From positions 11,006 through 75,005 of the forward strand of contig MFUG01000013.1 of the NCBI GenBank assembly GCA_001785615.1: 64,000 nucleotides of DNA. The letters run 5' to 3'. This DNA comes from Candidatus Nomurabacteria bacterium RIFCSPHIGHO2_02_FULL_42_19 (GTDB lineage Bacteria > Patescibacteriota > Minisyncoccia > Phycocordibacterales > UBA9973). This document shows, one piece after another, positions 1 through 64,000 of the stretch. Both the position numbers and the translations under genes were made by a program. Position 1 is the first letter of the stretch. Every line of letters starts with the position of its first letter. The notes under the pieces are model-generated. The model was given only the letters and a program-made list of their open reading frames with translations. It was not told the origin of the DNA and ran no database searches.

Positions 1-430
1 GAATTCATTGGCAAGCTCTATTTGCTCTACGAATGCTTGCTTTTGTTTAGAAATTGACTCGCTATCTAGCCGATAATAATCAAGTCCACACTCGCCTATG
101 GCTACTACCTTAGGATCTTTTAAAAGTTCTCTGTATTTATTTTTATCAAATATTTCCCCGCGTGAAGTAAATTCTTTGCCGCCTTCCCCTAATTCTTTAA
201 TATCATGAAACGAGGCGCCGGTATGTATCGGATGAAGTCCTACGATTGCGTACACACCTTTTTTATATTGATTCGCCATTTCAACCGCTTTAATAGAAGT
301 ATGCACTTGCGTGCCGACATTTATAACCCAAGTATCCCGCTCTAGCGCGCGTTTGATTACTTCCTCCCTATCCGCATCAAAAGCGGTAAAGTTGACATGG
401 GAGTGTATGTCTATATATTTTGGGGTCATA
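1..430 (-). CDS. TatD-family metal-dependent hydrolase (DNase). N-terminal part only; the C-terminus runs off the window edge
   Basis: Reverse translation from the ATG at 428-430 gives MTPKYIDIHSHVNF...VAIGECGLDYYR. The IDxHxH and GECGLD motifs are typical of TatD. It sits immediately downstream of metG, the conserved metG-tatD arrangement. Confidence 0.7.
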
Positions 431-1900
431 TTAGTCCTTGCGCAAAAATAACGGCTGGTCGGGTTTTTTGTTTTCTTTTATCAGTTTTTTAAGCAACTCA
501 TTAGTGCTAGGCATTATCGGATTTAGCATTCTAGCTATTTTATACAAGCGGATAACAGCGGAAGAAATTAATTCTTTCCCCTTTTTTTCGTCTACTTTTA
601 TAACCTTAAACGGTTCCGTTTCTTGAATAAATTTATCAAGTTCACTGATTTCTTTCCAAGTAAAATCCACTGCTTTATTAATTTCAAATTTATCCAAGTA
701 ATCTTTCCATTCTTGCGGGATAGAATGCTCTGGAATTTCTGGACACTTGTTTAAATACTTCTCGGATAAAGTTAAAATACGACTTACCAAATTCCCCAAC
801 CCATTTGCCAGATTCGCATTGTATGCCTCTTTAAACCTTTCCATAGTAAAAGGACTGTCTTCAAATGAAGAAATCTCACGCAAAAGAAAATAACGCAATG
901 CGTCTGTGCCATATTCTTTTACAACTTCTATAGGATCTATGCCATTCCCTAGGGATTTAGACATTTTTATTCCGCCCTCGCCGGTGATAAAACCGTGATA
1001 AACAATTGTGTCTGTAGTTGGCATTCCAACCGACATCAACATTCCCTGCCACATTACGGATTGGAATTTAACCATGTCTTTCCCAGCTATCTGAATTTTT
1101 TCTCCATTGACCCAGAACTTTTCAAAAAGACCCTCCCCTCCTGCCAGAGGAGGGGAGAGGGGATGGTGGGAGTCGGGCCAGCCCAAGGTGGAAAGATAAT
1201 TTACAAAAGCGCCAAACCATACATACATTACTTGGGCATCGTCCCCTGGTATCGGCACCCCCCAGGAAAAGCGTTTCTTGTCGCGGGAAATAGAAAAGTC
1301 CTCCATGCCTTCGGATACGAAATCAATTGCTTCACGCCGACGCCACTCTGGAAAAATTGCTTTTTCTTTTGCGAGATAATCTAAAAGCTGCTTTCTGTAA
1401 TTTGCTAATCTAAAAAAATAATTTTCTTCCTCCACCATCTCGGGCTTTTTATCCGGATGAAGTGAGCATTTTCCTTCCATTAGATCTTTTTCAGTAATAA
1501 ATTTTTCACATCCTACGCAATAAAGCCCTCTGTATTTTTTTTTATAAATATCACCCTTAGCGTCACAAAGACGCCAAAATTCCTGCGCTGCTTTCACGTG
1601 TTCTCCGCTTGTGGTTCTGATAAAATTATCGTAGGAGAGATTTAACACATCTTTCAGGCCCAGAAACTTCTCTGCATAAAAATCCACATAACTTTGCACA
1701 TCCTTGTCTTCCTTTAAACTTCCCTCCCAGATTTTTTGACCATATTCGTCTGTGCCAGTACTGAAAAATACATCGCGTCCTACTAGCCGCTGATATCGTG
1801 CCATCGCATCCGCTTGCACAAGCTCAAGCGCAAAGCCAATATGAGGATCCGCATTCACATATGGAATCGTGGTCGTAATGTAAAAACTATTTTTTTTCAT
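431..1900 (-). CDS. metG: Methionyl-tRNA synthetase
   Basis: Class I aaRS with the P-Y-V-N-A-D-P-H-I-G-F HIGH-type motif, KMSKS (KMSKSLGN) and a Zn knuckle (CVGCEKF). Confidence 0.9.
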   Translation of the reverse strand: MKKNSFYITTTIPYVNADPHIGFALELVQADAMARYQRLVGRDVFFSTGTDEYGQKIWEGSLKEDKDVQSYVDFYAEKFLGLKDVLNLSYDNFIRTTSGEHVKAAQEFWRLCDAKGDIYKKKYRGLYCVGCEKFITEKDLMEGKCSLHPDKKPEMVEEENYFFRLANYRKQLLDYLAKEKAIFPEWRRREAIDFVSEGMEDFSISRDKKRFSWGVPIPGDDAQVMYVWFGAFVNYLSTLGWPDSHHPLSPPLAGGEGLFEKFWVNGEKIQIAGKDMVKFQSVMWQGMLMSVGMPTTDTIVYHGFITGEGGIKMSKSLGNGIDPIEVVKEYGTDALRYFLLREISSFEDSPFTMERFKEAYNANLANGLGNLVSRILTLSEKYLNKCPEIPEHSIPQEWKDYLDKFEINKAVDFTWKEISELDKFIQETEPFKVIKVDEKKGKELISSAVIRLYKIARMLNPIMPSTNELLKKLIKENKKPDQPLFLRKD

Positions 1901-1903
1901 TCG

Positions 1904-2995
1904 TTATTTATCGTTGGTTTTGGTTAAAATTTTACGTTTCTCAATATCATTCGAGAGCTCCACTACCAGAATAGACAAGGGAATCGCCAATACTACTCCC
2001 CAGAAAGAGGCAAGTTCAAAACCAATTAAAGCGGCAAGAATTATGACGATAGGTGAAAGCCCTACCACTTTTTTGATAATTAAAGGAGCAAAAAGGAAGA
2101 CCTCAAATTGATGCACAATCAGGTAGGCCCCAGTTACCATTAGCGCGCTGCCAAGACCGCCGGAAAGATAAGAAAAGGAAATAGCGGGTATCAAAGCGAC
2201 GAGAATTCCATAGGGGATGAGTTCCATTATGCCGGCAATAATAGCCAGGAGCAGGGCATACTGTACCCCTAACAGAGAGAGCGTCAGATAAATCAGAACA
2301 CCGACGACCAAGCCAAGCAGAAGCTGACCCTTAACCCATAAAGCAATTTTGCGACTGGAGCGATTCCATAAATCCACCACATAATCCTCGTGTTTTATGG
2401 GTAAAATAACTCTTAAAAAATTTTCTATCCCTCTTTCTTGAATTGAAAGATAAAAAGAAATAAGAATAATCATGCCTACGTTGAAAATACTGCCGAAGGC
2501 CACGGAAAGTGTTTGGAAAAATCCACCGGAGAGATTTTCGATGAAGGCCTTGGACACCGCAGTCAGCGATGAAAACGATAAATTGTGTGATAAATTTGCG
2601 ACAATATCTTTGGCTCCAGAGAAGGCCTCGTTTTGAAAATAATTTAAAAAGTACACACCGGGAACGTAGGAAGAAAGGGCCGAGGAAAAATTATAAACTT
2701 CGGTGATTAAAAGTGGGGCGAAAAGATAAAATATTCCAGCCAGGGCAAGGATGGATACAGCGTATAAAAGAACTATGCCGAAAATTCTGCCGATTTTTAT
2801 TTTGCGGAAGTGAGGAACCGCTGATTCCACGAAAGAGGCAATGATAATAGAGGTTAGAATAATAAGGATTAGGTCTCGTAAGAACCAAAGCAAAAAGATG
2901 CCAAGAAGAACCAGGGCAGCTCGAACCATTGTCCCGGTAGTTATGGAAAAATGGGCTACATCATTTCTTTCTTGCATAGGAACATAATACCACAA
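1904..2995 (-). CDS. AI-2E (PerM/UPF0118) family membrane transporter
   Basis: 363 aa, about 8 TM helices. The hydrophobic pattern and length match AI-2E family permeases. No catalytic motif. Confidence 0.55.
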   Translation of the reverse strand: MWYYVPMQERNDVAHFSITTGTMVRAALVLLGIFLLWFLRDLILIILTSIIIASFVESAVPHFRKIKIGRIFGIVLLYAVSILALAGIFYLFAPLLITEVYNFSSALSSYVPGVYFLNYFQNEAFSGAKDIVANLSHNLSFSSLTAVSKAFIENLSGGFFQTLSVAFGSIFNVGMIILISFYLSIQERGIENFLRVILPIKHEDYVVDLWNRSSRKIALWVKGQLLLGLVVGVLIYLTLSLLGVQYALLLAIIAGIMELIPYGILVALIPAISFSYLSGGLGSALMVTGAYLIVHQFEVFLFAPLIIKKVVGLSPIVIILAALIGFELASFWGVVLAIPLSILVVELSNDIEKRKILTKTNDK

Positions 2996-3020
2996 ATATT
3001 ACAGATGAAAAGCAAACAAA

Positions 3021-4289
3021 CTAAAACTTTAGTTTTCTCAAAAACTTGGATTTTTTCTTAAAAGGTCCAATGAGCGCCAGATTAAGTTTGTTATTCTTGA
3101 AAATGTGCTGGGCTAGAGTTTTTATTTGGCTAGCGGTAACACGGCGTATTTTATCTATTTTGTCTTCTGCATTTTTTGTTTCGCGTTTTAATAGTTCCTG
3201 CCCTCCATAAAAATTGGCGATGTCATCAGTGGACTCAAGCGAGAGCTTCAGGTTGCCTATCAGGCATTCTTTTACCTTATTTAATTCTTCCTCTTCTACT
3301 TTGTAAATTTTTAGCTTCCGACATTCCTCTAGTACTGCCTTTATCACTTCGGCTATCCTTTTATTATCCACTCCGGCAGAAATTTGAAAAAATCCGTGGT
3401 CAGTATAAGCGTCGTTATACGCGCGAACATAATATCCTACTCCCATCTCCTCGCGTAATTTTTGAAAAAGTCGGGAGCTCATTCCGCCACCCAAAATTCC
3501 GCCTAATACTGAAAGTATTGCGCTTTTTTTGCTAAACAAATCATGGGTGCGTACGCCCAACACGAAATGTGTTTGGTCTGTTTTCTTGAATTTAACTAGG
3601 GCGCATGGCTTTTTCTGTATTTCTTTCACTTTAACTTTTTTTGCTTTTTTCCCACGGGAAACATTATCAAAAATCTTTTTTATTTCTTTCAGCACTTCCT
3701 TTTCATTCACCTGCCCGACCACTACGATCACCGTGGCCTCCGGTAGATAGTGCTCTTCTTTATAGCGCACAAAATCATCCCGTTTCATTCTGAAAATATT
3801 TTTTTTAGAACCGGCAATATTCCAGCCCGCTGGCTGATCGCCATAAAGTAGTTTCATGACCAGGTCCTGCACATGTCGGTTCGGCATATCTTCATACATA
3901 TTTATCTCTTCAATGATTACTCCTTTCTCCTTTTCTATTTCTTGTTCTGGGAAAGTGGAATTAAGATAGACATCTGAAACAACATCCAGAATTTGCTTAA
4001 AATGCTTCGCATCGGACTTGGCATAGTAACCTGTATATTCTTGGGCGGTAAAAGCATTATATTCACTCCCTAGGGCGTCTAATTCTTTGGAAATGTCTAT
4101 CGCTTTGGGCCTGCGGAGTGTTCCCTTAAAACACATATGTTCTAAAAAGTGGGAGATGCCGTTTAATTTTTTCGTTTCGTACTTGCTGCCCGCTTCCACC
4201 AAAACCAAGACCGTCACCGTCGGATTATCCTGCATCGGAATAGTTACCACCCGCAGTCCGTTTTTAAGAGTTGTTTTTGAGAATCCCAT
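3021..4289 (-). CDS. M16 (pitrilysin/insulinase) family zinc peptidase
   Basis: Inverted zinc-binding motif HFLEH (HxxEH) near the N-terminus. 422 aa with the M16 two-lobe layout. Confidence 0.8.
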   Translation of the reverse strand: MGFSKTTLKNGLRVVTIPMQDNPTVTVLVLVEAGSKYETKKLNGISHFLEHMCFKGTLRRPKAIDISKELDALGSEYNAFTAQEYTGYYAKSDAKHFKQILDVVSDVYLNSTFPEQEIEKEKGVIIEEINMYEDMPNRHVQDLVMKLLYGDQPAGWNIAGSKKNIFRMKRDDFVRYKEEHYLPEATVIVVVGQVNEKEVLKEIKKIFDNVSRGKKAKKVKVKEIQKKPCALVKFKKTDQTHFVLGVRTHDLFSKKSAILSVLGGILGGGMSSRLFQKLREEMGVGYYVRAYNDAYTDHGFFQISAGVDNKRIAEVIKAVLEECRKLKIYKVEEEELNKVKECLIGNLKLSLESTDDIANFYGGQELLKRETKNAEDKIDKIRRVTASQIKTLAQHIFKNNKLNLALIGPFKKKSKFLRKLKF

Positions 4290-4326
4290 CGTTAAAATAT
4301 ATCACGCCATATAAATCTTCACAATA

Positions 4327-4363
4327 ATTGCCTATTTTTACGCTATAGCGTAATTATAAGCAA
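4327..4363. repeat. Family-1 palindromic repeat, copy a (attgcctatttttacgctatagcgtaattataagcaa). Contains a perfect 16-bp palindrome, ttacgctatagcgtaa
   Basis: 34/37 identical to the copy at 4972-5008. Abuts the stop of ORF 4368..4970. Confidence 0.85.
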
Positions 4364-4367
4364 TAAT

Positions 4368-4970
4368 CTAACAAGGTAGGTTAAAAACTTCTCGAATGCG
4401 CCTATCATTTTCAATACTGTCAGCAATAACATAGAGGAGATCCTTGCCAATTTTAAAGTCTGCCTTGAGAAGCATTACCAGATCTTCGCAGTCGTAGGGG
4501 AAAATCCACACACTATCTTGTAAATAATGAAACCCGATTTGCTTAAGTGTGCTACGTATTTTTTCACGCGTATTTTTTCTTTTCTCTTTTACGTCAAATA
4601 TAAGCATTCTCCACTTCCCATCCCAGCGCCTTGGCCTCTCGAATTGATAATCCTTTAATTCAAATTGGCGAAGCTTCGCCTCTCCTTTTGGGGTCAAACG
4701 AGCGAAGGTTCCATTTTCCGTTTGCTCAAAAATTATCAATCCTTCATTTTTTAGCCTATTCCAGGATCGATTAACAGAATATTTACCGAATTTATTCTTC
4801 ATAAATTGCGGCTCGATTTGAGCTAGAACTTTCGTCATCTTTGGGGCTACTAAAGCAACACTCAACCCACCCAAGGCAAATACTGTGCTTAAAATTGCCT
4901 TTTGAATATTTGCCTTTTTTGAGCGTTTTCTTGAAGCTTTTTCTAACTGCCCCATGTAATCATAATACAC
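4368..4970 (-). CDS. PaaX-like small protein: N-terminal winged-HTH-like region plus C-terminal Cas2/VapD-like motif. Paralog 1 of 4
   Basis: C-terminal motif WRMLIFDVKEKRKNTREKIRSTLKQIGFHYLQDSVWIFPY follows the Cas2 pattern hhYD-x-R-R-x-L-x-G-x-Q-SVF. Paralogous to 17789..18352, 9235..9708 and 27139..27636. Alternative start GTG at 4970 or ATG at 4955. Confidence 0.5.
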   Translation of the reverse strand: MYYDYMGQLEKASRKRSKKANIQKAILSTVFALGGLSVALVAPKMTKVLAQIEPQFMKNKFGKYSVNRSWNRLKNEGLIIFEQTENGTFARLTPKGEAKLRQFELKDYQFERPRRWDGKWRMLIFDVKEKRKNTREKIRSTLKQIGFHYLQDSVWIFPYDCEDLVMLLKADFKIGKDLLYVIADSIENDRRIREVFNLPC

Positions 4971-4971
4971 T

Positions 4972-5008
4972 ATTGCCTATTTTTACGCTATAGCATAATT
5001 ATAGACAA
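4972..5008. repeat. Family-1 palindromic repeat, copy b
   Basis: Direct repeat of 4327-4363 (34/37 identical). Abuts the start codon of ORF 4368..4970. Confidence 0.85.
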
Positions 5009-5037
5009 CAAGTTTTATAACTTGCCTTTATATAATT

Positions 5038-5295
5038 TCAAGAAATTCGGTAACCCAAAAATTCATAATCTAAAATATCGGTAGAATATTCTTCTTTTAT
5101 TTCTTTCTTAAGAGTGTTCTCAATAGTATCCCCAAACTCGACTCCCCCGCCGCCGGGATCCCAGGTCCCTTTTTCGTCTCTGGAATTTTGTCCTCTTTTA
5201 CTTAAAAGAACATTTTTTTTCCCGTCATGGCAAAAGTAAACTACTGCAATTCCGGTATAATCTTCACCTCTTTTCATATTAGATTTTTTCTTCAA
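5038..5295 (-). pseudogene. NUDIX hydrolase, C-terminally truncated (85 aa)
   Basis: The Nudix box GGGVEFGDTIENTLKKEIKEE is present, but the ORF stops only 18 aa after it. The missing ~50 aa would lie where the family-1 repeat-flanked module now sits. Confidence 0.5.
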
Positions 5296-6532
5296 TATAT
5301 TTTACTAGGTCAGAAACCTTTATTCGCTCTTGTAGGGCAGTATCGCGGTCGCGGATGGTGACAGTATCGTCTTTCAGCGTGTCAAAATCAATGACGATGC
5401 AGTAAGGGGTGCCGATTTCGTCCTGCCGACGATAACGCTTGCCGATATTGCCGTTATCGTCCCAGGCCACGCGACCGAATTCGGCCTTGAGGGGCGCATA
5501 GACCTTGGTATTGGCATATTCTACTAACTCGGGTTTATTCTTTAGAAGTGGCGAGACGGCGCAAATAACTGGCGCCATGTTGGGTTTAAACTTGAGATAC
5601 ACTCTGGGGCCGTCCTTTTCGCCTGCCCCGTTGGAAACTTGCTTTCCTTCGGGGTCTTCTTTATAAGCAGAAAGAAGAAGCGCGAGAACTGCGCGATCCA
5701 CCCCGAAAGTTGGCTCAATTACATGTGGTACTATTTTTTCATTTTTCTCTTCATCAATGTAATCAAGCTTATGATTACTTAAATCAAAATTCGTTCGGTA
5801 AGCCAGGCCGAAAAGTTCTTTACGTCCGAAAGGATAATCGAATTCAAAGTCAGTCGTTCTTTTGGAATAATGTGCTCTCTCCCCATTCGGAACCTCAAGT
5901 TCGTGCACTTTTGTCATATCAATGCCTATTTCTTTCATCCATTCAAGCATTTCATCCTTCCAGTATTCAAAATATTTTTCCCATTCGGATGCTCTTACAA
6001 AATATTCTATTTCCATCTGTTCAAACTCACGCTGACGAAAAAGAAAATCGCGAGGAGCGATTTCATTTCGGAAGGCCTTACCTATTTGGGCAATACCGAA
6101 AGGTAGCTTGGGATGATGGGCGTCAATTAGGTTCTTGAAATTTACAAAAATCCCCTGTGCGGTTTCCGGGCGTAAATAGGAGGTAATAGCTTCTTCGCCT
6201 GCCCCCACTTGGGTTTGAAACATTTCGTTAAATTTTTTACCCTCGGGGGTTGTGCTTAAAAACCCGGCTACGTGACCCGAAGCAACCCAAACTTTTGGAT
6301 TAAAAATGATGGAAGAATTCAGGCCATACATATCACGCCTGGAATCAACAAACTTTTTCCACCAAGAATTTTTTATATTGTTTTGCAACGCAAGACCGTA
6401 ATGTCCATAATCGTAAAAACCGGCCAGTCCTCCATAAATTTCCGAACTCTGGAAAACAAAACCGCGCCTTTTGCAAAGCGAAACAATTTTCTCCATTAGA
6501 TTGTCATCAGTTTTTGACATATTTTTATTCAA
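5279..6532 (-). CDS. glyQS: Glycyl-tRNA synthetase, dimeric class II type
   Basis: The N-terminus FQSSEIYGGLAGFYDYGHYG and the class II core motifs match GlyRS (alpha2 type). Confidence 0.85.
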   Translation of the reverse strand: MNKNMSKTDDNLMEKIVSLCKRRGFVFQSSEIYGGLAGFYDYGHYGLALQNNIKNSWWKKFVDSRRDMYGLNSSIIFNPKVWVASGHVAGFLSTTPEGKKFNEMFQTQVGAGEEAITSYLRPETAQGIFVNFKNLIDAHHPKLPFGIAQIGKAFRNEIAPRDFLFRQREFEQMEIEYFVRASEWEKYFEYWKDEMLEWMKEIGIDMTKVHELEVPNGERAHYSKRTTDFEFDYPFGRKELFGLAYRTNFDLSNHKLDYIDEEKNEKIVPHVIEPTFGVDRAVLALLLSAYKEDPEGKQVSNGAGEKDGPRVYLKFKPNMAPVICAVSPLLKNKPELVEYANTKVYAPLKAEFGRVAWDDNGNIGKRYRRQDEIGTPYCIVIDFDTLKDDTVTIRDRDTALQERIKVSDLVKYIEEKI

Positions 6533-8456
6533 CTACCCGGTCTCCGTTCGACGGGAAAGCGGAATCATTTACCAGCCGAGTATTAAGCGATGCTTTATTA
6601 ACTCTGATATCCAGATTAGCAAAATCGTCGTGCCCAGTCAAAGTTGCGTCGTTTATAATAACAGGAATGGTATTAACTTGAGACAACGAAGGGATAAAGG
6701 TGACAACAAAAGAGACCTCCTTGCCGGTAGTTGTGATCCCTGTTCCCCTCGGAATATTGCCTATATTCCAGATTATTTCTTTGGTTGAAGAATTATAAAT
6801 TAAATCCTCCGACGAAGGAGAAAATTTTCCTGCAAAATTTATCCACGGGGGAAGGGTAGAGCGTACGGACGCTTTAGAAATATTGTTGGCGGTATTAGAA
6901 AGAGACCACGCCACAGTATAAGTCGTTTCTTCTTCGGCCTTGGGGGGAATAGCTCCGGTATTCTTAAAAGGTCCGGAAAAATAAAGCGCTTTCGCGGCCA
7001 GTCCCGTATCAGAAATAATTTTAATTACCGAGGATTCTTTGTTGCCCAGGTCTTTGGATTCATACCCGGCGAGCGTTTGCTGCCCTGAAATATCTACGTC
7101 AATATTTATAGAAGGGTTAGCCAGCATGCCACTTGAGGCAGAAAATAGGGAGAGGGAGGAAATAGAAAAACTCACTGATCCAGAATCCCCCGGGTCTATT
7201 TCCTTAAATCTACTAATGGAATTTTTGTCCCAAATAATTACATCTTCGGATGAATTATAAAAGCCCTGCTTGGCAAAGATGGTTTTGCGATTGACCGCAT
7301 TCCCAGAAATTTTCGCGCGAATTTCCAGATCACTTATCTTGGTATCCAAGTTGTTGGTAAAACGAACTTCGGCATTAATGGGGGTACCAGAATAGCTAGA
7401 ATATTCTCTTTGACTTGCACCATCGATAAAAAACTTCGCCTCAATAAGAGGTTTTTTAATAACGACTGTCTGCTTTAAGGAGTTGAAAACGGTGCCAATA
7501 GTGGACTTGTCGGCAGCGGATTGTGACCCGCTCCAAACGTGAAAGGTTTTTTCTTCACCGTCAAAAACATCCAATATCTTGCCTTCGACGTAAATATTTT
7601 TGTCTGCCCCAGGAGCCAGATCCCCTAAGTCCCAAATATTATTGCCAAATGAGGGGGCCGGCGTTGCCTTGGTAAATTGAAAACCGACAGGATAATCAAG
7701 CCGCAGAAGCATCTTGGCCGCCGGCCGCGTAGCGTTCAGTGTGGCTTTTACTTTCAGGGTCATATTTTGATTTGGGCTTACGGAAGTCGGAAGATCCAGT
7801 GAAAGATTTATCGGGGTAGAGTTTATAGTTACTTCATATGATTTTTCCTTTACGAAAATAGCGTTGGATCCTTCTACCCGATACTCAATAGAAATTTTAA
7901 TGGGGCGAATACTGCCTTGTTCGCCAAAAAGAACTACTCTTACATTTTCATTTCTAATTACTCCCGGCGGAATAGTGCCTAGGGACTCGCGGATGCGTTC
8001 TGTTTCCGACCCCAGATTGACTTCTGAATTTTTGGGGTATTCCACAACCAGGTCGACAAGTTCCAGCGCCGAGGTATTTCTATTGGTTATACCAATCTGT
8101 AACGGTAGTTCTTCTCCGCCAGCAGTAAAAGCATTTCCCAGAATAGAGATATCTATGTTGTTGTTGGAAACGGTATTGCTTTCAACAAAAAACATGTAGG
8201 AGGCATATCCGACAGCCAAAATAAAAAAACCTACAGAAAAAATGAAAAACTTCTTAAAGAGAGACGTTTTTATAAAAAATTTTTCCCCTAAATCTTGCGC
8301 CACCCGTCCGCTAGTCCTCCAAACGTCCGGAACGTCCTTCGTTTCTAAGGGAGTAAAATTATCTCGATGCTCTACCTTTGTTTTATAACTTTTACTGAAA
8401 AGTTTGCTTTTTAGTTCTTCTATTCTGTTTAATTTATCTCCATCGCCTGATACCAT
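6525..8456 (-). CDS. Large membrane-anchored surface protein with a beta-rich repetitive ectodomain
   Basis: 643 aa. Cytoplasmic N-terminus of ~70 aa, then a single TM helix (FFIFSVGFFILAVGYASYMFF), then a long Ser/Thr/Asn-rich extracellular region. No recognised catalytic motif. Confidence 0.5.
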   Translation of the reverse strand: MVSGDGDKLNRIEELKSKLFSKSYKTKVEHRDNFTPLETKDVPDVWRTSGRVAQDLGEKFFIKTSLFKKFFIFSVGFFILAVGYASYMFFVESNTVSNNNIDISILGNAFTAGGEELPLQIGITNRNTSALELVDLVVEYPKNSEVNLGSETERIRESLGTIPPGVIRNENVRVVLFGEQGSIRPIKISIEYRVEGSNAIFVKEKSYEVTINSTPINLSLDLPTSVSPNQNMTLKVKATLNATRPAAKMLLRLDYPVGFQFTKATPAPSFGNNIWDLGDLAPGADKNIYVEGKILDVFDGEEKTFHVWSGSQSAADKSTIGTVFNSLKQTVVIKKPLIEAKFFIDGASQREYSSYSGTPINAEVRFTNNLDTKISDLEIRAKISGNAVNRKTIFAKQGFYNSSEDVIIWDKNSISRFKEIDPGDSGSVSFSISSLSLFSASSGMLANPSINIDVDISGQQTLAGYESKDLGNKESSVIKIISDTGLAAKALYFSGPFKNTGAIPPKAEEETTYTVAWSLSNTANNISKASVRSTLPPWINFAGKFSPSSEDLIYNSSTKEIIWNIGNIPRGTGITTTGKEVSFVVTFIPSLSQVNTIPVIINDATLTGHDDFANLDIRVNKASLNTRLVNDSAFPSNGDRVVE

Positions 8457-8512
8457 CCCTTTATTATACCATCCCGAACGAGATTGAGAAAATCTCTGAC
8501 GGGACAGGCATT

Positions 8513-9043
8513 TTATAAATGTGTTTCTTTCAGAACTCGATTTATTAAAGAGACCGCTTGGGCTTTGTTCCTGGCCTCGTATCCTCCCTCAACATAACCA
8601 AGTTTCTCTAAAATACCTAGGACAAGGGTTATTTCATAATCTTCAAATTCTTCCTGGGAGTGCGCATTCTCAACACTCGACAACCCCATAATTATTTCCT
8701 TAAACAATGGCTCATTCGCCTCCGTCCCGGGCAGTAAGCGTTTAAGTAGACGAGAGACATTGCTAAAAATTTTTAAACTTTCCCGTTTTTTGGTAATATT
8801 TTCCAGATAGCTTGTTTTTTCCGCAGTGGTAATACGCCAGAAGTCCTTACCTTGCACTAGGTCAATTTTTAAGTAAGCGAAATCCTGCAGCACAAAACGA
8901 AGTTTCGAGGACATTTTGCGCACGCCCGAGGCCGAAGCATAGATCATCCCGAGATCGCGAGTGAAAACGTAATAATACCTCCCCGCCTCTCCAAAATTTT
9001 TACTCCCCAATATTATCCCCTCGGTGTGGTAAATGTGATGCAT
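8513..9043 (-). CDS. recO: RecO-like recombination mediator, short form
   Basis: N-terminal OB-fold pattern TEGIILGSKNFGEAGRYYYVFTRDLGMIYASASGVRK and the later ITLVLGILEKLGY resemble RecO. The C-terminal Zn-finger region is absent. Confidence 0.5.
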   Translation of the reverse strand: MHHIYHTEGIILGSKNFGEAGRYYYVFTRDLGMIYASASGVRKMSSKLRFVLQDFAYLKIDLVQGKDFWRITTAEKTSYLENITKKRESLKIFSNVSRLLKRLLPGTEANEPLFKEIIMGLSSVENAHSQEEFEDYEITLVLGILEKLGYVEGGYEARNKAQAVSLINRVLKETHL

Positions 9044-9201
9044 GATTAGGGTAGCTTAACTAAATGCCAAGACCAATTTTCTAGAAAAAGGGTCTTTCGC
9101 TCTGCTCGCCCATGACTCTGTATATTTATTATAATAACTTAAATTTCTTTTGACTTCCTTCCTCATATATTTATTTTATCATATTCCTTCTCAGTTTATC
9201 T

Positions 9202-9241
9202 AACATAACACTACATCGCGACCGCGATAGATTGTTATGTT
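9202..9241. repeat. Family-3 palindromic repeat, copy a (aacataacactacatcgcgaccgcgatagattgttatgtt)
   Basis: Imperfect palindrome with outer arms aacataaca/tgttatgtt and core tcgcgaccgcga. Overlaps the stop of ORF 9235..9708. Shares the core and outer arms with 9718-9753. Confidence 0.75.
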
Positions 9242-9708
9242 GCTTTTCTAACCCTAAACACACGGATGTTTTCATAAATACCAAGAACTCTCAACCTCTC
9301 ACCAAATTCTTTTGGTAGAGGACCATGACCAAGCCATAAGCTTTTATGAATCATCTCAAAATCCCAATATTTTATCTGATTGCGGAGCCAGTCCCTAGTT
9401 TTTTTCTTGGTTTCAGGTATATCAAAAGATAGCAACACTCTTTCGGTCTTGCCTGGATAAATATTTTTCATCACCGAGTTATTCTTTACGGCAAGTTTAG
9501 CTAAATCCTCTCGACAAATATGAATGGTCTCGCCGTCTGTCTCAACAACCCCCTGCTTTCCTAACCGATAAATGCGTTGCCGAAAAGCTTCCGGAGTTAG
9601 GTTTTTTTGCCTTGCTCGCATTCTTTTCCACAACATCTTCCTGTATATTTTTGTTGAACGAGAAGACAGTAAAAATGCTATTAAGTGATCTACTATCGTC
9701 GGTTGCAT
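9235..9708 (-). CDS. PaaX-like/Cas2-like-motif small protein, paralog (subfamily B)
   Basis: C-terminal motif VLLSFDIPETKKKTRDWLRNQIKYWDFEMIHKSLWLG. Closest to 27139..27636 (shared FDIPE-K-R-WLR-I-KS-W-G-PLP-EF). Confidence 0.5.
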   Translation of the reverse strand: MQPTIVDHLIAFLLSSRSTKIYRKMLWKRMRARQKNLTPEAFRQRIYRLGKQGVVETDGETIHICREDLAKLAVKNNSVMKNIYPGKTERVLLSFDIPETKKKTRDWLRNQIKYWDFEMIHKSLWLGHGPLPKEFGERLRVLGIYENIRVFRVRKAT

Positions 9709-9717
9709 GGGTATATT

Positions 9718-9753
9718 ATAACATATTTTCGCGACCGCGAAGGAACGTTATGT
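9718..9753. repeat. Family-3 palindromic repeat, copy b (ataacatattttcgcgaccgcgaaggaacgttatgt)
   Basis: Shares aacata...tcgcgaccgcga...gttatgt with 9202-9241. Sits ~10 nt upstream of the start of ORF 9235..9708. Confidence 0.7.
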
Positions 9754-9758
9754 GTGAA

Positions 9759-10397
9759 TTACAAATTTTCTTCTTTGCCAATTTCCAAAACTTTAAATTC
9801 AATACTGTGTTTTATTAGAACAACGCTGGGAGTTCTATGCACAATACCTGGTATTTTTATATTCCAATCGTGAACTGGAAAACATACACGAGGGGCAAGT
9901 GAAATGGCATAATCTATGGAATCTTTAATTTTTAGCCACGGCGCCAAGACCGGAAGCGCAAGTATTTCTACTTTTTTCCCAGGGTTAGTAAATGAATCAC
10001 CAGGATAGAATAAATTTTTTCCAATAAAATAACCAGTATTTTGAACTTGACCAAACTCTTCATAAATTTCTGCGTGCTTGTCTCCATGGGCCTCTAGAGA
10101 AACCCCCATGAATTCTTCCGACTGCCCATCCTCAAGCTTTTTATATTTAATCCCAGCTTCGTCCAGTATCTTGCCTACCCCGCTGTTAGTAATGACTACG
10201 GCGTTTTGGTTACTTACTAAAATGTTTTTCAACGAATCAGTATGTAAGTGGTCTCGGTGTTCGTGAGAAATAATTATAATATCAATATTTTTCTCCATTT
10301 CCTGTTCTGAAATAGTATAAGATCCCGGATCAGTCATTACCCTTTTACCGTTTATCTCTATCACCAGGCAACAATGTCCTAGTTTTTTGATCTTCAT
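9759..10397 (-). CDS. MBL-fold metallo-hydrolase
   Basis: HxHxDH motif (SHEHRDHLH) in a 212-aa protein. Confidence 0.7.
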   Translation of the reverse strand: MKIKKLGHCCLVIEINGKRVMTDPGSYTISEQEMEKNIDIIIISHEHRDHLHTDSLKNILVSNQNAVVITNSGVGKILDEAGIKYKKLEDGQSEEFMGVSLEAHGDKHAEIYEEFGQVQNTGYFIGKNLFYPGDSFTNPGKKVEILALPVLAPWLKIKDSIDYAISLAPRVCFPVHDWNIKIPGIVHRTPSVVLIKHSIEFKVLEIGKEENL

Positions 10398-10409
10398 TTC
10401 TACATTTTA

Positions 10410-11009
10410 TCACAGAATTTCTTCCAGGGCCTTTAGTAAGTCCTCAGGGGTGCTGACAACCTTTGCAGGGTTAGCTTTTTGTAAATTTTCTTCTTCATGA
10501 AATCCCCAGGTAACGGCGATGGACTTGATCCCGCATTCCCGTGCTTCGGCAATATCGCCTGTTGTGTCTGTAATAAAAACAGCATTTTCTGATGTAATTT
10601 TATATTTTTCCAAAAGCATTTTGTTTTTCACAACTTTGCTGGTGTGAATATCTCCTCCTAATATATCGGAAAAACATTCGAGGACATTCGCTTGTTTTAA
10701 AATTTTTGTTATGAGTGCTGACGGCGTCGCCGAAACAATGGCAAGTTTGTAATCTTTGTTTAGTTCAAAAATGATGTCTTGTAATGGTTGTGGTACCTTA
10801 AACTCCCGTGACTGTTCTTCGTATCGTTCGAAAAATTTAGGATGTTGTTTTACTTTAGGATTATTTTTTAATGAATTATAAATATTCCCATTAAAAAGAG
10901 AGCGGAACATGTGAAGAGACAAGTTTTCATTGGTCTCTTTGCTAATTTCATAACTCACTATGAATGTATCCACCAAGACCCCATCAAAATCAAAAAGAAT
11001 CAATTTCAT
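10410..11009 (-). CDS. HAD-superfamily hydrolase/phosphatase
   Basis: N-terminal motif I LILFDFDGVLVDT (DxDG). Confidence 0.75.
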   Translation of the reverse strand: MKLILFDFDGVLVDTFIVSYEISKETNENLSLHMFRSLFNGNIYNSLKNNPKVKQHPKFFERYEEQSREFKVPQPLQDIIFELNKDYKLAIVSATPSALITKILKQANVLECFSDILGGDIHTSKVVKNKMLLEKYKITSENAVFITDTTGDIAEARECGIKSIAVTWGFHEEENLQKANPAKVVSTPEDLLKALEEIL

Positions 11010-14000
11010 ACTTTATCAATCTTTACTTTGAAAACCAACTCCCCTATTTTCACCTCTTCGCTATTAGTGTCTTTAAATTCTATTTTGGATGCCAGTGCAA
11101 TTTTTTTAATATCTTGCTCAAATTTTTGGATTAAACTCTTTCCCGCGTCGTCGGTTTCAACAGAAAGGGTGATCATGTCGCTCGGCGTCAGCCCCATTTT
11201 CTTCCGCATATCTTGAACAGCGCGCAAAAGCTCGCGATAACTTCCCTCTTGCTTTAATTCATGAGTTAACTCAGTAATTAATTTAAATTCCTTTCCGGCT
11301 GAAACTTCTTTGACGTTCAATTCATCTTTTATTAGCTCAATATACTCTGTGGTTAAACTTAAATTCGCCAACTCTAACTTAGCAAGCGGCTGACGAACTT
11401 GGATTTTCGCTTTCTGCCTGGCTTCTAACCCTAAAGAAACTATTTTTCTAACCTCTGCCATGTTTTCTAAAACTTTTGGCCGAAGGTCCCGAGCAGAAAC
11501 GAGGGGCCACTCGGCCAAATGCACACTGCCTACATCCTTATCTGTTTTTAGTCGGCGCCAAATATCTTCTGCCGCAAACGGAGTAAACGGGGCCATAATT
11601 TTCGCTAGAGTTTTCAAAATAAAATACAAAGTTGCTTTCGCGTCCCCGTCTCCCTCTTTAATCCGCTCGCGGGAGCGGCGAAGGTACCAAGTAGAAAGGT
11701 CCCCTATAAAATCCTTTATCGCGCGGGTCGGTTCAAGCAATTTATAATTGTCTAAGCTGTCAGTAGTGAGTTTTACCAGCTCATTTAGTCGAGCTATGAT
11801 CCATTGATCAAGGACATTGGTAGGCTTTAGGCGGTAGGCACTAGGCTCTAGCGAAACATTCCGATATAGTTCATAGAAAGCCAACACATTGTAGAGCAGG
11901 CCGAAAACCTGCTGATGAAGAAGAGCCACCGTTTTTTCATCAAAATTTTTGGACTCACCCGGCTGATTGACCGAATACATCCATAAGCGCAGTGTATCCA
12001 CACCGTATTTATCTATCATTTCCCACGGGTTCACAATATTTCCCAGGGATTTGGACATTTTTTTACCATTGGCATCGAGTAAATGCCCGAGGCAAATCAC
12101 ATTTTTATACGCTTTTCCCCGGCCCATCAGCACCCCCACTGCGTGCAGGGTATAAAACCATCCACGGGTCTGGTCAATAGCTTCCGAAATAAAATCCGCC
12201 GGGTAGCCCTTGCCGTCTACCCATTTTTTGTTTTCAAAGGGATAATGATCTTGAGCGAAAGGCATGCAGCCGGAATCCAGCCACACATCCATTACCTCTT
12301 TAGTTCTTACCGCACTGCCGCCACAGTCGCACACCAGATGAACCCCATCAATATACGGACGATGCAAGTCAAGTTCATAATTTTCATTGTGCGGCAATGG
12401 GATAAAATCTAATTTTTTCATTTCTCCCGTATGAAGCATTTCTTTTTCTTTAAAATTATTATCTGAAGATCCAGCGGATATTTTTTGTAAAACCCATAAA
12501 GGGTTGCCGTGAGAAACTATAAGAATATTTTTCCCTTGATATTTATTATCAATCTCATATATAAATTCCGCCATTCTTCTCCTAACAATATCCTCACTGC
12601 CTTCGTTTGATTCATGAAGCCGATCATCAACTAAAACAGCGTCGGGAGCAAGGCCTAGTTCATTTTTTACTACCTCTGCGGTCTCTTTGGTTCTTAAAAA
12701 TGGCGAGGAAAATATCGGGTTTATATCTTTTAATTTCTTAGATGTAGATATTGCTTCCTTTTTACCTTTTTCAGTCAAGTGATTGTCCGGATCACCCTTT
12801 GGGTCCAACAAGTGTTTGGCGTTATTAATTGCTTCTCCATGCCGCATAATAAAATATTTATTGCCGGATTTTTTAGTTTTACTTTGGAGATCTTCCAAGC
12901 CCCCGACGACATGCCTCTTCTCACATTTTTCGCAAGTCCAGACGGGCAGAGGCGTGCCCCAGTATCGCTCGCGGGATATTGCCCAGTCCTTGATCTCCCG
13001 TAGCCATTCGCCGAAACGTCCCTCGCGGGTATGCGCCGGCTCCCAGTTTATATTTTTATTTTCATTAATTAGTTGTTTCTTAATTTTTGGATCCGACATT
13101 TTGATATACCAAGAGTCCCGCGCATAGTATATGAGCGCTGTCTTACAGCGCCAGCAGTGCGGATATGAGTGTTGATAGTTTTCTTTATCGAAAAATAAAT
13201 TTTTATCTGTTAAATATTTAATAATGTCCACATCCAAAGTTGGCTTTCCACTGTCGTCTTTTTCTCTCACAAATCTTCCTCCCAAGAACCCTGTGCCTTC
13301 TATAAACTTACCTTCGGGGTCTACCAGATGGTGTTTCGGTAGTCCTACTTTCGTACCAAGCTCAAAATCGTCTTGCCCATACATCACCGCGGTGTGCACG
13401 ATACCCGTACCGTCTTCAGTATTTACAAAGTCCGCCGCGTAAACCCGAAAGGCCTTATCTGTTGACTCCCCTTTTTTCTCTAGTTGTTCTTTTAAGTATG
13501 GGAAAAGTGGTTCGTACTCTAGCCCAACCAAATCTTTGCCTTTCATTTCGGTTATAACTTCAGGATTTTCACCAAAAACAGGAAGTCGCGCCTTTGCTAG
13601 AATATATATTTCGTCCCCGCTTTTGACTTTCACATAATCAACCTTCTCCCCCACCGCAAGCGCGACATTCCCTGGCAAAGTCCAAGAGGTGGTCGTCCAG
13701 GCCAAGAAATACATATTGGCCGAGTCTGTATGCTTTTGTGAAGGAGTGGCTGAGCGTAGTGAGGAACCGAGCGACTGAGGAAAAGCATCAGGCGAGGCCA
13801 GCTTGAACTTTACATAAACCGAAAGATCTTTCACTTCTTCATACCCCTGTGCGAGCTCGTGTGAAGAAAGCGCGGTGCCGCATCTCGGGCACCAAGGTAC
13901 CACCTTGTAATCCTTGTAAAGAAGTTTCTGATCATCTACTTTTTTTACAACATTCCAAACCGATTCAATATAATCATTGTGATATGTGGCATACGCATTT

Positions 14001-14437
14001 TCTTGATCTACCCAATATCCGACACGTTCGGTAAATTTATTCCAGGCCTCAAGATATTCCCAGACGCTCTCCCTGCATTCCTGATTAAATTTAGCTACAC
14101 CGTATTCCTCAATCGCTTTTTTTGAATTAAGACCTAATTTCTTTTCTACCTGGATTTCTACTGGAAGTCCATGCGTGTCCCAACCGCCCTTGCGGCGTAC
14201 ATGGTACCCCTGCATCGTTTTGTAGCGAGGAATCGCATCTTTGAAGACACGCGCTTCCAAGTGGTGAAGCGCTGGTTTAGCATTGGCCGTCGGCGGACCT
14301 TCGTAAAAGATAAATTCTTTTTTACCTTCGGATTCTTTTAATGTCTTTTCAAAAATTTTATTCTCGCGCCAAAATTCCAAGATGCGCTCTTCCCGAAGAG
14401 CCGCATCTGATTTTTTATTCTTTTCGGTTTCAGCCAT
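11006..14437 (-). CDS. ileS: Isoleucyl-tRNA synthetase (type 2, archaeal/eukaryote-like) with an inserted histidine-phosphatase (PGAM-like) domain
   Basis: Editing-domain motif WTTTSWTLPGN, KMSKS (KKMSKSLGN), LHRPYID...DVWLDSG. A ~125-aa insert at aa ~527-650 reads KYFIMRHGEAINN...LTEKGKKEA...SSPFLRTKETA...ILIVSHGNPL, i.e. the RHGE...SHG pattern of the histidine phosphatase superfamily. HIGH motif is non-canonical (PALHHLEA). Confidence 0.85.
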   Translation of the reverse strand: MAETEKNKKSDAALREERILEFWRENKIFEKTLKESEGKKEFIFYEGPPTANAKPALHHLEARVFKDAIPRYKTMQGYHVRRKGGWDTHGLPVEIQVEKKLGLNSKKAIEEYGVAKFNQECRESVWEYLEAWNKFTERVGYWVDQENAYATYHNDYIESVWNVVKKVDDQKLLYKDYKVVPWCPRCGTALSSHELAQGYEEVKDLSVYVKFKLASPDAFPQSLGSSLRSATPSQKHTDSANMYFLAWTTTSWTLPGNVALAVGEKVDYVKVKSGDEIYILAKARLPVFGENPEVITEMKGKDLVGLEYEPLFPYLKEQLEKKGESTDKAFRVYAADFVNTEDGTGIVHTAVMYGQDDFELGTKVGLPKHHLVDPEGKFIEGTGFLGGRFVREKDDSGKPTLDVDIIKYLTDKNLFFDKENYQHSYPHCWRCKTALIYYARDSWYIKMSDPKIKKQLINENKNINWEPAHTREGRFGEWLREIKDWAISRERYWGTPLPVWTCEKCEKRHVVGGLEDLQSKTKKSGNKYFIMRHGEAINNAKHLLDPKGDPDNHLTEKGKKEAISTSKKLKDINPIFSSPFLRTKETAEVVKNELGLAPDAVLVDDRLHESNEGSEDIVRRRMAEFIYEIDNKYQGKNILIVSHGNPLWVLQKISAGSSDNNFKEKEMLHTGEMKKLDFIPLPHNENYELDLHRPYIDGVHLVCDCGGSAVRTKEVMDVWLDSGCMPFAQDHYPFENKKWVDGKGYPADFISEAIDQTRGWFYTLHAVGVLMGRGKAYKNVICLGHLLDANGKKMSKSLGNIVNPWEMIDKYGVDTLRLWMYSVNQPGESKNFDEKTVALLHQQVFGLLYNVLAFYELYRNVSLEPSAYRLKPTNVLDQWIIARLNELVKLTTDSLDNYKLLEPTRAIKDFIGDLSTWYLRRSRERIKEGDGDAKATLYFILKTLAKIMAPFTPFAAEDIWRRLKTDKDVGSVHLAEWPLVSARDLRPKVLENMAEVRKIVSLGLEARQKAKIQVRQPLAKLELANLSLTTEYIELIKDELNVKEVSAGKEFKLITELTHELKQEGSYRELLRAVQDMRKKMGLTPSDMITLSVETDDAGKSLIQKFEQDIKKIALASKIEFKDTNSEEVKIGELVFKVKIDKV

Positions 14438-14491
14438 TATTGGCTGATTTTAGCACAAAATTTATGGTTTTACACCTTGCTAGATAAAATT

Positions 14492-14524
14492 AAAAACACA
14501 CCGTACTTACAGAGTAAGACGGTG
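14492..14524 (-). terminator. Rho-independent terminator for the GC-rich ORF
   Basis: On the minus strand: caccgtcttactctgtaagtacggtg followed by tgttttt, ~60 nt downstream of the stop of ORF 14585..15001. Confidence 0.6.
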
Positions 14525-14584
14525 CATTGATTCGTGAGCCCCCGCGCCGCTAGATATTGCACGGGGACTCCTGCGACCTGCCAA

Positions 14585-15001
14585 CTACGAGGCCACGGTT
14601 TCTTTCCGTGCCGGCAGGTATTGACCGATCACGAAGTCAACGCGGCTCATCAGCCGTGCCCTGTTCTCCTCGTAGGCCTTGAGGGAAGCCGCGATTTCCT
14701 CTCCGACCATCTGGGTCTCAAGTTCAGCCCAGATTCGGCCATACTCCTCGAGCGCGCCGACGAAACTCGCCACCACCAGCTCAATGCCGTCCTCTTTCAG
14801 TTCCGACAAACCCCATATTAAGAAGTATCGGCTGTTTGGGGAAAGACGACTGGAGATGAGCTTCTCGACAAGGTGTTCGTGGATAGCTCTGCGGGCATGA
14901 CTTTTATACAAAGAGCCGCCACCCCGGTACGCAAGCTCGATGATGTGGGCGTCTTCGTAATAGTGACGCACATTGATGTACGCCCCTGAAGAGGTAGGCA
15001 C
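14585..15001 (-). CDS. Hypothetical protein in a compositionally anomalous (GC-rich) island. Possibly a gene remnant
   Basis: Only a GTG start is available and there is no in-frame ATG. Local GC is clearly higher than flanks, with long ORFs in several frames. No recognisable motif. Confidence 0.3.
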   Translation of the reverse strand: MPTSSGAYINVRHYYEDAHIIELAYRGGGSLYKSHARRAIHEHLVEKLISSRLSPNSRYFLIWGLSELKEDGIELVVASFVGALEEYGRIWAELETQMVGEEIAASLKAYEENRARLMSRVDFVIGQYLPARKETVAS

Positions 15002-15079
15002 GGTCTGGCCTGTGTACCTGCCATCCTTGATGACCCACGTAAACGGGAGACCGCGGTCTTCAAAACATCTTTGTCAAAA

Positions 15080-16795
15080 CTACATTTTAGTTGGCGCTTC
15101 GATGCCGAGGAGGTGCAGGCCTTTTTTCATTACGAAAGTAAAAGCGTAAGTGAGCGCCACTTTATAGGAAGAGGTCTTATCTTTTTTATCCACGATAACC
15201 GTATTGCCATAAAAGCTGTTGAAGGCGCGAGCGACTTCTATTAAATAGTTTGCAATGTAATGCGGCTCGTATTCGGAAGCAGAGCGAGACACAACTTCCG
15301 GAAATTTATATAATAATTTTTCTACCTCCGTTATTTCAGCAGGCAGAACTTCAAAATCCGGCAAAATATTTTCACTTTTCGCTTTCTCTAGCACTGAATT
15401 TGCTCGAGCATAAGAATATTGTAAGTACGGTCCGGAATCACCTTCAAAAGAAATTGATTTATCAAAATCATAAATGATGTTTCCGCCAGTGGATTGCTTG
15501 AGTATTGAATATTTGATAGCGGCTACGGCAACGCTAGAAATAATTTTCTCTTCCGCATCTTGGTCGAAGCTTCTGTCCTTCATTTTTTCTGCTACAAGCA
15601 TTTTTGTGTCTTGAATAAGGGTCTCTCCCGTTATCACATTCCCTTTGCGCGAGCTCATCTTTTCTCCCGCGAAGCGCATCATCCCGTGCGTAATGTGGAG
15701 CATTTTATTTTGAAATTCGGGATGAATGATGGAAAGCGCGCTCTCCACCACCCGCATATAGTCCGCTTGCTCCTGCGCGGTGATAACTATAGAGAGATCC
15801 ATGCCCGGCGCTGTTTTAAATTTCTCCATCGTGAGCCCAAGTTCCTTGGCCTCATAGGTAGGGAGCCCTTGCGAGGTTATGAAAACGCGGGTGTGAAGCT
15901 TTGGATCGCGCTTTTCGGCTTTGAATACGATAGCGCCATTCGACTTTTCGAAAACTTTTCCTACATTTTCCTTCACAATGCTTCTCCCCGATGGCGCCAC
16001 TACGCTCTCTAGAAAATAAAAATCAAACTGAGTGCCCAGCATGTCATATATATCTTCGAAGGTCTTCATAGTTACTTCGAAACCCCAGTCATATATCTCA
16101 TTTATTTTTTTATCGCTTCGCTCGTAAATTTTCTTATTTATTTCATCTATTTTTGTTTTTGCATTCTTTTCATACGCTTCCGCGCCTAGAGCGTAGGCCA
16201 CTCCGATATTGGCGGACTGCTCCGCGGTAGAACCGGACTTGCCTTGTAATTTTTCATCTTGTAAAAGGCCCCAGATCGCTTTAGCCACATGTAGCCCGAC
16301 GTCACCCTGGTAGTTGGCCCTAGAAACAGTGGCATCGGAGTGCTCAAGAATGCGCGCGATAGATTCTCCGATGGCATTCGTCATCAAATGCCCGATGTGG
16401 AAGGGCTTGAAAGGGTTCGGATCCGTGTATTCAACCATTACGCGCTTACCTGCAAACATATTATTTCCGCCCAAGGCGGATCCGCCTCCGGTGGATAAAA
16501 TTTTCTCGATACTTTCGCTAAAAAATTTATGTGGCAAATAGAAATTTATGAAACCATTTCCAGCAGCTTCTACTTTTGAAATTTCTTCCGGTAAATTCTT
16601 ATTTATTTCATCTCTGATTTGTACAGCTAGATTTTTCGGGTTCGTTTTTAATTTTTTAGCCAAAACCATCGCCACGTTAGTGGAATAGTCGCCATTCTTC
16701 AAGTCCTCCGGATGCTCCAGGATAAAATCGGACTTCTTTATTTTAAGTCGATCCAGTGCTTCGTTAATTAAATTTTTTATTTTTTCTTGAATCAT
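15080..16795 (-). CDS. argS: Arginyl-tRNA synthetase
   Basis: Class I HIGH motif (PFHIGHLMT). ArgRS N-terminal add-on domain and C-terminal anticodon-binding (DALR-type) region. 571 aa. Confidence 0.9.
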   Translation of the reverse strand: MIQEKIKNLINEALDRLKIKKSDFILEHPEDLKNGDYSTNVAMVLAKKLKTNPKNLAVQIRDEINKNLPEEISKVEAAGNGFINFYLPHKFFSESIEKILSTGGGSALGGNNMFAGKRVMVEYTDPNPFKPFHIGHLMTNAIGESIARILEHSDATVSRANYQGDVGLHVAKAIWGLLQDEKLQGKSGSTAEQSANIGVAYALGAEAYEKNAKTKIDEINKKIYERSDKKINEIYDWGFEVTMKTFEDIYDMLGTQFDFYFLESVVAPSGRSIVKENVGKVFEKSNGAIVFKAEKRDPKLHTRVFITSQGLPTYEAKELGLTMEKFKTAPGMDLSIVITAQEQADYMRVVESALSIIHPEFQNKMLHITHGMMRFAGEKMSSRKGNVITGETLIQDTKMLVAEKMKDRSFDQDAEEKIISSVAVAAIKYSILKQSTGGNIIYDFDKSISFEGDSGPYLQYSYARANSVLEKAKSENILPDFEVLPAEITEVEKLLYKFPEVVSRSASEYEPHYIANYLIEVARAFNSFYGNTVIVDKKDKTSSYKVALTYAFTFVMKKGLHLLGIEAPTKM

Positions 16796-17221
16796 CTATT
16801 TATGCCCAGTGCTTCCCTCACGCCCGACTCCGCGTACCGTCTCCGAGAGTTCCTGTATCTCTACAATATCACAATGTTCAAACTTTTGAACCAACATTTG
16901 GGCTACTTTATGCCCCTTCTCAAGCAGAATATCTTTACCGGAAGTGTTCAAAAAATTCATAATGATTTCGCCCCTATAGCTGGAATCTACAACGCCACCC
17001 ATAACTTTTAAACCAAGATTAAAGGAAATGCTTGATTTATCCCAGATCAGGCCCACGTGACCTTCCGGAATTTCTACGGCAATCCCTGTATGCACCTCAT
17101 TTTGTTTGCCGGCCGGGAAAATAACATCTTCTACCGTATAAAAATCCATTCCTGCGTCCCCGGGATGCCCATGCGTCGGCACCTTTGCATTCTTATGTAA
17201 TTTTTTAACTTTGATTTTCAT
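16796..17221 (-). CDS. dut: dUTP diphosphatase
   Basis: 141 aa with trimeric dUTPase motifs (GDAGMDF, VDSSYRGEI, RGVGREGSTG). Confidence 0.9.
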   Translation of the reverse strand: MKIKVKKLHKNAKVPTHGHPGDAGMDFYTVEDVIFPAGKQNEVHTGIAVEIPEGHVGLIWDKSSISFNLGLKVMGGVVDSSYRGEIIMNFLNTSGKDILLEKGHKVAQMLVQKFEHCDIVEIQELSETVRGVGREGSTGHK

Positions 17222-17347
17222 TATTACTCTTTTATGCGCTCGTGAATTCCCTTTAAAAAATCATCGGGTTTTTCTTTCAATTCTTTTTTTAATTCTTCTT
17301 CTGAAAACCATTTAACTTCGGCTACTTCTTCTTTTCTAACTTTAAAT

Positions 17348-17704
17348 TCAGATATTTTTTTTATCTAAAACAATACTAAACTGCTGTACGAAATAATTAT
17401 AATTTGTTCTTTTTCTTAATCTAGCCCCTGAAACTAGTTGTATGTTTGTAAGTCCCAGTTCTTCCTCCGCCTCTTTTATTATGTTCGATTCGTAAGTTTC
17501 ACCCTCTTCTACAGTTCCCGCTACTGCTGGCCCCCATTTCCCCGGATCATGACTTTTACTAAAAGCCCGCCGTGCAAGTAAAATTTCACCTTTACTATTT
17601 CTAATCCATAAAGATGAAACACGATAAATGGCATTGGCGTCTTGGTCGTTTCTCTCTCTATATTCTATAACATCGTCGTTCTTATCCACTATCGGAATTT
17701 TCAT
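17348..17704 (-). CDS. NUDIX hydrolase
   Basis: Nudix box GTVEEGETYESNIIKEAEEELGL. Confidence 0.8.
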   Translation of the reverse strand: MKIPIVDKNDDVIEYRERNDQDANAIYRVSSLWIRNSKGEILLARRAFSKSHDPGKWGPAVAGTVEEGETYESNIIKEAEEELGLTNIQLVSGARLRKRTNYNYFVQQFSIVLDKKNI

Positions 17705-17746
17705 ATTATTATCTAATTATATATCTTTCCCCCACAAAAACCAACC

Positions 17747-17780
17747 TAGCATTTGCTTACGACCGTTAGTAAATGCTAAA
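17747..17780. repeat. Family-2 palindromic repeat, copy a (tagcatttgcttacgaccgttagtaaatgctaaa)
   Basis: Stem tagcattt/aaatgcta around a cgaccg core. 8 nt upstream of the start of ORF 17789..18352. Near-identical to 18355-18388 and related to 60557-60590. Confidence 0.85.
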
Positions 17781-17788
17781 ATGGTTCA

Positions 17789-18352
17789 ATGAGTCAAAAT
17801 ATTAAACGGCTAGGGACTACGCAACGAAAGATTCTTCTGCTTCTTCTGGCAGGGCTCGCGTTGGGTTTAACCAGATCGCCGAAAAAGCATTGGTGGATTT
17901 TAAAACAGATACCGAAAGAATGGAAAAAGATAAACCGACAAGCCCTGGAGAGGGCGATTAATTCTCTTTATGTTTCTCATCTAGTGCAGAAGGAACAACA
18001 CAGAGATGGCACAACCACTTTTGTCTTGAGTGAAAATGGTAAACGAAGGGCCTTGCGATTTAATATCGATAAGATGGAAATCAAAAGGCCGGGTAAGTGG
18101 GATAATAAATGGCGAGTGGTGATGTTTGATATTCCAGAAAAATTAAGGAGGTTGCGAGATTCTTTACGTTTACATTTCCGTGAAATAGGTTTAATTGAAC
18201 TCCAAAAATCAGTTTTTGTATATCCTTATCCATGCAGTAAGGAAATCGAGTTTATCTTGGAATTCTACAATACAAGAAGGCATGTGCGTTTTCTCTTGGT
18301 CGAAAAGATAGATAATCAGCTTCATTTAATGAAAAAATTTAATCTGTGTTAG
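17789..18352 (+). CDS. PaaX-like small protein (wHTH + Cas2/VapD-like motif), paralog (subfamily A)
   Basis: C-terminal motif WRVVMFDIPEKLRRLRDSLRLHFREIGLIELQKSVFVYPY. Aligns with 4368..4970 (RP-KWD-KWR...FD...Q-SV...PY-C). Confidence 0.5.
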   Translation: MSQNIKRLGTTQRKILLLLLAGLALGLTRSPKKHWWILKQIPKEWKKINRQALERAINSLYVSHLVQKEQHRDGTTTFVLSENGKRRALRFNIDKMEIKRPGKWDNKWRVVMFDIPEKLRRLRDSLRLHFREIGLIELQKSVFVYPYPCSKEIEFILEFYNTRRHVRFLLVEKIDNQLHLMKKFNLC

Positions 18353-18354
18353 TT

Positions 18355-18388
18355 TAGCATTTGCTTACGACCGTTTGTTAATGCTAAA
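18355..18388. repeat. Family-2 palindromic repeat, copy b (tagcatttgcttacgaccgtttgttaatgctaaa)
   Basis: 32/34 identical to 17747-17780. Begins 2 nt after the stop of ORF 17789..18352. Confidence 0.85.
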
Positions 18389-18396
18389 TAAGTTAT

Positions 18397-18993
18397 TTAT
18401 TTAGGTTTAATTTTAAAGTGTTTGATGATTATGGTGGCGACCTTTTTGGGGGAAAAATGGGTATTGTCTATTATGAGATTATTTTTCACTGGAGCAGCTA
18501 ATTTCCATTCGCTATCACTTAAATATTCTTTTAGGATTTTTTTATTCCTTAATTTTCCAAAATTTTTCCTTGATTCGTCTGATACTCTTTTAAAAATTTC
18601 TTTGGGGTCGGCCATTAAATGCACAAAACAAGCTCTTCCTCCACTTTTTTCAATAATTGATTCAATTTTTTTCATATACATTGGGTCAGTTAAACTTGTT
18701 TTAGATACATAACTGGATGAATAAGTGTGGGTCGTTACAACATTTATTTTCGCTTCCGCTATTTCTTTAAATACAAAAAATCTAATGTTCTCGGTCACTC
18801 TGTGCAAATGTATATTACCCCTCTCAAAAAGTTGCCGGGCTAAATCATGGGTGTGGTGGTTATGAAAAAATTTGTAATTAATTAGTTTACGAAGTTTTTT
18901 GGCAACGGTATACTTACCCACCGCTACTGGACCGTAGATAACTACCATAGTAAATAAAGGGTTTTTATTTGAGAATTTTTTTAATTTTCTCAT
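18397..18993 (-). CDS. P-loop NTPase / small-molecule kinase-like (AAA_33 / zeta-toxin-like fold)
   Basis: Walker A YGPVAVGKYT near the N-terminus. ~200 aa. No further specific motif. Confidence 0.4.
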   Translation of the reverse strand: MRKLKKFSNKNPLFTMVVIYGPVAVGKYTVAKKLRKLINYKFFHNHHTHDLARQLFERGNIHLHRVTENIRFFVFKEIAEAKINVVTTHTYSSSYVSKTSLTDPMYMKKIESIIEKSGGRACFVHLMADPKEIFKRVSDESRKNFGKLRNKKILKEYLSDSEWKLAAPVKNNLIIDNTHFSPKKVATIIIKHFKIKPK

Positions 18994-19654
18994 AGATTTT
19001 TTGGTGAATATTCTCTCTTGAGTCCATTTTATTCCCCACGATACACTCTATTTTTATCCAGCCCTTTTGTGTCTTGGTAAGCCAGAGCGCGCTTTTGCGT
19101 GAATTTTCTAAAAATTTTACATCTTTTTCATGGACATCTTTCTTTTTACCTAAATAATTTCTACTTCTACTTTTATTCCGCTCACGAATGAGTTTCAAGA
19201 CAATAGGGATAGGCACGTTCAGATAAAATACAGCATCCGGCTTTGGAATTTTGAAAACACTGTATTCCATCTCCGCCAGCCATTTTATAAATGCTTCACG
19301 CTTCTTGGTATTTGTAATTTTTCCTCCCTGGTGAATCTGGTTTGCGCTCGCGTACCTGTTGGCGACTATAATATTTCCTTCTTTGAGCCACTTTTCAATT
19401 TTATTCTTTGATTCAAAACGATCCGCCGCATATAAAACCGAGGCAATCTTCGGGTGAATCTTCACGAAATTATAATATTGCTCGGAAAGGCAGTGCCCGA
19501 TGAATTTTCCGAAAAAGTTTGAATAGTATTCCGGGAAGTCCACTACTTTCACCTTCCGGCCATCTTTCTTCAAATGCCTAATCAAAAGATTGGTCTGCGT
19601 CGCCTTGCCGCTCCCGTCCGTACCGTCTATTACTATGAGTTTACCTCTTTTCAT
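18965..19654 (-). CDS. tmk: Thymidylate kinase
   Basis: LIVIDGTDGSGKATQ P-loop, DRY-like region, and a lid typical of dTMP kinase. Confidence 0.85.
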   Translation of the reverse strand: MKRGKLIVIDGTDGSGKATQTNLLIRHLKKDGRKVKVVDFPEYYSNFFGKFIGHCLSEQYYNFVKIHPKIASVLYAADRFESKNKIEKWLKEGNIIVANRYASANQIHQGGKITNTKKREAFIKWLAEMEYSVFKIPKPDAVFYLNVPIPIVLKLIRERNKSRSRNYLGKKKDVHEKDVKFLENSRKSALWLTKTQKGWIKIECIVGNKMDSRENIHQKIYEKIKKILK

Positions 19655-20049
19655 ACTAATTTTCTATCCAATAACTCTTGAATATATTTGTCCATCGGCT
19701 CAAGTTTAGACAATTCACCTCGAGTAAGCCAGCGATGTTTTGAATGCTCTTCAGATAATTTTACTTCACCTATAGCTTCTCCTGCATAAGTAAGACAAAC
19801 AACATGTTTATCGGCCTTCAAAATATCCTGCGCCAGAAGAAGTTTAGGTTCGCCTGTAATAGAAAGTCCGGCTTCCTCCATCACTTCTCTTTTTAAGTTA
19901 TCGAGCAGAAAAACTCCAGGGGTAATTCTCCCGCCAACTATGTCCCATTTTGCTCCCACTTCCGGATACTTCTCTGGATTCCTCTGCAATAGTAAAAACT
20001 TTCCTTCTTTATTATTTAACAAAATTTTTACCCCGACTTGCAGTTCCAT
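19651..20049 (-). CDS. NUDIX hydrolase (MutT-like)
   Basis: Degenerate Nudix box GGRITPGVFLLDNLKREVMEEAGL. Confidence 0.65.
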   Translation of the reverse strand: MELQVGVKILLNNKEGKFLLLQRNPEKYPEVGAKWDIVGGRITPGVFLLDNLKREVMEEAGLSITGEPKLLLAQDILKADKHVVCLTYAGEAIGEVKLSEEHSKHRWLTRGELSKLEPMDKYIQELLDRKLV

Positions 20050-20052
20050 AAA

Positions 20053-20349
20053 TTATTTTTGGTATGAATGCCTAAGTTCAACTTTATCTTCATTTAAGCT
20101 ATATTCATATATATAGCGCACAGCGGGAGGTTGTTGTTCAACTCTAAAAAGAATACTTAGTTGTGGTCTCCCGTTACCAGAATGATTAAAAATAACATGG
20201 TCACAATCGCTTGCTTCAGGAAATCTTTCTTTTACTTTTTCGACAGGAATCTTCATCAGGCGAGAGAGCATCTCTAACCCCCTTTCTAAATCTAAAGATC
20301 TACTAAATTCTAGATTGATCCCCCACAATGGTGCTCCTTTTTCTATCAT
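20053..20349 (-). CDS. Hypothetical protein
   Basis: 98-aa ORF filling the gap between glyA and the NUDIX gene. No motif recognised. Confidence 0.3.
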   Translation of the reverse strand: MIEKGAPLWGINLEFSRSLDLERGLEMLSRLMKIPVEKVKERFPEASDCDHVIFNHSGNGRPQLSILFRVEQQPPAVRYIYEYSLNEDKVELRHSYQK

Positions 20350-20355
20350 AAATTT

Positions 20356-21600
20356 TTAGACAAACTTTTTCGGTATCGGAAACTTTTTTGCTAAGGTCTT
20401 AATTTCTTTGTGAATGGATTCTTTCATCTTTTTATTGTCTTTATTCTTGAGCGTTTCAATTAAAAGTTCTGCCACTAGTTTACATTCTTTTCCCTTGAAC
20501 CCGCGCGTAGTTATCGCCGGAGTGCCGAAACGGATCCCAGATGGGTCCAGCGGTTTCCTGGTGTCCCCTGCAATAGAATTCATGTTGAGAGTGATACCTA
20601 CCTCATCTAGTACCGTCTGCGCCTCTTTGCCTGTCACCCCAAGCGAGCCGAAAACATCGGCCAAAATCAGGTGATTATCCGTTCCGCCACCAATCATACG
20701 AATTTTATTTTTGCGTAAAACCCCTTCCATCGCTTTAGCATTTTTTAGGACCTGTCTTGCGTATTTTTTATACTTCGGTGTCATCGCCTCACCGAAGGCC
20801 ACCGCTTTCGCCGCGATAGTGTGCATGTGCGGGCCACCTTGAATACCGGGGAAAATTGATTTATCAATTTTCTTGGCAATTTCTTCACTTTCGCGGGTTA
20901 AAATTATGCCTCCACGTGGACCACGAAGTGTCTTGTGAGTGGTAGAAGTGATAACATCAAAGCCGTCATCAAATGGATTACGAAGTTCTCCCGCAGCAAT
21001 GAGCCCGGCAATGTGCGCCATGTCTGCCATAGTGATAGCTCCGACTTCGTGAGCAATTTCCACAAATTTTTTATAGTCCAGTGTGCGCGAATAGGCAGAA
21101 AACCCGGCAATAATTAATTTCGGCTTGGTCTCAAGCGCCACTTTTCGCATGTCTTCATAATCAATCTCTCCCGTATCCGGATTTTTCATTTTGTAAGTGA
21201 CGAATTTGTAAATTTTAGCAGGCAAAGTCATCGGGTGGCCATGAGTTAGGTGCCCACCGTGCGACAAATCCAGGCCGAGCACTGTGTCCCCCGGCACAAG
21301 AAGCGCCGCATACACTGCCAAGTTTGCCGGAGCGCCGGAATGCGGCTGAACATTGGCAAATTTACACTTAAAAAGTTTACAGATGCGTTCAATTGCCAGG
21401 CGTTCCACTTGATCTGTAAAATCCTGTCCTCCATAATAACGGCGGCCGGGATACCCTTCGGAATATTTATTGGTAAAGACCGAACCGTTCGCTCTCAAAA
21501 CGTCTTCCGATACATAGTTCTCCGATGGAATGAGTTCCAGCCCCTCTGCCTGTCTCTTTTCTTCCCCTTTGATCAACTTCTCTACTAGTTTATCTCGCAT
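20356..21600 (-). CDS. glyA: Serine hydroxymethyltransferase
   Basis: PLP-lysine region TTHKTLRGPRGG. SHMT-typical length. Confidence 0.9.
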   Translation of the reverse strand: MRDKLVEKLIKGEEKRQAEGLELIPSENYVSEDVLRANGSVFTNKYSEGYPGRRYYGGQDFTDQVERLAIERICKLFKCKFANVQPHSGAPANLAVYAALLVPGDTVLGLDLSHGGHLTHGHPMTLPAKIYKFVTYKMKNPDTGEIDYEDMRKVALETKPKLIIAGFSAYSRTLDYKKFVEIAHEVGAITMADMAHIAGLIAAGELRNPFDDGFDVITSTTHKTLRGPRGGIILTRESEEIAKKIDKSIFPGIQGGPHMHTIAAKAVAFGEAMTPKYKKYARQVLKNAKAMEGVLRKNKIRMIGGGTDNHLILADVFGSLGVTGKEAQTVLDEVGITLNMNSIAGDTRKPLDPSGIRFGTPAITTRGFKGKECKLVAELLIETLKNKDNKKMKESIHKEIKTLAKKFPIPKKFV

Positions 21601-22448
21601 GCGCCCAGTATATCACAAGAAAAAATTATTGTCCCAAGCAAATCTGTACGTAAAATTTTTGCCCCAAACTGAATAAGTGTGTCCAAAGTTTCTGGATGCG
21701 GATGTCCGTATTTATTATCTTTGCCGTCGGAGACAAGCGCATATGCTGGCGAGACGGCCTCCACGAAGGATGCGGATGAAGAAGTGCGCGAGCCGTGATG
21801 TCCGACTTTTAAAATATCGCTTGCAAGCGCCTCCTTGGAAAAACCGCCGAGCACTATTTTTTCTGTTTTAGCTGTGGCGTCTCCCATGAGCATGACAGAG
21901 GTGTCGCCATAAGTTAATTTGGCCACGATTGAGCCATCGTTTGGAGACCAATCAAAGATATCTCTGTCTGGAAATAAAATATCAATGACTGCGCCGCCGC
22001 CGATGTTAAGCCGCATTCCTTTCTTGGCTAAAACATTCGGAATATTTTTCCTTTTTATTTCGGCTTCAAGGTTTTGATATGTTTTTGAATCATTTATCGT
22101 TCCGGACTCAAGCACTGCTCCTACTTCGTAGACATTGAGGACATCCGGGAATCCGCCGATGTGGTCTTGGTCCGGGTTGGTGATGATTATAGCGTCCAGC
22201 TTCCGGTCAAAAGGAGACATTATCCGTGAAAGCTGGCTTAATATCTTCCGAGGCGGCCCCGCGTCCACCAATATCTGGGTTCCGGTTGGCGACTCTATAA
22301 AAAGCGCATCGCCTTGCCCGATGTCCAGTATGGCAAAAGTAAGCTCCTGCCCGAAGCTTTTGAAATCAAGATAAACTAGAAAAATATTTGAAACTAGCAG
22401 CAGAAAAACAAATATTAACAGGCCATACTTCTGACGTTTTGGAGTCAT
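21585..22448 (-). CDS. ComEC/Rec2-type metallo-beta-lactamase domain protein. Stand-alone C-terminal nuclease domain of ComEC with its own N-terminal TM helix
   Basis: ILDIGQGDALFIE...ITNPDQDHIGG...VGHHGS matches the ComEC C-terminal MBL domain. Confidence 0.7.
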   Translation of the reverse strand: MTPKRQKYGLLIFVFLLLVSNIFLVYLDFKSFGQELTFAILDIGQGDALFIESPTGTQILVDAGPPRKILSQLSRIMSPFDRKLDAIIITNPDQDHIGGFPDVLNVYEVGAVLESGTINDSKTYQNLEAEIKRKNIPNVLAKKGMRLNIGGGAVIDILFPDRDIFDWSPNDGSIVAKLTYGDTSVMLMGDATAKTEKIVLGGFSKEALASDILKVGHHGSRTSSSASFVEAVSPAYALVSDGKDNKYGHPHPETLDTLIQFGAKILRTDLLGTIIFSCDILGACEIN

Positions 22449-22462
22449 GGTATAATACTAAC

Positions 22463-23059
22463 ATGAAAAAATTTGAAGAAATGAAATTTAATATCCCAGA
22501 GCTTAAGGGCATTTCCAAGAAAAATATTGATGAGCACCTGAAGCTTTACGCCGGCTATGTAAAAAATGCAAACTTGATTACAGATAAAATTGGAGAATAC
22601 ATGGCAGACCCGGAGAAAAATATGTTTGTACTAGGAGAGTTGCAAAGAAGGTTTAGTTTTGAATTTAACGGCATTAGGAATCATGAATATTATTTTGCTT
22701 CGCTTGAAGGTGGGGCGAAGCCGCTTTCCGCAAATTCTAAACTTAAAACTGCTATAGAGAATCAGACACCTTCTTTTGACGCCTGGCTGGTTTCATTCAA
22801 GTTGCTGGCTATGACTCGCGGTGTGGGCTGGGCAGTACTCGCCTGGGATCATGACACCGAGCAATTCCTCCACATTTGGGTAGATGAGCAACACCTGGGT
22901 CAATTAAACGGGGCGTGCTGGATACTGGCTATTGATATGTGGGAGCACGCTTTTGTTTACGACTACCCTACCTCGGAAAAGAAAAAATATATTGAGGCAT
23001 TTTTTGAAAACCTAAACTGGGAAGTAGCAGAAGAATATTTTACAGAACTTCAGCATTAA
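22463..23059 (+). CDS. sodA: Fe/Mn superoxide dismutase
   Basis: GWAVLAWD and DMWEHAFVYDY (Asp/His metal ligands) plus the NHEYYF region. Start moved to the internal ATG at 22463 to avoid the 60-nt overlap. Confidence 0.8.
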   Translation: MKKFEEMKFNIPELKGISKKNIDEHLKLYAGYVKNANLITDKIGEYMADPEKNMFVLGELQRRFSFEFNGIRNHEYYFASLEGGAKPLSANSKLKTAIENQTPSFDAWLVSFKLLAMTRGVGWAVLAWDHDTEQFLHIWVDEQHLGQLNGACWILAIDMWEHAFVYDYPTSEKKKYIEAFFENLNWEVAEEYFTELQH

Positions 23060-24515
23060 AAAATTTCTTTATAGCGCGCCCAAAAAGCATATAAATAAAA
23101 TATGCATAGGTTAGAAGTACTAGGAACAGGGGAAAATTTGGGACAGAAAAGGAGGCAAAAGGAATGTTGGCGAAAAATTCTATGACTCCGAGCACATAGT
23201 GAAGCAGGAGATATGATATGAAACCGGCCGGTACCGCTAAACCATACCAAATAATGCCGAAAAAGCTGGTGAGAAATCCGAGCAGCATAGTAAAAGGAAT
23301 AAAAGGTAAAACCAGGATGTTCGCCGGCAAGGCAACTAGGGAAAAATTACCCATTTTATATAAAATAAAAGGAAAAACGAAAATATACGCGGCGCTAGTA
23401 ACGGAAACTATGTCCCGCAACTTGAAATAGTCCGGCACCCACCTAAAATATTTTTCAATTCGAGGTGTAAAGAAGATTACTGCCACGGTAGCGATAAAAG
23501 AAAGCTGGAAAGAAACATCATAAACGAGCACAAATGGGTTTAATAGAATCATAAAAACACCGGCGAGTACCAGCGCTCTCCCCACATCGTATGTTCGGCC
23601 ACTAGCTCGGGCTACCAGTGCAAGCGTCGCCATTATCCCCGCTCGCAAGGCCGTAGAACTTCCGCCAGTCATCAAGACGAAAAGTAAAATCGCCAAAATC
23701 CCCATACCGATACCGAGGTGTTGCGGTAAAAAACTAAATAGTTTCATAAACCACTCGGCCACTATAGTGATGTTGTATCCGGAGAGAGCCACGATGTGTA
23801 TCGTTCCGGTATCGACAAAGCTCTGCCGCAGTTCCTGGCTAAAAGAGGACTTTTCCCCTAAAATCAGCCCGCCCATTAGGAGATTCTCGGGGCTCCTAAT
23901 AGCAAAATTCATTTTCTCTAAAAATTTTTCTTTGACAGAAAATAATATACTTTTTATCCAGTTCCCATGGCCACGTGAGACAACTTCTACTTCTCCATAG
24001 TTCACTATATAAAAGATTCCATCTTTACGTAAGTAATTTATATAGTCAAATTCTTTCCCCTGATCAGTAATAAAATTCTCTGGTTTTTCTAATTTTCCAG
24101 AAAAATTTACTTCGTCACCGTATTTGAAATATTGGTTGAAGTTTACTGTGGCTAAAATTTTTGTTTTTTCCTCCCCTACTTTAGTTTCAATAGTTAGATT
24201 CTGACTATTTTCTCTGATATCGGGCTCATCGACAATCATTCCAGATAAGGAAACCTTCTCTCCTAGTTGCGACTCAAAAACATAAGGCGCCGGCTTGTCA
24301 GCCATGTGAAACCTTAAAATCCCAAGTGAAAACATTAAAACAAAAATTCCAGTAATTATTCCCCACTTGTACTTTGCTAAACTAAAGTAGAAAACTCCTG
24401 CCAGCGGAATTATCACTAACAGCAAAATAAAATGAAAATTTACAGAAACAAAAGACCGCAAAAGTACTCCTATGGTAAAACCGAAACAAACTGAATAAAA
24501 AATCCTATCTTGCAT
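23040..24515 (-). CDS. comEC: ComEC/Rec2 DNA internalisation channel (DUF4131 + competence domain). Lacks the MBL domain
   Basis: Polytopic membrane protein with the competence-domain motif VDTGTIHIVALSGYNITIV. Confidence 0.75.
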   Translation of the reverse strand: MQDRIFYSVCFGFTIGVLLRSFVSVNFHFILLLVIIPLAGVFYFSLAKYKWGIITGIFVLMFSLGILRFHMADKPAPYVFESQLGEKVSLSGMIVDEPDIRENSQNLTIETKVGEEKTKILATVNFNQYFKYGDEVNFSGKLEKPENFITDQGKEFDYINYLRKDGIFYIVNYGEVEVVSRGHGNWIKSILFSVKEKFLEKMNFAIRSPENLLMGGLILGEKSSFSQELRQSFVDTGTIHIVALSGYNITIVAEWFMKLFSFLPQHLGIGMGILAILLFVLMTGGSSTALRAGIMATLALVARASGRTYDVGRALVLAGVFMILLNPFVLVYDVSFQLSFIATVAVIFFTPRIEKYFRWVPDYFKLRDIVSVTSAAYIFVFPFILYKMGNFSLVALPANILVLPFIPFTMLLGFLTSFFGIIWYGLAVPAGFISYLLLHYVLGVIEFFANIPFASFSVPNFPLFLVLLTYAYFIYMLFGRAIKKFFNAEVL

Positions 24516-24978
24516 TTTTTAATTTCACTGGCTCGCCTAGGGCATTGCTGGTGGCAATGAGGTCTGCGCGGTCGTTATGTTTATCCTCATTGTGTCCTTT
24601 CACGTAAGTCCACTTGGGCTTTAGCTCTTCCGTAAGTCCGTAAAGCTCTTCCCAAAGTGCGCGATTGAGGACTGGTTTTTTATTCGCATTGCGCCAATTA
24701 TTTTTTATCCAGTTCCCTATCCACTCGGTAATTCCTAAAATTACATATTTGGAGTCCGAGATAATTTCCACATTTAAGCCATGGCTGAAATGTGTTTTTA
24801 CATATTTCAAAGCTTCAATGGGAGCGGTAAGCTCCATTATGTTATTCGTCGCATGCTCGACGCTCCCACCAATTTCAAAAACTTTTTTATCCACAACAAA
24901 AACCGCACCCCAACCAGCCGCCCCAGGATTGCCCTTCGCCGCCCCATCGGTATAAATTGTGATTTTGTTATTTTTCAC
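24505..24978 (-). CDS. rnhA: Ribonuclease HI
   Basis: IYTDGAAKGNPGAAGWGAV...ELTA...SDS motif set. Confidence 0.85.
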   Translation of the reverse strand: MKNNKITIYTDGAAKGNPGAAGWGAVFVVDKKVFEIGGSVEHATNNIMELTAPIEALKYVKTHFSHGLNVEIISDSKYVILGITEWIGNWIKNNWRNANKKPVLNRALWEELYGLTEELKPKWTYVKGHNEDKHNDRADLIATSNALGEPVKLKNAR

Positions 24979-24980
24979 AA

Positions 24981-26654
24981 CTAAATTATATCAGTTACTC
25001 TTAATCTTAACTCTTCTCGGCCTCTCCATCTAGACAAGTCAAAAGTCGCCAGAAGATTGACATTTCCTCCTTCAGCTATAGGTATCTTAAAAGAATTGTG
25101 GTTAGAGAAAAAGGAAACGGCCTTGGACTTATGGCCCTCTTTGTTGGAAAAAGCAATTTCTAAGTGCTCTTCCGAACCATTTTTGCCAAATTTTTTTATT
25201 TTTTCCACTTTCACTCCCTCAAAAAGAAAAATGGGCTTCTCATTTCCTATGCCGAAAGGGGCAAGTTTGGCAAGTTCTTTCCAATTTTTCATATTAACTG
25301 CATCAAGATCCGTATTTATATCATGCAAAAGACCATTACTGAAGTCCCCACTTAAATCATTACTTTTTTCCTCTTTTTTTATTTTATTAAATGACAGAGA
25401 CAGAGCCTCCTCTAAGAAATGAATTTTGTCGTTCTTCACTGTAAATCCGCCAGCCAGCTCATGCCCACCAAAATCCGTAAAAAATTCACCCGTTGCAGCC
25501 ATCAACTCAACGACAGAAACCGAGCCATCACTTCGACATGATCCCTTAATGCAACTATTCTCGTCCTTGCCCCAGACAAATACGGGCTTATTGTGTTCAT
25601 CCGATATCTTGCCAGCCACCAGCCCCAAAACACCTACCCGCCAGGAAGGATTACCTATTACTATTACTTCCCGCAATTCGCCGGCGCTTCTTTTTTCAAA
25701 ATTTTTATTGACTTCACGCATAATGCTCACCACAATACTCTTCCTGTCGTCATTAATTTTTGACAATTGATCCGCCAGTATCCCCGCTTCTACTTCGTCT
25801 TCGGTGGAAAGAAGTTCGTAGGCCAAAAGTGGGCTCGCCATTCGGGAGGCGGCATTGAGCCGTGGAGCGAGCATAAAGCCGACATCGTCTTCGGTTAAAT
25901 ATTTCTGATCAATGTTCATTTTTGCTAAAAGTTTCTGCAGGCCGGGACGGGGCGACTTGCGTAAGACCGTCATCCCGAAGTGAGCGATAGCCCTGTTCTC
26001 GCCCAAAAGCGGCACCATGTCGGAGAGAGTGGCAAGGCCTGCCATGTCTAGCATCCATTTTTCCGCGCCATCTTTTATTTTAAAATATTCGCCGTATTTT
26101 TTTATAAATCCTTGCACTAATTTGAAAACTACTCCGGCCCCACAGAGCATTTTTCCCGGATAGTCATCCGTTTTAGGATTTAAAATAGCGTAAGCGCGAG
26201 GCAGAACCTCAGGTGGCAAGTGGTGGTCCGTAATTATTACGTCAATATCATCTACTTCTGTTTGAGCTACTTCAGCCACCGCCGTAATACCGAGGTCAAC
26301 AGTTATTAAAAGCTTTACTCCTGCCTCGGCAAATTGTTTTATCGCTTCTAGATTTAGCCCATAGCCCTCGGAATTTCTTTGGGGAATGTAGACCTCGTAA
26401 TTTGAATAATTTATTTTCTTAAACAAGTCGCACAGAATCACTGCGCCAGGAATTCCGTCACAATCATAGTCCGCATAGATAACTATCTTTTCTTTATTCT
26501 CTATCGCTTCATATAGCCGTACACAGGCGCGCTCCATGTCTTTCATCAAGAATGGGTCATGCAAGTCACGCTTGTAATCTGGATTTAAAAAAATTTCTCT
26601 TTCCTCTTCACCCATAATTCCACGTTTTTCCAAAATAGTTTCCAATAATTCCAT
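24981..26654 (-). CDS. recJ: Single-stranded-DNA-specific exonuclease RecJ
   Basis: DHH motifs (YADYDCDG, ITDHH) and DHHA1 (GGHELAGG). Confidence 0.85.
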   Translation of the reverse strand: MELLETILEKRGIMGEEEREIFLNPDYKRDLHDPFLMKDMERACVRLYEAIENKEKIVIYADYDCDGIPGAVILCDLFKKINYSNYEVYIPQRNSEGYGLNLEAIKQFAEAGVKLLITVDLGITAVAEVAQTEVDDIDVIITDHHLPPEVLPRAYAILNPKTDDYPGKMLCGAGVVFKLVQGFIKKYGEYFKIKDGAEKWMLDMAGLATLSDMVPLLGENRAIAHFGMTVLRKSPRPGLQKLLAKMNIDQKYLTEDDVGFMLAPRLNAASRMASPLLAYELLSTEDEVEAGILADQLSKINDDRKSIVVSIMREVNKNFEKRSAGELREVIVIGNPSWRVGVLGLVAGKISDEHNKPVFVWGKDENSCIKGSCRSDGSVSVVELMAATGEFFTDFGGHELAGGFTVKNDKIHFLEEALSLSFNKIKKEEKSNDLSGDFSNGLLHDINTDLDAVNMKNWKELAKLAPFGIGNEKPIFLFEGVKVEKIKKFGKNGSEEHLEIAFSNKEGHKSKAVSFFSNHNSFKIPIAEGGNVNLLATFDLSRWRGREELRLRVTDII

Positions 26655-26668
26655 GATATAATACTAGC

Positions 26669-27061
26669 ATGGAAAGCTGTGTTTTCTGCAAAATTGTAAA
26701 AGGCGAAATCCCTTGTGACAAAACCTATGAGGATAAGGACTTTTTGTCATTTTTGACCATCGAACCGGTCTCCGACGGACATCTTTTAATAATACCCAAG
26801 GAGCATGTGGCCTGGATGCAGGATGCAAGCGATGAAACACTCGCGGGGCTTTTTAAGGTGGCAAAAAAGTTAATGAGGGCGATAAAAAAAGGATTTAAGG
26901 CGGACTACGTACAGCTCTCTGTCGCCGGCGAAGAAGTGCCACATTTTCATGTACATTTATTTTCGAGATATTTAAATGATGGTCTATTTAACTTTCCTCA
27001 CAAGAAATACAAAGAGGGCGAAGCAAGCAAAATTGTAAAAAAAATTACTCAAGCGTTTTGA
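26669..27061 (+). CDS. HIT-family (histidine triad) nucleotide hydrolase
   Basis: HFHVHLF histidine triad. C-x-x-C near the N-terminus. Confidence 0.8.
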   Translation: MESCVFCKIVKGEIPCDKTYEDKDFLSFLTIEPVSDGHLLIIPKEHVAWMQDASDETLAGLFKVAKKLMRAIKKGFKADYVQLSVAGEEVPHFHVHLFSRYLNDGLFNFPHKKYKEGEASKIVKKITQAF

Positions 27062-27138
27062 TAAGAAATTTAACAAAACGATTCCCATAAAATCAATATT
27101 TATAATTCTGCTATAGCAGATAAAAAAGTATCGATAAC

Positions 27139-27636
27139 TTAACTTAAAGCAAAAGAGTCGGTTTTGTACGGTTTTGCTAATTTTAATACCTTTATACATT
27201 TCTCAAGATGAATGTGCTCTAGATAAGAGATAAATTCTCGAGGCAAAGGAGAAGGACCAACCCATATACTTTTTTGAATCATTTTATACCCGAACTTTCT
27301 TAAATGCCACCTGAACCATTCCCGCTCAGCTCTCTTACTTTGCGGGATATCATACATCACAATAAGATTTTTTGGGGCGTCTTTGGGAAAACAAGATGGA
27401 AATTCCTTTATGAAGTTCAACTTTCTTTCTAAATACTTCCTACCAGCACTAGTTATAATTGCCTTGTCCTCTCCTGTCAGAATATACTTTTTCTGTTTCA
27501 ACTCGTATAAAGAGTTTCGGATAGATTGTCTTTTATAAGAGCCGAAGGCGGGCAAGCCAAAGAAGCTCACCGGCATACCCTTGTACCTAAAGTGCGGTTC
27601 TAGAAGAAGCCCTAGAATTTTTTCTCCTAAATTCAT
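27139..27636 (-). CDS. PaaX-like/Cas2-like-motif small protein, paralog (subfamily B)
   Basis: LIVMYDIPQSKRAEREWFRWHLRKFGYKMIQKSIWVGPSPLPREF. Closest to 9235..9708. Confidence 0.5.
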   Translation of the reverse strand: MNLGEKILGLLLEPHFRYKGMPVSFFGLPAFGSYKRQSIRNSLYELKQKKYILTGEDKAIITSAGRKYLERKLNFIKEFPSCFPKDAPKNLIVMYDIPQSKRAEREWFRWHLRKFGYKMIQKSIWVGPSPLPREFISYLEHIHLEKCIKVLKLAKPYKTDSFALS

Positions 27637-27731
27637 AGCTTAATTAAGCATAACACACTATATACTCAAAATCTAGCCATGGCATAAATTAAAGTATGGT
27701 AACACAAAATTATATAGTATTAATTTAGAAA

Positions 27732-28847
27732 TCACCCAAGCGCTTTGATGCCGGGCAGGGTGCCGTTCGCCAGAAAGTCCAAAGTAGCGCCACCGCCGGT
27801 GGAAACGAAAGAAAAATCTTTTTCTATTTGCATTTGAGAAATAAGAGCCACCGTATCTCCGCCGCCGATAATGCTTTTAGCCCCTGAATCAGCGACCATT
27901 TTTAATATTTTTTTAGTCCCCTTCTCTCCGCCCACTTCATACTTCCCCAGCGGACCATTCCAAAGAATTAATTTTGCATTTTTAATGTAGGGCTCCAGTT
28001 TTTTTATCGTTTTATCTCCCACATCCAGAATAACTTCATCTTTTTGCACTTCTTCTGCCCTTTTATTTACAAGCTTATCGCCCACTTGGATCGTTACATC
28101 CTCCGGCACTATTAACTTTTTATTTTCAAGAAACTTTGTTAGATCGTAGCCCGAATCATCCACCAGCGATTGTCCTACTTCGTATCCTCTGGCTTTCAAA
28201 ACATCGTTCGCCAGCGCACCGCCAATGAATACATTATCAGCGAGTTCTAGATACTTATCGATCAGCGGTAATTTAGTAGAAAACTTGGCTCCCCCCAGAA
28301 TGAACAAAAAAGGATGTTCTGGATTTTCAAAAGCACTAGATAAATGTTTGACTTCTTCTTGGAGCTGTAATCCTGCGTAGGCAGGCAGAATCTTGGGCAA
28401 CAAAACAAGCGAAGCGTCTTCTCGGTGGTCAACTGGGAAGGCCTCATTCACGTAAATTTCCGCGAGCTTTGAAAGCTCGAGGGCAAAAATCTGGCTGTTT
28501 TCTTTCTCCCTCGGATCATTTCTTAAATTTTCAAGTAGAATTATCTCGCCTTCCTTCATCTCGGCCACTGCATTTTGTACTTTTTCTCCTAAAACATCTG
28601 GTACAAATTTAACTTTAATAAATTTCTCCAGGGCTTCTACCACTGGAGCCATGCCCCCTTCGCCTTTACTTAAATGGCTAGCCAAAATAATTTTGGCGCC
28701 TTTCTTTTGCAAAAATTCTATAGTAGGTAGAGCTTTCTTGATGCGAAAATTATCTTGAGCTTTTCCACCTACAATAGGCAGATTTAAGTCCGCTCGCAAA
28801 AATACCACTTTTCCTTTTATGTCTTTTAACTCTTTAACGCTTCGCAT
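27732..28847 (-). CDS. pgk: Phosphoglycerate kinase
   Basis: VFLRADLNLP N-terminus. Conserved Gly-rich C-terminal ATP-binding motifs. Confidence 0.9.
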   Translation of the reverse strand: MRSVKELKDIKGKVVFLRADLNLPIVGGKAQDNFRIKKALPTIEFLQKKGAKIILASHLSKGEGGMAPVVEALEKFIKVKFVPDVLGEKVQNAVAEMKEGEIILLENLRNDPREKENSQIFALELSKLAEIYVNEAFPVDHREDASLVLLPKILPAYAGLQLQEEVKHLSSAFENPEHPFLFILGGAKFSTKLPLIDKYLELADNVFIGGALANDVLKARGYEVGQSLVDDSGYDLTKFLENKKLIVPEDVTIQVGDKLVNKRAEEVQKDEVILDVGDKTIKKLEPYIKNAKLILWNGPLGKYEVGGEKGTKKILKMVADSGAKSIIGGGDTVALISQMQIEKDFSFVSTGGGATLDFLANGTLPGIKALG

Positions 28848-29608
28848 ATTTTTACAATCTCTAAAAATTTTAACGGATCTATGCTTGCTCGGCCAACCAA
28901 AAGTCCGTCTACTCCGCCGTTTGTCAGAAACTCTCCGGCATCGCGGTCAGTCACGGAACCACCATAAAGAATACGGGTGTTTGAGGCCATTTGGGGCGAA
29001 CTAATGTCAGATAAAACTTTCCGGATAAACACTGCCATTTCCAGCGAGTCAGCCGCGGTGGCGTCCCGGCGACTGGGAGTACTGGAGATAGACCATACCG
29101 GCTCGTAAGCAATTATGACTTTTGAAATTGATTCTTTGGAAACTCCTTTTAAGCACTCTTTCACCTGCGTTTTTACAATATTAAAATATTCATGCTTTTC
29201 ATCTCTTTCTTTTTCCCCGATACAAATCACTGGCACTAGACCGGATAGAAGTGCGGACTTTATTTTTTTATTTACAATTTCATTCGTCTCTCCTCCGCCG
29301 GCTGGCGGACTCCTCCTTTCCGAATGACCTAAAATTACGTATTTAACACCCAAATTATAGAGCATCTCAGCCGAGACCTCTCCGGTGAAAGGCCCTACTT
29401 CCCCGGGATACGCGTTTTGTGCCCCCAGCATTATTTTTCTAGAAACTTTTTTTAACTTCTCTAAGTATAAAAAAGGCGGGCAAATGACGACCTCTGTTCT
29501 TTTGATTCGCTTGATGGACTTGGCAATGTTTAGAAGCCATTTTCCTGCTTCGGTCGCCGTGCTCGGGTTCATTTTCCAGTTAGCGATGACTATATTTCTT
29601 TTTGCCAT
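28826..29608 (-). CDS. tpiA: Triosephosphate isomerase
   Basis: IVIANWKMN N-terminus, AYEPVWSIS catalytic Glu region, GGSV. Start moved to the internal Met (MAKRN). Confidence 0.85.
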   Translation of the reverse strand: MAKRNIVIANWKMNPSTATEAGKWLLNIAKSIKRIKRTEVVICPPFLYLEKLKKVSRKIMLGAQNAYPGEVGPFTGEVSAEMLYNLGVKYVILGHSERRSPPAGGGETNEIVNKKIKSALLSGLVPVICIGEKERDEKHEYFNIVKTQVKECLKGVSKESISKVIIAYEPVWSISSTPSRRDATAADSLEMAVFIRKVLSDISSPQMASNTRILYGGSVTDRDAGEFLTNGGVDGLLVGRASIDPLKFLEIVKICEALKS

Positions 29609-29645
29609 ATGGCGAATTATATCATAATGCGTTAAAATATAGGTA

Positions 29646-30974
29646 ATGAACTTCAATGCTGAGCGAAGAGGATTTACTTTAATTGAGACATTGGTCGGTA
29701 GTGCTGTTTTTATCCTAGTGGCTCTTTCTGCTTATAAGGCCTTCGGGGTATTGATGGACGCCGTGTCTTCATCGCAAGCAAAAGTTGCCGCTACCTCGCT
29801 CGCTAATGAGAGATTTGAAATCGTGCGCAATTTACCTTACGGTGATGTGGGAATAGTAGCTGGGTTGCCGGTAGGGAAAATTCAAAGAACCCAAACGCTT
29901 ATACGTGACGGCTATTCTTTTACCGTACAGACAACTATCCGAAGCGTAGATGATACTTTTGACGGCACGATTGGCGGAAATCCCGGGGACACTTCGCCCG
30001 CTGACTACAAATTGGCGGACCTGGATATAACTTGCTCAAATTGTAAAATCTTTTCTCCGCTCAAATTCACTACTCTGGTCGCCCCGCGCGCGCTGGAAAC
30101 TGCTTCCACTAATGGCGCTCTTTTTATCCAGGTATTTGATACGGGTGGTTTGCCTATTTCTGGGGCCTCGATTCATATTGTAAATACTCAAACCAACCCG
30201 GACACCGTCATAGATGAAATAACTGATAACGGTGGGTGGATAAAAGTAGTGGACGCCCCGCCGGGAACCAACGCCTATAATCTTACCGCTACTAAATCAG
30301 GCTATTCACAAGATCAGACGTACCCGCTGGGCGGAGCCGCCGGGCCAAATCCTCTTAAGCCGGATGCAACCGTCGTATTGCAACAAGTAACCCAAACCAG
30401 TTTGTCCATAGATAGAACAAGCTCACTCAATGTCTCCTCGGTAGATGCTGCCTGCCTCGCTCTCCCTGACATCGGTTTTTCTTTAACTGGCACAAAAATT
30501 ATCGGCGCGCCGGCTGTTTTGAAATACCCAACTCAGAACTTTACTACAGATAGCGCCGGTTCCCGCGTATTTTTAAGTTTAGAAGCGGATACTTATGGGG
30601 TTTTGTTAACCTCCGCTCTCTATGACTTGGCTGGCACAACTCTTTTACCATCTTTTGCCTTAAATCCAAACGAGAATAAATCCTTGCAGTTGGTTGCCGT
30701 ACCGCATATAAATAGAGCATTTTTGGTTTCGGTAAAGGACTCGGCTAACGTGACGATAGACGGAGCTACGGTGCGTTTGGAAAAAAGTGGGTTTGACGAA
30801 ACAAAAACCACAAATTCAGGAACATGCGCTACCCCGGGCCAGGTCTTTTGGAATGGGCTTGCTAGTGGAACATATACTCTGACTATTTCTAAAGCGGGAT
30901 TTCAGACATATACGGATACTGCTTTAGATATGTCCTCTACTTGGCAAGAACAAACGATAACCCTAATTCCATAA
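29646..30974 (+). CDS. Type IV pilin-like (prepilin) protein, large
   Basis: Class III signal peptide RRGFTLIETLV (G/F cleavage plus hydrophobic helix). 442 aa. Confidence 0.75.
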   Translation: MNFNAERRGFTLIETLVGSAVFILVALSAYKAFGVLMDAVSSSQAKVAATSLANERFEIVRNLPYGDVGIVAGLPVGKIQRTQTLIRDGYSFTVQTTIRSVDDTFDGTIGGNPGDTSPADYKLADLDITCSNCKIFSPLKFTTLVAPRALETASTNGALFIQVFDTGGLPISGASIHIVNTQTNPDTVIDEITDNGGWIKVVDAPPGTNAYNLTATKSGYSQDQTYPLGGAAGPNPLKPDATVVLQQVTQTSLSIDRTSSLNVSSVDAACLALPDIGFSLTGTKIIGAPAVLKYPTQNFTTDSAGSRVFLSLEADTYGVLLTSALYDLAGTTLLPSFALNPNENKSLQLVAVPHINRAFLVSVKDSANVTIDGATVRLEKSGFDETKTTNSGTCATPGQVFWNGLASGTYTLTISKAGFQTYTDTALDMSSTWQEQTITLIP

Positions 30975-30975
30975 A

Positions 30976-31611
30976 ATGCAAAAAAAGATAAAAACAAAAA
31001 ATAAAAAAGCTGATTTCGGAAACAATAGGGGTTTTACTCTGGTTGAAATACTATTCGGAGTGGGAATTTTTGTTATAATAGTTGGGGCCCTGACTTTTTT
31101 CTCCAGAAATATCTGGATTTATGGGTCTTATGTCTCTGTTGGATTGTCTGACGCCAACAGTGGAAGGATCGCGCTTAAAACAATGGTGGCGGAAATACGC
31201 ACGGCTTCTACCGCAGAGACCGGATCATATGTCATAGCGTTGGCCACCGCTACGGCTTTTACTTTTTATTCCGACATAGACAATGATGGATTAAAAGAAA
31301 AAGTAAGATATTTTTTAAATGGTTCAGAGCTTCAAAAAGGAGTCATCAAGCCGACCGGCAGTCCGCTTTTTTACAATGTGGTAAATGAAAAAATTTCAAC
31401 GCTTACTTCTTATGTAACCAACGCTACAATTTTTCAATATTATGATAAAAATTATGATGGCACGACGGCAGCGCTCACTTCTCCGATAAATATATCCTCT
31501 GTTCGTTTAGTTAAAATAACTATGGACCTGGATAAAGACCCGAATCGCGCTCCGGCCACAACAACATTTTCCTCCCAGGTCTCTTTAAGAAATTTGAAAG
31601 ATAATTTATGA
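30976..31611 (+). CDS. Type IV pilin-like (minor pilin/pseudopilin) protein
   Basis: N-terminal NNRGFTLVEILFGVGIFVII prepilin motif. Confidence 0.75.
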   Translation: MQKKIKTKNKKADFGNNRGFTLVEILFGVGIFVIIVGALTFFSRNIWIYGSYVSVGLSDANSGRIALKTMVAEIRTASTAETGSYVIALATATAFTFYSDIDNDGLKEKVRYFLNGSELQKGVIKPTGSPLFYNVVNEKISTLTSYVTNATIFQYYDKNYDGTTAALTSPINISSVRLVKITMDLDKDPNRAPATTTFSSQVSLRNLKDNL

Positions 31612-33062
31612 CCCATTCGAAGATAATCAAAAAAAAAGACGGGGATAAAGGTATAATTATAGTGCAAACAATGGTCTTCGCCGCTATTGTCGTAATCATC
31701 ATCGGAGCACTTTCAAGTTTTGCCGCTACAACCATAAAAGCAGGAAGGATAAATTTTAATCGGGAGCAGGCCCTGCAAGCGGCGGAGGCCGGCATTGATT
31801 ATTATCGTTGGCATTTGGCGCACGCGCCAAGCGACTACCAGGACGGCACTGGCGCTCCGGGGCCTTATGTGCATTCATTGAAAGACAAAAGCGGAAATAC
31901 GGTTGGAGAATTTTCTCTGGACCTTACCGCGCCACCCGTCGGATCAACGATAGTTAAAATAAAGTCAACCGGGTCTTCGGTGCTTGATGCGTCTTACCTA
32001 AGAAAAATATTGAGTTTCGTCGCAAAGCCCTCCATCGCTAAATACGCCGTCGCGGGGAACAACGCTATGCGCTTCGGCGTCGGCACGGAAATTTTCGGAC
32101 CAGTGCACGTAAATGGGGGAATACGTTTTGACGGTCTGGCGCACAACCTGGTAACCAGCGGAGCGACAACTTATACCGATGGGGACTATGACGCTTGCAC
32201 TGGCGCCAATTCTTACGGAGTCCATACCTGTGTCAACCCAGACGACCCGACATCGCCGACGCCACTTCCTTCTCGACCGGATGTTTTTGAGGCCGGACGT
32301 TTAATTAGTCAGCCGATAATTGACTTTACTAGTTTTACCGCCGACTTAGCAATATTACAGGCAAATGCAATAGCAAGTGGATTTTATAGAGACGTAGCCG
32401 GTAGCGGATATGTGGGTTATCATTTGGTCTTAAAAACAAATGATACTTTCGATTTATATAAAATAAATTCGTGGGCGAGTTTGGGTAGCTGTTCGTCATC
32501 GCCCTCGGGAACGCCCAGCTGGAGTGTTGGTACTCAAACCCTAGAAGGTAATTACCCGTTCCCGGCCAATGGAATAATATTTATAGAAGATCACTTGGTA
32601 ATAGACGGACAGATAAACGGGGCACGACTCACCATCACGGCCGCTGACTTGCCGGTACCTTCTTCCTCTTCCGGCTATAAAAATGTTTTAACAAATAACG
32701 ACTTGTCTTATACGAATTATGACGGTACGGACTCTATTGGAATAATTGGACAGAAAGGGGTAATGGTAGGGCTCTTCAGTGAAGATAACTTAAAAATAGA
32801 TGCGGCGCTTATCGCGCAAAACGACCGAGTGGGAAGATTTTATTATTCGGGCGGAAGTTGCACCTATAAAAATCGAAGTGTTATTTCTCTCTACGGCATG
32901 ATTGCCTCTTATGCCAGATACGGATTCGCCTATACAAACGGTACTGGTTATACCACGCGAAATATAACTTATGATGCGAATTTGCTGTACGCTCCGCCTC
33001 CGGACTTTCCTCTTACTTCGGATGAATACCAGATTCTTTCATGGCAGGAAGTGTATAACTAA
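31608..33062 (+). CDS. Type IV pilin-like protein (PilX-like N-terminus), large
   Basis: N-terminal hydrophobic helix IIIVQTMVFAAIVVIIIGAL after a short basic leader. 484 aa. Confidence 0.6.
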   Translation: MTHSKIIKKKDGDKGIIIVQTMVFAAIVVIIIGALSSFAATTIKAGRINFNREQALQAAEAGIDYYRWHLAHAPSDYQDGTGAPGPYVHSLKDKSGNTVGEFSLDLTAPPVGSTIVKIKSTGSSVLDASYLRKILSFVAKPSIAKYAVAGNNAMRFGVGTEIFGPVHVNGGIRFDGLAHNLVTSGATTYTDGDYDACTGANSYGVHTCVNPDDPTSPTPLPSRPDVFEAGRLISQPIIDFTSFTADLAILQANAIASGFYRDVAGSGYVGYHLVLKTNDTFDLYKINSWASLGSCSSSPSGTPSWSVGTQTLEGNYPFPANGIIFIEDHLVIDGQINGARLTITAADLPVPSSSSGYKNVLTNNDLSYTNYDGTDSIGIIGQKGVMVGLFSEDNLKIDAALIAQNDRVGRFYYSGGSCTYKNRSVISLYGMIASYARYGFAYTNGTGYTTRNITYDANLLYAPPPDFPLTSDEYQILSWQEVYN

Positions 33063-33064
33063 GA

Positions 33065-34282
33065 TTATTTAATTTCATCTAGAATAGAATAAAGCGGTGA
33101 AATCATAGAAATGGCGAAAAATCCTACCCCAGAGCCGATAAGAATCATGAGCACCGGTTCGATAATGGTGGAAAGGTTCTTGGTTTTGTTTTCAATTTCT
33201 TCTTCATAAAATGTTGCGACTTGGAGCAACATATCCGAGAGTTTACCGGTCTCCTCTCCCACTTCAACCATTTCCGACATCATTATTGGGTAAAGTTTTG
33301 GATTGGCTTTGAAGACCGCCGAAAAAGGAGTGCCTTTTTCTATGGCTAGTTTTGCGTCATTTAGGACCTGTTTGTAATAAACATTTTGCACTACATCTCC
33401 GGTTATCTCCACTGCCCTGGTGATAGAAACCCCGGCAAGCAAGAGAGACGACATTGTACGGGTGGTACGAGCCGTGTTTAGTTCTTTGGCTAAAGTACCG
33501 ATAAGTGGGAGCCGCACAACCACAAAGTCAACATACTTAGCCATAAATTTCGCCCGGAAAAGAGCCACTAAACAAAAAACAGCGCTAATTATTATGGCAA
33601 ACGTTAGTAGAAGATGATTTGAGAAAAAGTTGCCAATCCAGATAATGGCGCGCGTGGAAAGAGGCAGGGCAACCCCGAGTTCCTTAAAGGTGCTGGCGAG
33701 TGTCGGCACTACGAAAGCAAACATTAAAACGCCAATGACGACCATCGCCGAGAGAATTACCCCCGGATAAATAAGGGCTCCTTGGATTTTTTTCGTTAAA
33801 GAGTGGGCTTTCTCCAGATTGATACCGATATCCGAAAGCGCGCCAGCCAGGTTGCCGGACTCTTCTCCCGCTTTAGTCATGGATACAAAAAGTTTTGAAA
33901 AAATATTTGGGAATTTTGAAAATGCGGAGGATAACGTTTCGCCAGAATTTATATCATTACCGAGTGATACCAAAACCTTATTGAGAGTGGCATTTTTTGT
34001 CTGTTTTTCCAGAACGGACAATGCTCTAAAGAGCGAGAGCCCGGCCCGAATCATTCCGCTTAGGTTTTTTGTTAAGATTATCAATTCTGCCGTTTTGACT
34101 CTTCCTAAAAATTCCTTAAATAGGCGCGCGACATCAAAAGAGCCGCTACTTTTTGAAGTTATGGATATGGGAATACTGCCCTTGGATCGCAATTCGCGCC
34201 CAAGAGAAAAACGGTCCTGGGACTCCAGCATTCCTTCAATGATTTCTCCATCTTTTGATTTTGCTTTGTAAGAAAAAAGCAT
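33065..34282 (-). CDS. pilC: Type IV pilus assembly platform protein PilC (GspF family)
   Basis: Two GspF repeats, 3 TM segments, ~400 aa. Confidence 0.85.
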   Translation of the reverse strand: MLFSYKAKSKDGEIIEGMLESQDRFSLGRELRSKGSIPISITSKSSGSFDVARLFKEFLGRVKTAELIILTKNLSGMIRAGLSLFRALSVLEKQTKNATLNKVLVSLGNDINSGETLSSAFSKFPNIFSKLFVSMTKAGEESGNLAGALSDIGINLEKAHSLTKKIQGALIYPGVILSAMVVIGVLMFAFVVPTLASTFKELGVALPLSTRAIIWIGNFFSNHLLLTFAIIISAVFCLVALFRAKFMAKYVDFVVVRLPLIGTLAKELNTARTTRTMSSLLLAGVSITRAVEITGDVVQNVYYKQVLNDAKLAIEKGTPFSAVFKANPKLYPIMMSEMVEVGEETGKLSDMLLQVATFYEEEIENKTKNLSTIIEPVLMILIGSGVGFFAISMISPLYSILDEIK

Positions 34283-34302
34283 TTTATGTCTTCGCGATAT
34301 TT

Positions 34303-36057
34303 TTATTCAGAAACCACACGAAACACCTCTTCTAAAGTAGTGACTCCGATTACCGCTTGAAAAACACCGTCTTCCAGCATGGTCATCATTCCCTCTTTCT
34401 TGGCCTGCACTTCTATATCGTCTTGCGAACTTCCTTTGAGAATCATTTCTCTGATGGTGGCGGTTACCTTCAACACTTCGTGGATACCAACACGATTTGA
34501 ATATCCATCAGGCGATTCAGCGTTTTTTACCGCTTTATAGAAAGGAACTTTTTCCCAAGTACTTTTGGCATCTATCATTTTTTCTTTTTTAAGAAGGGCT
34601 AGCATTCGGTCCAGGTCAACCAGTTTTGCCAAATTTTTTATCTCGGCTTCGGATAAAAAGTACTTTTCTTTATTAGATACGAGTTTACGCACCAATCTTT
34701 GCGCAATAATGGTTTTAATCGTAGAAGTTAAAAGAAAGGGTTCAACCCCCATATCTACTAATCTCGGAATTGCCCCGGAAGCGGAATTGGTATGGATGGT
34801 GGAGAGAACTAAATGACCAGTAAGCGCGGCATTGATTGCGAGTCCGGCTGTTTCTCCGTCGCGAATTTCTCCCACCATAATGATATCTGGGTCTTGACGC
34901 AGGAGGGAGCGCAGCCCGTTGGCAAAAGTGAGTCCGATTTCCGGTTTTACTTGGGTTTGATTGATTCTGGGCATCTGATATTCAATCGGATCCTCTACGG
35001 TGGAAATATTAACTTCTGGTTTATTCAAAATTTCAATCATGGTGTAGAGAGTAGTCGTTTTTCCGGAGCCAGTCGGGCCCGTAGCCAGCACCATTCCGGT
35101 CTTGAGCTTGAGTGAGGCATAGATTTCTTCCAGTCCTTCGCCGTGAAAGCCGAGGGTCTCTAGTGAAAACCCCGAAGAATTTTCTTTCAATAACCTTATT
35201 ACTGTTTTCTCTCCAAAAAAGGTAGGTAGAGTAGAAACACGAAAAGAAATTTTTTCTCCGTTCTGTTCTATCTTAAACCTACCATCTTGGGGTAATCTTT
35301 TTTCATCCAGTTTCAGGTTGGCAAGGACTTTTATGCGAGCGGTTATACCGGATCCAGCATTTTTATCCAGTACCATGGCATCGTGCAATATTCCGTCTAT
35401 TCGGTAACGGATAGAAAGTTCTTTTTCGCCAGGTTCAATATGAATATCAGAAGCATTTTGCAAGGTCGCGTGAAAAATTAAAGAGTCAACAATTTTAACT
35501 ACCGGTAGCTCTTCGGCCATTTCCTTCAATTCTTTCTCTGACTTTTCACCTTCTCCGGAGGAGGGCTTGATGGAAGTAGATTCTTTTTGAATGATATTGT
35601 CAAACTCAACTTGCAAACTTTTCCGGTATTGCACCAGTACTGCCTTGATTGAGGCAGAGTCGGTAAGTCGAGGTAAAATTTTAAGTCCAGAACGCTTCTT
35701 AATAAAATCAATGACGGTTAGGTCGTCAACGTCCAGCATTGCCACTTCGAGTCCGGTCTCACTCTTTTTATAAGCAATGATATTGTAGTTTCTGGCAATC
35801 GGTTCGGGTATTAGGGAAAGGATAGAAAAATCAATTTTTTGAGTGCTTAAATCCACATAAGGAATACCCAGAACAAAGGCCTGCATTCTTTTTAAGTCGG
35901 CTTCGGATATCTTGCCGCTTGAAAGCAGGGCATCTTCAATTTTTTGATTTTTTGTCTTGGCTTTTTTTATGATTGTGTCTAGATCGGGACGAGAGACAAG
36001 TCCGGAGTCCAGGACAAATTTTTCCAACTGTTCCTCATTGATTTGCATGCTTAACAT
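34303..36057 (-). CDS. pilB: Type IV pilus assembly ATPase PilB (GspE family)
   Basis: Walker A GPTGSGKTTTL, Asp/His boxes, N-terminal GspII-like region. Confidence 0.9.
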   Translation of the reverse strand: MLSMQINEEQLEKFVLDSGLVSRPDLDTIIKKAKTKNQKIEDALLSSGKISEADLKRMQAFVLGIPYVDLSTQKIDFSILSLIPEPIARNYNIIAYKKSETGLEVAMLDVDDLTVIDFIKKRSGLKILPRLTDSASIKAVLVQYRKSLQVEFDNIIQKESTSIKPSSGEGEKSEKELKEMAEELPVVKIVDSLIFHATLQNASDIHIEPGEKELSIRYRIDGILHDAMVLDKNAGSGITARIKVLANLKLDEKRLPQDGRFKIEQNGEKISFRVSTLPTFFGEKTVIRLLKENSSGFSLETLGFHGEGLEEIYASLKLKTGMVLATGPTGSGKTTTLYTMIEILNKPEVNISTVEDPIEYQMPRINQTQVKPEIGLTFANGLRSLLRQDPDIIMVGEIRDGETAGLAINAALTGHLVLSTIHTNSASGAIPRLVDMGVEPFLLTSTIKTIIAQRLVRKLVSNKEKYFLSEAEIKNLAKLVDLDRMLALLKKEKMIDAKSTWEKVPFYKAVKNAESPDGYSNRVGIHEVLKVTATIREMILKGSSQDDIEVQAKKEGMMTMLEDGVFQAVIGVTTLEEVFRVVSE

Positions 36058-36115
36058 TATATCAAGAAATCTTGCATTCCAACAGACCTTGTGCTAGCAT
36101 GCAAGGTGTATGAGT

Positions 36116-36139
36116 CCTGTCAGAACAGGGCTTTTTTTA
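36116..36139 (+). terminator. Intrinsic-terminator-like hairpin + U-run in the nusA leader. Candidate attenuator
   Basis: cctgtcagaacagg followed by gcttttttt, ~25 nt upstream of the nusA start. No upstream plus-strand gene to terminate. Confidence 0.45.
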
Positions 36140-36161
36140 TTAAAAATTAAATAAAACAACT

Positions 36162-37295
36162 ATGTTAGACCTAAAAACATTCAAATCAGCATTGGAACAA
36201 CTGGAAGAAGAGAGGAAAATCCCGAAAGAAAAAATCCTAGACGCAATAGAGCAAGCAATGGCGGCGGCCTATAAGAAGGACTATGGTAAAAAGGGGCAGA
36301 TAATCCGATCCAAATTTGATCTGGAGACCGGCAAGGCAACTTTTTTCCAGGTGAAAATTGTAGTGGACGAGACCATTGCTCGGGTAGGAGAAGGCAAGGC
36401 AGATGGAGAAGAGTATTCGGTAAAAAACGAAAATGATGAACGCGTGCGTTTCAATGAAGAGCATCACATCATGTTAGAAGACGCTAAAAAAATAAAAAGG
36501 GGGGTGGAATTAAATGATGAGATTACCTTCCCGTTGGAACCAAAAGAGGACTATGGGCGTATCGCCGCCCAAACCGCCAAACAAGTCATCATCCAAAAAA
36601 TCCGCGAGGCCGAACGTACATCCATCATAGACGAATATGGTACTAAGGAAGGAGAAATAGTTTCAGGAGTAGTGCAAAAAATCGAAAGAGGGAATGTTTA
36701 TATTGATTTTAATCGTGCTACAGGAATACTGCCGGCGGAGGAACAGATCCCCGGAGAATACCTGGAGAGAGGTCAACGCATCCGAACTTATCTGTATCAA
36801 GTAGAAGACACGCCGAGAGGTATAAATCTTCGTCTCTCTCGCACTCATCCGAAATTTGTGGAAAAGCTTTTTGCCGTTGAGGCGCCGGAAATCGCCAGCG
36901 GCATTGTGGAAATAAAGGCCATCGCCCGGGAAGCAGGCGCTCGTTCTAAGATTGCGGTCTATTCAAATGATGAGCATATTGACCCGGTCGGCTCATGTGT
37001 CGGACAGAAAGGCACCCGAGTAAACACCATTACGGGAGAGCTGGGGGGAGAAAAAATTGATATAATTCCTTGGTCGGAGAATCCGAAGCAGTTTGTTTCT
37101 AACTCTCTTTCCCCGGCAAAAGTTATCTCTATTGAAATAGACGAGCGAGAGCATAAAGCCACGGTGGAAGTGGCTGATGGTCAATTGTCACTGGCCATAG
37201 GCAAAAGCGGACAAAACGTACGCCTGGCGGCCAAGCTTACCGGCTGGAGAATAGACATTAAGGGTGATGGGGTTTCAGAAGAAAATAAGAAATAA
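36162..37295 (+). CDS. nusA: Transcription termination/antitermination factor NusA
   Basis: N-terminal NusA domain, S1 and two KH regions (GIVEIKAIAREAGARSKIAV; GKSGQNVRLAAKLTGW). Confidence 0.9.
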   Translation: MLDLKTFKSALEQLEEERKIPKEKILDAIEQAMAAAYKKDYGKKGQIIRSKFDLETGKATFFQVKIVVDETIARVGEGKADGEEYSVKNENDERVRFNEEHHIMLEDAKKIKRGVELNDEITFPLEPKEDYGRIAAQTAKQVIIQKIREAERTSIIDEYGTKEGEIVSGVVQKIERGNVYIDFNRATGILPAEEQIPGEYLERGQRIRTYLYQVEDTPRGINLRLSRTHPKFVEKLFAVEAPEIASGIVEIKAIAREAGARSKIAVYSNDEHIDPVGSCVGQKGTRVNTITGELGGEKIDIIPWSENPKQFVSNSLSPAKVISIEIDEREHKATVEVADGQLSLAIGKSGQNVRLAAKLTGWRIDIKGDGVSEENKK

Positions 37296-37318
37296 ATTAT
37301 TATTAACAAAACAAAAAA

Positions 37319-39337
37319 ATGGATAAATTTTTATTGTTTATACTTGTCAGTTCAGTCGTATCAATACTTTACGGGTTGGTCGTGGCTAAAAAGATATTAA
37401 AAAAGAGCGCTGGTAACGAAAAAATGCAAGGAATTGCCAAAGCCATAGAAGAAGGAGCTACGGCTTATTTGAATAGGCAATACAAAACTATCGGCGTCAT
37501 TGCCGTTATATTATTTTTTATCATGGGTCTCGTTCCACAGTTGGGCTGGACGACGGCATTCGGGTTTATCTTCGGCGCGATTCTTTCGGCTTTAGCTGGG
37601 TACATTGGGATGAATGTTTCGGTACGAGCAAATGTGCGCACCGCGGAAGCCGCTAAATTAGGTCTGAAAGAATCCTTAGCCATCGCTTTTGACGGTGGCA
37701 CAGTTACCGGACTTCTAGTCGTCGGGCTTTCTTTGCTTGGAGTTACTTTGTCTTTTATGGTAACTGGCGACGTAAAAGCGCTTATCGGTTTTGGTTTTGG
37801 TGGCTCCTTAATATCAATCTTTGCCCGTTTGGGCGGAGGCATTTTTACTAAAGCCGCGGACGTAGGGGCGGATCTGGTGGGAAAATTAGAAGCCGGCATA
37901 CCGGAAGACGATCCGAGAAATGCCGCCTTTATCGCGGACAATGTGGGCGACAATGTGGGCGACTGCGCTGGTATGGCGGCGGATCTTTTTGAGACCTACG
38001 CGGTTACTTCTATCGCCACAATGCTTTTGGGCTCGCTTATTTTCCCCGACTCACCGAATGCGCTTCTCTTCCCTTTGGCCCTCGGTGGGATGGCGGCTCT
38101 CGCCTCAATTGTGGGCACTTTTTTCGTACGCTTAGGAAAATCTGCCCGCGCAGGCGGATCACCAAATATAATGAATGCTTTATACAAGGGTTTGATTGCG
38201 ACAGGAGTGATTTCGGCAGTCGCTTTTTACCCAATTACAAAAATGCTAATGGGAGACAATGGACTTTATGATGCGCTAAATCTTTTCTACGCAACCTTGG
38301 TCGGACTGGTGGTCACTGGGTTCTTGGTGGTCATTACCGAATATTTTACCGCTTCCAAATATGCCCCTGTTCGATCCATTGCCAATGCGTCGATTTCCGG
38401 ACATGGTACCAATATAATTCAGGGACTTGCGATTTCAATGAAATCAACTGCTTTACCGGTAATAGTTATCACACTCGGAATTCTTTTCTCCTACAATTTT
38501 GCCGGCCTTTATGGTATTGCGGTCGCGGCTATGTCCATGCTTTCCATGGCGGGCATTATCATAGCCATTGATGCTTATGGACCAATTACTGATAACGCCG
38601 GAGGTATTGCGGAAACAGCTGGGCTATCCCCGGAAGTAAGGACTATTACCGACGCTCTTGATGCGGTCGGCAACACCACCAAAGCAGTCACCAAGGGCTA
38701 TGCCATCGGCTCAGCCGGCCTTGCTGCTCTTGTTTTATTTGCTTCTTATACCCAAGAATTTGCAAACGCTGGTCTAAATCTTAATTTCACTTTAGAAGAT
38801 CCAAAGCTTATTGCGGGACTTTTCTTGGGCGGACTTCTGCCTTATTATTTCGGAGCGCTTTGTATGGAAGCAGTGGGAAAAACCGCGGGTAAAGTAGTCG
38901 AAGAGGTACGCAGACAATTTAGAGAAATAAAAGGAATCATGGACGGTAGTGGAAAACCAGAGTACGGAAAATGTGTGGACATTGTGACTAGTAGCGCCAT
39001 CAAGCAGATGATCGTGCCAGCCCTTATCCCAATTGTCGCACCAATTTTAGTTGGTTTTATCTTAGGACCAGTTGCTCTCGGCGGAATGTTGGTGGGCTCA
39101 ATCATCACCGGACTTTTCGTGGCAATATCCATGACCTCTGGCGGCGGGGCCTGGGACAACGCGAAGAAATACATTGAAGAAGGAAACCACGGCGGTAAAG
39201 GAGGAAATGCTCATAAGGCAGCTATCACCGGAGACACCGTAGGCGACCCTTATAAAGATACGGCCGGACCCGCTATCAACCCGATGATTAAAGTACTCAA
39301 TATTGTGGCCTTGCTTCTGGTGGCTTTCTTGGTATAA
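37319..39337 (+). CDS. hppA: Membrane-bound proton/sodium-translocating pyrophosphatase
   Basis: Signature [21 protein letters not shown]. ~16 TM helices, 672 aa. Confidence 0.9.
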
Positions 39338-39383
39338 TCAAGTGAATCTGGGTTTATTAGCTTTAATAGAAAATCGTAATTTT

Positions 39384-40040
39384 ATGAAAAAACACTTAAA
39401 ACCATTTGTATTTTTAGTAGTATTGGGCTTGATGCTTTCAAGCCCCACAGCCAGAGCGGAAGACAACGGTGACGCGGAAGATAATGACGGCAATAATAAT
39501 AGTAGACCAATTTTTAATCAGTTAATAAAAACTGACCGAGAAGCATTTAGGGAAAAAGTTAAAACTGAAAGAAGGGACTTTGTTGAAAAATTAAAGACCG
39601 ATCGCGAAAAATTTAGGTCCGAAGTTAGAATAAAAAAAGAGGAATTCAGGTCAGCCAGTAAAGAAAGAAAGGCAGAATTTCGAAGCAGGGCCAGAGAGAT
39701 GCTGAGCCAAAGATTTGAAGTGGTTGTTGCCAATCTTGAAAAGATTCAGGCCCGAGTTGGTGAAATAATTGAAAAATTAAAGGCAGATGGCAAAGACACT
39801 GAAGATGCGGAGAGTTACTTGGATTTATCTGAGCAAAAATTAGAGGCGGCGAAAGATAAAGTGGCTGAAATCAAGGCCCTAATTCCTGACACGGACGAGA
39901 AAGTCACCCCGGAAGTATTTGAACAAATTAAACTCCTAGCCAGAGAAGCCAAGGACTTGCTGAAGGAGTCCCACAGCGCTCTTCGAGATGCAATTAAAGA
40001 AATAAAGGATTTAAGGGGTGAAGATAATATTACAAACTAA
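39384..40040 (+). CDS. Secreted charged repeat / coiled-coil protein
   Basis: Signal peptide MKKHLKPFVFLVVLGLMLSSPTARA, then ~11-residue K/E/R-rich repeats (KTDREAFREKVKTERRDFVEKLKTDREKFRSEV...). Start moved to the internal ATG. Confidence 0.55.
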   Translation: MKKHLKPFVFLVVLGLMLSSPTARAEDNGDAEDNDGNNNSRPIFNQLIKTDREAFREKVKTERRDFVEKLKTDREKFRSEVRIKKEEFRSASKERKAEFRSRAREMLSQRFEVVVANLEKIQARVGEIIEKLKADGKDTEDAESYLDLSEQKLEAAKDKVAEIKALIPDTDEKVTPEVFEQIKLLAREAKDLLKESHSALRDAIKEIKDLRGEDNITN

Positions 40041-40051
40041 TTTTCAAAACC

Positions 40052-40261
40052 ATGGAACCAGAACAAAAAACAAACGGCGCGCTAATTGGTTCAGTTATCA
40101 TAATAATAATCTTGATCGTTGGCGGGATTTTCCTTTGGAAAACCAGCTTAAAAGAGAGACCAGTGCCAACTGATGAGGGTAGTACTTCGGAGGACGATAC
40201 GGCAAGCATGGAAGCAGAATTAAACGCTATGGATTTAGAGAATCTGGATGGGGGTATCTAA
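40052..40261 (+). CDS. Small single-pass membrane protein
   Basis: 69 aa with one TM helix (ALIGSVIIIIILIVGGIFLW) and an acidic tail. Abuts tig. Confidence 0.4.
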   Translation: MEPEQKTNGALIGSVIIIIILIVGGIFLWKTSLKERPVPTDEGSTSEDDTASMEAELNAMDLENLDGGI

Positions 40262-41299
40262 ATGAAAATCACAGTCAAGAAATTACCAAAAAGCGAAATA
40301 GAAATTGAGGGTGAGCTAGAAAGTGAATTATTGGAAAACTATTACTCTCCGGCGCTTAAAAAAATGGGTGCCACTTTAGAGCTCCCTGGTTTTAGAAAGG
40401 GTAAAATACCAAATAACGTCCTTGTTTCTAAAGTTGGAGACATGCGGATTTTGGAAGAGATGGCCGAGCTGGCGCTTTCGGAATACTATCCAAAGATAAT
40501 AGAGCAGGAAAAATTAGATGTAGTTGGCCGACCGGAAATTTCTATTACTAAGTTAGCCCGGAAAAATCCTCTTGGTTTTAAGATTAAAACCGCTGTGTTG
40601 CCGGAAATTAAATTACCTGATTATAAAAAAATCGCCAAAAAAGTGCTTGGAGGGATTACGGAAGCGGAAAAAAGGGTAACAGTATCGGATGAAGACGTAG
40701 AAAACACCATTATGGATATTAGAAAATCCCGCGCGCCGAAAAAGCATGTAACGGAAGAAGCAAAAGAAGCAGAAAAAGAAGAGTTGCCAGAATTAAATGA
40801 TGCTTTTGTGCAAACGCTCGGACCCTTCAAAGGTGTGGCGGATTTTAAGGTTAAACTGCGAGAAAATATAAAACTGGAAAAAGAAAATCAAGTGAAAGAA
40901 AAAACCCGACTGAAAATTATTGAGAAAATAATAGAAGATACGGAAGTGGAAACGCCAGAAATTTTAATTGAAGCAGAGCTGAGTAAAATCATGTATCGAA
41001 TGGAGTCCGACATTACCCAGATGGGGCTAAAATTTGAGGATTATTTGAAACATTTAAATAAAACCATAGCGGACTTAAGAAAAGAATTTAGAAACGACGC
41101 AGAAAAGAAAACCAAGCTCGGGCTTGTGTTAAACGAGATCGCTAAGACAGAAAAAATTGTCGCGGATGAAACCGAAGTGGCAAAAGAAGTGGCGCATATA
41201 CTAGAGCACTATAAGGATGCGGACCCCGAGCGAGCTCGCATGCACGCCGAAAATGTTCTCACGAACGAGAAAATCTTTCAGTTTTTGGAAACGCAGTAA
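40262..41299 (+). CDS. tig: Trigger factor (short form)
   Basis: N-terminal ribosome-binding domain with the GFRKGKIP signature. 345 aa. Confidence 0.8.
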   Translation: MKITVKKLPKSEIEIEGELESELLENYYSPALKKMGATLELPGFRKGKIPNNVLVSKVGDMRILEEMAELALSEYYPKIIEQEKLDVVGRPEISITKLARKNPLGFKIKTAVLPEIKLPDYKKIAKKVLGGITEAEKRVTVSDEDVENTIMDIRKSRAPKKHVTEEAKEAEKEELPELNDAFVQTLGPFKGVADFKVKLRENIKLEKENQVKEKTRLKIIEKIIEDTEVETPEILIEAELSKIMYRMESDITQMGLKFEDYLKHLNKTIADLRKEFRNDAEKKTKLGLVLNEIAKTEKIVADETEVAKEVAHILEHYKDADPERARMHAENVLTNEKIFQFLETQ

Positions 41300-41364
41300 T
41301 GCTGGCAGTAGGTCAATATTTTGTAAAGTTGGTAATTCTAGCATATGCGGAAATTACTCACTTT

Positions 41365-42339
41365 TTACTTATACCCAAGAATTTTCGCTCCGTTGGTAGA
41401 AGCAATTTCAACGAGCGCGTCAAGGTTGTAATATCGGCAGGCCTCCTGCATCAAACGCAATTCCGTCCACATATCCCCGTCCACAAATGGCTCATAGAAG
41501 TCCGCAATGTTGTCCACGCCCAGGCCTACCAGTACCCCTGCCTCCAGCATTTCTGGTACATTGGCAATGGAATTATGTACTGGCGCTGTGTGCTGATCTA
41601 GCTGACGCATAGAAAGAGCAGCCGAAGGACACACGGCAACCGCGATACCGAGTTCCGCCATTTCTTTATAAATTTTCATGCGATATTCTTTCGGCTGGGC
41701 CGAAGTGGAGATAGCATGCACGGCTACCGTTCGGCCTTGGTAGCCGTAACGTTTTACCGCCTCAATTAATTTCTCCGTATCGCGTTCATCCGGGTTATTT
41801 TCCTGGTCAATGTGCACGTGGATTGGTTTATTTAATTTTTTAGCAATTTCAAAAAGATAGTCCAAATGTTTCGTATCATCCGGCCGATCCTTGGACGGTA
41901 GTCCGCCGGCAATGTCCGCTTTGGCTGTAATTTCTTCGTAAAGAGCGCGAGCTTTATCGTCCACCAACCCGCCTAAAGGTTGAGTAATAGTAAGTAAAGT
42001 AATTTTATCTTTATATTCGAGTTTTACTTCGTTGGCCGCGTCTATCGCCTTGTGCCCAACGGCGTCATAAGCATCCACGAAAGTGCAAGTTAGTTTGCAT
42101 CCTTGTTTAATCAAGCCGTCGAGGGCTCTTTTTATTCTCTCTTTTATCTCGGGCACCGTGGCCGCCCGTTTTATACCATCACTCATACGCCACTTTTCTT
42201 CCATACTAACCATGGACTTATCTAAACCTTCACGGGTAATGTAATAGGCCTTGTCAAAATGTGCGTGGCAGTTCACAAATCCGCCATTTTTTTTGATGGC
42301 CTCAAGCATTTGTGTTTTTAAGTCCCAAGGTTTATGCAT
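41365..42339 (-). CDS. Amidohydrolase-superfamily deaminase, cytosine-deaminase-like
   Basis: Metal-ligand motifs HAHFD, IHVHIDQ, VAVHAIS and VGLGVDNIADFYEP parallel CodA-type deaminases. Confidence 0.6.
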   Translation of the reverse strand: MHKPWDLKTQMLEAIKKNGGFVNCHAHFDKAYYITREGLDKSMVSMEEKWRMSDGIKRAATVPEIKERIKRALDGLIKQGCKLTCTFVDAYDAVGHKAIDAANEVKLEYKDKITLLTITQPLGGLVDDKARALYEEITAKADIAGGLPSKDRPDDTKHLDYLFEIAKKLNKPIHVHIDQENNPDERDTEKLIEAVKRYGYQGRTVAVHAISTSAQPKEYRMKIYKEMAELGIAVAVCPSAALSMRQLDQHTAPVHNSIANVPEMLEAGVLVGLGVDNIADFYEPFVDGDMWTELRLMQEACRYYNLDALVEIASTNGAKILGYK

Positions 42340-43522
42340 ATTTTTCTTTTATTTCTTGGTAGGCCTCCCTCCAATTTTTACCCTTTTTAACTAACTTCAG
42401 GGCTAGGTCGGTGGCGTAAAGTTCTGGACTGCAGGCATTTTCCAAATTTTTTTTCTTGGCTTCTAAATTTTTGATGACCAGGGTCATGACTTCGATGGTT
42501 TCAAGCGCAAGTTTCATGCCTTTTATATACGGCTCTTTGGTGAGCTGAAAATCCCTGTTATATCCGGCCATTAAGGCCTTTATCACATTCTCTATTTGAT
42601 GTTGGTAGCCATTGAAGATGCCGATATTCCCCCTGATTAGTTCCAACACGTCATAATTCTTCTTCTGGGGCATAATGCTGGAGCCCGTCTTAAAAGAGTC
42701 CGGCAGGGTAAAAAAATTAAATTCTTTAGTAGTGAAGAGAAGTAGGTCATTCGCGATTTTACCAAGATCAAACATCACACCTCCGACGGATTGTAAAATA
42801 ATGTTCTCAAATTTCCCGCGAGACATGGCGCAATACATTGGATTGTCCTGAATTTTCTTAAAACCCAATTCTTTAGTGGTAAATTTTCTATCCAAGCCAA
42901 GAATTTTTTCGCCGTAGCCAGCCGCGGAGCCGAGAGGGTTCTGGTCTGTCACTTTCCTCACCGCTTCAAGTAAAATTAGGTCGTCTTTTAAGCTGTCATG
43001 GTAGGAACCGAGCCACATCCCCACCGAGCTAGGCATGGCTCTCTGCATATGAGTATAGCCAGGCATTTTTATTTTACCTTGTTTTTTTATTTGCTGGGCT
43101 AGTGTTTTAATTAAATTTTCTACTTTCTTTTCAACTTCTAACAATTTTTCTTTACTGAAAAGACGCGTCATGGTTAAGGACTGATCATTGCGGGAGCGTC
43201 CAGTGTGAACTTTCTTGCCTACTTCACCGTAATTTTCTGTCAGGTAGGCCTCAATGGCGGTATGGCCGTCTTCTTGGGACTTATCAATTTTGAATGATCC
43301 CCTCTTCCAGAGCGACAAGATTTTATTTAGTCCATTTATCAATAATTTGAGTTCTTTGTCATTTAATATTTTTATTTTGCGTAACATTTTAGCATGAGCC
43401 ATTGTGCCCTTTATGTCGTAAGACAAGAGTTCTAAGTCGAGCAGATAGTCAACCCCGACAGTGTAGTTTTCCACCACGCTGTTGGTCTTGGTCCCTCCTT
43501 TTTTATCCCATAGTTTTTTCAT
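42332..43522 (-). CDS. argH: Argininosuccinate lyase (fumarate-lyase superfamily)
   Basis: TGRSRNDQ and the signature GSSIMPQKKNYD. Confidence 0.75.
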   Translation of the reverse strand: MKKLWDKKGGTKTNSVVENYTVGVDYLLDLELLSYDIKGTMAHAKMLRKIKILNDKELKLLINGLNKILSLWKRGSFKIDKSQEDGHTAIEAYLTENYGEVGKKVHTGRSRNDQSLTMTRLFSKEKLLEVEKKVENLIKTLAQQIKKQGKIKMPGYTHMQRAMPSSVGMWLGSYHDSLKDDLILLEAVRKVTDQNPLGSAAGYGEKILGLDRKFTTKELGFKKIQDNPMYCAMSRGKFENIILQSVGGVMFDLGKIANDLLLFTTKEFNFFTLPDSFKTGSSIMPQKKNYDVLELIRGNIGIFNGYQHQIENVIKALMAGYNRDFQLTKEPYIKGMKLALETIEVMTLVIKNLEAKKKNLENACSPELYATDLALKLVKKGKNWREAYQEIKEKYA

Positions 43523-43739
43523 AGTTTTTTAGTTAATTATTCGTAGACAAAAAAATAACCCCGCGACTGGGGTTTTTAGTGGAAACAGAAAAAAGCGTTC
43601 GGGTGTAGCACTTATGAAACTTTTTACCTAGACAGCACATTAGGTAAGATGGTAGCACCCTGCCACTGATGGAGCAAGTGGAAAACTTTGAGATAAATTT
43701 ATTACTTGAAAAATTTCTAAAAAGGTATAATATATAAAT

Positions 43740-44339
43740 ATGTTAATACCTACGGTTATAGAAAAATCGCAGTTCGGGGAGAGAGCTTATGATATTTACT
43801 CTCGCCTTTTGCGCGAGCGCATTATATTCTTGGGCGGTCCGATTGACGACAATACGGCCAATATCATCATTGCCCAGCTTCTTTTCCTGGAGTCCGAAGA
43901 CCCGAAGAAAGACGTCTTCCTTTACATAAATTCTCCGGGCGGTTCGGTCACCTCTACCATGGCCATAGTGGACACCATGAACCATGTGCGTCCGGATATT
44001 TCTACTTTTTGTGTGGGCTTAGCGGCCTCCGGCGGAGCAATTATTCTCTCCGCTGGTAAAAAGGGCAAACGCTATATCCTGCCGAATGCCGAAGTGATGA
44101 TTCATCAGCCGCTCGGCGGGGTGGAAGGTCAGGCCTCCGACATTGCCATTACGGCTAAACATATTTTGAAGACCAGAGATAATTTAAATAAATTGTTAGC
44201 GAAAAATACCGGCAAGTCCCTAGTGCAAGTAGAAAAAGACGTGGAGCGGGACTTCTTCATGGATGCCGAGGAGGCCAAAAATTATGGAATTATAGATGAA
44301 ATAGTAACGAAGTCCAAAGCCCCCGTAGCGAAATCCTAA
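43740..44339 (+). CDS. clpP: ATP-dependent Clp protease proteolytic subunit
   Basis: Catalytic triad context GLAASGG (Ser), MIHQPLGG (His). N-terminus MLIPTVIE typical of ClpP. Confidence 0.9.
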
Positions 44340-44342
44340 CAA

Positions 44343-46232
44343 CTATTTTATTTCTATCGTGCCTCCCGTGTTGCCAGCCACGATGTACTCGGCGACTTTG
44401 TTTTCCACAATTTTTTCTATAGCGCGCTTAATCGGACGAGCGCCAAATTCTGGGTCAAAACCGGCTGTAGAAACTTTATCAATTAGGGCATCCGTTACTA
44501 AAAGTTTAATATTATTGTCGGCGAGTAAGCGCGCGGCTAGTTCTCGAAGGAGCAGTGAAGATATTTTTCTCGCCTGCGATTGGTCAAGCGGCCTAAAAAG
44601 AATAATGGAGCTCCATCTATTCAAAAATTCCGGGGCAAATATATTATCTTTGATTAAAGTATTAATTAACTCTTTTTTCTCAATGGAACGATTTTGAATA
44701 ATATTAATACTGCCGGCGTTCGAGGTGGCAATAATAATGGCGTTCTTAAAACTTGCTTCCCACCCACTGCCACGAGTTAGGCGACCTTCATCCAATATTT
44801 GCAAAAGCAAGTTCAGAATTAGCCGATTGGACTTCTCCAGCTCGTCAAAAAATACCAGAGACAACGGCGCCTCTTCTACGACCGAAACCAATCGATTGAC
44901 AAAGAGAGGAAGGGAATCCGGCAGAGAAAATTCACTCATGTCAAAACGAATCATGGCATCCTTGCGACCGAAATAACATTCGGCTAAAATCTTGGCCGTA
45001 TAGGTTTTACCAACTCCAGTAGGACCTAAAAAAAGAAAACTCCCAGCCGGCTTGTTGGGGTCGGCGACCCCAGAGCGTAAGCGACGAAGGGCCAGAGAGA
45101 CGTCTTCGACTGCTTCGTCTTGCCCAACAATTTTGCTTTTCATTAAACTCTCGAGCTCCACCAACACTTTCTTTTCGTCTGCGCCAATAGCGCCTATGGG
45201 GATGTTGGTCTTGTCAGATACGATTTGCCTAACATCGTCTATCGTGATTGACTTTTCTAGCGTGCGCAACTCTTCAAGAATGGCGACCGACTTGGCGGGC
45301 TCGGGTTGGTTGCCAATCAGCCGATCAGCAAGCCGTACGATCTCTTGAAGCGCTTCATCGCTAATTCTAATTTCATTCTGACGGGCATAATTAATAAGCA
45401 CCGCCATCGTGTCGGCCGGAGCTGTTTCTTCTATGCTTACTTTTTCAAATTGGGAAACAAATTCGGGGTGTTTTTTTAATACTTCATTGTAATTAAAAAA
45501 ATCCGTGATGGCCACAATGCCAAGATTGGGTAATTGCAAGTACGGCATCAGCCGTTCGTACAGGGACTCATAAGCATGGATATTTTTGAGAACCAAAATA
45601 ACATTCCCGGCCGCGGCCGCTTCTTTCAGACATTTGTCAAAATCCGGCAAGCTTAAATTTTCCAGATATAGCTCTACCACTCGATGCAGACGAATGCCCT
45701 TGAAAGAAACCCCTGACTGTCCCAGACGGCCCAGGTGGCCAACAATGGTGGATTTGCCCGTACCGGCACCGCCCAGCAGCAGCACATTGTGATTTACATT
45801 ATTAGAAAGCCCGCGTTCAATCATCCGCAGAGCTTTTTCTTTGCCGAAAAGTTTTACCCGAGGCGACCCGGCAAGCTCGCGGCTGTGCACGTTGAGCGTA
45901 TAAGTATTACCATAAGAAAGAAAAGCGCCGAAGCTTCCGAGGCCCTCTAAATATTCACGGCTAATTTTAATCGGTAGTAATAAAAAAATCGGAAAGGTTA
46001 AAAACACAACGGTGGTAAATAAAAGACCGATAATTATAAAAACAACGCGAGCGACAAACCCCAAAGTCCGCGATAATATGGCAAAAACCATTTTTTCAAA
46101 AAAAGAATAATTGCCCTTGATATCCGTATCTCTCTCCCAGGGAGCAAAAAGAGTTCCGACAAGCAGCGGAACAGAAAAAGCGTTAAAAGCGTAGGATAGA
46201 AGGTTTTTCCAGGACGTTAAGCCAGAGGGCAT
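44343..46232 (-). CDS. Clp/Hsp100-type double AAA+ ATPase with an N-terminal transmembrane region replacing the Clp_N domain
   Basis: D1 Walker A LLLGGAGTGKST. D2 FLFLGPTGVGKTYTAKILAE plus the ClpA/B/C-like D2 element IRFDMSEF. N-terminal ~100 aa contain 2-3 hydrophobic helices. Convergent with clpP. Confidence 0.65.
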   Translation of the reverse strand: MPSGLTSWKNLLSYAFNAFSVPLLVGTLFAPWERDTDIKGNYSFFEKMVFAILSRTLGFVARVVFIIIGLLFTTVVFLTFPIFLLLPIKISREYLEGLGSFGAFLSYGNTYTLNVHSRELAGSPRVKLFGKEKALRMIERGLSNNVNHNVLLLGGAGTGKSTIVGHLGRLGQSGVSFKGIRLHRVVELYLENLSLPDFDKCLKEAAAAGNVILVLKNIHAYESLYERLMPYLQLPNLGIVAITDFFNYNEVLKKHPEFVSQFEKVSIEETAPADTMAVLINYARQNEIRISDEALQEIVRLADRLIGNQPEPAKSVAILEELRTLEKSITIDDVRQIVSDKTNIPIGAIGADEKKVLVELESLMKSKIVGQDEAVEDVSLALRRLRSGVADPNKPAGSFLFLGPTGVGKTYTAKILAECYFGRKDAMIRFDMSEFSLPDSLPLFVNRLVSVVEEAPLSLVFFDELEKSNRLILNLLLQILDEGRLTRGSGWEASFKNAIIIATSNAGSINIIQNRSIEKKELINTLIKDNIFAPEFLNRWSSIILFRPLDQSQARKISSLLLRELAARLLADNNIKLLVTDALIDKVSTAGFDPEFGARPIKRAIEKIVENKVAEYIVAGNTGGTIEIK

Positions 46233-46458
46233 TTTTATATTCTAACACATATGGACAAGTCATTAGTAATCTGCTATACTTCATTCGTTGAAATTTACAA
46301 ATTATTTTCGCTTAACTTACGTCGGTTTATAGGAATATCCATATATTATGAAGTGTTCAAGAAAAAATCTAAGAGGAAATTTTCAAATCTTTAGAAAAAT
46401 CGCTCAAAAAGAACCGCAAATATAGTGGCTTGTTCTTATAAGTCGGGGTCACGGACTT

Positions 46459-47988
46459 ATGGGATTAACAATAATAACTCTAATCGGGGCTCTAGTGCTC
46501 CTTTTGGGCATAGGCATTGGGTATTATTTGCGCTTAATTATCGCGCTCGGGAAAAGGCGTTCTATTGAAATTGACATTAAGCAGATGATGGTTGCGGCCA
46601 AGGAAGAAGCGCAGAGAATCACGGACGAAGCAAAGAAAAAGTCGGAGAGAGACCTGGCTACCTTAAAAGAGGAAGAGAAAAAGAAGGAACAAGAGTTCAA
46701 AGAAACGGAAAAACGTCTTATTAAAAAAGACGAGTTTTTGGACGCCAGGCAAGTTGAAATAGATAAAGAAGTTGAGAATATAAAATTGAAAGTTGAAGAA
46801 ATAAAAAGAATTCAAGAAAAGGTTTCTAAAATAGAAGAGGAAAAAGCAAGCCAGCTGGAGAGAGTGGCGCGGCTTTCCCAGGAAGAAGCTAAGGAAGAGC
46901 TTCTAAAAGAAGTGGAAAAAAAGTATGAAGAGGATATTTTAAGCAGAATGCAAAAGTTGGAAAACACCAACGAGGAAAAGCTGGACCGAAGGGCGAAAGA
47001 TATTCTGGCCACCAGCATTCAGCGCCTGGCTTCTAGTACCGCCTCGGAATTAATGACTACGGTGGTATCAATTCCAAATAACGAAATCAAGGGCAAAATT
47101 ATCGGCAAAGAAGGCAGAAATATAAGGGCTTTTGAACGGGCCGCCGGAGTAGAACTCATCGTGGATGACACTCCCGGCTCTATTGTTATCTCTTCTTTTG
47201 ACCCGATCAGGCGGCAAGTAGCGCGCCTGGCGTTGGAGAATTTAATCTTAGATGGGCGCATTCAGCCGGCTAAAATTGAAGAACTGGTAGAAAAAGCGAA
47301 AGAAGAGATAAATAAAATAATCAAAGAGAAAGGTGAGCAGGCGGTGTATGAATGCGGAATCTTTAACTTTGATCCGCGCATTGTGGCTATCATCGGGCGG
47401 CTATACTTCCGCACTAGCTATGGACAAAACGTGCTTCAGCATTCCATTGAGATGGCGCACATTGCCGGCATGCTGGCGGAGGAACTTGGCGCGGATGTTG
47501 CCATTGCAAAAGCGGGGGCTTTGGTGCACGACATCGGCAAGGCGCTGGACCATGAAGTGCAAGGCACGCATATAGAGATAGGTATGCGCATACTGCAGAA
47601 GTTCGGCGCGGACGAAAAGATTATTACCGCCATGAAGAGCCATCATGAGGACTATCCATATGAAACAATAGAGTCCGTTATTGTGCAAACTGCGGACTCC
47701 ATTTCCGGTGGCCGCCCTGGAGCCCGCCGCGACTCCGTAGAAAACTACTTGAAACGTTTGAAGGAGCTGGAAGCATTGGTAAATGCCTTCCCGTCAGTGG
47801 AAAAATCCTACGCCCTGCAGGCCGGCCGTGAAATACGCATCTTCGTCACCCCGGAGAAAATTTCGGACGCCGAAGCCAAGCTCATGGCTCGCGATATTGC
47901 CATGAAAATAGAGCAAGAATTGAAATATCCCGGTGAAATCAAGGTCACTTTGATAAGGGAGACCCGGGTAATCGAGTATGCTAGATAA
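46459..47988 (+). CDS. rny: Ribonuclease Y
   Basis: N-terminal TM anchor, long coiled-coil, KH domain (GKIIGKEGRNIRAFE), HD domain (HSIEMAHIAG...LVHDIGK). Confidence 0.9.
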   Translation: MGLTIITLIGALVLLLGIGIGYYLRLIIALGKRRSIEIDIKQMMVAAKEEAQRITDEAKKKSERDLATLKEEEKKKEQEFKETEKRLIKKDEFLDARQVEIDKEVENIKLKVEEIKRIQEKVSKIEEEKASQLERVARLSQEEAKEELLKEVEKKYEEDILSRMQKLENTNEEKLDRRAKDILATSIQRLASSTASELMTTVVSIPNNEIKGKIIGKEGRNIRAFERAAGVELIVDDTPGSIVISSFDPIRRQVARLALENLILDGRIQPAKIEELVEKAKEEINKIIKEKGEQAVYECGIFNFDPRIVAIIGRLYFRTSYGQNVLQHSIEMAHIAGMLAEELGADVAIAKAGALVHDIGKALDHEVQGTHIEIGMRILQKFGADEKIITAMKSHHEDYPYETIESVIVQTADSISGGRPGARRDSVENYLKRLKELEALVNAFPSVEKSYALQAGREIRIFVTPEKISDAEAKLMARDIAMKIEQELKYPGEIKVTLIRETRVIEYAR

Positions 47989-48162
47989 ATAGAGGATTTT
48001 AGGGCCCTGCCCCGCACCAAGTTGTAAACTTTGGTATGGGGTTGCTCTTGAAATCCCCTTGATATATAATGCAGGAGAACTACAAAGGTAGTAATTTTAT
48101 AAGCAATTGGCCTCCGCCACGGCGGGGCAAGGTCGAGATATTACAAAAATCACTAAAAATAT

Positions 48163-48435
48163 ATGAATAAACAAGCATTAGCGGAGTGGGTACACGGAAA
48201 GCTTGGCGGTACAAAGGTCCAAGCAGAGGAAATCGTCGACGGATTGTTTGGCGCTATCATTGATACCTTGAAAAAGGGCGGTGAGGTCTCAATCGCCGGC
48301 TTCGGAATCTTTTCCGTAAAACAGAGAGCGGCTCGCATGGCTCGCAATCCAAAGACCGGAGAGCAGGTCAAAGTAGCAGCCAAGAAAGTTCCAAAATTCC
48401 GAGCAGCCAAAGGTTTGAAGGACACGATTGCCTAA
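48163..48435 (+). CDS. hup: DNA-binding protein HU
   Basis: 90 aa with the beta-arm motif GFGIFSVKQRAARMARNPKTGE. Confidence 0.9.
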   Translation: MNKQALAEWVHGKLGGTKVQAEEIVDGLFGAIIDTLKKGGEVSIAGFGIFSVKQRAARMARNPKTGEQVKVAAKKVPKFRAAKGLKDTIA

Positions 48436-48470
48436 ATTTCTGTTCGCCTCTGGCGGATTCTCTCGATATA

Positions 48471-48500
48471 AAAACAAAACCCCGAAAGGGGTTTTGTTTT
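48471..48500. terminator. Bidirectional rho-independent terminator between hup and lexA
   Basis: aaaacaaaaCCCCgaaaGGGGttttgtttt. Perfect GC stem flanked by A- and T-runs on both strands. Confidence 0.85.
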
Positions 48501-48515
48501 GGAATTTATAAAAAT

Positions 48516-49082
48516 TTAGTATTTCCTAATAACCGCTTTCAAAACCGCGATCACATTTAAGCTATGCTCCGGGTATATCGGCTTGTAGTTCTCATTGGCT
48601 GGTTCTAGCCAGGCCTTACTCCCTTGTTTACGAAAATATTTCATAGTGTACTCGCCGTCCACTTCCGCTATTACAATTTGCCTATCACGAGCCGTGTTGC
48701 ACCGCTCCACTAGCACCATATCTCCCTTTTCTATGTGCGCGTCAATCATGGAGTCCCCATCCACCTCCAACATGTATGTAAATTCTTTCTTGCCTACCAG
48801 CATTTCATCCAAGGAGACAGTGTCCGCCAATTCTTCATCTACCGTAGCTGGCAGTCCCGCTGTTACGAGCCCGAGCATCGGCACTTCCCCGAAAGAGTCC
48901 GTGGGCACTAGCCGGCCCAAGTGATCCTTCTCCACCAGCCCTGCCTCCACCATCTTCCCCACAATCTTAAAAACGGCATTCTTGGATTTGAAACCGAAAA
49001 TCCTCAGCATCTCCGAATATGTCGGCATACGATTTTCTTCTTTATAAAATGACTCTATCTTGGTCTGGTAAGGACTACGCAT
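48516..49082 (-). CDS. lexA: LexA-family SOS repressor (S24 peptidase)
   Basis: N-terminal wHTH and C-terminal self-cleavage domain. Catalytic Ser in GDSM and Lys in MKYFRK. Ala-Gly cleavage site VTAG. Confidence 0.85.
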   Translation of the reverse strand: MRSPYQTKIESFYKEENRMPTYSEMLRIFGFKSKNAVFKIVGKMVEAGLVEKDHLGRLVPTDSFGEVPMLGLVTAGLPATVDEELADTVSLDEMLVGKKEFTYMLEVDGDSMIDAHIEKGDMVLVERCNTARDRQIVIAEVDGEYTMKYFRKQGSKAWLEPANENYKPIYPEHSLNVIAVLKAVIRKY

Positions 49083-49290
49083 AGATGTTTCGAATATCCT
49101 TACGGAAGAATAAGTGAATCATTCTTTGCGCGAAACTCTTGCGATTCAGATAGCGCATGCGGCGAAGCATGAGGCGGTGGTCTCGAGCTTCCCTGCTATA
49201 ATTCTCTCCGCGTATTATTTTATGATCAATAATTTTATTGATCTTCTGTATCTCCTTCTCTAACATTTTTAAGTATTGTGATTGTGACAT
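49075..49290 (-). CDS. Small basic protein co-transcribed upstream of lexA
   Basis: 71-aa ORF overlapping the lexA start by 8 nt. Lies directly downstream of the SOS promoter. No motif recognised. Confidence 0.4.
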   Translation of the reverse strand: MSQSQYLKMLEKEIQKINKIIDHKIIRGENYSREARDHRLMLRRMRYLNRKSFAQRMIHLFFRKDIRNIYA

Positions 49291-49347
49291 ATATTTTAAA
49301 AAGCTGATAGCTATTAGCTAACTAGCTGATTAGCTTGTAATCTATTT

Positions 49348-49377
49348 AGTATAAGTGAACGAGCGTTCACCTGTCAA
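49348..49377 (-). promoter_or_regulatory. Sigma-70-type promoter (TTGACA-N18-TATACT) with a LexA/Cheo-type SOS box (GAAC-N4-GTTC) at 49355-49370 embedded in the spacer
   Basis: Minus-strand reading is cagTTGACAggtgaacgctcgttcacTTATACTaaat. The 16-bp near-palindrome gtgaacgagcgttcac fits the Gram-positive-type LexA box consensus CGAACnnnnGTTCG. Confidence 0.75.
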
Positions 49378-49489
49378 CTGCTAAGCTGTGGATAACTCCG
49401 ACGCCCATTTATAGGGTCGGAGTCCGACTTTTTACGTCGGACTAATTATTCACCCTTCGACTATGCTCAGGATCTAAGCGACCTTCGGC

Positions 49490-49828
49490 CTATACTGTAT
49501 GGCTTCTAGAATATGACTGGCTCTGTGCAACCAAAGCAAAAAGCATGAAATATTTTTCCAAATCCTTAAAGTCGCTTTTATATTCTGTGCCACCGAGCAC
49601 TGCATCAGCAAAAACTTCTCTGGCGCGGTCAAGTTCTAGGCGGCGGTTGCTCCAGCGCCTATCAGCTTGAGTAAGGTCGAATAAATCCATGGCCCGAGTT
49701 ACCGCTCCCCAAAAAGAGTCCTCATCTTTACCTCGCCATTTAGCAGCGCGACCTACTTCGCTTCCGATATTGCCAAGCTGTTCGGCTAGTGTAAACGATT
49801 GCCATTTTTCTTTTGAAACAGTTGCCAT
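49490..49828 (-). CDS. Hypothetical protein P2 in the comM-3'-end insert
   Basis: 112-aa ORF, relatively GC/Ala/Arg-rich. Its last ~12 codons read through a duplicated comM 3'-end remnant in another frame. Confidence 0.4.
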   Translation of the reverse strand: MATVSKEKWQSFTLAEQLGNIGSEVGRAAKWRGKDEDSFWGAVTRAMDLFDLTQADRRWSNRRLELDRAREVFADAVLGGTEYKSDFKDLEKYFMLFALVAQSQSYSRSHTV

Positions 49829-49831
49829 AAT

Positions 49832-50179
49832 TTATTGAACCAATCTACTGATAATTTGGAGAATTTTTTCCTTGATTTCTTCACTTTCTACATCACGGGT
49901 TCGATTCCCCAAATTCGGTTTCAGGTTTATCATTGAGTCAAACTCAATAAAATCATCCCCGGTCTTCTCTAAATATAAGTTTATCCCCCAAGTATCTTCT
50001 CCCTTTGAACTTTCCTTTTCAATTAATAGAGATTGAATATCTACATGTAACTCTCCGCCGACTCCCATAATTCTCTGTTTTATATCAACAACTGCTTTTA
50101 TGATATCGCCATACTGTTCGTGAGCCAGAGTTTTGAGCTCAGTTCGACTTATTTTATCTTTTATAATTTTAGTTTCCAT
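49832..50179 (-). CDS. Hypothetical protein P1 in the comM-3'-end insert
   Basis: 115-aa ORF directly downstream of comM and co-oriented with it. No motif recognised. Confidence 0.4.
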   Translation of the reverse strand: METKIIKDKISRTELKTLAHEQYGDIIKAVVDIKQRIMGVGGELHVDIQSLLIEKESSKGEDTWGINLYLEKTGDDFIEFDSMINLKPNLGNRTRDVESEEIKEKILQIISRLVQ

Positions 50180-50194
50180 AATCTTATTTTAGCA

Positions 50195-51766
50195 TTAATT
50201 GTTCACTTTCGGCCTATACTGGATCGCTTCGAGGATGTGGTTGGCTTTAATCTCTGGAGAGCTTTCTAAGTCGGCGATGGTGCGGGCAATTTTGATGACT
50301 CGGTGGTAGGCGCGGGCGGAGAGTGCTAAGCGCTCGGCGCTATTGTTTAAAAGCTCTTTAACGTCCGGCGAAAGTGGCGCAAAAATGCCCAAATCTTTTG
50401 CATTCATATCGCTATTTGTTTTTAGTTTTCTTTTGCTATTTAAAAATCTTTTTTCTTGAATGAGTCGCGCGGCCTTGACTCGATCTTTTATCGTGTGTGT
50501 TCTCTCACTTCGGACAACTTCATCGCTTAACTTTTTATAGTCCACATTCCCGACAGTCACCCATAAATCTATACGATCTATAATCGGCCCCGAGATTCTA
50601 CGATTGTATCTTTCTAGATCGTTTGGGCGACAAATACAAACTTTATCTTTGTTACCTCTATTCCCGCACGGGCAGGGATTCATTGCGGCGACTAAAATAA
50701 AATTAGACGGAAATATCGCCGAGCCTCGCGCTCGAGAAATAGAAACAATATTATCTTCCAGTGGCTGACGAAGCGCCTCTAGTACCCTTTTTTCAAATTC
50801 TGGGAATTCATCTAGAAAGAGCACGCCTTTGTGCGCCAACGTCACTTCCCCGGGTTTTGGATTTGATCCACCGCCGATCATCGACACATAACTCGCAGTA
50901 TGATGTGGCGCGCGAAATGGTGGCTCGGTGATAAGCGCATCTTCTAGTAATCCTACAATAGAATGAATGCCGGTAATTTCTAAAATGTCATCATTGCCAA
51001 GCTCTGGTAATATGTGTGAAAATACTCTGGCGAGCATTGTCTTGCCAGTGCCCGGCGGTCCCGAAAGCGCAATGTTGTGCCCACCCGCCGCCGCTATCTC
51101 AAGCCCACGCTTCGCAGACTCTTGTCCCTTAATATCAGAAAAGTCCACATCGTGAGTCTTGTCTTTACGAATTATTTCTGTTGGTTTTTGTGCTAAAATT
51201 TTTGGACGTTCTTTTTCCATCGGATTTCCTTTTCTATCTAAATGTATTTTAGAGACATGATCAATAACTTCCTTTAATGTTTTCGCGCCATAGATCGTAA
51301 TACCAGGCACCAATGCCGCCTCCTGCGCATTCATCACCGGCACAAAGATTTCTTGGAAACCCAGTCGCATCGCTTGTTCGGTGAGTGGTAGCACTCCTTT
51401 GATGGGCTGAAGTTCGCCATTGAGAGCAAGTTCTCCTAAAAATATTTTTCCCTTGGGGTCAAAATCTATTTCCTCGCCCGAAAGTAAATATGCGAGCGCA
51501 ATTGCCAGATCAAAATATGGACCTTCTTTCTTTAAGTCTGCCGGCGAGAGTGATATGACTATTTTTTGATTTTGATTTTTGGGAGATTTGAAACCAGAGT
51601 TCTTTAGCGCGGAACTCATGCGATCTTTTGACTCATCCACCGCTTTATCAGGAAGTCCGACCAGAGTAAAAGCATGCAATGTTTTCTTCGTAATATCGAC
51701 TTCTATCGTAACAATTTTACCCTTCAATAGATGCGTCTGCGCGGAATATACTCTTGAAAATGACAT
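50195..51766 (-). CDS. comM: YifB/ComM-family Mg-chelatase-like AAA+ ATPase
   Basis: N-terminal Lon-protease-like domain. AAA+ Walker A GPPGTGKT, Walker B LFLDEFPEF, C-terminal Mg-chelatase domain. 523 aa. Confidence 0.85.
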   Translation of the reverse strand: MSFSRVYSAQTHLLKGKIVTIEVDITKKTLHAFTLVGLPDKAVDESKDRMSSALKNSGFKSPKNQNQKIVISLSPADLKKEGPYFDLAIALAYLLSGEEIDFDPKGKIFLGELALNGELQPIKGVLPLTEQAMRLGFQEIFVPVMNAQEAALVPGITIYGAKTLKEVIDHVSKIHLDRKGNPMEKERPKILAQKPTEIIRKDKTHDVDFSDIKGQESAKRGLEIAAAGGHNIALSGPPGTGKTMLARVFSHILPELGNDDILEITGIHSIVGLLEDALITEPPFRAPHHTASYVSMIGGGSNPKPGEVTLAHKGVLFLDEFPEFEKRVLEALRQPLEDNIVSISRARGSAIFPSNFILVAAMNPCPCGNRGNKDKVCICRPNDLERYNRRISGPIIDRIDLWVTVGNVDYKKLSDEVVRSERTHTIKDRVKAARLIQEKRFLNSKRKLKTNSDMNAKDLGIFAPLSPDVKELLNNSAERLALSARAYHRVIKIARTIADLESSPEIKANHILEAIQYRPKVNN

Positions 51767-51777
51767 ATTGTCTCATA

Positions 51778-52134
51778 TTAACCTTCTAGATGTTCTTTGC
51801 AAGTTCGCGCAGCTGGATTCGCCTCTAAACGATCATCTTCAATATCTTTTTTACAAACTTCGCATTTACCAAATGACTCGCGATTTACACTTTTGAGCGC
51901 CCGCAAAATATCATTCAGTCGGGGCGCCAAGGTCTTAATCATAGAACTCTTTGCTTCAAAATCCTCGAACCTGTCCGCCATTTCATTCGGGTCCGCCTCC
52001 GGTGTATCTTGTTCTTCTGGCGTTGCTTCCCATTCCCCTGTTTCTGGATTGAGCTTGCCCATGTCCCTCAATTGTTCAAGTAAAATATCTCTTTCTTTTT
52101 CCAGTTTCTCTTTGATTTTCTTCTTATCCAACAT
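51778..52134 (-). CDS. DksA/TraR-family C4 zinc-finger protein
   Basis: C-terminal CEVCKKDIEDDRLEANPAARTCKEH (C-x2-C...C-x2-H/C) after an acidic helical region. Confidence 0.7.
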   Translation of the reverse strand: MLDKKKIKEKLEKERDILLEQLRDMGKLNPETGEWEATPEEQDTPEADPNEMADRFEDFEAKSSMIKTLAPRLNDILRALKSVNRESFGKCEVCKKDIEDDRLEANPAARTCKEHLEG

Positions 52135-52384
52135 GCCCGTATGATAGCATGCTTTATTTTAATAGCAATGAACCAGTATTGCTATTATTCCCAATTACAT
52201 TGGCCCAAGTCCGGTCTGCAACTCTTATGATGGGGATTTCAATTGCATAGATCAAGAACCGAACCTGTGCCCGTATATTTCATTAGAACCCCAAGACGGA
52301 GAAGCGACTGAGAGCGGCTTTAGTAAAAATCCGAATGGTTTTCTTGCTCGTGGCCTCCTAAATAGACCAGATGATGAGGCAGAT

Positions 52385-54778
52385 GTGTGGACTCTTTCGG
52401 TTCAATCTCCCTGCTTTGAAGGGGAGTGCCCGGCGGACTATGACGAAAACATAAACGGGACGCCACTTCCGCAGGCCGACAAGGGTAAAACATTTAAATG
52501 TAATTTGTTCGTGGAGTCAGATGAAATCCCGGAGATCGTCCGTTATTTTGCTCCCGAAAAAGCCCTGGCCGACGACGCACAGAATTCCATAGAAATTTCC
52601 GCAGTATTTACGGGGGGAACTGACACTTGCACTACTGACTGTTTTTCCAACGTACTTTTTTTACCGGGGATAAAGGGAAGCGTTTTAAAAAAGAGTGCGG
52701 ATACTCTCTGGCCGCCCACTGTGTTTAGTTTCAACGACATAGAGCAACTGGCCCTGACAGACGAAGGCGAGAGCGAGTACAATATTTATACCGACGGCAT
52801 TTTAAACAAATTCATTACCACTCCAATTTATGAACCCTTTTCAGATTTTATGGACGGTTTAATTTTGCAAGAACTGATCAATGAATGGCTGCCTCTCGCC
52901 TACGACTGGAGATTTTCTCCAAAAAAAATTCTGCAGGACGGCATTAAAACACAAAGCGAAGTCCTGAATGTGATCGATGAAATAGAAACTTTGGCGATCA
53001 ACTCCAAAACCGGCAAGGTAATCATTGTTGCGCATTCAATGGGCGGGTTTTTTGGGAAGGCAATAATAAAAGAACTGGAAAATCGCGGAGAGAGTGGTCT
53101 AATAGATTCTTTCGTAATGGTGGGCGTGCCTCAACTAGGAACTCCTCAGGCAACAGCTGCCATGTTGCACGGGGATGACGAGGGAATTGTAGCCGGGCTA
53201 GTTGTCAACGCTTCTGAAATGCGGGCCATCGCGCAAAATATGCCTAGCGCCTACAACCTCCTTCCTTCCCCGCAGTACTTTGATCAAGTATCAGACCCAG
53301 TTATTAAATTCGATCCAACTAAACCATTCACAGAAGCATGGCGAAACCTTTGGGGAGAAACTATCAATACTTATAATAATTTCTTTTCATTTTTGATTGG
53401 AGCAGACGGACGTAGCAGACCTGCCGAAAATATATTGCAGATCCCGGAAGTCCTCCGAGGGGATCTAATGCTTTCTGTAAAAAATTTCCATGATGAATAT
53501 GATGATTACCAATTCCCAACCGGCATTCGTGTTGTTCAGGTTGCTGGATGGGGTCTTCCAACAACAAAAGCCGTTAATTACACAACTAAACATCCATTGC
53601 AAAATTTTGGCTATGAAACAATTCCTACTCGCGAGGGTGACAGAACTGTAGTTTACCCCAGTGCAATCTCTTCTGATGCGGATGAAACATATTTTTTTAA
53701 TGTTTTCGAATTTAATAAACAATTGAATTCTAACGCGCAACACCGTGACCTTTTAAGCACGAATGCAATCCAAGATTTAATAGAATCTGTAATAAAGAAT
53801 GAAGATATCTCTAGCACAAATTTTATTTTTAATACAAAACCAGTACCAATAGATCTCGATGATCAATTGGTGGTAAGTACCAATTCCCCGGTCATTCTTG
53901 GCGTATACGATCAGTCCAGGAATTTTACCGGTGTTGATCCGAACCAGGATCTCTCAGCTGATATTTTAACTGTTGAGGAAGGAATTCCAGGAAGTACTTT
54001 TCTTTACACCAGCGAAGGCCAACAAATATTTCTTCCGAAAGAAGGGATTTATTATTTTACTTACCAAGGTGTCGGTAGCGGTCCAACCACTGTTGAAATT
54101 GAAAATTTCACAGCCGATACCGTGCTCCCGATAGTTTCATATACAGATATTCCAACCACCCCGGATACTGTTGCAAATTTTACGGTGGAAAGCGATGTCC
54201 CAGAGAATACAGTTATAGAACTTGATACTGATGGCAACGGAGCGACAGACGAAACAATTGATTCAGACAATTACGAACCCTCGCCAAATGAACTCCTTAC
54301 TCTTATCAAAGAAAAAATATCTGCCCTTAATATTAAAAACAATCTCAAGAAGAATCTTCTGAAGAAAATCGCCGGGCTTGAAAAGAAAATTGAGAACAAA
54401 AAGCAGAGGAACCTTAAAATACTTGCGGGTCTTGAGAAAAAAATATCCAATCAAGAAATAAAGGGAAAGATAAATTCTCTTGATGCCAACGAGATTATCA
54501 GCTTGCTAAATGCCCTTGAAGCGGAAGCGGAAAATATCGCGCTTGACTCCTCTATAATTACCGACTTAAAAAACAAAATTCAAACTTTAGCTATTACTGA
54601 TGGCCTAAAAAATAGCTTGCTGAAACAAATTGAACGTCTTGAAAAGAAAGAAGTACTCATCAAAACCCTGGCTAATTTATCTAAAAATATAATGAAGAAA
54701 GCCGAAAAAGGCAAAGTGACCGATGCGGATGCGCAAATGCTTATTGAATTGCTTGGTCAGATTGAAAGTGTGATATAA
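52385..54778 (+). CDS. Alpha/beta-hydrolase lipase/esterase (class-2 lipase / LCAT-PGAP1-like nucleophile elbow) with a long C-terminal coiled-coil repeat region
   Basis: Nucleophile elbow VIIVAHSMGGFFGK (A-H-S-M-G-G as in Bacillus LipA-type lipases). C-terminal ~170 aa are K/L/E heptad-like repeats (LKKNLLKKIAGLEKKIENKK...). GTG start, no N-terminal signal peptide. Confidence 0.6.
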   Translation: MWTLSVQSPCFEGECPADYDENINGTPLPQADKGKTFKCNLFVESDEIPEIVRYFAPEKALADDAQNSIEISAVFTGGTDTCTTDCFSNVLFLPGIKGSVLKKSADTLWPPTVFSFNDIEQLALTDEGESEYNIYTDGILNKFITTPIYEPFSDFMDGLILQELINEWLPLAYDWRFSPKKILQDGIKTQSEVLNVIDEIETLAINSKTGKVIIVAHSMGGFFGKAIIKELENRGESGLIDSFVMVGVPQLGTPQATAAMLHGDDEGIVAGLVVNASEMRAIAQNMPSAYNLLPSPQYFDQVSDPVIKFDPTKPFTEAWRNLWGETINTYNNFFSFLIGADGRSRPAENILQIPEVLRGDLMLSVKNFHDEYDDYQFPTGIRVVQVAGWGLPTTKAVNYTTKHPLQNFGYETIPTREGDRTVVYPSAISSDADETYFFNVFEFNKQLNSNAQHRDLLSTNAIQDLIESVIKNEDISSTNFIFNTKPVPIDLDDQLVVSTNSPVILGVYDQSRNFTGVDPNQDLSADILTVEEGIPGSTFLYTSEGQQIFLPKEGIYYFTYQGVGSGPTTVEIENFTADTVLPIVSYTDIPTTPDTVANFTVESDVPENTVIELDTDGNGATDETIDSDNYEPSPNELLTLIKEKISALNIKNNLKKNLLKKIAGLEKKIENKKQRNLKILAGLEKKISNQEIKGKINSLDANEIISLLNALEAEAENIALDSSIITDLKNKIQTLAITDGLKNSLLKQIERLEKKEVLIKTLANLSKNIMKKAEKGKVTDADAQMLIELLGQIESVI

Positions 54779-54787
54779 TTAAAAAAC

Positions 54788-55192
54788 ATGAGCATAAAAA
54801 AAATAACACTGCTATTTCTTTGTTTATCATTAGTTGGCCTAGGTGTCTCTTATTATATTTTTCAATTAGATTTACAAACAAGCGCCACGGGAGACCTATT
54901 GTTGAAATTAAGGGATGGTCTGTTTTACGGCATGTCTGCTCTCGCTCTCATATTTCTCATTCTCCTCTTTCTCCCTCGCGCGTTTCCCGCGTGGAAAAAG
55001 TTTGCTATTTGGTTTATACCACTTGCGACTTTACTTTTTATTTTCTACCCCGACCCGGGCTCCGGCGATTATTTTTCTCCTTACCCTGAACAAGTTTATA
55101 AATGGGTCAGTATTCTTTATGTGGTTATAAGTATTGGAATTATCGCTTTCTCAACTCGTAAATCAAGCGTCACACCCACTTTACCCAACTAA
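54788..55192 (+). CDS. Small integral membrane protein (4 TM)
   Basis: 134 aa with four hydrophobic helices. No motif. Confidence 0.45.
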   Translation: MSIKKITLLFLCLSLVGLGVSYYIFQLDLQTSATGDLLLKLRDGLFYGMSALALIFLILLFLPRAFPAWKKFAIWFIPLATLLFIFYPDPGSGDYFSPYPEQVYKWVSILYVVISIGIIAFSTRKSSVTPTLPN

Positions 55193-55220
55193 AGTAGCTA
55201 GGCGGTAAAATAATTTGAAA

Positions 55221-55333
55221 GGATTAAAGGTGTCAGAGATTAAAGGTGGATTAAAGGTGTCAGGAACCTTTCTTTTTACACTATTACATGGGATTAAAGG
55301 TGTCAGGAACCTTTCTTTTTACACTATTACATG
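55221..55333. repeat. Upstream REP-like array: four copies of ttaaaggtg(tcag), including a 43-bp unit duplicated in tandem (55248-55290 and 55291-55333)
   Basis: Two adjacent copies of ggattaaaggtgtcaggaacctttctttttacactattacatg, preceded by ggattaaaggtgtcag and agattaaaggtgg. Confidence 0.85.
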
Positions 55334-55346
55334 TTAATATAGATCT

Positions 55347-56021
55347 ATGGGAAGACCCCAAAGAACTGACGTTGGTGGATATGTGTACCATGTATTAAAT
55401 CGAGCTAATGCTCGGATGACTATATTTAGTAATGATAAAGAATATCAAGGCTTTGAAGCAATACTTTTCGAAGCAATGGAAAAATTTAAGATGAGACTCA
55501 TCGCATACACTCTGATGCCAAATCATTTTCATTTAGTTCTGTATCCAAAATATGAGGGCGAGATAAAAAAGTTCATGCACTGGCTAACCCTTACCCACAC
55601 TCAGAGATGGCATGTATATACAAAAACAATAGGCCATGGTCATTTATACCAAGGAAGGTATAAATCATTTCTAGTAGAAGAGGATTCATATCTATGGGTA
55701 CTGCTTGCGTATGTTGAAAGAAATGCATTACGCGCAAAATTAGTAAAATCTCTCAAAGACTGGAAATGGTCAAGCTATTACAAAAGATTATATGGCACAG
55801 CTCTGCAGAAAAAATTACTGGCCACTGATAGCATTGCTTGGCCTGATAATTACGACAAATTACTTTCTCTAACTGAAGAAAAAGAAAAGTTAGAAACTAT
55901 TAGAAACTCTGTCAACAGAGGAAAACCTTATGGTGGTAATAGTTGGACCGGTAAAGTTTTGAAAAAGTTTGGTTTAGAAATAACAGAAAGAAAGAGAGGA
56001 AGACCAAAAAAAGGTTCCTGA
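55347..56021 (+). CDS. REP-associated tyrosine transposase (RAYT) / IS200-like Y1 HUH transposase
   Basis: HUH motif LMPNHFHLVL and the catalytic Tyr region GRYKSF...YLWVLLAYVERNALRAKLV parallel E. coli RayT/YafM (LPEHMH ... YxxxxDYIxxNPV). Confidence 0.75.
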   Translation: MGRPQRTDVGGYVYHVLNRANARMTIFSNDKEYQGFEAILFEAMEKFKMRLIAYTLMPNHFHLVLYPKYEGEIKKFMHWLTLTHTQRWHVYTKTIGHGHLYQGRYKSFLVEEDSYLWVLLAYVERNALRAKLVKSLKDWKWSSYYKRLYGTALQKKLLATDSIAWPDNYDKLLSLTEEKEKLETIRNSVNRGKPYGGNSWTGKVLKKFGLEITERKRGRPKKGS

Positions 56022-56095
56022 CACCTTTTACCCTTTTACCACTGACACCTTTTACCACCTTTTACCCACCTTTTACCTTCTGACACCTTTTACCT
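56013..56095. repeat. Downstream REP-like array: three copies of ctgacaccttttacc plus degenerate ccaccttttacc variants
   Basis: Inverted relative to the upstream array. The first copy overlaps the transposase stop codon. Confidence 0.85.
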
Positions 56096-56208
56096 TATGG
56101 TATTTATTGATTTACTAGGGTTTTACTTTACCCAACTAAGTTTTAACGCAAAAATCAAACGTGGCTTTGACGGGCAAATTCATGCCCTTTCCTGTATAAT
56201 ATTTAAAT

Positions 56209-57123
56209 ATGCAATGGTTTTTTATTGCGCTCGGGGCGCCGTTTCTGTGGGCAGTGGTAAATATTTTTGATCAGTATCTGGTCATCCGATATTCTATGGG
56301 TACGCGGGGCTCCGGTGGCCTGGTGCTCTTTTCCAGCTTGATAGGCATCTTCGTAGCCATACCGATCGGGCTATTTACGACCGGAGTATTCAATATTCCC
56401 CTCTTGGATAAACTACTTCTAATAATAGTAGGAGGGTTAACTATCGCCTGGGTAATTTTATATTTATTTACTTTGGAAATTGAAGAGGTTTCCGCGGTGG
56501 TGCCGTGGTTTCTGACCATTCCGATTTTCGGCTACGCGCTCGGATACGTTTTCTTGGGCGAGACGCTTTCTTTACAACAGCAAATCGGGTCACTAATTAT
56601 TTTAGCTGGCGTATTTTTAATCTCTATTGATTTCTCGGGCAAAAAAAGAACATTCAGGTGGCGACCAGCGCTATACATGGTGGTAGCCTGCTTGTTGGTG
56701 GCGGTGGCCGGAGTTATTTTCAAATATGTAACCGTGGGCAACAACTTCTGGGCGTCTTCTTTCTGGGAATACGTGGGGCTGGGGGTTTTCGGTATTCTGA
56801 TGTATCTTTTTATCCCGAAATATCGCCAAGAATTCACGCTAATGAACAGAGAGGGCGGGAAAAAGATTTTCACCCTTAACACAATAAGCGAAATTATGAC
56901 TATCGTCGGCAACCTGCTGACAAATTTCGCTCTTCTCTTGGCTCCAGTGACTATGATATACCTGGTGGGCAGTTTCCAGCCGGCCATTGTGTTATTTTTA
57001 ACGCTTTTAGCCACAAAATTTTACCCCAATATTGCGAAGGAAAATACGAAAGAGCGCGTTTTACTGCCTAAAGTCATCGCTATCGTTATTATGATCGCCG
57101 GCAGCGCCGTTCTATTTATTTAG
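56209..57123 (+). CDS. DMT/EamA-family transporter
   Basis: 304 aa, 10 TM helices in two 5-TM repeats. Confidence 0.65.
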   Translation: MQWFFIALGAPFLWAVVNIFDQYLVIRYSMGTRGSGGLVLFSSLIGIFVAIPIGLFTTGVFNIPLLDKLLLIIVGGLTIAWVILYLFTLEIEEVSAVVPWFLTIPIFGYALGYVFLGETLSLQQQIGSLIILAGVFLISIDFSGKKRTFRWRPALYMVVACLLVAVAGVIFKYVTVGNNFWASSFWEYVGLGVFGILMYLFIPKYRQEFTLMNREGGKKIFTLNTISEIMTIVGNLLTNFALLLAPVTMIYLVGSFQPAIVLFLTLLATKFYPNIAKENTKERVLLPKVIAIVIMIAGSAVLFI

Positions 57124-57684
57124 AAATAATTCCGGATAGGATCTTTTGATTTGAATATTTTCAGCGTCTTTAATTCCTAAATTTTCCAGAAAAGCGATAC
57201 AAGCGCCTTTTGCTTCTTTGTCATTTTTAAAATTTCCCTTCGCTTCTGCTTCAACGAAAAATCCTAACCCTTTCACCTCATCTAGGGCCACTTCAATACC
57301 GCTACACATCCAATACTCCCTATTCTTCTCTATCGTCATGGCTTTTTTAAAATCCAAAAACCCTAAAATTTTCCTAAATTCTTCCGGGTCAGAAATTTCT
57401 GTTTCATATTCTTCCACATGATCATGCTCGCCGTCCGCTCTTTTATTTATTGATTTATCGTATTCCAAAACAACTTTATCTGGATTTGTTCTGATTCTTA
57501 AATATTCATCGGGGTGCGGTTTCTTGGCAAAGAAATCTCTATGGAAAGGCACGTAGTATTCATCAATTTGCTTGATCGCTTTCACGAGTTGCCCTATTTT
57601 TGAGATTTTCTCCTTGATTTCTTCAAGATTCTCTACTTTCACCTTAATTTCAACTTCAATATTCATGTTTTTATGATACTCCAA
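57112..57684 (-). CDS. CYTH-domain protein (class IV adenylate cyclase CyaB / triphosphatase-like)
   Basis: N-terminal EVEIKVKV (ExExK) and C-terminal TIEKNREYW...LDEVKGLGFFVEAEAK...SYPELFL parallel CyaB. Confidence 0.65.
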   Translation of the reverse strand: MEYHKNMNIEVEIKVKVENLEEIKEKISKIGQLVKAIKQIDEYYVPFHRDFFAKKPHPDEYLRIRTNPDKVVLEYDKSINKRADGEHDHVEEYETEISDPEEFRKILGFLDFKKAMTIEKNREYWMCSGIEVALDEVKGLGFFVEAEAKGNFKNDKEAKGACIAFLENLGIKDAENIQIKRSYPELFLNK

Positions 57685-57734
57685 AATTGCAAAAATAACT
57701 ATTTTATATCCTATTTCTATGCTAAAATAACCCC

Positions 57735-58121
57735 ATGCCTGAAGGAGACCAAAAGGGTCATAATTTTTTCTTAGATATTTTAGTTTTAGGGTGTTTTGTT
57801 GCCATAATCACTTCTTTTTACTTTTTCTACTTTCAAAAGGATTACGATTTTATCGTGGAAGTTGCGTGTGATCCCACCGAAGAAACATGTTTACAGCGTG
57901 ACTGCTCCAACCCCGACGACTGCCCGCCGAACGGCCTATCTGATTTCAAAAGATACGGCTTAAACGCGGGCGACTTTGCAAAGTGTGAAAATGAGGACTG
58001 CGAAAACGCCTGTGAGACCGGAGCCATAAAATGCGAACTGCTAGAATGTGAGGAGGATGAAATAATGGGAGAAGCATGCAGTTCTTTCGAATCGCCTGCT
58101 AGTGATAAGGAACAAATATGA
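57735..58121 (+). CDS. Small membrane-anchored Cys-rich protein
   Basis: N-terminal TM helix, then 12 Cys in ~80 aa (CDPTEETCLQRDCSNPDDCPPNG...CENEDCENACETGAIKCELLECEED). Confidence 0.45.
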   Translation: MPEGDQKGHNFFLDILVLGCFVAIITSFYFFYFQKDYDFIVEVACDPTEETCLQRDCSNPDDCPPNGLSDFKRYGLNAGDFAKCENEDCENACETGAIKCELLECEEDEIMGEACSSFESPASDKEQI

Positions 58122-58939
58122 TAAAAATCGGGGACTATAATACAATAATGTCGGACAGAAATATATTCAACCAAATTGTATATACTCCCCTTTCTGAGGC
58201 GCTTCGACTTTTGGATGAACGCAAAAAGAATAAGGAATTGACAGCAAAAGTGGAAAAATTACTAAAAGGGGATATTCCGGAATTTTTAAAAAAGAAGAAC
58301 TGTGCAATTCTTTTTAGACAAGTTGCTACCCCAAACTATGAAACTAGACGATTTATATCTTTAGCAAAAGAAAATGACTTGCATCCGGTAATTTTTGAGT
58401 ATCATGATGATAAATTCACTTCTAATAATGAATTCAAGCACTCACTGGGGCAGTTACATATACAAAAAAAGAATAGAAAAAATAGTAATTTTAGTGTTGA
58501 AAAGATTACAATTATTGATTTTAACTTACATAACGGCAAAAAATTTAAAGATATTAAAACTTTATGGCTAGAACCGCTTGTTGATTTTCATAAAAAATTA
58601 TTTTCTGTTCACGACTATGGTGTTAATGATTTTTATTTATACAACGCCTCAGATTGGTTTAAAAAAAATGGAGGAAAGGCAATTGATTACTATGTCAATC
58701 TACTTTTATTATTTACTTGTTTTGGAATTTTATTTGAAAATTTTTTGACGTCAAAAAACTCCGAAGGCGAATTTACAAAGGGCATAGTATTGCCAGCGAT
58801 AGAAAAAGTGATTAACTTAGTCGGTGTTAAGCCGCTAATAATACCGATTGAACCCCTAGATTTAGAAACAGATATCTTTTGGGTTCATCATTTATTAAAA
58901 GTCAAGGAATTAATTCCAAATTATAAAAATGATAGATGA
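58118..58939 (+). CDS. Hypothetical protein co-transcribed with the histidine kinase
   Basis: 273-aa ORF overlapping its upstream and downstream neighbours by 4 and 11 nt. No motif. Confidence 0.4.
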   Translation: MIKIGDYNTIMSDRNIFNQIVYTPLSEALRLLDERKKNKELTAKVEKLLKGDIPEFLKKKNCAILFRQVATPNYETRRFISLAKENDLHPVIFEYHDDKFTSNNEFKHSLGQLHIQKKNRKNSNFSVEKITIIDFNLHNGKKFKDIKTLWLEPLVDFHKKLFSVHDYGVNDFYLYNASDWFKKNGGKAIDYYVNLLLLFTCFGILFENFLTSKNSEGEFTKGIVLPAIEKVINLVGVKPLIIPIEPLDLETDIFWVHHLLKVKELIPNYKNDR

Positions 58940-60554
58940 AATTTTAAACATTATAAATACTTGTTTTTTAACGACTAGCGCGTCAAGGCCAATAGCTTTT
59001 TACTCCCACTTAATTCCGGTAGTTTTATCAACTTTATTGGCTTTTTTAGTATTTATTAAATCTAAACGCACTCTTTTTTCTACTATTTTTTTGACTTTTA
59101 TTTTTGTCTTTTCTCTTTGGCTCATTGGCGATCTTGTAATATGGACATCGGATAATTATTATCTAATTTATGCCTTTTGGGCTCCTCTCGATTATATAGA
59201 AATAGTATTTTACGTCCTTGGTCTATATTTCGCTATAGTTTTCGTCAAAAAGTCCGACATATCAACATGGTGGAAAATTGTACTTTTTGCTTTAACCCTA
59301 CCAGCATTTTGGCTCACAATCAGTAGACAGTCAGTAATTGGTTTCAATCAGCCAGTCTGCGAAGCATTTAACAATGATTTTCTGGGTCAATATAAACTTG
59401 CCCTAGAGGGCATAATTTTAATATTTATCCTCATTTATGCAATTACTCCATTTTTCAAAAAGCTTCCCTGGAAGAAAAAGTGGCCGGACTTAGTGGTGCT
59501 TGGTTCTATGTTTTTATTCCTATCATCCTTCGGCATTACCGAATATCTGGCTTCCATCACTGGATATTATGAAATGAACTTATACAGCTTATTTCTCTTG
59601 CCGATATTCCTGGTAGCTATTATCTACTCCGTATTTGAACTTGATATTTTTAACGTTCACATTTTGGGCACGCATTACTTGGTCGTCGGGCTTATGGTTC
59701 TAATGGGCGGACAACTCTTCTTTATCACTGACACAACTAACCGATTTCTAACCATTTTAACAATCATCTTGATTACCATATTGAGCGTTATCCTTTTTAG
59801 GAACCTGAAACGCGAGTCCGACCAGAGAGTACAAATCGCGAAACTTAATATTGACCTCCAGAACCTTATCAAGCAGAGGGAGTCCCTCGTGCACCTCGTT
59901 ACCCATAAAGTGAAGGGTTCATTTACCCGTTCTAAATATATTTTTGCCGGGATGTTGGACGGAACTTTTGGCGAAGTGTCCCCAGCCCTTAAAAAAATAG
60001 CCAAACAGGGGCTGGAGTCCGACAATGCGGGCATCCAAACGGTTGATTTGGTCTTGAACGTTTCCAATATGCAGACCGGGACGGTTAAATACGAAATGAA
60101 ATCAATTGACTTAAAAGAACTAGCGCTAAAGGTAATCGCCGACAAGAAAGTCCACGCAGAGGAAAAAAATCTTAAAATAGAAAAAGATGTTAAAGACGAT
60201 AATTACTCCATCGCCGGGGACGTCTTCTGGCTTAAAGAAGTAATGAGCAATTTGATTGACAACTCTATCAAATACACCAAGGAAGGAAAAATAACGGTAG
60301 GTCTGGAAAAGAAGCCCGGCAAGATAATATTCTCGGTCAAAGACACCGGCCTAGGCATAACCGACGAAGATAAAAAGAATCTCTTTACCGAAGGCGGGCG
60401 AGGCAAGGACTCGGTTAAAATAAACGTGGACAGCACGGGCTACGGGCTCTTCTCGGTAAAACTAATCGTGGATGCTCACAAAGGCCGGGTCTGGGGAGAG
60501 TCCGAAGGACCCGGCAAGGGCTCGCAGTTCTTCGTGGAATTGCCGGCAGTATAA
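58929..60554 (+). CDS. Membrane sensor histidine kinase (orphan; no response regulator adjacent)
   Basis: ~8 N-terminal TM helices, an H-box-like VTHKVKGS, and HATPase_c G-boxes (DTGLGI, GTGYGL, GPGKGSQFFVELP). Confidence 0.7.
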   Translation: MIDEILNIINTCFLTTSASRPIAFYSHLIPVVLSTLLAFLVFIKSKRTLFSTIFLTFIFVFSLWLIGDLVIWTSDNYYLIYAFWAPLDYIEIVFYVLGLYFAIVFVKKSDISTWWKIVLFALTLPAFWLTISRQSVIGFNQPVCEAFNNDFLGQYKLALEGIILIFILIYAITPFFKKLPWKKKWPDLVVLGSMFLFLSSFGITEYLASITGYYEMNLYSLFLLPIFLVAIIYSVFELDIFNVHILGTHYLVVGLMVLMGGQLFFITDTTNRFLTILTIILITILSVILFRNLKRESDQRVQIAKLNIDLQNLIKQRESLVHLVTHKVKGSFTRSKYIFAGMLDGTFGEVSPALKKIAKQGLESDNAGIQTVDLVLNVSNMQTGTVKYEMKSIDLKELALKVIADKKVHAEEKNLKIEKDVKDDNYSIAGDVFWLKEVMSNLIDNSIKYTKEGKITVGLEKKPGKIIFSVKDTGLGITDEDKKNLFTEGGRGKDSVKINVDSTGYGLFSVKLIVDAHKGRVWGESEGPGKGSQFFVELPAV

Positions 60555-60556
60555 TT

Positions 60557-60590
60557 TAGCATTAGTGCGCGACCGCTTACTAATGCTAAA
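60557..60590. repeat. Family-2 palindromic repeat, orphan copy (tagcattagtgcgcgaccgcttactaatgctaaa)
   Basis: 10-bp perfect stem tagcattagt/actaatgcta around gcgcgaccgc. Same outer arms and cgaccg core as 17747-17780 and 18355-18388. Lies between the convergent kinase and methyltransferase genes. Confidence 0.8.
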
Positions 60591-60660
60591 AAGACGCGTT
60601 TGACGTCTAAATATCTGATTACTTCTCAACCTGACCCGCTTATTTTCGTTTATTTTAATT

Positions 60661-61605
60661 TTAAACCACCTTAAAAACCAAGAAATATGAGGGGAGACGA
60701 GAAAATCCGAAGTGACTATAAACATATCGGCTCCCGACCACTAATCGTTCCAATTTGGCAGTACGAGAAACCTTGTGGGCAAGATTATCAAATGCTTGAG
60801 AGATTAAACGTGCATCTTCGAAAGCAAATCTTCCACGAGTGACCGTATTGCTCGCCTGCTGATCTGATTGTCCCACCAAAAATCGGGCTGGTAATCTTCC
60901 TTCCAGGATAATTTTTGCTCCCCTATTCGCGTGCTCTATCGCCGAAGCGAAGGTTGCCAACTGATTATTGTCATAATCAATAAAATAACTTAGGAAAATA
61001 ATATCGAACCTTAGAGTGGCGGGCAGGATACCGATAGTTCCCTCATAAACATTGATTCCTAGTCGCTTCTGGCGCTCAATACTTGCTCGAGATACATCAA
61101 CGCTGTGCAAATGCGTTCCTGTGACGCCTAAAGATAAAAGATGTTCTTCCAGTTCACCGCTTCCGCTACCTACATCGCATATTTCTTTTTTTTTCAATTC
61201 ATTGCGGGTATAACCACTGATGAGTGTTAAGCCATTCCATACAAGAAGCGCATTGAGAAAGCCGTAGTGGCATTTCCCTTTAAATTTTGAAAATTCCGAT
61301 AATATTCCGCCACCTCTTTGTTCATTTATAAGTTGCCCCAGATCAAGAATATCGACATATTCAATATCATACACCCGCGCAATATATTCATTGCCCTGCA
61401 AGTTTTGTTTTGCCAGATTGCGGATGTATTTATTTATGAGTTGCCGAAGTGGGTATTTTGCGTGGCAAGATTTCTTAAATTCATCTAAGGCGAAGCGCAT
61501 CGCACTTGAAAAATCAAGGTCTTGTTTTAGCAAGATATACTCCGCACCAAGCTTCCTGGCCAATTTCTTCATTGGCCAGAGGAAGAGATCGGATATGTTA
61601 ATCAT
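60661..61605 (-). CDS. Class I SAM-dependent methyltransferase
   Basis: Motif I ICDVGSGSGELE and post-I acidic residue (HSVDVS). Confidence 0.65.
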   Translation of the reverse strand: MINISDLFLWPMKKLARKLGAEYILLKQDLDFSSAMRFALDEFKKSCHAKYPLRQLINKYIRNLAKQNLQGNEYIARVYDIEYVDILDLGQLINEQRGGGILSEFSKFKGKCHYGFLNALLVWNGLTLISGYTRNELKKKEICDVGSGSGELEEHLLSLGVTGTHLHSVDVSRASIERQKRLGINVYEGTIGILPATLRFDIIFLSYFIDYDNNQLATFASAIEHANRGAKIILEGRLPARFLVGQSDQQASNTVTRGRFAFEDARLISQAFDNLAHKVSRTAKLERLVVGSRYVYSHFGFSRLPSYFLVFKVV

Positions 61606-61737
61606 ATATCTGAATTATAATCTAAAAAATAAAGAGAGGGAGGGGGATGGATATCCTTCTTTATAGAACTGCCGGCGGTCTAGGAACAATCTAAAAAATA
61701 ACTTGAAATAACTCTTACGAGATGCTATATTAAAAGG

Positions 61738-61968
61738 GTGAATATCGTAACTTTGCCTAAAAATCAATACATGCGGATTCTAAACACCCAAGAAAAACTT
61801 CGAGACGATTTAGCTCGTCTGCAAAAAATAGTTTCTTATATTGCCCAAGACGAAGTAAGTCCTAAGTACATGAAAAAGCTGTCTAAAATAGAAAGGGGGC
61901 TTTCCTTGGGTAGAGGTATTAAATTCAAAACCAAAAGTGAAATTAGAAAACTCTTCCGTTCGCTTTAG
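61738..61968 (+). CDS. Small hypothetical protein
   Basis: 76-aa basic ORF with a plausible intergenic location. No motif. Confidence 0.3.
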   Translation: MNIVTLPKNQYMRILNTQEKLRDDLARLQKIVSYIAQDEVSPKYMKKLSKIERGLSLGRGIKFKTKSEIRKLFRSL

Positions 61969-62011
61969 TCATGGAAAATAAAAAGAAGATGACTTTTTAG
62001 AAAGGCAATTT

Positions 62012-62896
62012 TTATTGCTTGATTCTGCTCCCGGCTAGACGAACTGTTATTTCGTGGACAGCGATAAGGTCGTTCGCTATTATTAAGTGCGAATCATCTA
62101 CAAAAACATACATTAGAATTATCTCGCCACTCACTCCATACAGAATTCGCGCGTTTTTATTTTCTACTACGCCGTCCTCAAAACTTTTAGTTAGAAGGTA
62201 ATTGGTATCTGCATTTATATCCAGACCGAAGAGCCCATGCAAATCGTAGAACATTTTGTCTTCCCAGGCCCGCATACTTGGAAAGATATCAGGCAGGGTG
62301 CGTATCTCAATTAAAACAAATGGGCTCTTGGCCTCCCAGACATACACGCCCAGTAGAAAATTATCGTCTACCAACTCCGGACTGTCTAAGACAAGGGTGC
62401 TTTTCAAAAGGGTAATAAACTCGCGCAAGCCGATAATTCTTTTATTGGCATTTAAGTAAATCCCCTCTATGCCCTCATACTTTACATCACTATTGCTGGC
62501 TTCGTCCCAAATCATTTTAGCTATTTGGTCTTTGGTTAGATTGGCTACTTCAATAAAACTTGTCTTGTCATTAAAAATTATTGAGGTTGACTCACTTTGT
62601 ACAGAAAATTCATTTGTCTCCTCCCGGTCGGGAAAGAAAAAAAATATAAGCAGATAGGAAGAAATTAAGAGCAAAAACCCAGCAAGCATGAAGAACTTAT
62701 TCCTCCTTGACTCCGGAAATAGATTTCTCTTCTCGGCTTCACGCGCCTCCTCATCATGAATTATTTTTTTTAACGCTTCCCCTTGGCTACCGCCAATGGC
62801 CTTTGCCACATCCTCCGCATAGGTTTCTGTGATTTTGTCCGGCACTTTGCCGGGAGTCGGGGCGGGTATTTTATTTTGCTCCTGTTCCTCGTCCAT
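62012..62896 (-). CDS. Single-pass membrane protein of unknown function
   Basis: One TM helix (FMLAGFLLLISSYLLIFFFF) after a charged N-terminal region. Start moved to the internal Met (MDEEQ) to remove the overlap with pnp. Confidence 0.45.
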   Translation of the reverse strand: MDEEQEQNKIPAPTPGKVPDKITETYAEDVAKAIGGSQGEALKKIIHDEEAREAEKRNLFPESRRNKFFMLAGFLLLISSYLLIFFFFPDREETNEFSVQSESTSIIFNDKTSFIEVANLTKDQIAKMIWDEASNSDVKYEGIEGIYLNANKRIIGLREFITLLKSTLVLDSPELVDDNFLLGVYVWEAKSPFVLIEIRTLPDIFPSMRAWEDKMFYDLHGLFGLDINADTNYLLTKSFEDGVVENKNARILYGVSGEIILMYVFVDDSHLIIANDLIAVHEITVRLAGSRIKQ

Positions 62897-64000
62897 GATT
62901 ATTTGTGAAAAAATCCTTGTTCGCTTCCCGGATAGATAAGCTAATCTTGCCCCTCTCTTTATCAATTTTGATAACCTTCACCGGGACCTCCATGCCTTCT
63001 TTTATTATATCGCTAACTCGCTCTACACGGAATGGCGCGAGCTCCGAGATATGCACCATGCCGTCAACGAAAGGATTGAGTTGGACAAAGGCCCCAAAAT
63101 CGGCAACTTTCACCACTTTGCCGTTGAGTGTTTCGCCCATGGTAAATTCGTGCGTCATTTCTTCCACTAATGCTTTGGCGACCTCCACGGTTCCACTTTT
63201 CCCTGTTAAATACACCGTGCCGTCGTCCTCAATGGTAATCTCCGCACCGGATTTTTCTTTGATTTCTTTGATGGTCTTGCCCCCACTCCCGATAACCATC
63301 CCGATTTGATCCGGATTGATTTTAATCATGATTATTTTCGGCGCGTTGGGAGAAATTTCCTTGCGCGGGGCCGAAATTTCTTTTTCAATTTTATCGATGA
63401 TGCCAGTGCGAGCCCCTTTGGCTTGGCGCATCGCTTCGCCCAGTATTTTTATCGGTACGCCTGCTACCTTTACATCAAGCTGGATAGCGGTGATGCCTTC
63501 CCTGGTCCCGGCCACCTTGAAATCCATGTCCCCGTAATGGTCTTCGGGGCCCTGAATGTCGGTCAGGATTTTGTATTGTGGTTCTTTTTTAATTTGTAAT
63601 TTTTTATTCGTAATTTGTTCTATCATCAGCCCTATGGCAATCCCCGCCACCGGCGCTTTGATCGGCACTCCACCGTCCATCAAGGCGAGAGTGGCAGCGC
63701 AGATGGAGGCCTGGGAAGTGGAGCCGTTCGAAGCCATTGATTCAGAAACTACGCGTATGGTGTAAGGAAATTCTAGGGCAGGCGGCAAGACCATGGCAAG
63801 CGCTTTCTCGGCGAGCGCGCCGTGGCCGACTTCGCGGCTGTTGGTGAAACCGGCCCGACCCGTCTCCCCTGAAGAGTATGGGGGAAAGTTGTAATGATGC
63901 ATAAATCTTTTTTCACTTTTTGTCTGCATGCCATCAATCATGTGTCTGTCTTCGGGCCCGCCTAAGGTAAGCACGGAGAGCACATGGGTTCCTCCACGAT
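62871..64000 (-). CDS. pnp: Polynucleotide phosphorylase, C-terminal part (second RNase PH domain + KH + S1). The N-terminus runs off the window
   Basis: GLMIEQITNKK...KH motif IGSGGKTIKEI, S1 (GKVVKVADFGAFVQL), and the RNase PH-like region with NGSTSQAS. Confidence 0.85.
   Translation of the reverse strand, partial: RGGTHVLSVLTLGGPEDRHMIDGMQTKSEKRFMHHYNFPPYSSGETGRAGFTNSREVGHGALAEKALAMVLPPALEFPYTIRVVSESMASNGSTSQASICAATLALMDGGVPIKAPVAGIAIGLMIEQITNKKLQIKKEPQYKILTDIQGPEDHYGDMDFKVAGTREGITAIQLDVKVAGVPIKILGEAMRQAKGARTGIIDKIEKEISAPRKEISPNAPKIIMIKINPDQIGMVIGSGGKTIKEIKEKSGAEITIEDDGTVYLTGKSGTVEVAKALVEEMTHEFTMGETLNGKVVKVADFGAFVQLNPFVDGMVHISELAPFRVERVSDIIKEGMEVPVKVIKIDKERGKISLSIREANKDFFTNNHGRGTGAK

Follow-up and report, generated by a model that had tools for sequence, protein, structure and literature searches.

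The argS–ileS locus

The window, which is the whole 64-kb stretch of DNA analysed, comes from Candidatus Nomurabacteria bacterium RIFCSPHIGHO2_02_FULL_42_19 and carries the aminoacyl-tRNA synthetase genes argS and ileS with a GC-rich island between them. The gene order dut-argS-ileS is widely conserved among relatives, and the GTDB relatives of its ArgRS (full-length matches, 43–73% identity) belong to Candidatus Nomurabacteria/Paceibacterota (Patescibacteria, CPR). The features of the locus, in coordinates of the window, are as follows.

11006–14437, minus strand: ileS, isoleucyl-tRNA synthetase, 1143 aa, downstream neighbour (Pfam tRNA-synt_1, Anticodon_1, DUF5915)
14438–14463, minus strand: ancestral argS–ileS spacer with the conserved ileS upstream motif TTTTGTGCTAAAATCAGCCAATA, the same motif being present in relatives
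14482–14528, minus strand: predicted intrinsic terminator (stem-loop 14495–14528 and U-tract 14482–14494)
14536–14570, minus strand: 3'UTR hairpin 1, a GC-rich 12-bp stem with an 11-nt loop, from folding
14585–15073, minus strand: open frame of 162 codons plus TAG, a copy of the family here called ORFx and the body of the GC-rich island (phmmer and alignments A1 and A2)
14585–15001, minus strand: P0001, the 138-aa CDS of the JGI annotations, from the first canonical start, GTG
15069–15079, minus strand: TTTTGACAAAG with a -35-like TTGACA (one occurrence in the window, 0.14 expected), an 11-mer common to L062
15080–16795, minus strand: argS, arginyl-tRNA synthetase, 571 aa, upstream neighbour (Pfam Arg_tRNA_synt_N, tRNA-synt_1d, DALR_1)

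The argS stop codon (TAG) occupies 15080–15082. The ileS gene carries an inserted His_Phos_1 segment.

The argS–ileS distance is just 4–126 bp in 14 of 46 GTDB relatives, and in 17 others the gap is filled with 0.57–5.7 kb of cargo (PIF1-like helicase, ~1000-aa secreted proteins, small ORFs), indicating that the island sits in a variable slot. The entire spacer of the "empty" loci L005, L014, L015 and L042 is 31–33 bp long and reads TTT(T/A)TG(T/C)TAAAATCAG(C/T)(C/G)..TA-ATG; the motif also stands ahead of ileS in L009, L023, L028, L031 and L040. In the window, the extended -10-like sequence TGCTAAAAT (14447–14455) ends 9 nt ahead of the ileS ATG, which has no Shine-Dalgarno sequence (SD), and it may act as an ileS promoter with a leaderless start. 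The inserted segment spans about 14470–15079.

Base composition and codon usage

An earlier note, made from the letters of the DNA, had described a GC-rich island of ~0.6 kb between ileS and argS, and computation bears this out. GC content is 56.4% over 14530–15075 and 53.5% over the slightly wider span that the note had delimited (14450–15075), compared with 41.8% for the whole 64-kb window. Among 546-bp segments across the 64 kb (mean 41.7%, sd 4.3%), the highest value, 57.0% (z = 3.4), belongs to the one starting at 14511, making the island the most GC-rich stretch of the 64 kb at this scale; at 14500–14799, 200-bp segments reach 59%. It should be noted that ordinary genes elsewhere in the window also hold local peaks of 52–57% GC, so the island represents the extreme of a heterogeneous distribution and is no lone spike.

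The excess GC is located at the third codon positions of the minus-strand open frame, whose GC1/2/3 values are 0.59/0.42/0.67 (GC3 0.667). In the 59 other ORFs of at least 100 aa in the window, GC3 averages 0.413 (sd 0.065) and peaks at 0.58. Compared with the host, the frame is 14 points richer in GC, with a GC3 of 0.67 against 0.41. The codon preferences of argS, ileS and dut would give an expected GC3 of 0.46; the observed value lies 5.5 sd above this and was matched in 0 of 100,000 simulations with those preferences. Both NNC and NNG codons are elevated relative to host usage (ATC 82% vs 25%, GAC 80% vs 36%, GAG 59% vs 37%).

An assembly chimera is ruled out, since independent assemblies of two JGI samples (contigs L001 and L002) carry the island base for base. 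A position effect of the slot is an unlikely cause of the high GC content: the PIF1 gene and the genes for large secreted proteins that occupy the slot in other genomes are not GC-rich.

The open frame belongs to a rare protein family

The sole long ORF of the island is open from 14588 to 15073 on the minus strand and ends with a stop codon at 14585–14587; plus-strand and alternative-frame ORFs of the island have no Pfam match. A phmmer search against 1.84 billion cluster representatives matched 17 proteins, nine of them at E up to 1e-10, with alignments spanning query residues 2–157. The top foreign match, P0002, comes from a Patescibacteria MAG and is 45% identical (E 8.7e-32). Similarity to the ORFx family (P0002–P0014, alignment A2) is significant over the whole domain, and the HMM of A2, an alignment that includes the window copy, gives this copy 204 bits. 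Residues T24, G30, I33, A60, H65, Y111 and W115 fall in invariant or nearly invariant columns. Searches beyond this set were less productive: a word-indexed protein search with the window protein found the protein itself alone, a second search was contaminated by the GcvPB-fusion protein P0016, and a third with a clean alignment added zero family members.

Intact ORFx proteins have 180–220 aa. Pairwise identities within the family are 21–46% and star-like, ungrouped by slot, and saturation prevents a firm tree. The AlphaFold2 model of P0002, built from a 14-sequence alignment, is confident (pLDDT 91.5, pTM 0.80) and runs in the order helix 1, four strands, helix 2, strand 5 and three helices, the last ones forming a long hairpin. 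Scans of the ORF and 14 family members against Pfam, NCBIfam, PHROGs and PADLOC gave no consistent match, and the lack of a consistent PADLOC match also leaves the gene outside the toxin-antitoxin and anti-phage defence systems covered there. The best hit of a PDB sequence-profile search had only E = 0.71. Foldseek comparison of two confident models with the PDB and BFVD returned nothing significant (E at least 0.33 for the PDB and at least 0.09 for BFVD, TM up to 0.45). As far as sequence comparison goes, ORFx is a rare, unnamed, uncharacterised and hypervariable protein family with a high GC3.

Secretion-chaperone-like and YbjN-like folds recurred as the top weak Foldseek matches of both models. 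DR_1245 (4h5b, YbjN-like), CesT (1k3e), SrcA/STM2138 (3epu) and ARPC4 (6w17_F) share with ORFx the order of helix, beta-meander and helix. However, they do not superpose significantly on it (E at least 1, TM 0.25–0.45, rmsd 5.4–14 Å), and ORFx proteins additionally end in a long helical hairpin and in many cases carry a membrane anchor. The modelled topology may therefore be taken as a hint of a secretion-chaperone-like protein, as a lead only.

The protein homology bears directly on whether the island might be a structured non-coding RNA or a regulatory leader, for example of ileS, with an incidental ORF. Where an AT-rich genome has a GC-rich segment, it often encodes an RNA; the 3' end of the island forms two stable hairpins, and relatives have a T-box leader ahead of ileS. 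However, Rfam 15 has no match at E up to 1 over 13500–16000, and the T-box core motif was not found in the whole window. The open frame shows 25–45% protein identity to its homologues, conserved G/A/H/W columns and a confident predicted fold, and its GC excess lies at third positions. The protein-level homology effectively refutes a non-coding RNA, which we consider extremely improbable.

The window copy lacks its 5' end

The earlier note was also right that the only long ORF of the island lies on the minus strand and lacks an ATG start. No ATG occurs near the 5' end of the frame, no in-frame ATG, GTG or TTG precedes V25, and the first canonical start is the GTG at 15001. The first residues of the frame, QRCF, correspond to residue 18–19 of P0002 and stand two codons past the argS stop; in the alignment of these two proteins, query residue 2 pairs with P0002 residue 19. 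More generally, alignments start at residue ~18–20 of the ~180-aa homologues, or later where an extra N-terminal membrane helix exists. A complete ORFx N-terminus (Met and helix 1 with IFxEIxxCF, with or without the membrane helix) is absent from the window copy. So are the gene's own expression signals, namely the promoter hexamers and the GGAGG SD 7–9 nt ahead of an ATG. In all, the window copy is short of a -10 box, leader, ribosome-binding site and ATG, together with 18 codons or more, among them those for helix 1.

Full-length members with enough upstream sequence mostly share a strong ribosome-binding site in the recurring context GGAGGTTCTTC-ATG, and a clear SD and ATG are present in L049, L053, L056, L057, L062 and L065. 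Promoter-like hexamers follow the argS stop in L062 (TTGACA-17 nt-TAGTGT) and L049 (TTGCGA-17 nt-TAATCT). The 11-mer TTTTGACAAAG of the window recurs identically in L062, 5 nt past the argS stop and upstream of a full-length homologue. Judging by the consensus matches and this one shared 11-mer, TTTTGACAAAG is probably the only remaining piece of the accessory gene's promoter.

There is no stop codon or frameshift within the remaining 162 codons, and their GC3 has not decayed. This implies either that the truncation is very recent or that the remainder is still under selection or partly functional. The latter would be the case if a 138-aa protein were made from the GTG at 15001 on argS read-through transcripts. 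The frame is unbroken over all 162 homologous codons, two JGI annotations call the gene, and a simple terminator scan found none between argS and the frame, so the frame should be transcribed. The AlphaFold2 model of the 138-aa P0001 is also confident (pLDDT 93.7), a value that says nothing about the stability of a protein without helix 1 and strands 1–2. However, P0001 lacks exactly these elements, its model opening at strand 3 of the family fold, and it also lacks an invariant Thr encoded just ahead of the GTG and a nearly invariant Phe. Reading of the sequence upstream of this GTG revealed no well-placed SD, whereas full-length members mostly have GGAGG 7–9 nt ahead of an ATG. Moreover, no other member is so short, apart from obviously split copies; in the P0010 cluster, for instance, one contig carries a copy in two pieces of 109 and 103 aa, a case of decay elsewhere in the family. 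We therefore regard a functional short form as unlikely, although it deserves consideration, and the 138-aa "hypothetical protein" annotated here is better described as a 5'-truncated relic.

Translation might also begin at an out-of-frame ATG (15066–15068; ATG TTT TGA) and, as in prfB, reach the long frame if tRNA-Phe slipped by +1 on UUU-U when the UGA is met. The sequence ATG-TTT-TGA-A does permit perfect re-pairing of tRNA-Phe in the +1 frame before the stop. However, the ATG has no SD and no stimulatory element accompanies the site. No homologue has such a site, and most have an ordinary SD and ATG where the upstream sequence suffices. The product would still be without helix 1, and the motif is short enough to have arisen by chance at a deletion junction. 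We consider such a slip highly improbable. A read-through fusion to ArgRS is unsupported, as two in-frame stops intervene.

Terminator and 3'UTR

The earlier note had placed an intrinsic terminator on the minus strand at 14492–14524. A strong terminator is indeed predicted a few bases away: a bulged 15-bp stem-loop at 14495–14528 directly followed by UGUUUUUAAUUUU at 14482–14494. The stem-loop is GC-rich and lies past the stop codon of the frame. Its predicted folding energy is -16.5 kcal/mol (z = -4.25), and none of 200 shuffled sequences folded equally well; a simple consensus scanner overlooked it owing to the bulge.

The 3'UTR is shared with the locus L065, both having a two-hairpin architecture. 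The 56-nt stretch that begins with the second half of hairpin 1 and takes in the terminator and the U-run is 91% identical in the two (alignment score 72, against a maximum of 26 in 1000 shuffles). Hairpin 1 has an 11-nt loop in L065 too, and its stem shows one compensatory double change from C:G to U:A. A hairpin and a U-run are also found 3' of the homologues in L049 and L062.

In its GC-rich 15-bp stem-loop directly before a U-run past a stop codon, conserved in L065, the structure resembles Rho-independent terminators in general. It differs in that a second conserved GC-rich hairpin precedes it, and in that it would serve argS rather than its own gene. The predicted terminator probably now ends the argS transcript, ahead of the conserved promoter-like motif of ileS.

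Homologues in other genomes

The argS–ileS slot holds a homologue in three other Nomurabacteria-type genomes (L049, L062 and L065). P0011 lies between argS and ileS in L049, and P0007 lies after argS and before ileS in L062. P0010 is found in the order dut-argS-PIF1-gene-ileS in L065/L066, with a T-box between the gene and ileS in L065. A second recurrent context belongs to a different Patescibacteria lineage, in which P0002, P0004, P0005 and P0006 are arranged as ybeY, a 77-aa ORF, the ORFx gene, greA and a class II aaRS gene. The neighbours of P0003 are lon and an amino-acid permease gene. All members with an assignable context are on Patescibacteria chromosomes, and the closest relative of the window copy (45% identity) comes from a different slot and lineage. 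In L049 and L062 (argS–ileS) and likewise in L059 (greA), the ORFx gene stands by itself.

The ORFx HMM detected no member in 46 GTDB relatives, and a search for degraded ORFx remnants in the argS–ileS gaps of 19 relatives found none. In the ArgRS tree, the window, L065 and L049 occupy adjoining deep branches, and L062 is distant. The tree and the absences fit ancestral presence with repeated loss, and they fit slot-specific exchange equally.

Variable body, conserved ends and a persistent GC excess

ORFx proteins have diverged far more than their neighbours. Between the window and L065, identity is 71% for ArgRS and 66% for IleRS versus 28% for ORFx; in the greA lineage, GreA proteins are 73–88% identical versus 31–38% for ORFx. 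At the DNA level, the flanks of L056 and L057 are 81% identical and the 5'UTR with the first ~85 nt of the gene 72%; past these ~85 nt, no DNA similarity is detectable in the gene.

In 10 of the 11 contexts, the family gene is 5 to 16 points richer in GC than the DNA around it, the exception being L053. In four of the seven longer loci the family gene is the ORF with the highest GC3, and in two more it ranks second. The excess persists in copies at one syntenic position in genomes with 73–88% identical GreA. This argues that high GC is a family trait and not simply a mark of un-ameliorated recent import, and GC richness alone thus neither dates nor proves a recent transfer here. The GC3 excess might stem from continuing exchange out of a GC-richer pool, from biased gene conversion where the locus recombines, or from selection.

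These observations bear on the idea of a recent, un-ameliorated import from a high-GC organism outside the Patescibacteria. The gene, with 56% GC and a GC3 of 0.67, stands in a genome of 42% GC. NNC and NNG codons are both raised in it, a pattern that suits a GC-rich mutational background better than translational selection alone. There is also a family fragment, P0016 of L052, that lies on a 60% GC contig fused to gcvPB. However, no close donor was found at the DNA or protein level, the top foreign match being the 45% identical protein of a Patescibacteria MAG. Three further genomes of Nomurabacteria type have a homologue in this slot, the 3'UTR matches that of L065 at 91%, and the excess is maintained at one syntenic position as described above. 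Neither mobility genes nor a tRNA nor target duplications accompany the segment. A donor of this kind is, in our judgement, improbable.

Origin of the segment

The earlier note had read the island as horizontally acquired DNA or the remnant of a foreign gene. The part concerning a remnant stands, because homology begins at family residue ~19 and the -10 box, leader, SD and ATG are gone. Acquisition is also in keeping with the position of the gene outside the conserved core, its absence from the 46 GTDB relatives and its atypical codon usage. The part concerning a distant "foreign" donor does not hold up: the contexts are Patescibacterial, the same slot is used in L049, L062 and L065, and there are no signs of mobility. 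Uniform GC across the region, or presence in all relatives with typical codon usage, would have spoken against the note; neither is observed.

In common with genomic islands, the segment shows atypical composition and codon usage, together with a patchy distribution and an identifiable empty site. There is no integrase, no tRNA in the window and no flanking direct or inverted repeat, and the relic is the only ORF. Accessory genes are already known to leave relics in the variable slots between core genes. Accessory-gene relics in integration or recombination hotspots resemble the present case in their variable slot, atypical composition, patchy distribution and decay by deletion. The present case differs from them in having no integrase, tRNA or direct repeats, in the recurrence of the same family in the same slot of distant genomes, and in a GC content above that of the host. 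Acquired genes are more often AT-rich.

Judging from the sequences compared, the gene pool looks Patescibacterial rather than distant. Horizontal transfer between Patescibacteria is documented, and published work traces the majority of detectable transfers into this group to donors within it (PMC12455944), a pattern that fits such a pool here. The literature on GC-rich islands in CPR bacteria otherwise offered only general context on horizontal transfer.

Proposed history of the island

We consider it probable that the island is what remains of a small, free-standing accessory gene of the Patescibacterial ORFx family, a copy that has lost its 5' end and is most likely inactive. In its intact form, as seen in relatives, the unit consists of its own promoter, a GGAGG(TTCTTC) ribosome-binding site, an ATG, an ORF of 180–220 aa, a GC-rich hairpin and an intrinsic terminator. 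The intact protein is predicted to start with helix 1, in some members after an N-terminal membrane helix, and to continue with a meander of four strands, helix 2 and strand 5 before a long helical hairpin closes the C terminus. The unit occupies the slot, variable in content, that separates the core genes argS and ileS. In the window, a deletion with one end no more than about 12 nt from the argS stop probably removed its -10 box, leader and ribosome-binding site as well as the start codon and the first ~18 or more codons. The -35-like TTGACA, 162 sense codons, two 3' hairpins and the U-tract would be the survivors. We infer that the stretch is now transcribed solely as a 3' extension of the argS message, which the retained terminator would close immediately ahead of the promoter-like motif adjoining the start codon of ileS. 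The high GC content, which lies at the codon level (GC3), belongs to the gene family rather than to the genome.

A truncated copy of a hypervariable gene also recalls silent gene cassettes, and the relic might serve as a promoterless, 5'-truncated donor for recombination with an expressed full-length locus elsewhere. The ends of the family are conserved and its body is hypervariable; the window copy lacks precisely the expression signals and the conserved 5' end, and its ORF is intact. However, just one family member is present in the 64-kb window, and no full-length paralogue from the same samples is found among the 1.84 billion representatives. Every context seen has a single copy per locus, and no repeats flank the relic. 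We consider a donor role very unlikely. Neisseria pilS and orphan polymorphic toxin-immunity cassettes share with the window copy a promoterless, start-less state, a hypervariable gene and conserved ends, but here there is a single copy, with no expressed partner locus seen and no recombination repeats.

The truncated accessory gene may have a wider setting. It is conceivable, though we would not favour it, that ORFx is an undescribed polymorphic single-gene cassette of Patescibacteria, kept at fixed slots directly upstream of ileS or greA, whose regulatory ends are conserved and whose body undergoes extremely rapid replacement or diversification. If so, the GC3 excess would reflect continual exchange or biased gene conversion and no one-off transfer, these episymbionts might use the protein to interact with hosts or phages or to tell self from non-self, and the window copy would be a decaying or silent allele.

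For the window itself, the outcome is mainly a tidy annotation, and the island is a modest curiosity that does not amount to a new kind of system. ORFx, by its combination of properties (a confident predicted fold without significant match among PDB and viral structures, extreme divergence between conserved ends at conserved chromosomal slots, and a persistent GC3 excess in an uncharacterised family), is a modest lead that merits a systematic survey. If the pattern holds on a larger sample, it would help to trace the circulation of accessory genes among streamlined episymbiotic bacteria, and it would caution against dating gene transfer in such genomes from GC deviation alone.

Occupants and neighbours of the argS-ileS gap

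Among relatives of the studied genome, the commonest occupant of the variable gap between argS and ileS was a gene for a PIF1-like helicase, whose protein begins MTQ(D/S)QAL(D/N)ILK. It lies directly 3' of argS in five loci (L003, L009, L022, L023, and L065), starting no more than a few bases from the argS stop codon, and matching MTQ starts were also found 3' of the argS stop in L007, L016, L024, L025, L043, and L047. The dUTPase gene adjacent to argS was compared between the window (16796-17221) and two Nomurabacteria-type genomes with an ORFx homologue in the gap, ORFx being the unnamed Patescibacterial protein family to which the 162-codon frame of the GC-rich island belongs. The dUTPase of L065 (1211-1639) shared 27% identity with that of the window and the dUTPase of L049 shared 74%; ArgRS showed 71% (L065) and 64% (L049) identity. 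These values suggest that dut has been replaced in L065.

Upstream region and coding sequence of ileS

Two features of ileS in the window were examined.

14438-14463, minus strand: conserved ileS upstream motif, TTTTGTGCTAAAATCAGCCAATA-ATG, common to about 10 relatives
12599-12853, minus strand: histidine-phosphatase segment of IleRS (aa 529-613), Pfam match to PF00300 (His_Phos_1)

The upstream motif contains an extended -10-like sequence, TGnTAAAAT, that ends 9 nt 5' of the start codon, and no Shine-Dalgarno sequence was found within it. Its retention in about 10 relatives, regardless of what lies further upstream, suggests that the ileS mRNA is leaderless or near-leaderless.

A T-box leader was observed just 5' of ileS in L065 (5824-6005) and also in L003, L004, L008, L013, L017, L019, L020, L029, L045, and L046. 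The leader matched RF00230 with 40.3 bits (E = 1.2e-7), and such leaders are overlooked at the Rfam gathering threshold because this threshold is 93 bits. Stem I consists only of a short hairpin, the loop of which carries AUC (Ile) plus an A in most loci; in most loci there is also a canonical AAGGUGGUACCACG core and a terminator with a U-run, ending 5-10 nt 5' of the ATG. It looks like a transcription-terminating T-box with an ultrashort Stem I in Patescibacteria. A literature search for T-box riboswitches together with Patescibacteria found no paper, and no T-box of this type was found within the 64-kb window.

The His_Phos_1 segment is inserted within the catalytic domain of the 1143-aa IleRS, and the same insert is present in IleRS of L049 and L065. 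A literature search found no paper that combined the terms used.

Fused and split members of the ORFx family

A fusion protein, P0016, was found on a 763-bp contig of about 60% GC.

L052, 244-732: P0016, GcvPB-ORFx fusion

In P0016, the C-terminus of GcvPB (glycine dehydrogenase subunit 2) is joined in frame to ORFx family sequence corresponding to the last ~65 aa at the C-terminus. P0016 contaminated one ORFx profile search; against an ORFx HMM built without it, its E value was 5.8e-12. Either P0016 is a genuine recombination product from an organism of higher GC content, or the short contig is chimeric. A protein closely related to P0010 (the protein from L065/L066) is broken into pieces of 109 aa and 103 aa (P0033/P0034), both in the P0010 cluster and both encoded on one ENA contig of 59 kb; it appears to be a further pseudogenised member of the family.

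GC-rich genes beyond the island

Four further GC peaks were detected in the window (31801-32350, 37801-38200, 47351-47900, and 63401-63950; 0.55-0.57 in 300-bp windows), all below the GC content of the island, and long ORFs contain at least two of these peaks (47351-47900 and 63401-63950). Hypothetical genes rich in GC or GC3 were also found in relatives.

L057, 5344-5838: GC-/GC3-rich hypothetical gene
L059, 1976-2659: GC-/GC3-rich hypothetical gene
L065, 9570-10052: GC-/GC3-rich hypothetical gene
L004, 12191-12787: GC-/GC3-rich hypothetical genes
L017, 4408-4967: GC-/GC3-rich hypothetical genes

None had a match in Pfam. Their GC or GC3 is markedly above that of their own genomes (e.g., GC3 of 0.72 and 0.74), those of L004 and L017 include paired small Cys-rich ORFs, and all lie close to ORFx family members or just 5' of the ileS leader, which hints that GC-rich accessory genes form a broader class in these bacteria.

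Follow-up and report, generated by a model that had tools for sequence, protein, structure and literature searches.

A short PaaX-family gene of Candidatus Nomurabacteria is bracketed by long palindromes that are probably binding sites of its own product

A gene of Candidatus Nomurabacteria is enclosed by two nearly identical long palindromes, and the locus raises the question of what these repeats are and how they relate to the gene between them. The window, that is, the whole stretch of DNA that was analyzed, covers 64 kb. In an earlier note on this DNA, the two repeats had been described as immediately flanking the gene. We found both copies at the positions given there, in direct orientation and with 32/34 identity; the open reading frame starts 8 nt past the upstream copy and stops 2 nt ahead of the downstream copy. 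The upstream copy was also correctly placed in a divergent promoter region, as it lies within the 84-nt spacer shared with the NUDIX gene 17348..17704 on the minus strand. The main features are as follows.

17747..17780, plus strand: upstream copy of the family-2 palindrome, TAGCATTTGCTTACGACCGTTAGTAAATGCTAAA, core 17747-17778; candidate operator
17789..18352, plus strand: gene encoding a short PaaX-family protein of 187 aa; PaaX_M domain (Pfam PF20803)
18355..18388, plus strand: downstream copy of the palindrome, TAGCATTTGCTTACGACCGTTTGTTAATGCTAAA, kept in 15/15 orthologues found through the protein

The gene and its flanking palindromes form a real conserved module, which was found with each of the 15 complete orthologues and again in some 30 metagenomic copies. 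No match to the palindrome with three or fewer mismatches appeared in 100 dinucleotide-preserving shuffles, and chance or low complexity was thus ruled out as its origin. Among the complete orthologues, the AGCA/TGCT arms and the central CG..CG are invariant, the end of the upstream palindrome lies 10 nt from the ATG in 14 of the 15, and the copy-to-copy spacing is 603–609 bp (608 in 11/15). Across modules the spacing is 603–636 bp with always one gene between the copies, and no cassette arrays were seen. The upstream copy is the better palindrome of the pair, having 13 Watson–Crick pairs and one G.T out of 15, compared with 11 and one G.T for the downstream copy. The latter combines a left arm of the T8 subtype with a right arm of the A8 subtype and is located between the convergent 3' ends of the gene and a kinase gene (18397..18993). 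The palindrome also has an intrinsic and conserved asymmetry, visible in its AC center and in its left versus right inner arms, and its non-Watson–Crick positions are biased to G.T on the gene-sense strand (49 G.T vs. 9 A.C).

Synteny around the module (ArgRS–dUTPase–(NUDIX)–the gene–(dNK)–Tmk–SHMT) is shared by 11 of the 15 genomes and by 24 modules overall. In the window, the neighbors are genes for ArgRS, dUTPase, NUDIX, a deoxynucleoside-kinase-like protein, thymidylate kinase, a further NUDIX protein, and SHMT; no paa catabolic genes were found nearby.

The encoded protein matches PF20803 over residues 102–174 (72 bits, cut-off 24; E 4.3e-20). It contains a basic N-terminal arm (residues 6–13, KRLGTTQR), a winged-helix-like region (approximately residues 35–95), and a Cas2-fold PaaX_M domain (approximately 102–183). 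A Pfam match for a winged-helix or wHTH domain was not obtained anywhere in the 187 residues. In the AlphaFold2 model, the C-terminal domain has pLDDT values above 82, the helix 50–62 and the following beta-hairpin 66–80 reach only 64–71, and residues 1–46, including the specificity arm, remain below 50. Because a sequence search against solved structures returned nothing meaningful for this protein, a structure-based search was needed. The best Foldseek match was PaaX of E. coli W (8a39), followed by Cas2 proteins; the alignment to 8a39 spans 134 columns of 305 residues and reaches past the Cas2-fold part. The protein is 100% identical to a Ca. Nomurabacteria protein, and its orthologues are 73–86% identical.

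PaaX of E. coli and Pseudomonas is a phenylacetyl-CoA-responsive repressor (PDB 8a39, 3L09) which shares its PaaX_M middle domain with the Nomurabacteria protein. However, it has about 305–316 residues and a C-terminal effector domain, whereas the protein studied here stops at residue 187, gives no PaaX_C match, and scores 23.9 bits with the full-length PaaX equivalog model TIGR02277, for which the cut-off is 264.55.

The gene had previously been labeled by a "Cas2-like motif". The motif itself is present, but the implied Cas2 identity did not hold: the protein belongs to PaaX_M and falls below the cut-offs of both Cas2 profiles (PF09827, 15.8 vs. 23.8 bits; TIGR01573, 22.6 vs. 24.5). What it shares with CRISPR Cas2 is the ferredoxin-like fold and the N-terminal beta1–alpha1 FD[IV]P motif; what sets it apart from Cas2 is the fusion to an N-terminal half that probably binds DNA. 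No CRISPR array was detected within the 64-kb window and no cas1 among the genes adjoining the module (NUDIX, kinases, dUTPase), and a true Cas2 or a CRISPR remnant was rejected on these grounds together with the profile scores. The gene product is a PaaX_M-domain regulator-like protein, not Cas2.

The window holds four short PaaX_M paralogues, and the three besides 17789..18352 also pass PF20803. Two of them form modules of the same layout.

4327..5011, minus strand: paralogous module 1, PaaX_M gene 4368..4970 with its own palindromes, core ACGCTATAGCGT
9205..9753, minus strand: paralogous module 3, PaaX_M gene 9235..9708 with its own palindromes, core TCGCGACCGCGA

The palindromes of module 1 (4327–4366 and 4972–5011) are 90% identical. 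Those of module 3 lie at 9205–9240 and 9718–9753, and its upstream copy ends in TGTTATAAT, 6 nt ahead of the ATG. A bracket of own palindromes was also found at two other loci (L015 and L019), around 7 of the 8 further PaaX_M genes at the loci analyzed, and around 5 of 7 distant representatives of the family. The short PaaX_M family comprises approximately 4,000 clusters at 50% identity, and we know of no member with an assigned function. Considering this number and the four paralogues in one window, short PaaX_M proteins may be a major DNA-binding family of CPR bacteria. A search of the literature on PaaX, Cas2-like proteins, and CPR extragenic palindromes yielded no published account of a palindrome-bracketed PaaX_M gene.

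The upstream copy overlaps the putative promoter of the gene and lies next to a second, divergent one.

17774..17782, plus strand: extended -10 element, TGCTAAAAT, with the hexamer TAAAAT at 17777-17782; read from the sequence
17716..17744, minus strand: predicted sigma-70-type promoter of NUDIX-dUTPase-ArgRS; read from the sequence

The hexamer TAAAAT ends 6 nt ahead of the ATG at 17789, implying a leaderless mRNA, and the TG together with the first two hexamer bases falls within the right arm of the upstream palindrome. This geometry is the standard promoter form of this genome: in a survey of 58 window genes, TAnnnT was found 5–8 nt (mostly 6) ahead of the ATG at 25, and Shine–Dalgarno-like sites at only 4. 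In orthologues, upstream copies read GCTA followed by TAAT (TGnTATAAT), 6 nt before the ATG, in 24–29 of 30, whereas downstream and solo copies end in GCTA followed by AAT; the downstream copy in the window likewise has no -10 element (GCTAAATA). A consensus promoter scan made no call at 17774..17782 because the -35 is weak and the scan requires a -35 match. The promoter assignment is instead based on the genome-wide -10-to-ATG geometry and on conservation. The predicted divergent promoter, also not called by the scan, consists of a -35 TTGGTT (17744–17739) located 2 nt from the left end of the upstream palindrome, a 17-nt spacer, and a -10 TATAAT (17721–17716); its flank is conserved in orthologues and in an empty-site locus (L131). 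It had been suggested that a transcript might be bounded by the two hairpins. This is unlikely at the 5' side, given a -10 element within the right arm of the upstream palindrome and an mRNA that probably has no leader.

Further support for a link between protein and palindrome came from the N-terminal arm. The T8 or A8 subtype of the operator is perfectly predicted by residues 6–13 (8/8 and 28/28, respectively), which fall into two classes, KRLGxTQRK (T8) and PR[IM]GNxKKK (A8); residue 12 is Q in 8/8 proteins of the T8 class and K in 30/30 of the A8 class. No alignment column outside residues 2–13 carries more than half of that information, and outside residues 1–20 the two protein classes are not phylogenetically separated. 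The codons of the arm are no more than about 50 nt away from the upstream copy, and this association could therefore be due in part to physical linkage. However, the physically unlinked downstream copy also follows the arm class (6/8 vs. 0/28, P-value = 1.4e-5). Judging from these sequence patterns, the short N-terminal arm appears to set site specificity.

The palindrome is not confined to the module: it belongs to a dispersed family located at the 3' ends of other genes.

60557..60590, plus strand: solo copy of the same palindrome family, A8 subtype, TAGCATTAGTGCGCGACCGCTTACTAATGCTAAA; more diverged

This solo copy, which does not appear in the earlier note, begins 2 nt past the stop codon of a histidine-kinase gene (58929..60554) and lies between convergent genes; an orthologous solo follows the histidine-kinase gene at another locus (L134) as well. 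Related contigs yielded approximately 85 solo copies, which are located almost exclusively at the 3' ends of genes. Their density is about 1 per 60–90 kb, or about ten solos per genome; approximately 8 extra solos were counted in 732 kb (the index site of each locus left out), and the 64-kb window contains one solo and three copies altogether. Among 56 classifiable solo contexts, 29 are convergent, 26 co-directional, and 1 divergent, and the gene ends adjoining solos are 3' ends in 104 cases and 5' ends in 30. Tandem palindromes are rare (a single pair, at locus L090), and doublets of the REPIN type are not the rule. The neighbors of solos are diverse housekeeping genes, among which no functionally coherent set was found. 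For one solo (L121), the orthologous position in the window (41300–41364) has no recognizable palindrome, the sequences being too diverged to distinguish decay from absence. Other palindrome families have solo copies too.

A classical repressor is expected to have targets at promoters. With one divergent context out of 56 and no solo over a -10 element 6 nt from another ATG, a classical regulon with promoter targets was rejected for the solos; the only palindrome-embedded promoter found is that of the gene itself, which also counts against a classical repressor.

Given the arm–site coupling and the promoter overlap, the most likely hypothesis is that the 32-nt palindrome is bound by the protein of the gene that it brackets. 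In the fuller form of this reading, to which we assign a probability of about 0.58, the repeats would be cognate sites of the enclosed protein, the upstream copy an autorepression operator, and the downstream and solo copies boundary sites at gene 3' ends. We infer binding, repression and, above all, the boundary function from direct observations on how the locus is built and conserved, on promoter geometry, on dispersal with a 3'-end bias, on the empty alleles described below, and on the covariation of arm and site.

The protein, composed of the N-terminal arm, a putative winged helix, and a Cas2-fold dimerization domain, may bind as a dimer spanning the 32-bp site in full. In this model, the invariant outer arms (AGCAWTA/TAWTGCT) would be contacted by the winged helices and the variable inner positions 8–12 and 21–25 by the N-terminal arms, with the Cas2-fold dimer positioned above the invariant center CGACCG. 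Binding at the upstream copy would repress the gene itself, in the way that E. coli PaaX acts on the Px promoter, with a possible effect on the divergent NUDIX–dUTPase–ArgRS operon as well. The downstream copy would belong to the same class as the approximately ten solos per genome located just past stop codons; these copies may be bound by the same protein or by paralogues of it and mark the limits of transcription units, either as roadblocks or as insulators.

PaaX recognizes the inverted hexamers of TGATTC(N27)GAATCA and, by sterically occluding RNA polymerase, represses the promoter of its own gene (PMC9493321). The Nomurabacteria site, AGCAWT(N18)AWTGCT, has a similar layout in that both sites are long, with inverted and widely spaced arms. 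Repression of the own promoter has been reported for PaaX and is suggested for the Nomurabacteria protein by the overlap with the -10 element. Unlike PaaX, the short protein has sites on both sides of its gene, solo sites at 3' ends, many paralogues per genome, and no paa neighbors. Two observations fit the reading of the palindromes as cognate binding sites less well: about 35 bits of conservation shared by some ten unrelated loci imply that the palindrome was dispersed by duplication, something an operator model leaves unexplained, and the G.T bias together with better RNA folding of the sense strand hints at a single-strand form, against an operator in double-stranded DNA.

Such observations are accommodated by a second hypothesis, which we consider rather unlikely as a whole: the palindromes could be recombination or transposition substrates of a mobile or selfish system. 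In the first of two versions, that of a cassette, the gene together with one palindrome would enter and leave pre-existing solos by site-specific recombination, like attC or Xer/dif; in the second, similar to REP/RAYT, the Cas2-fold protein would maintain and disperse the palindromes cognate to it, much like RAYT transposases with REPs. The earlier note had proposed an alignment with loci lacking the insert, and such loci exist. At L131 and L138/L073, a single palindrome occupies the place of palindrome–gene–palindrome in the window, with both flanks homologous; the order at L131 is dNK stop, 23 nt, palindrome, 43 nt, dUTPase ATG, and L138 and L073 are similar. The occupied and empty alleles differ by exactly the gene plus one site. 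Several modules also share flank genes with solo sites elsewhere (L061 and L106/L117; L008 and L111; L068 and L065), and at least 8 non-syntenic contexts were found among about 45 modules whose proteins are 82–92% identical. These contexts are interleaved in the protein clustering, which is star-like at 70–92% identity and in which ancient paralogues and recent transposition are not separable. Moreover, the presence of the same 32-mer at many unrelated loci requires copying. The orientation of the site relative to the gene is fixed in 55/58, and the G.T wobbles fall on one strand, both as in substrates folded from a single strand. Finally, D114 (the Asp of the Cas2 FD motif), R123, R127, and S141 show no variation among paralogues with only 26–31% identity to the query.

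On the other hand, the main locus is stable, with the same synteny in 11/15 genomes and 24 modules, and the empty alleles are therefore most simply explained by two independent deletions between direct repeats; because the copies are direct repeats, a precise deletion of the gene that leaves one solo site is possible by recombination. No recombinase or transposase domain is present in or beside the module, and ORF inspection with partial Pfam scans revealed no recombinase within ±5 kb in the window or in loci L001–L019. An alignment-based scan of 2.9 million viral contigs found no relatives, which speaks against mobility and led us to reject a phage or viral origin. Solo positions are conserved between species, as past the histidine kinase in the window and at L134, and copy number is low without regular doublets. 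Regulation explains equally well why the upstream copy has a promoter in it and why arm and site are coupled.

Like REP/RAYT systems, the Nomurabacteria system has a vertically inherited single gene bracketed by cognate imperfect palindromes, which are dispersed extragenically and mostly at gene 3' ends, and several protein–palindrome pairs per genome, each gene having its own palindromes around it. However, RAYT is a HUH Y1 (IS200-like) transposase, whereas the Nomurabacteria protein is of the PaaX_M/Cas2 fold and has no PF01797 match. REP copies number tens to hundreds per genome and often form inverted doublets (REPINs), compared with about ten palindromes per genome here, and the flanking copies in our case are direct rather than inverted, with the upstream one carrying the promoter of the gene. 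Integron attC and Xer–dif modules similarly have a single gene between imperfect palindromes, one-site empty alleles, and a fixed orientation, but the present module differs in that no integrase is nearby, arrays are lacking, the synteny of the main locus is stable, and a cassette would have its own promoter inside the site.

It is less probable still that the palindromes act as RNA hairpins, either as 3'-end terminators or stabilizers or as an RNA ligand, with the bracketing as a by-product of neighboring 3' ends. Solo and downstream copies lie 0–30 nt past stop codons and often fill the entire convergent spacer. The sense-strand RNA folds at -13 to -14 kcal/mol (z about -4.5) compared with -7 to -10 for the antisense strand, some pairs covary (e.g., 13–20, G-C to A-T; 8–25, A-T to T-A), and some solos are perfect palindromes with differing inner stems. 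However, it is the sequence of the arms and loop rather than the pairing that is conserved: the median solo has 4–5 non-Watson–Crick positions of 15, and pairs 10–23 and 12–21 are mostly mismatched. A T-run is absent on either side, no terminator-like call was made at the palindrome positions, and no Rfam family reached its gathering score in the whole window. Co-directional solos have mixed orientations relative to the upstream gene (about 10 sense, 16 antisense). In addition, the upstream copy lies between divergent genes in the common syntenic context and outside the transcript that would start from the promoter in its own right arm. The earlier note had considered that the repeats might be generic terminator hairpins present at most gene ends. 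Their location at 3' ends approaches this picture, but generic terminators were rejected because the copies are sparse (3 in 64 kb), lack T-runs and scan calls, and are distinct from the classic GC-rich terminators, which form a separate class.

In the Tus–Ter (E. coli) and RTP–Ter (B. subtilis) systems, about ten 23–30-bp sites are present per genome, and the binder gene adjoins a site that overlaps its promoter and mediates autoregulation; RTP is a winged-helix dimer. Replication-fork or chromosome-organization sites of this type, with a binder gene autoregulated by the adjoining site, would match the number of sites per genome, their conserved asymmetry, the overlap with the promoter of the gene, and their avoidance of promoters and coding sequence, but this is very improbable here given that site orientation is not significantly related to local GC skew (17 vs. 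8, Fisher P-value = 0.12) or to gene-strand bias, that several paralogue families have their own sites, unneeded for a single fork trap, and that sites in the same orientation bracket the gene on both sides.

If the palindromes are cognate binding sites, the bracket layout offers a direct handle on the family, as each protein comes with a candidate recognition sequence on both sides of its gene, and natural variants (T8/A8 subtypes, occupied and empty loci) are already present. We tentatively suggest, as a possibility that we do not favor, that short PaaX_M proteins and their long cognate palindromes constitute an unrecognized and widespread CPR class of protein plus dispersed palindrome, in which each paralogue brackets its own gene and seeds about ten sites at gene 3' ends. 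Such a class could work in a REP/RAYT-like manner, with a Cas2-fold partner instead of a HUH transposase, or as a protein-dependent transcription boundary (termination or insulation). If the 3'-end copies are indeed protein-dependent boundaries or new mobilization substrates, they would represent a new mechanism of genome organization in a large uncultivated branch of bacteria, and the Cas2 fold would gain a functional context beyond CRISPR and PaaX. If they are only the extra sites of an autoregulated repressor, a well-defined regulon would still have been obtained where almost no regulation is known. CPR/Patescibacteria genomes are tiny, and the boundary version is set in genomes dependent on genes that are leaderless and densely packed.

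For comparison, the same window also contains a genuine RAYT-like unit, at 55248–56033, where the gene 55347..56021 matches PF01797.

The family-2 palindrome occurs, as the earlier note had claimed, at 17747-17780 and 18355-18388, in two copies which are 32/34 identical and lie in direct orientation 8 nt before and 2 nt after the ORF 17789..18352 (+), the upstream copy being inside the 84 nt that separate this ORF from the divergent NUDIX gene 17348..17704. As to a chance origin, 100 dinucleotide-preserving shuffles gave 0 matches with up to 3 mismatches allowed. In each copy, outer arms (TAGCATT/AATGCTA) enclose an inner segment that pairs in part and, in the middle, CGACCG, which is not palindromic; both are imperfect palindromes, with 14/15 positions paired upstream and 12/15 downstream. 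A second, AT-rich palindrome (TTAATGCTAAATAAGTTATTTATTTAGGTTTAA, 18378-18410) shares bases with the right end of the downstream copy and with the stop codon of the kinase gene 18397..18993, which is convergent.

The ORF encodes 187 amino acids and its product is a member of the PaaX family, a known kind of protein. It matches Pfam PaaX_M (E 4e-20), the central Cas2-fold domain of PaaX repressors. Of the "Cas2-like motif" read at first, the Cas2 fold is indeed present, but the protein is not Cas2, the Cas2 models remaining below their cut-offs. In PDB, E. coli W PaaX (8a39) was the best structural match, ahead of Cas2 proteins, Rv0674 and VapD. Unlike PaaX, the Nomurabacteria protein lacks the C-terminal effector domain and scores far under the PaaX equivalog threshold. 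In the AlphaFold2 model, the C-terminal domain is confidently ferredoxin-like (pLDDT above 82), residues 50-80 form a helix and beta-hairpin (pLDDT only ~64-71), consistent with a winged helix, and the first 46 residues are poorly defined. The protein is 100% identical to one from a Candidatus Nomurabacteria (CPR) genome and 73-86% identical to its orthologues. Even very divergent paralogues all retain D114 (the Cas2 FD aspartate), R123, R127 and S141.

The arrangement noted is real and conserved, and wider than a first reading of the sequence alone could show. A scan for orthologues that took one genome from each species gave 15 complete ones, and in 15/15 the same palindrome family stands on both sides of the gene, at constant distances. 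About 30 further modules (the PaaX_M gene with its two palindromes) in metagenome contigs are arranged likewise; the copies are 603-636 bp apart, always with exactly one gene between them. In 11/15 genomes, and in 24 modules overall, the gene stands alone on its strand within a conserved opposite-strand cluster, ArgRS-dUTPase-(NUDIX)-[gene]-(deoxynucleoside-kinase-like)-Tmk-(NUDIX)-SHMT. The remaining copies follow a PilB-like ATPase or DnaE, or lie in at least 8 other contexts, and one genome has two copies in different contexts (loci L001 and L007; such handles denote related loci fetched from other genomes or metagenome contigs). In the window the cluster, of nucleotide-salvage type and conserved across Nomurabacteria with the module antisense within it, has these members:

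15080-21600: ArgRS, dUTPase, NUDIX, deoxynucleoside-kinase-like P-loop protein, thymidylate kinase, second NUDIX, SHMT

A link of the putative regulator to dNTP metabolism is possible.

The two flanking copies differ in their relation to promoters. Upstream copies run from AATGCTA into TAAT, forming a perfect extended -10 (TGnTATAAT) whose hexamer ends 6 nt before the ATG (24-29/30 copies), whereas downstream copies end GCTA-AAT and offer no usable -10. In the window this element is TGCTAAAAT at 17774-17782, with the ATG at 17789; therefore, the right arm of the upstream palindrome overlaps the promoter TG and the first hexamer bases. Its left end is 2 nt from a -35-like TTGGTT of a putative divergent NUDIX-dUTPase-ArgRS promoter, which was read from sequence and is conserved in orthologues. 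A generic promoter scan, which needs a good -35 to make a call, missed both promoters. A TAnnnT hexamer, mostly with TG, ends 5-8 nt (mostly 6) before the ATG in 25/58 window genes (e.g., 1904..2977, 6525..8456, 20356..21600 and 22463..23059), and only 4/58 have a Shine-Dalgarno-like sequence; thus, leaderless transcription from an extended -10 seems to be the local norm for the first genes of operons.

Family-2 sites fall into two subtypes, T8 (TAGCATTTGCT...AGYAAATGCTA), which includes the window's upstream copy, and A8 (TAGCATTAGTG...TTGTTAATGCTA), which includes its solo copy (a palindrome without such a gene); the window's downstream copy is a chimera, T8 on the left and A8 on the right. 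When 38 distinct module proteins were aligned, the upstream subtype could be predicted only from columns in residues 2-13, in the N-terminal arm, where the motif is KRLGxTQRK with T8 and PR[IM]GNxKKK with A8. At residue 12, Q is found in 8/8 T8 proteins and K in 30/30 A8 proteins, and this position carries the full 0.74 bits of the label, other columns carrying at most 0.36 bits each. The rest of the protein, beyond residues 1-20, does not separate the two classes, and one pair of a T8-class and an A8-class protein shares 93% identity; therefore, whole-gene phylogeny does not explain the coupling. Linkage might account for part of the coupling upstream, where no more than ~50 nt separate the site from the arm codons; yet at a distance of 600 bp the downstream copy also tracks the arm class (6/8 vs 0/28, p = 1.4e-5). 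We take this covariation as the strongest computational evidence that the protein may read these sites.

The best-supported reading is that a dimeric PaaX-like protein would bind the palindromes as its cognate sites. In E. coli, PaaX occupies inverted hexamers set wide apart and, by obstructing RNA polymerase, represses its own promoter (PMC9493321). Occupancy of the upstream site is predicted to cause autorepression of the gene, a natural suggestion because this site overlaps the -10. Within the sites, outer arms and centre do not vary; the inner positions do, in step with the N-terminal arm of the protein. A putative dimer with winged helices, N-terminal arms and a Cas2-fold dimer would fit this tripartite conservation.

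A third window copy was found at 60557-60590, 2 nt beyond the stop of a histidine-kinase gene. In metagenome contigs, a pattern scan matched at least 120 loci, 80 of which have no PaaX-like gene, giving at least ~85 solo sites, in the following contexts.

Gene contexts of the classifiable solo sites, among the matches listed
Convergent gene ends: 29 solos
Co-directional genes: 26 solos, nearly always 0-30 nt past the upstream stop
Divergent genes: 1 solo

Among these listed matches, the excess of convergent over divergent solos is significant (binomial p = 6e-8) and of the adjoining gene ends 104 are 3' and 30 are 5'; the window's gene map, as a baseline, has 9 convergent and 9 divergent junctions. 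The neighboring genes are diverse housekeeping genes, and solo positions recur across contigs, that of the window's kinase having an orthologue in L134. Since solos were retrieved by pattern, their arm invariance is partly ascertainment; the 15 downstream copies retrieved via the protein, which are free of it, all keep arms and centre. The earlier note had considered that the repeats might be generic terminator hairpins at most gene ends. They are not, because T-runs are absent, a terminator scan called none of them, solos occur only about once per 60-90 kb (roughly ten per genome) and GC-rich bidirectional classic terminators form a separate class; the palindromes are nonetheless a dispersed 3'-end family. 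One such intrinsic terminator, at 48468-48503 (AAAAACAAAACCCCGAAAGGGGTTTTGTTTTG), demonstrates that canonical terminators exist in this genome; similar ones occur in related loci (L015 2496, L075 7698, L125 6840). Downstream and solo copies avoid promoters and abut stop codons. That they act as boundary sites (roadblock or insulator) is a tentative suggestion and the weak point of our proposal.

Loci lacking the insert, which the earlier note had proposed to compare, exist: L131, L138 and L073 each have one palindrome. L131 runs from Tmk and dNK through 23 nt to a single palindrome and, 43 nt further on, dUTPase, with its left and right flanks homologous to the upstream and downstream flanks of the window's module; L138 and L073 show the same state in the background of another lineage. 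Occupied and empty alleles differ by exactly the gene (plus NUDIX where present) and one repeat. As occupied loci are widespread and the two kinds of empty locus are akin to different occupied ones, two independent deletions between direct repeats would explain them most simply; an identical footprint would be expected from site-specific insertion or excision. Three further module contexts have flank genes in common with solo sites.

The window contains four PaaX_M paralogues, three of them bracketed by their own, differing palindromes. Besides the gene studied here, they are:

4327-5011: module, PaaX_M gene 4368..4970 (-), palindromes 4327-4366 and 4972-5011, core ACGCTATAGCGT
9205-9753: module, PaaX_M gene 9235..9708 (-), palindromes 9205-9240 and 9718-9753, core TCGCGACCGCGA
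27139-27636 (-): fourth paralogue, with an N-terminal stretch above the Cas2 TIGR01573 cut-off

The first two are probably the other "modules" of the earlier note. The fourth is not clearly paired with palindromes, having just a weak one centred on GCCATGGC upstream, and TCTGCTATAGCAGA downstream; in L131, near-identical GTGACACA...GCCATGGC...TGTGTCAC palindromes (22/22 shared in the best stretch) stand on both sides of its orthologue (1870..2394). The arrangement was also seen in distant relatives (L015, L019 and 7/8 other PaaX_M genes of the fetched loci) and in 5/7 representatives taken across the family, for which a profile search gave 3,980 clusters at 50% identity (E <= 1e-10), mostly of 180-200 aa. 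The palindromes of all families are built alike, from family-specific outer arms, a spacer and a short motif in the middle (CGACCG, GCTATAGC, CCATGG or CATATG), and other palindrome families have solo copies too.

Several features are left unexplained by the operator model. About 35 bits are common to unrelated loci, which requires copying; non-Watson-Crick positions on the gene-sense strand are mostly G.T rather than A.C (49 vs 9); the sense strand folds better than the antisense; site orientation is fixed relative to the gene (55/58); the central dinucleotide occasionally flips (L008, L013, L138); occupied and empty alleles exist; and D114, R123, R127 and S141 are invariant. A REP/RAYT-like or cassette-type mobile system, although unlikely, is kept in play by all of these features. 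As with RAYTs, every paralogue is bracketed by its own dispersed palindromes, and what looks like a true RAYT/REP unit (55248-56090) is present in the same window:

55347..56021: IS200-like Y1 transposase gene (PF01797), REP-like repeats on its flanks
55248-55333: exact tandem 43-mer (x2), inverted partners at 56006-56033
56018-56077: short CACCTTTTAC(C) repeats

On the other hand, the main locus is stable, solo positions are conserved, copy number is low, no recombinase was found within 5 kb of the module in the window or in L001-L019, and 2.9 million viral contigs gave no relative. That the palindromes act purely as RNA hairpins is improbable, despite the better folding of the sense strand, since sequence rather than pairing is conserved, solo orientation relative to transcription is mixed, T-runs are absent and the upstream copy contains the putative promoter. 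Polar barrier sites of the Tus/RTP type are a remote possibility. The site-orientation test was not significant.

No palindrome-bracketed PaaX-like gene was found described in the searchable literature, nor an architecture of bracketing cognate palindromes, one with an embedded promoter, dispersed to gene 3' ends, with an apparent N-terminal specificity code and natural occupied/empty alleles. A new class, either of protein-dependent boundaries or of a Cas2-fold-associated dispersed-palindrome system, is conceivable though doubtful.

Rfam searches of both strands of the 64 kb gave no family at gathering score, whether of tRNA, rRNA or riboswitches. In some loci, palindromes of more than one subtype or family are grouped in one intergenic spacer, in L090 (4034-4109, T8 and A8 sites 12 nt apart) and in L048 (315-381), L082 and L119 (a family-2 solo beside a GCTATAGC-core palindrome), resembling mosaic REP clusters. 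Another conserved palindrome, TTTCCGCCAGAGGCGGATCCGCCTTGGGCGGA, recurs at unrelated coordinates (L006 723-756, L008 3847-3880, L042, L061, L102 and L139) and may lie inside a conserved gene.

Follow-up and report, generated by a model that had tools for sequence, protein, structure and literature searches.

A conserved two-gene cassette and a displaced comM end at a hypervariable locus of a Nomurabacteria genome

The window analysed here, a 64-kb stretch of contig MFUG01000013.1 from Candidatus Nomurabacteria bacterium RIFCSPHIGHO2_02_FULL_42_19, contained a comM gene followed by two small open reading frames, P1 and P2 (Table 1). In the ComM/YifB manner, one protein of ~500 aa combined an N-terminal ChlI domain (PF13541, 2.3e-36), a Mg_chelatase AAA+ domain (PF01078, 1.7e-88) and Mg_chelatase_C (PF13335, 3.6e-28). 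It shared 75-91% amino acid identity with the proteins of 80 Nomurabacteria and Paceibacteria comM loci, and its C terminus read ANHILEAIQYRPKVNN before the stop codon. The gene order dksA-comM-gap-orf71-lexA-HU-RNase Y was found in 23 relatives, with P1 and P2 occupying the gap in the window.

Table 1. Features at and beyond the 3' end of comM, in window positions
Feature	Position	Strand	Description
comM/yifB	50195..51766	-	523 aa, competence-associated Mg-chelatase-like AAA+ protein; Pfam ChlI, Mg_chelatase, Mg_chelatase_C
Working copy of the repeated comM end	50204..50245	-	A508..V521, then NN and stop at 50195-50203
Extended -10-like box TGCTAAAAT	50186..50194	-	Ends 6 nt 5' of the P1 ATG; putative promoter
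P1	49832..50179	-	115 aa, GC 34.5%, DUF5674 family, co-oriented with comM
P2	49490..49828	-	112-aa ORF, GC 46.8%, co-oriented with comM; unnamed four-helix-bundle family
comM 3'-end relic, the displaced resident end	49474..49521	-	In-frame reading ASHILEAIQYRPKVA, then stop
comM 3'UTR box ATCCTGAGC..GTCGAAGGGTGAAT	49443..49473	-	Conserved; 3' of the native comM stop in relatives (alignment, empty-site sequences)
Two tandem GC-rich hairpins	49397..49442	-	Not in empty-site relatives; unique within the window
Right border	49348..49395	-	Perfect DnaA box TTATCCACA (49387-49395), then TTGACA-18-TATACT promoter
orf71	49075-49290	-	Syntenic downstream neighbour
LexA-like S24 peptidase	48516-49082	-	Pfam Peptidase_S24; syntenic downstream neighbour

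A first-pass annotation had proposed that the end of comM is echoed beyond P1 and P2, as a trace left when DNA entered the gene's 3' end, and our comparisons bore this out. The last comM codons before NN and the stop matched 49480-49521, where A and a stop follow, at 34 of 42 nt and 13 of 14 aa (one codon changed from N to S); between end and copy there were nine nucleotide differences, eight of them in third codon positions. Their local alignment scored 26, compared with a mean of 8.9, a 99th percentile of 15 and a maximum of 20 in a null of 717 comparisons that paired upstream flanks with unrelated downstream ones. A core of 14 identical nt, CAGTATAGGCCGAA, was present at 50208-50221 and 49484-49497 and had no further match in the window, even at two or fewer mismatches (0.22 expected). 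This core coincided with the conserved QYRPK codons, and in L081, a locus from another species, the equivalent stretch differed at two positions between the two copies. Chance similarity or an assembly artefact might be suspected for a repeat of just 42-48 nt in a metagenome-assembled genome, but the score of the repeat lies far beyond the empirical null, the similarity is in frame and codon-structured, and the same structure recurs in independent assemblies from other samples and species. We therefore rejected this explanation as next to impossible.

The downstream copy is the displaced original end of comM, now a dead copy, since it runs on into the 3'UTR, DnaA box and promoter that lie directly 3' of comM in relatives with an empty site. 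Relic and downstream flank together aligned with the native comM end and 3'UTR of L025, L028, L089, L026 and L016. A working end was retained beside the insert and the old one moved downstream, as first proposed. When the 45-nt relic was compared with 104 comM ends by nearest-neighbour analysis, own and foreign origin were not separated, and both copies resembled members of the same clade's allele pool.

The lengths, orientation and GC contrast of the two ORFs were as first annotated. P1 matched DUF5674 (PF18924) along its full length (residues 5-113 of 115, 97.4 bits, cut-off 27); its alignment had a mean column identity of 76%, many invariant H, D, E and K residues, and a fold without a neighbour in the PDB. 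For P2 the ORF stood but its end did not: the conserved core covered codons 1 to ~103 (to ~49520), and the tail of ~9 codons (SYSRSHTV and stop) was the comM relic read out of frame, with relatives of P2 terminating 4-8 residues past FAL. P2-type partners numbered more than 1,000 representative sequences and had no Pfam family. Only P1 and P2 lay in the insert, with no integrase or transposase gene, as had been noted, and a tblastn search of the 64-kb window with an Xer-type recombinase query gave no match. The suggestion of a toxin-antitoxin or defence pair found no backing, as PADLOC returned nothing, Pfam returned DUF5674 alone, and searches of P1, P2 and orf71 against NCBIfam, PADLOC and PHROGs gave nothing useful (PHROGs best E 0.21). 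Nothing significant emerged from a profile-based sequence search of the PDB with P1 and P2; Foldseek against viral structures gave no match, viral contigs scanned for P1 held no relative, neither protein resembled nucleases, transposases or recombinases in sequence or structure, and a literature search found no mention of DUF5674.

A decayed island, also suggested at first, does not fit what was found: P1 and P2 form a strongly conserved cassette present in hundreds of Paceibacteria and about 35 different neighbourhoods. The two genes were adjacent in nearly all of ~70 further loci (62-85% aa identity), among which comM lay upstream only in those resembling Nomurabacteria; elsewhere the cassette neighboured gyrB, prfB-ftsE, ychF, rpsA, rnpB and tRNAs. 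Its conservation was near-universal in Paceibacteria at 70-85% identity, unlike that of patchy defence cargo, and this together with the housekeeping neighbours suggests a cellular rather than selfish role.

The borders of the insert were examined across relatives. In a left-end comparison of ~55 loci, (A)TrTGyTAAGAT or GTATAMT lay 6-8 nt 5' of the P1 ATG; a box of the TGCTAAAAT type was the only conserved sequence 5' of P1 across all contexts, and nothing was conserved farther upstream. At the other side, the stretch 49385-49480 folded at -35.5 kcal/mol (z -4.6), and its tandem hairpins are possibly the terminator of comM-P1-P2. A remnant of rnpB, which lies 3' of P2 in other lineages, was considered as their source, but the two have no more than a short GTCGGA hairpin in common. 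An Rfam search of 48000-52500 gave sub-threshold chance matches only. The promoter beyond them carried the palindrome GTGAACG-N2-CGTTCAC and drives orf71-lexA. DnaA box and promoter lay directly 3' of comM in the empty sites L007, L009, L011, L013, L019 and L025, and this segment is the conserved right border of a hotspot.

In other bacteria comM is a target of island integration, and the first-pass annotation had likened the locus to such hotspots. The comM 3' flank is indeed hypervariable in the Nomurabacteria clade: the search for empty sites found six relatives with only 93-208 bp between comM and the next operon, and 17 carried different cargo of 0.5-4.8 kb. The arrangement comM-P1-P2 occurred with identical spacing in several species. 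L081 had the same junction as the window, so a recent event in this genome was discarded; the same relic and P2/relic junction were found in L081-L086 (with a 7-nt deletion) and in L085. L085 equalled the window except for a patch of 27 mismatches in P2; since recombination or a chimera between metagenome contigs may account for this patch, no weight was placed on L085. The cassette lay 5' of the 3'UTR box in the window and L081, and 3' of it in L089, L026 and L144. The L026/L159 and P0119 lineages showed it in the course of decay at this site, what was left of P1 being fused to P2.

At other loci, too, P1-P2 was followed by relics of the 3' end of the gene upstream. They derived from comM (at least three junction types), gyrB and prfB, with scores of 18-37 against the null maximum of 20 in the same 717 comparisons. 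Those of comM varied in length and boundary by lineage, covering about 8-9, 16 or 31 codons or including the 3'UTR: 31 codons in L095/L093, about 8 in L092, 51 nt including UTR in L087, and as in the window in L081. Relics of gyrB were found in L102/L106 and in L117, where the relic was fused in frame to P2, and a 47-nt relic of prfB in L136. Eight of 37 flank clusters were relic-positive, two of them (L131 and L118) doubtful, and about 29 contexts had no relic; a 23-nt REP-like palindrome explains L131/L130 better, and PEP low-complexity sequence L118. As a control, 1,077 other genes had flanking repeats in 2.6% of cases, and among the 12 top-scoring of these, inspected individually, the repeats were palindromic or REP-like with a single gene-end relic (Fic in L008). 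At the comM hotspot itself, relics accompanied about 6 of 8 cassette lineages versus 2 of ~40 other loci. The left boundary lay about 22-26 nt 5' of the P1 ATG and the right one at P2 codons 99-106 in most relic-bearing loci, and in at least five independent junctions the distance between the right one and P2 codon 99 was about 0-20 nt. In L149 the cassette lay 33 nt past a tRNA-Asp. A 5'-truncated foreign tRNA-Asp that matched this gene preceded the cassette in L141, which suggests that part of the upstream neighbour moves along with the cassette, although the L141 fragment could instead be what remains of a decayed tandem tRNA-Asp.

The comM gene and the cassette had different closest relatives. 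In the C-terminal half of comM, identity was 87% between the window and L095, 89% between L081 and L092, and 72% between the window and L081; for P1 it was 83% between the window and L081, 72% between the window and L095, and 75% between L081 and L092. The switch was located at the comM stop. The synonymous sites of the working comM end were as diverged from L081 as the remainder of comM, and the high-identity block common to the window and L081 began only at AAAGTGAAYAATTAA. As the phylogeny of the cassette conflicts with that of comM, either the cassette or comM has moved between lineages. Between working ends and relics, 34 of 49 differences were in third positions, with nine amino acid changes in 102 codons, a synonymous bias that departs from neutral decay of a duplicate (P = 0.0008). 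Repeated allelic replacement of the working comM after a true target duplication could also produce this bias.

Among several accounts of these observations we favour, with evenly balanced confidence, one in which a segment of gene end plus cassette was imported by host recombination and displaced the resident end; its pathway and direction of transfer we infer as follows. The insert is one copy of the conserved Paceibacteria cassette of P1 (DUF5674) and P2, with its own extended -10 box. In an ancestor common to at least one other Nomurabacteria species, a molecule carrying the last comM codons, stop, P1 and P2 would have recombined into the resident comM, and its P1-side junction would have become the working end (KVNN and stop). 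The resident end with its 3'UTR was shifted beyond P2, where it persists as an untranslated relic providing the P2 stop codon. Integration would have been homologous on the comM side and illegitimate or based on short homology on the other, presumably with no dedicated integrase. The route may have been insertion-duplication through a single crossover, or else illegitimate recombination facilitated by homology. DNA uptake most plausibly came first, on the assumption that this uncultured organism, in which comM itself is the only such gene seen, is competent. Because comM, cassette and relic together offer comM homology on both sides, ordinary homologous recombination could then transfer the structure between related genomes. 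Such recombination would leave a duplicated segment with donor-type sequence on one side and resident-type sequence on the other. The locus shows the duplication and a resident-type relic, the identity switch lies at the comM stop and the phylogenies conflict; either origin would fit the 42-nt copies themselves, and the synonymous bias is compatible with this model. The enrichment of relics at this cassette compared with other hotspot cargo counts against host recombination, as does the clustering of right junctions, which exceeds what illegitimate joining at random would give and may point to an element with a defined end. Homologous crossover is, moreover, inefficient when confined to 25-60 nt of diverged sequence.

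The import reading has possible analogues in fungal mitochondrial mobile ORFs and in the orphan ends of Rhs and type VI secretion (T6SS) loci. In atp6 of Allomyces and atp6, atp9, cox2 and nad3 of Glomus, mitochondrial mORFs bring a foreign gene C terminus (PMC3630166), giving an order of gene core, inserted C-terminal end, inserted ORF(s) and downstream native C-terminal relic like that seen here; as here, the ends differ mostly at synonymous sites, and horizontal transfer was inferred (PMC3630166). The downstream native relic and the working end beside the insert thus have counterparts in the window, but mORF mobility is driven by a LAGLIDADG or GIY-YIG homing endonuclease, and P1 and P2 resemble no LAGLIDADG, GIY-YIG, HNH or other nuclease; a further difference is that a universally conserved two-gene cassette sits here in a bacterial chromosome, with a duplicated end of 8-31 codons that falls far short of those in the mORF cases. 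[quoted passage not shown] Those loci encode polymorphic toxins under diversifying selection and their displaced pieces are functional modules, whereas here the anchors are housekeeping genes (comM, gyrB, prfB), new and old ends encode the same peptide, and the cassette is the same each time. In E. coli experiments, a single crossover with a circular molecule duplicated part of a homologous locus around the insert, with lacZ-end duplications of 109-950 bp (PMC3240628); the direct duplication flanking the insert is shared, but the segments duplicated here are diverged and span a mere 25-120 nt, the crossover would have to take place between species, and no circular intermediate is known.

A rather unlikely competitor is that P1-P2 represents a new kind of discrete mobile element homing to the extreme 3' ends of conserved genes. 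Either P1 and/or P2 would be a nuclease or recombinase that has escaped recognition, making the element autonomous, or its mobility would be provided in trans; it would make long variable target duplications or carry a substitute gene end, as a counterpart of the fungal mitochondrial mobile ORFs. It would account for gene-end relics from three different essential genes, with three or more insertion points close to the comM stop, for the consistent left and right cassette boundaries, for the rarity of relics with other cargo and for an architecture matching mORF-mediated C-terminal replacement (PMC3630166). The invariant residues and novel fold of P1 could also fit, and at seven loci the cassette had Y1_Tnp-like genes beside it, at one a GIY-YIG gene. 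The lack of resemblance of P1 and P2 to nucleases, transposases or recombinases, the variable repeat lengths (25 to 63 nt), the relic-free contexts, the very high conservation beside housekeeping neighbours, which fits a core cellular operon, and the lack of a P1 relative on viral contigs argue against it. End alignments showed no terminal inverted repeats, and the L141 cassette drags a piece of a former neighbour, as a transposon with defined ends would not. More specifically, and somewhat less probably still, P1-P2 may be an unrecognised, promoter-bearing mobile cassette without a known recombinase fold that homes into the last codons of essential genes. Such a cassette would target comM, gyrB, prfB and tRNA-adjacent sites across Paceibacteria, supplying or borrowing a gene end and leaving the old one as a relic; the candidate for an enzyme acting on DNA would be DUF5674, with its novel fold and many invariant histidine and acidic residues. 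As the primary reading, a classical transposon that duplicates its target site was set aside because of the variable repeats (25-63 nt), the absence of a transposase from the insert and the lack of visible terminal repeats; the transposase, terminal repeats and fixed-length target-site duplication of a DDE or HUH transposon or insertion sequence were not found, and literature on Patescibacteria and target-site duplication yielded nothing relevant.

Integrases were the agent first envisaged. Genes and tRNAs classically provide att sites at their 3' ends, and the locus resembles integrative elements at such ends in its direct repeats, intact target gene and hotspot flank. The insert could then be the remnant of an integrase-mediated element, or a cis-mobilisable one using an integrase encoded elsewhere, with attB in the comM 3' end and the two copies as attL and attR. 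The flanking repeats with their 14-nt exact core, the restored comM end, the cassette just past tRNA-Asp in L149 and a Xer-like tyrosine recombinase adjoining the cassette in L155/L156 accord with this. Within the 64-kb window, insert included, no integrase came to light, however, and a fixed att site is at odds with boundaries that vary by lineage and with repeats drawn from the unrelated comM, gyrB and prfB, which one site-specific enzyme would not recognise. With the L081 copies differing inside the window's core and a 0.7-kb pair of universally conserved genes unlike island cargo, we consider an integrase origin very unlikely. Also improbable, if less so, is that nothing was imported: comM-P1-P2 would be an old vertical arrangement, its relic made by local tandem duplication or slippage of the comM end, or by template switching at replication, with the cassette later lost from most relatives. 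The identical spacing in several species, the decay in place in the L026/L159 and P0119 lineages and the common allele pool of the two comM ends are what it would lead us to expect, but sister lineages differ in junctions and relic alleles, including the position of the cassette relative to the 3'UTR box, the comM and cassette phylogenies conflict, gyrB and prfB show the same phenomenon, and local duplication does not explain two genes between the copies.

The genomes of Candidate Phyla Radiation (CPR)/Patescibacteria are small and hold few classical mobile elements, and to our knowledge their routes of gene gain and shuffling are largely unknown. The comM, gyrB and prfB loci offer a readable footprint of gene insertion without an integrase: the insertion lands on a conserved gene, whose displaced end then records it. 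Should recombination after DNA uptake be responsible, horizontal transfer in uncultured bacteria could be traced through such relics; a self-moving cassette would instead be a mobile element of a new type. In either case DUF5674 and its unnamed partner are a tightly coupled, near-universal gene pair of Paceibacteria whose function is worth determining. For annotation, the C-terminal tail of P2 is to be read with caution, as it is often an in-frame or out-of-frame reading of another gene's relic.

Comparison of the window with its own comM end bore out the first-pass annotation, which had described a duplicated comM end with two small genes, P1 and P2, between the copies: coordinates, reading and ORFs were all correct. 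The working C-terminus of comM was ...KANHILEAIQYRPKVNN, followed by a stop codon. Aligned pairwise, the two ends shared 34 of 42 bases and 13 of 14 residues (14 codons, A..V), and third codon positions accounted for eight of nine base differences. The exact 14-nt core CAGTATAGGCCGAA occurred in the window at these two places only, and the local alignment score of 26 exceeded every one of 717 unrelated-flank comparisons (maximum 20). Beyond the copy followed a 3'UTR box (ATCCTGAGC..GTCGAAGGGTGAAT), two extra hairpins, a DnaA box and a promoter, in that order. The 3'UTR box aligned with the native comM ends of five related metagenome loci (L025, L028, L089, L026 and L016), and the order 3'UTR, DnaA box, promoter was that found behind comM at empty sites. 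Because its flank matches native comM ends in order and alignment, the downstream copy is the original end of the resident comM, still joined to the sequence behind it, pushed away by the insert and hereafter called the relic; the end in current use (KVNN-stop) sits at the insert junction.

Features of the window at and around the comM insert, with the repeat-flanked genes discussed in the text
Feature	Position	Strand	Description
comM, 523 aa	50195-51766	minus	ChlI, Mg_chelatase and Mg_chelatase_C domains
Extended -10-like box, TGCTAAAAT	50186-50194		5' of P1
P1, 115 aa, GC 34.5%	49832-50179	minus	DUF5674 (E 6.5e-28); starts 15 nt past comM stop
P2, 112 aa, GC 46.8%	49490-49828	minus	Starts 3 nt past P1 stop
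comM-end relic	49474-49521	minus	Reads RASHILEAIQYRPKVA-stop in comM codon register; ~0.72 kb beyond comM end
DnaA box	49387-49395		3' of relic
DnaA box with promoter	49348-49395	minus	Perfect DnaA box TTATCCACA directly upstream of near-consensus promoter driving orf71 and lexA-like gene
PaaX-like gene, 195 aa	4368-4955	minus	Sequence resemblance only
PaaX-like gene, 187 aa	17789-18352	plus	PaaX_M Cas2-like domain
Y1 transposase-like gene	55371-55847	plus	5 kb from comM insert

The window genome belongs to Candidatus Nomurabacteria (Paceibacteria, CPR); a P1 identical to that of the window is annotated in Nomurabacteria RIFCSPHIGHO2_02_FULL_42. In 23 related genomes the order dksA - comM - gap - orf71 - lexA-like - HU - RNase Y was found, with a variable gap. 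Comparison of comM loci among relatives revealed empty sites in six (L007, L009, L011, L013, L019 and L025; 93-208 bp), in which a short 3'UTR separated the comM stop from a perfect DnaA box AGTTATCCACAG, with the orf71-lexA promoter TTGACA-GTGAACGnnCGTTCAC-TTATACT next in line. Other relatives carried differing cargo of 0.5-4.8 kb, including NUDIX, CYTH, aldo-keto reductase, HAD and Fic genes. The DnaA box and promoter arrangement was kept in all relatives, at the same position in the six empty sites and in L092. The promoter spacer contained the palindrome GTGAACG-N2-CGTTCAC, likely a LexA operator. Since the window holds just two such DnaA boxes, the one here is not part of an origin cluster. 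Relatives also contained intergenic repeats. In L013, comM was bracketed by a 65-nt repeat (5914-5979, 7709-7774); in L012 (around 1376-3488), a ~95-nt repeat bracketed a 703-aa gene, possibly encoding PNPase; and in L050 two copies of a perfect 24-nt palindrome followed comM, at +36 and +2392 from its end. They may represent MITE-like elements or else terminators.

Conservation of both proteins was striking. P1 matched 1654 database clusters (identity 70-94% among the matches listed), and for P2 over 580 close relatives were found, 103-107 aa long and 67-93% identical, its profile reaching 1172 representatives at 50% identity; a search of Pfam, NCBIfam, PADLOC and PHROGs returned no family match for P2. 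Scanning metagenome contigs with the P2 profile yielded 80 loci, nearly all with P1 directly 5' of P2, and a search for the cassette on viral contigs found none. Among these loci comM lay upstream only in Nomurabacteria-like ones, and the neighbours elsewhere were housekeeping genes (gyrB, prfB-ftsE, ychF, rpsA, mnmA and tRNA genes). In some contexts the RNase P RNA signature GGAAAGTCCG lay downstream; in L108, L115, L121, L128, L132 and L160 the signature ..GAGGAAAGTCCG was seen ~20-60 nt past P2, and rnpB thus appears, from this motif, to be the downstream neighbour in one lineage group. The sole sequence conserved 5' of P1 across contexts was the extended -10-like box, ending 6-8 nt 5' of the P1 ATG, and its conservation suggests that the cassette carries its own promoter and that the mRNA may be leaderless or nearly so. 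Decay of the cassette was also observed: L026:4360-4750 (identical to L159) and the protein P0119 keep only the first ~17 codons of P1, fused to P2 (METRIVKD...), and P1 is therefore dispensable there.

The same arrangement, dksA-comM-P1-P2 with the spacing of the window, was present in L081-L086 (Nomurabacteria RIFCSPLOWO2_01_FULL_39_18), where the working end AAAGTGAAYAATTAATGCTAAAATAA, the relic (..AIQYRPKVA-stop) and the junction of P2 with the relic were all as in the window, and a 7-nt deletion moved the P2 stop earlier. Given these shared features, either the comM insertion is older than the species of the window, or the unit as a whole moved by transfer. Other comM relics comprised 31 codons ending KVN-stop (L095/L093), about 8 codons ending KVNS-stop with a DnaA box immediately after (L092), 51 nt across the stop and 3'UTR (L087) and a decayed copy (L088); L089, L144 and L026/L159 had no relic, the cassette being placed after the 3'UTR box. 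The 606-bp contig L085 was identical to window positions 49454-50058 but for 27 mismatches, all clustered within an 87-nt patch of the 5' portion of P2. This patch stems either from recombination with a diverged P2 allele over a short tract or from a chimeric metagenome contig. Contigs L081-L084 and L086, from different samples, all end ~165-175 nt past P2, a common break that points to variation among strains or to a repeat shortly behind the relic.

Relics were not confined to comM. In L102/L106 the cassette lay 3 nt past gyrB and was followed by a gyrB-end relic (..SNAKK..LDI), which in L117 and the proteins P0033 and P0116 was fused in frame with P2. In L136 the cassette split prfB three codons before its stop; the prfB reading frame now runs on into the cassette, and the native end ..NPNSVLAGDLDDFIDAVQ-stop was found after P2. 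The C-terminal tail of P2 varies, and in several lineages it is nothing but the relic read as coding sequence. Relic-like scores were reached in 8 of 37 upstream-flank clusters, and by at most 0.14% of comparisons between unrelated pairs. Two of these eight have better explanations, a palindrome in L131 and a low-complexity repeat in L118. On the upstream side, a second tRNA-Asp truncated at its 5' side (it runs from the anticodon stem to the 3' end; L141:3552-3614) lay between an intact tRNA-Asp and the cassette. It matched the tRNA-Asp preceding the cassette in L149, not the resident copy, and the L141 cassette thus apparently carries a piece of a former upstream neighbour; alternatively, it is a decayed tandem tRNA-Asp. 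The first-pass suggestion of a decayed island at comM gives way to one case of a recurrent pattern, in which a near-universal Paceibacteria cassette settles within or directly behind the final codons of conserved genes (comM, gyrB, prfB) and leaves the old ends behind. The interest of the insert lies in this recurrent gene-end displacement rather than in the proposed island.

As a control, 1077 crude gene calls from all loci compared were evaluated, of which 2.6% had repeats on their flanks that scored comparably. Inspection of the 12 highest-scoring cases showed either palindromes, operator-like or REP-like, around PaaX-like and Y1-transposase-like genes or intergenic repeats resembling MITEs; none was a copy of a neighbour's coding end. 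Only two of 80 cassette-free comM loci carried a comM-end relic: L008, with a Fic gene between the copies, and L059, with a 120-nt relic and an MBL hydrolase, a TrmB regulator and one ORF between them. Gene-end relics thus show a strong but not exclusive association with P1-P2.

Over the C-terminal 250 residues of comM, identity was 87% between the window and L095 and 89% between L081 and L092, compared with 72-78% across groups. For P1, the window was closest to L081 (83%; 72% to L095) and L081 shared 75% with L092; P2 groupings concurred. In a sliding window, the better partner of the window changed from L095 to L081 at the comM stop, and junction type tracked the cassette, not comM. Because the groupings of comM and of P1/P2 differ, switch at the comM stop and leave the junction with the cassette, the cassette with its relic, or comM, has crossed between lineages.

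No integrase was found in the insert, as the first-pass annotation had noted, or by tblastn of the 64-kb window with a Xer-type recombinase, and no other recognisable recombinase lay in the insert. A site-specific integrase is also unlikely since repeat boundaries vary by lineage and the repeats derive from unrelated genes, and a classical transposon is unlikely given repeats of 25-63 nt, no terminal repeats seen and no transposase. In eight ungapped stretches of working end and relic from seven loci, 34 of 49 differences fell at third positions and 9 of 102 codons changed the amino acid, a departure from neutral duplicate decay (~46% expected; P = 0.0008), although homologous recombination that later exchanged the working comM for another allele would yield the same synonymous bias. 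This pattern speaks against a fresh duplicate that simply decayed, and working end and relic behave like alleles, each evolved as a working gene end. Such allele-like, mostly synonymous differences fit import of a foreign 'gene end + cassette', the 45-nt relic itself being too short for assigning origin. Our preferred reading, with the chances judged about even, is that host recombination inserted 'comM end + cassette'. The segment would have been imported from another lineage, displacing the resident end, and the resulting unit, with comM homology on both sides, could then be passed on by homologous recombination.

In E. coli, a single crossover with a circular molecule leaves an insert flanked by a duplicated part of the homologous locus, whereas true homology-facilitated illegitimate recombination (HFIR) usually deletes recipient DNA rather than duplicating it (PMC3240628). 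Displaced gene ends are shared with Rhs/CDI/T6SS loci, where HFIR has been proposed (PMC5361080). They are also known from fungal mitochondria, in which mobile ORFs introduce a foreign C-terminus and the native one stays behind downstream, the two differing mostly at synonymous sites (PMC3630166). Relative to these known systems, the pattern is a new form of gene-end displacement. A self-mobile cassette, which we consider rather unlikely, would account for a right junction that in at least five independent cases lies no further than ~20 nt from P2 codon 99, a left boundary 22-26 nt before the ATG in most cases, and the enrichment of relics for P1-P2; it would possibly be a new kind of mobile element too.

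Other genes also carried flanking repeats. Each of the two PaaX-like genes of the window lay between near-identical copies of a 34-40-nt sequence of its own, one copy 8-16 nt ahead of the ATG and the other directly behind the stop, palindromic around the 187-aa gene; homologues in L034, L039, L044, L077 and L112 were flanked likewise. Such pairs might represent operators on either side of the gene, or else a small mobile unit. IS200-like Y1 transposase-like genes (PF01797, weak but above cut-off) adjoined the cassette at seven loci (L108, L110, L115/116, L128, L132/133, L137 and L148) and were themselves flanked by REP-like palindromes, and in L112 a small GIY-YIG gene lay 16 nt upstream of P1.
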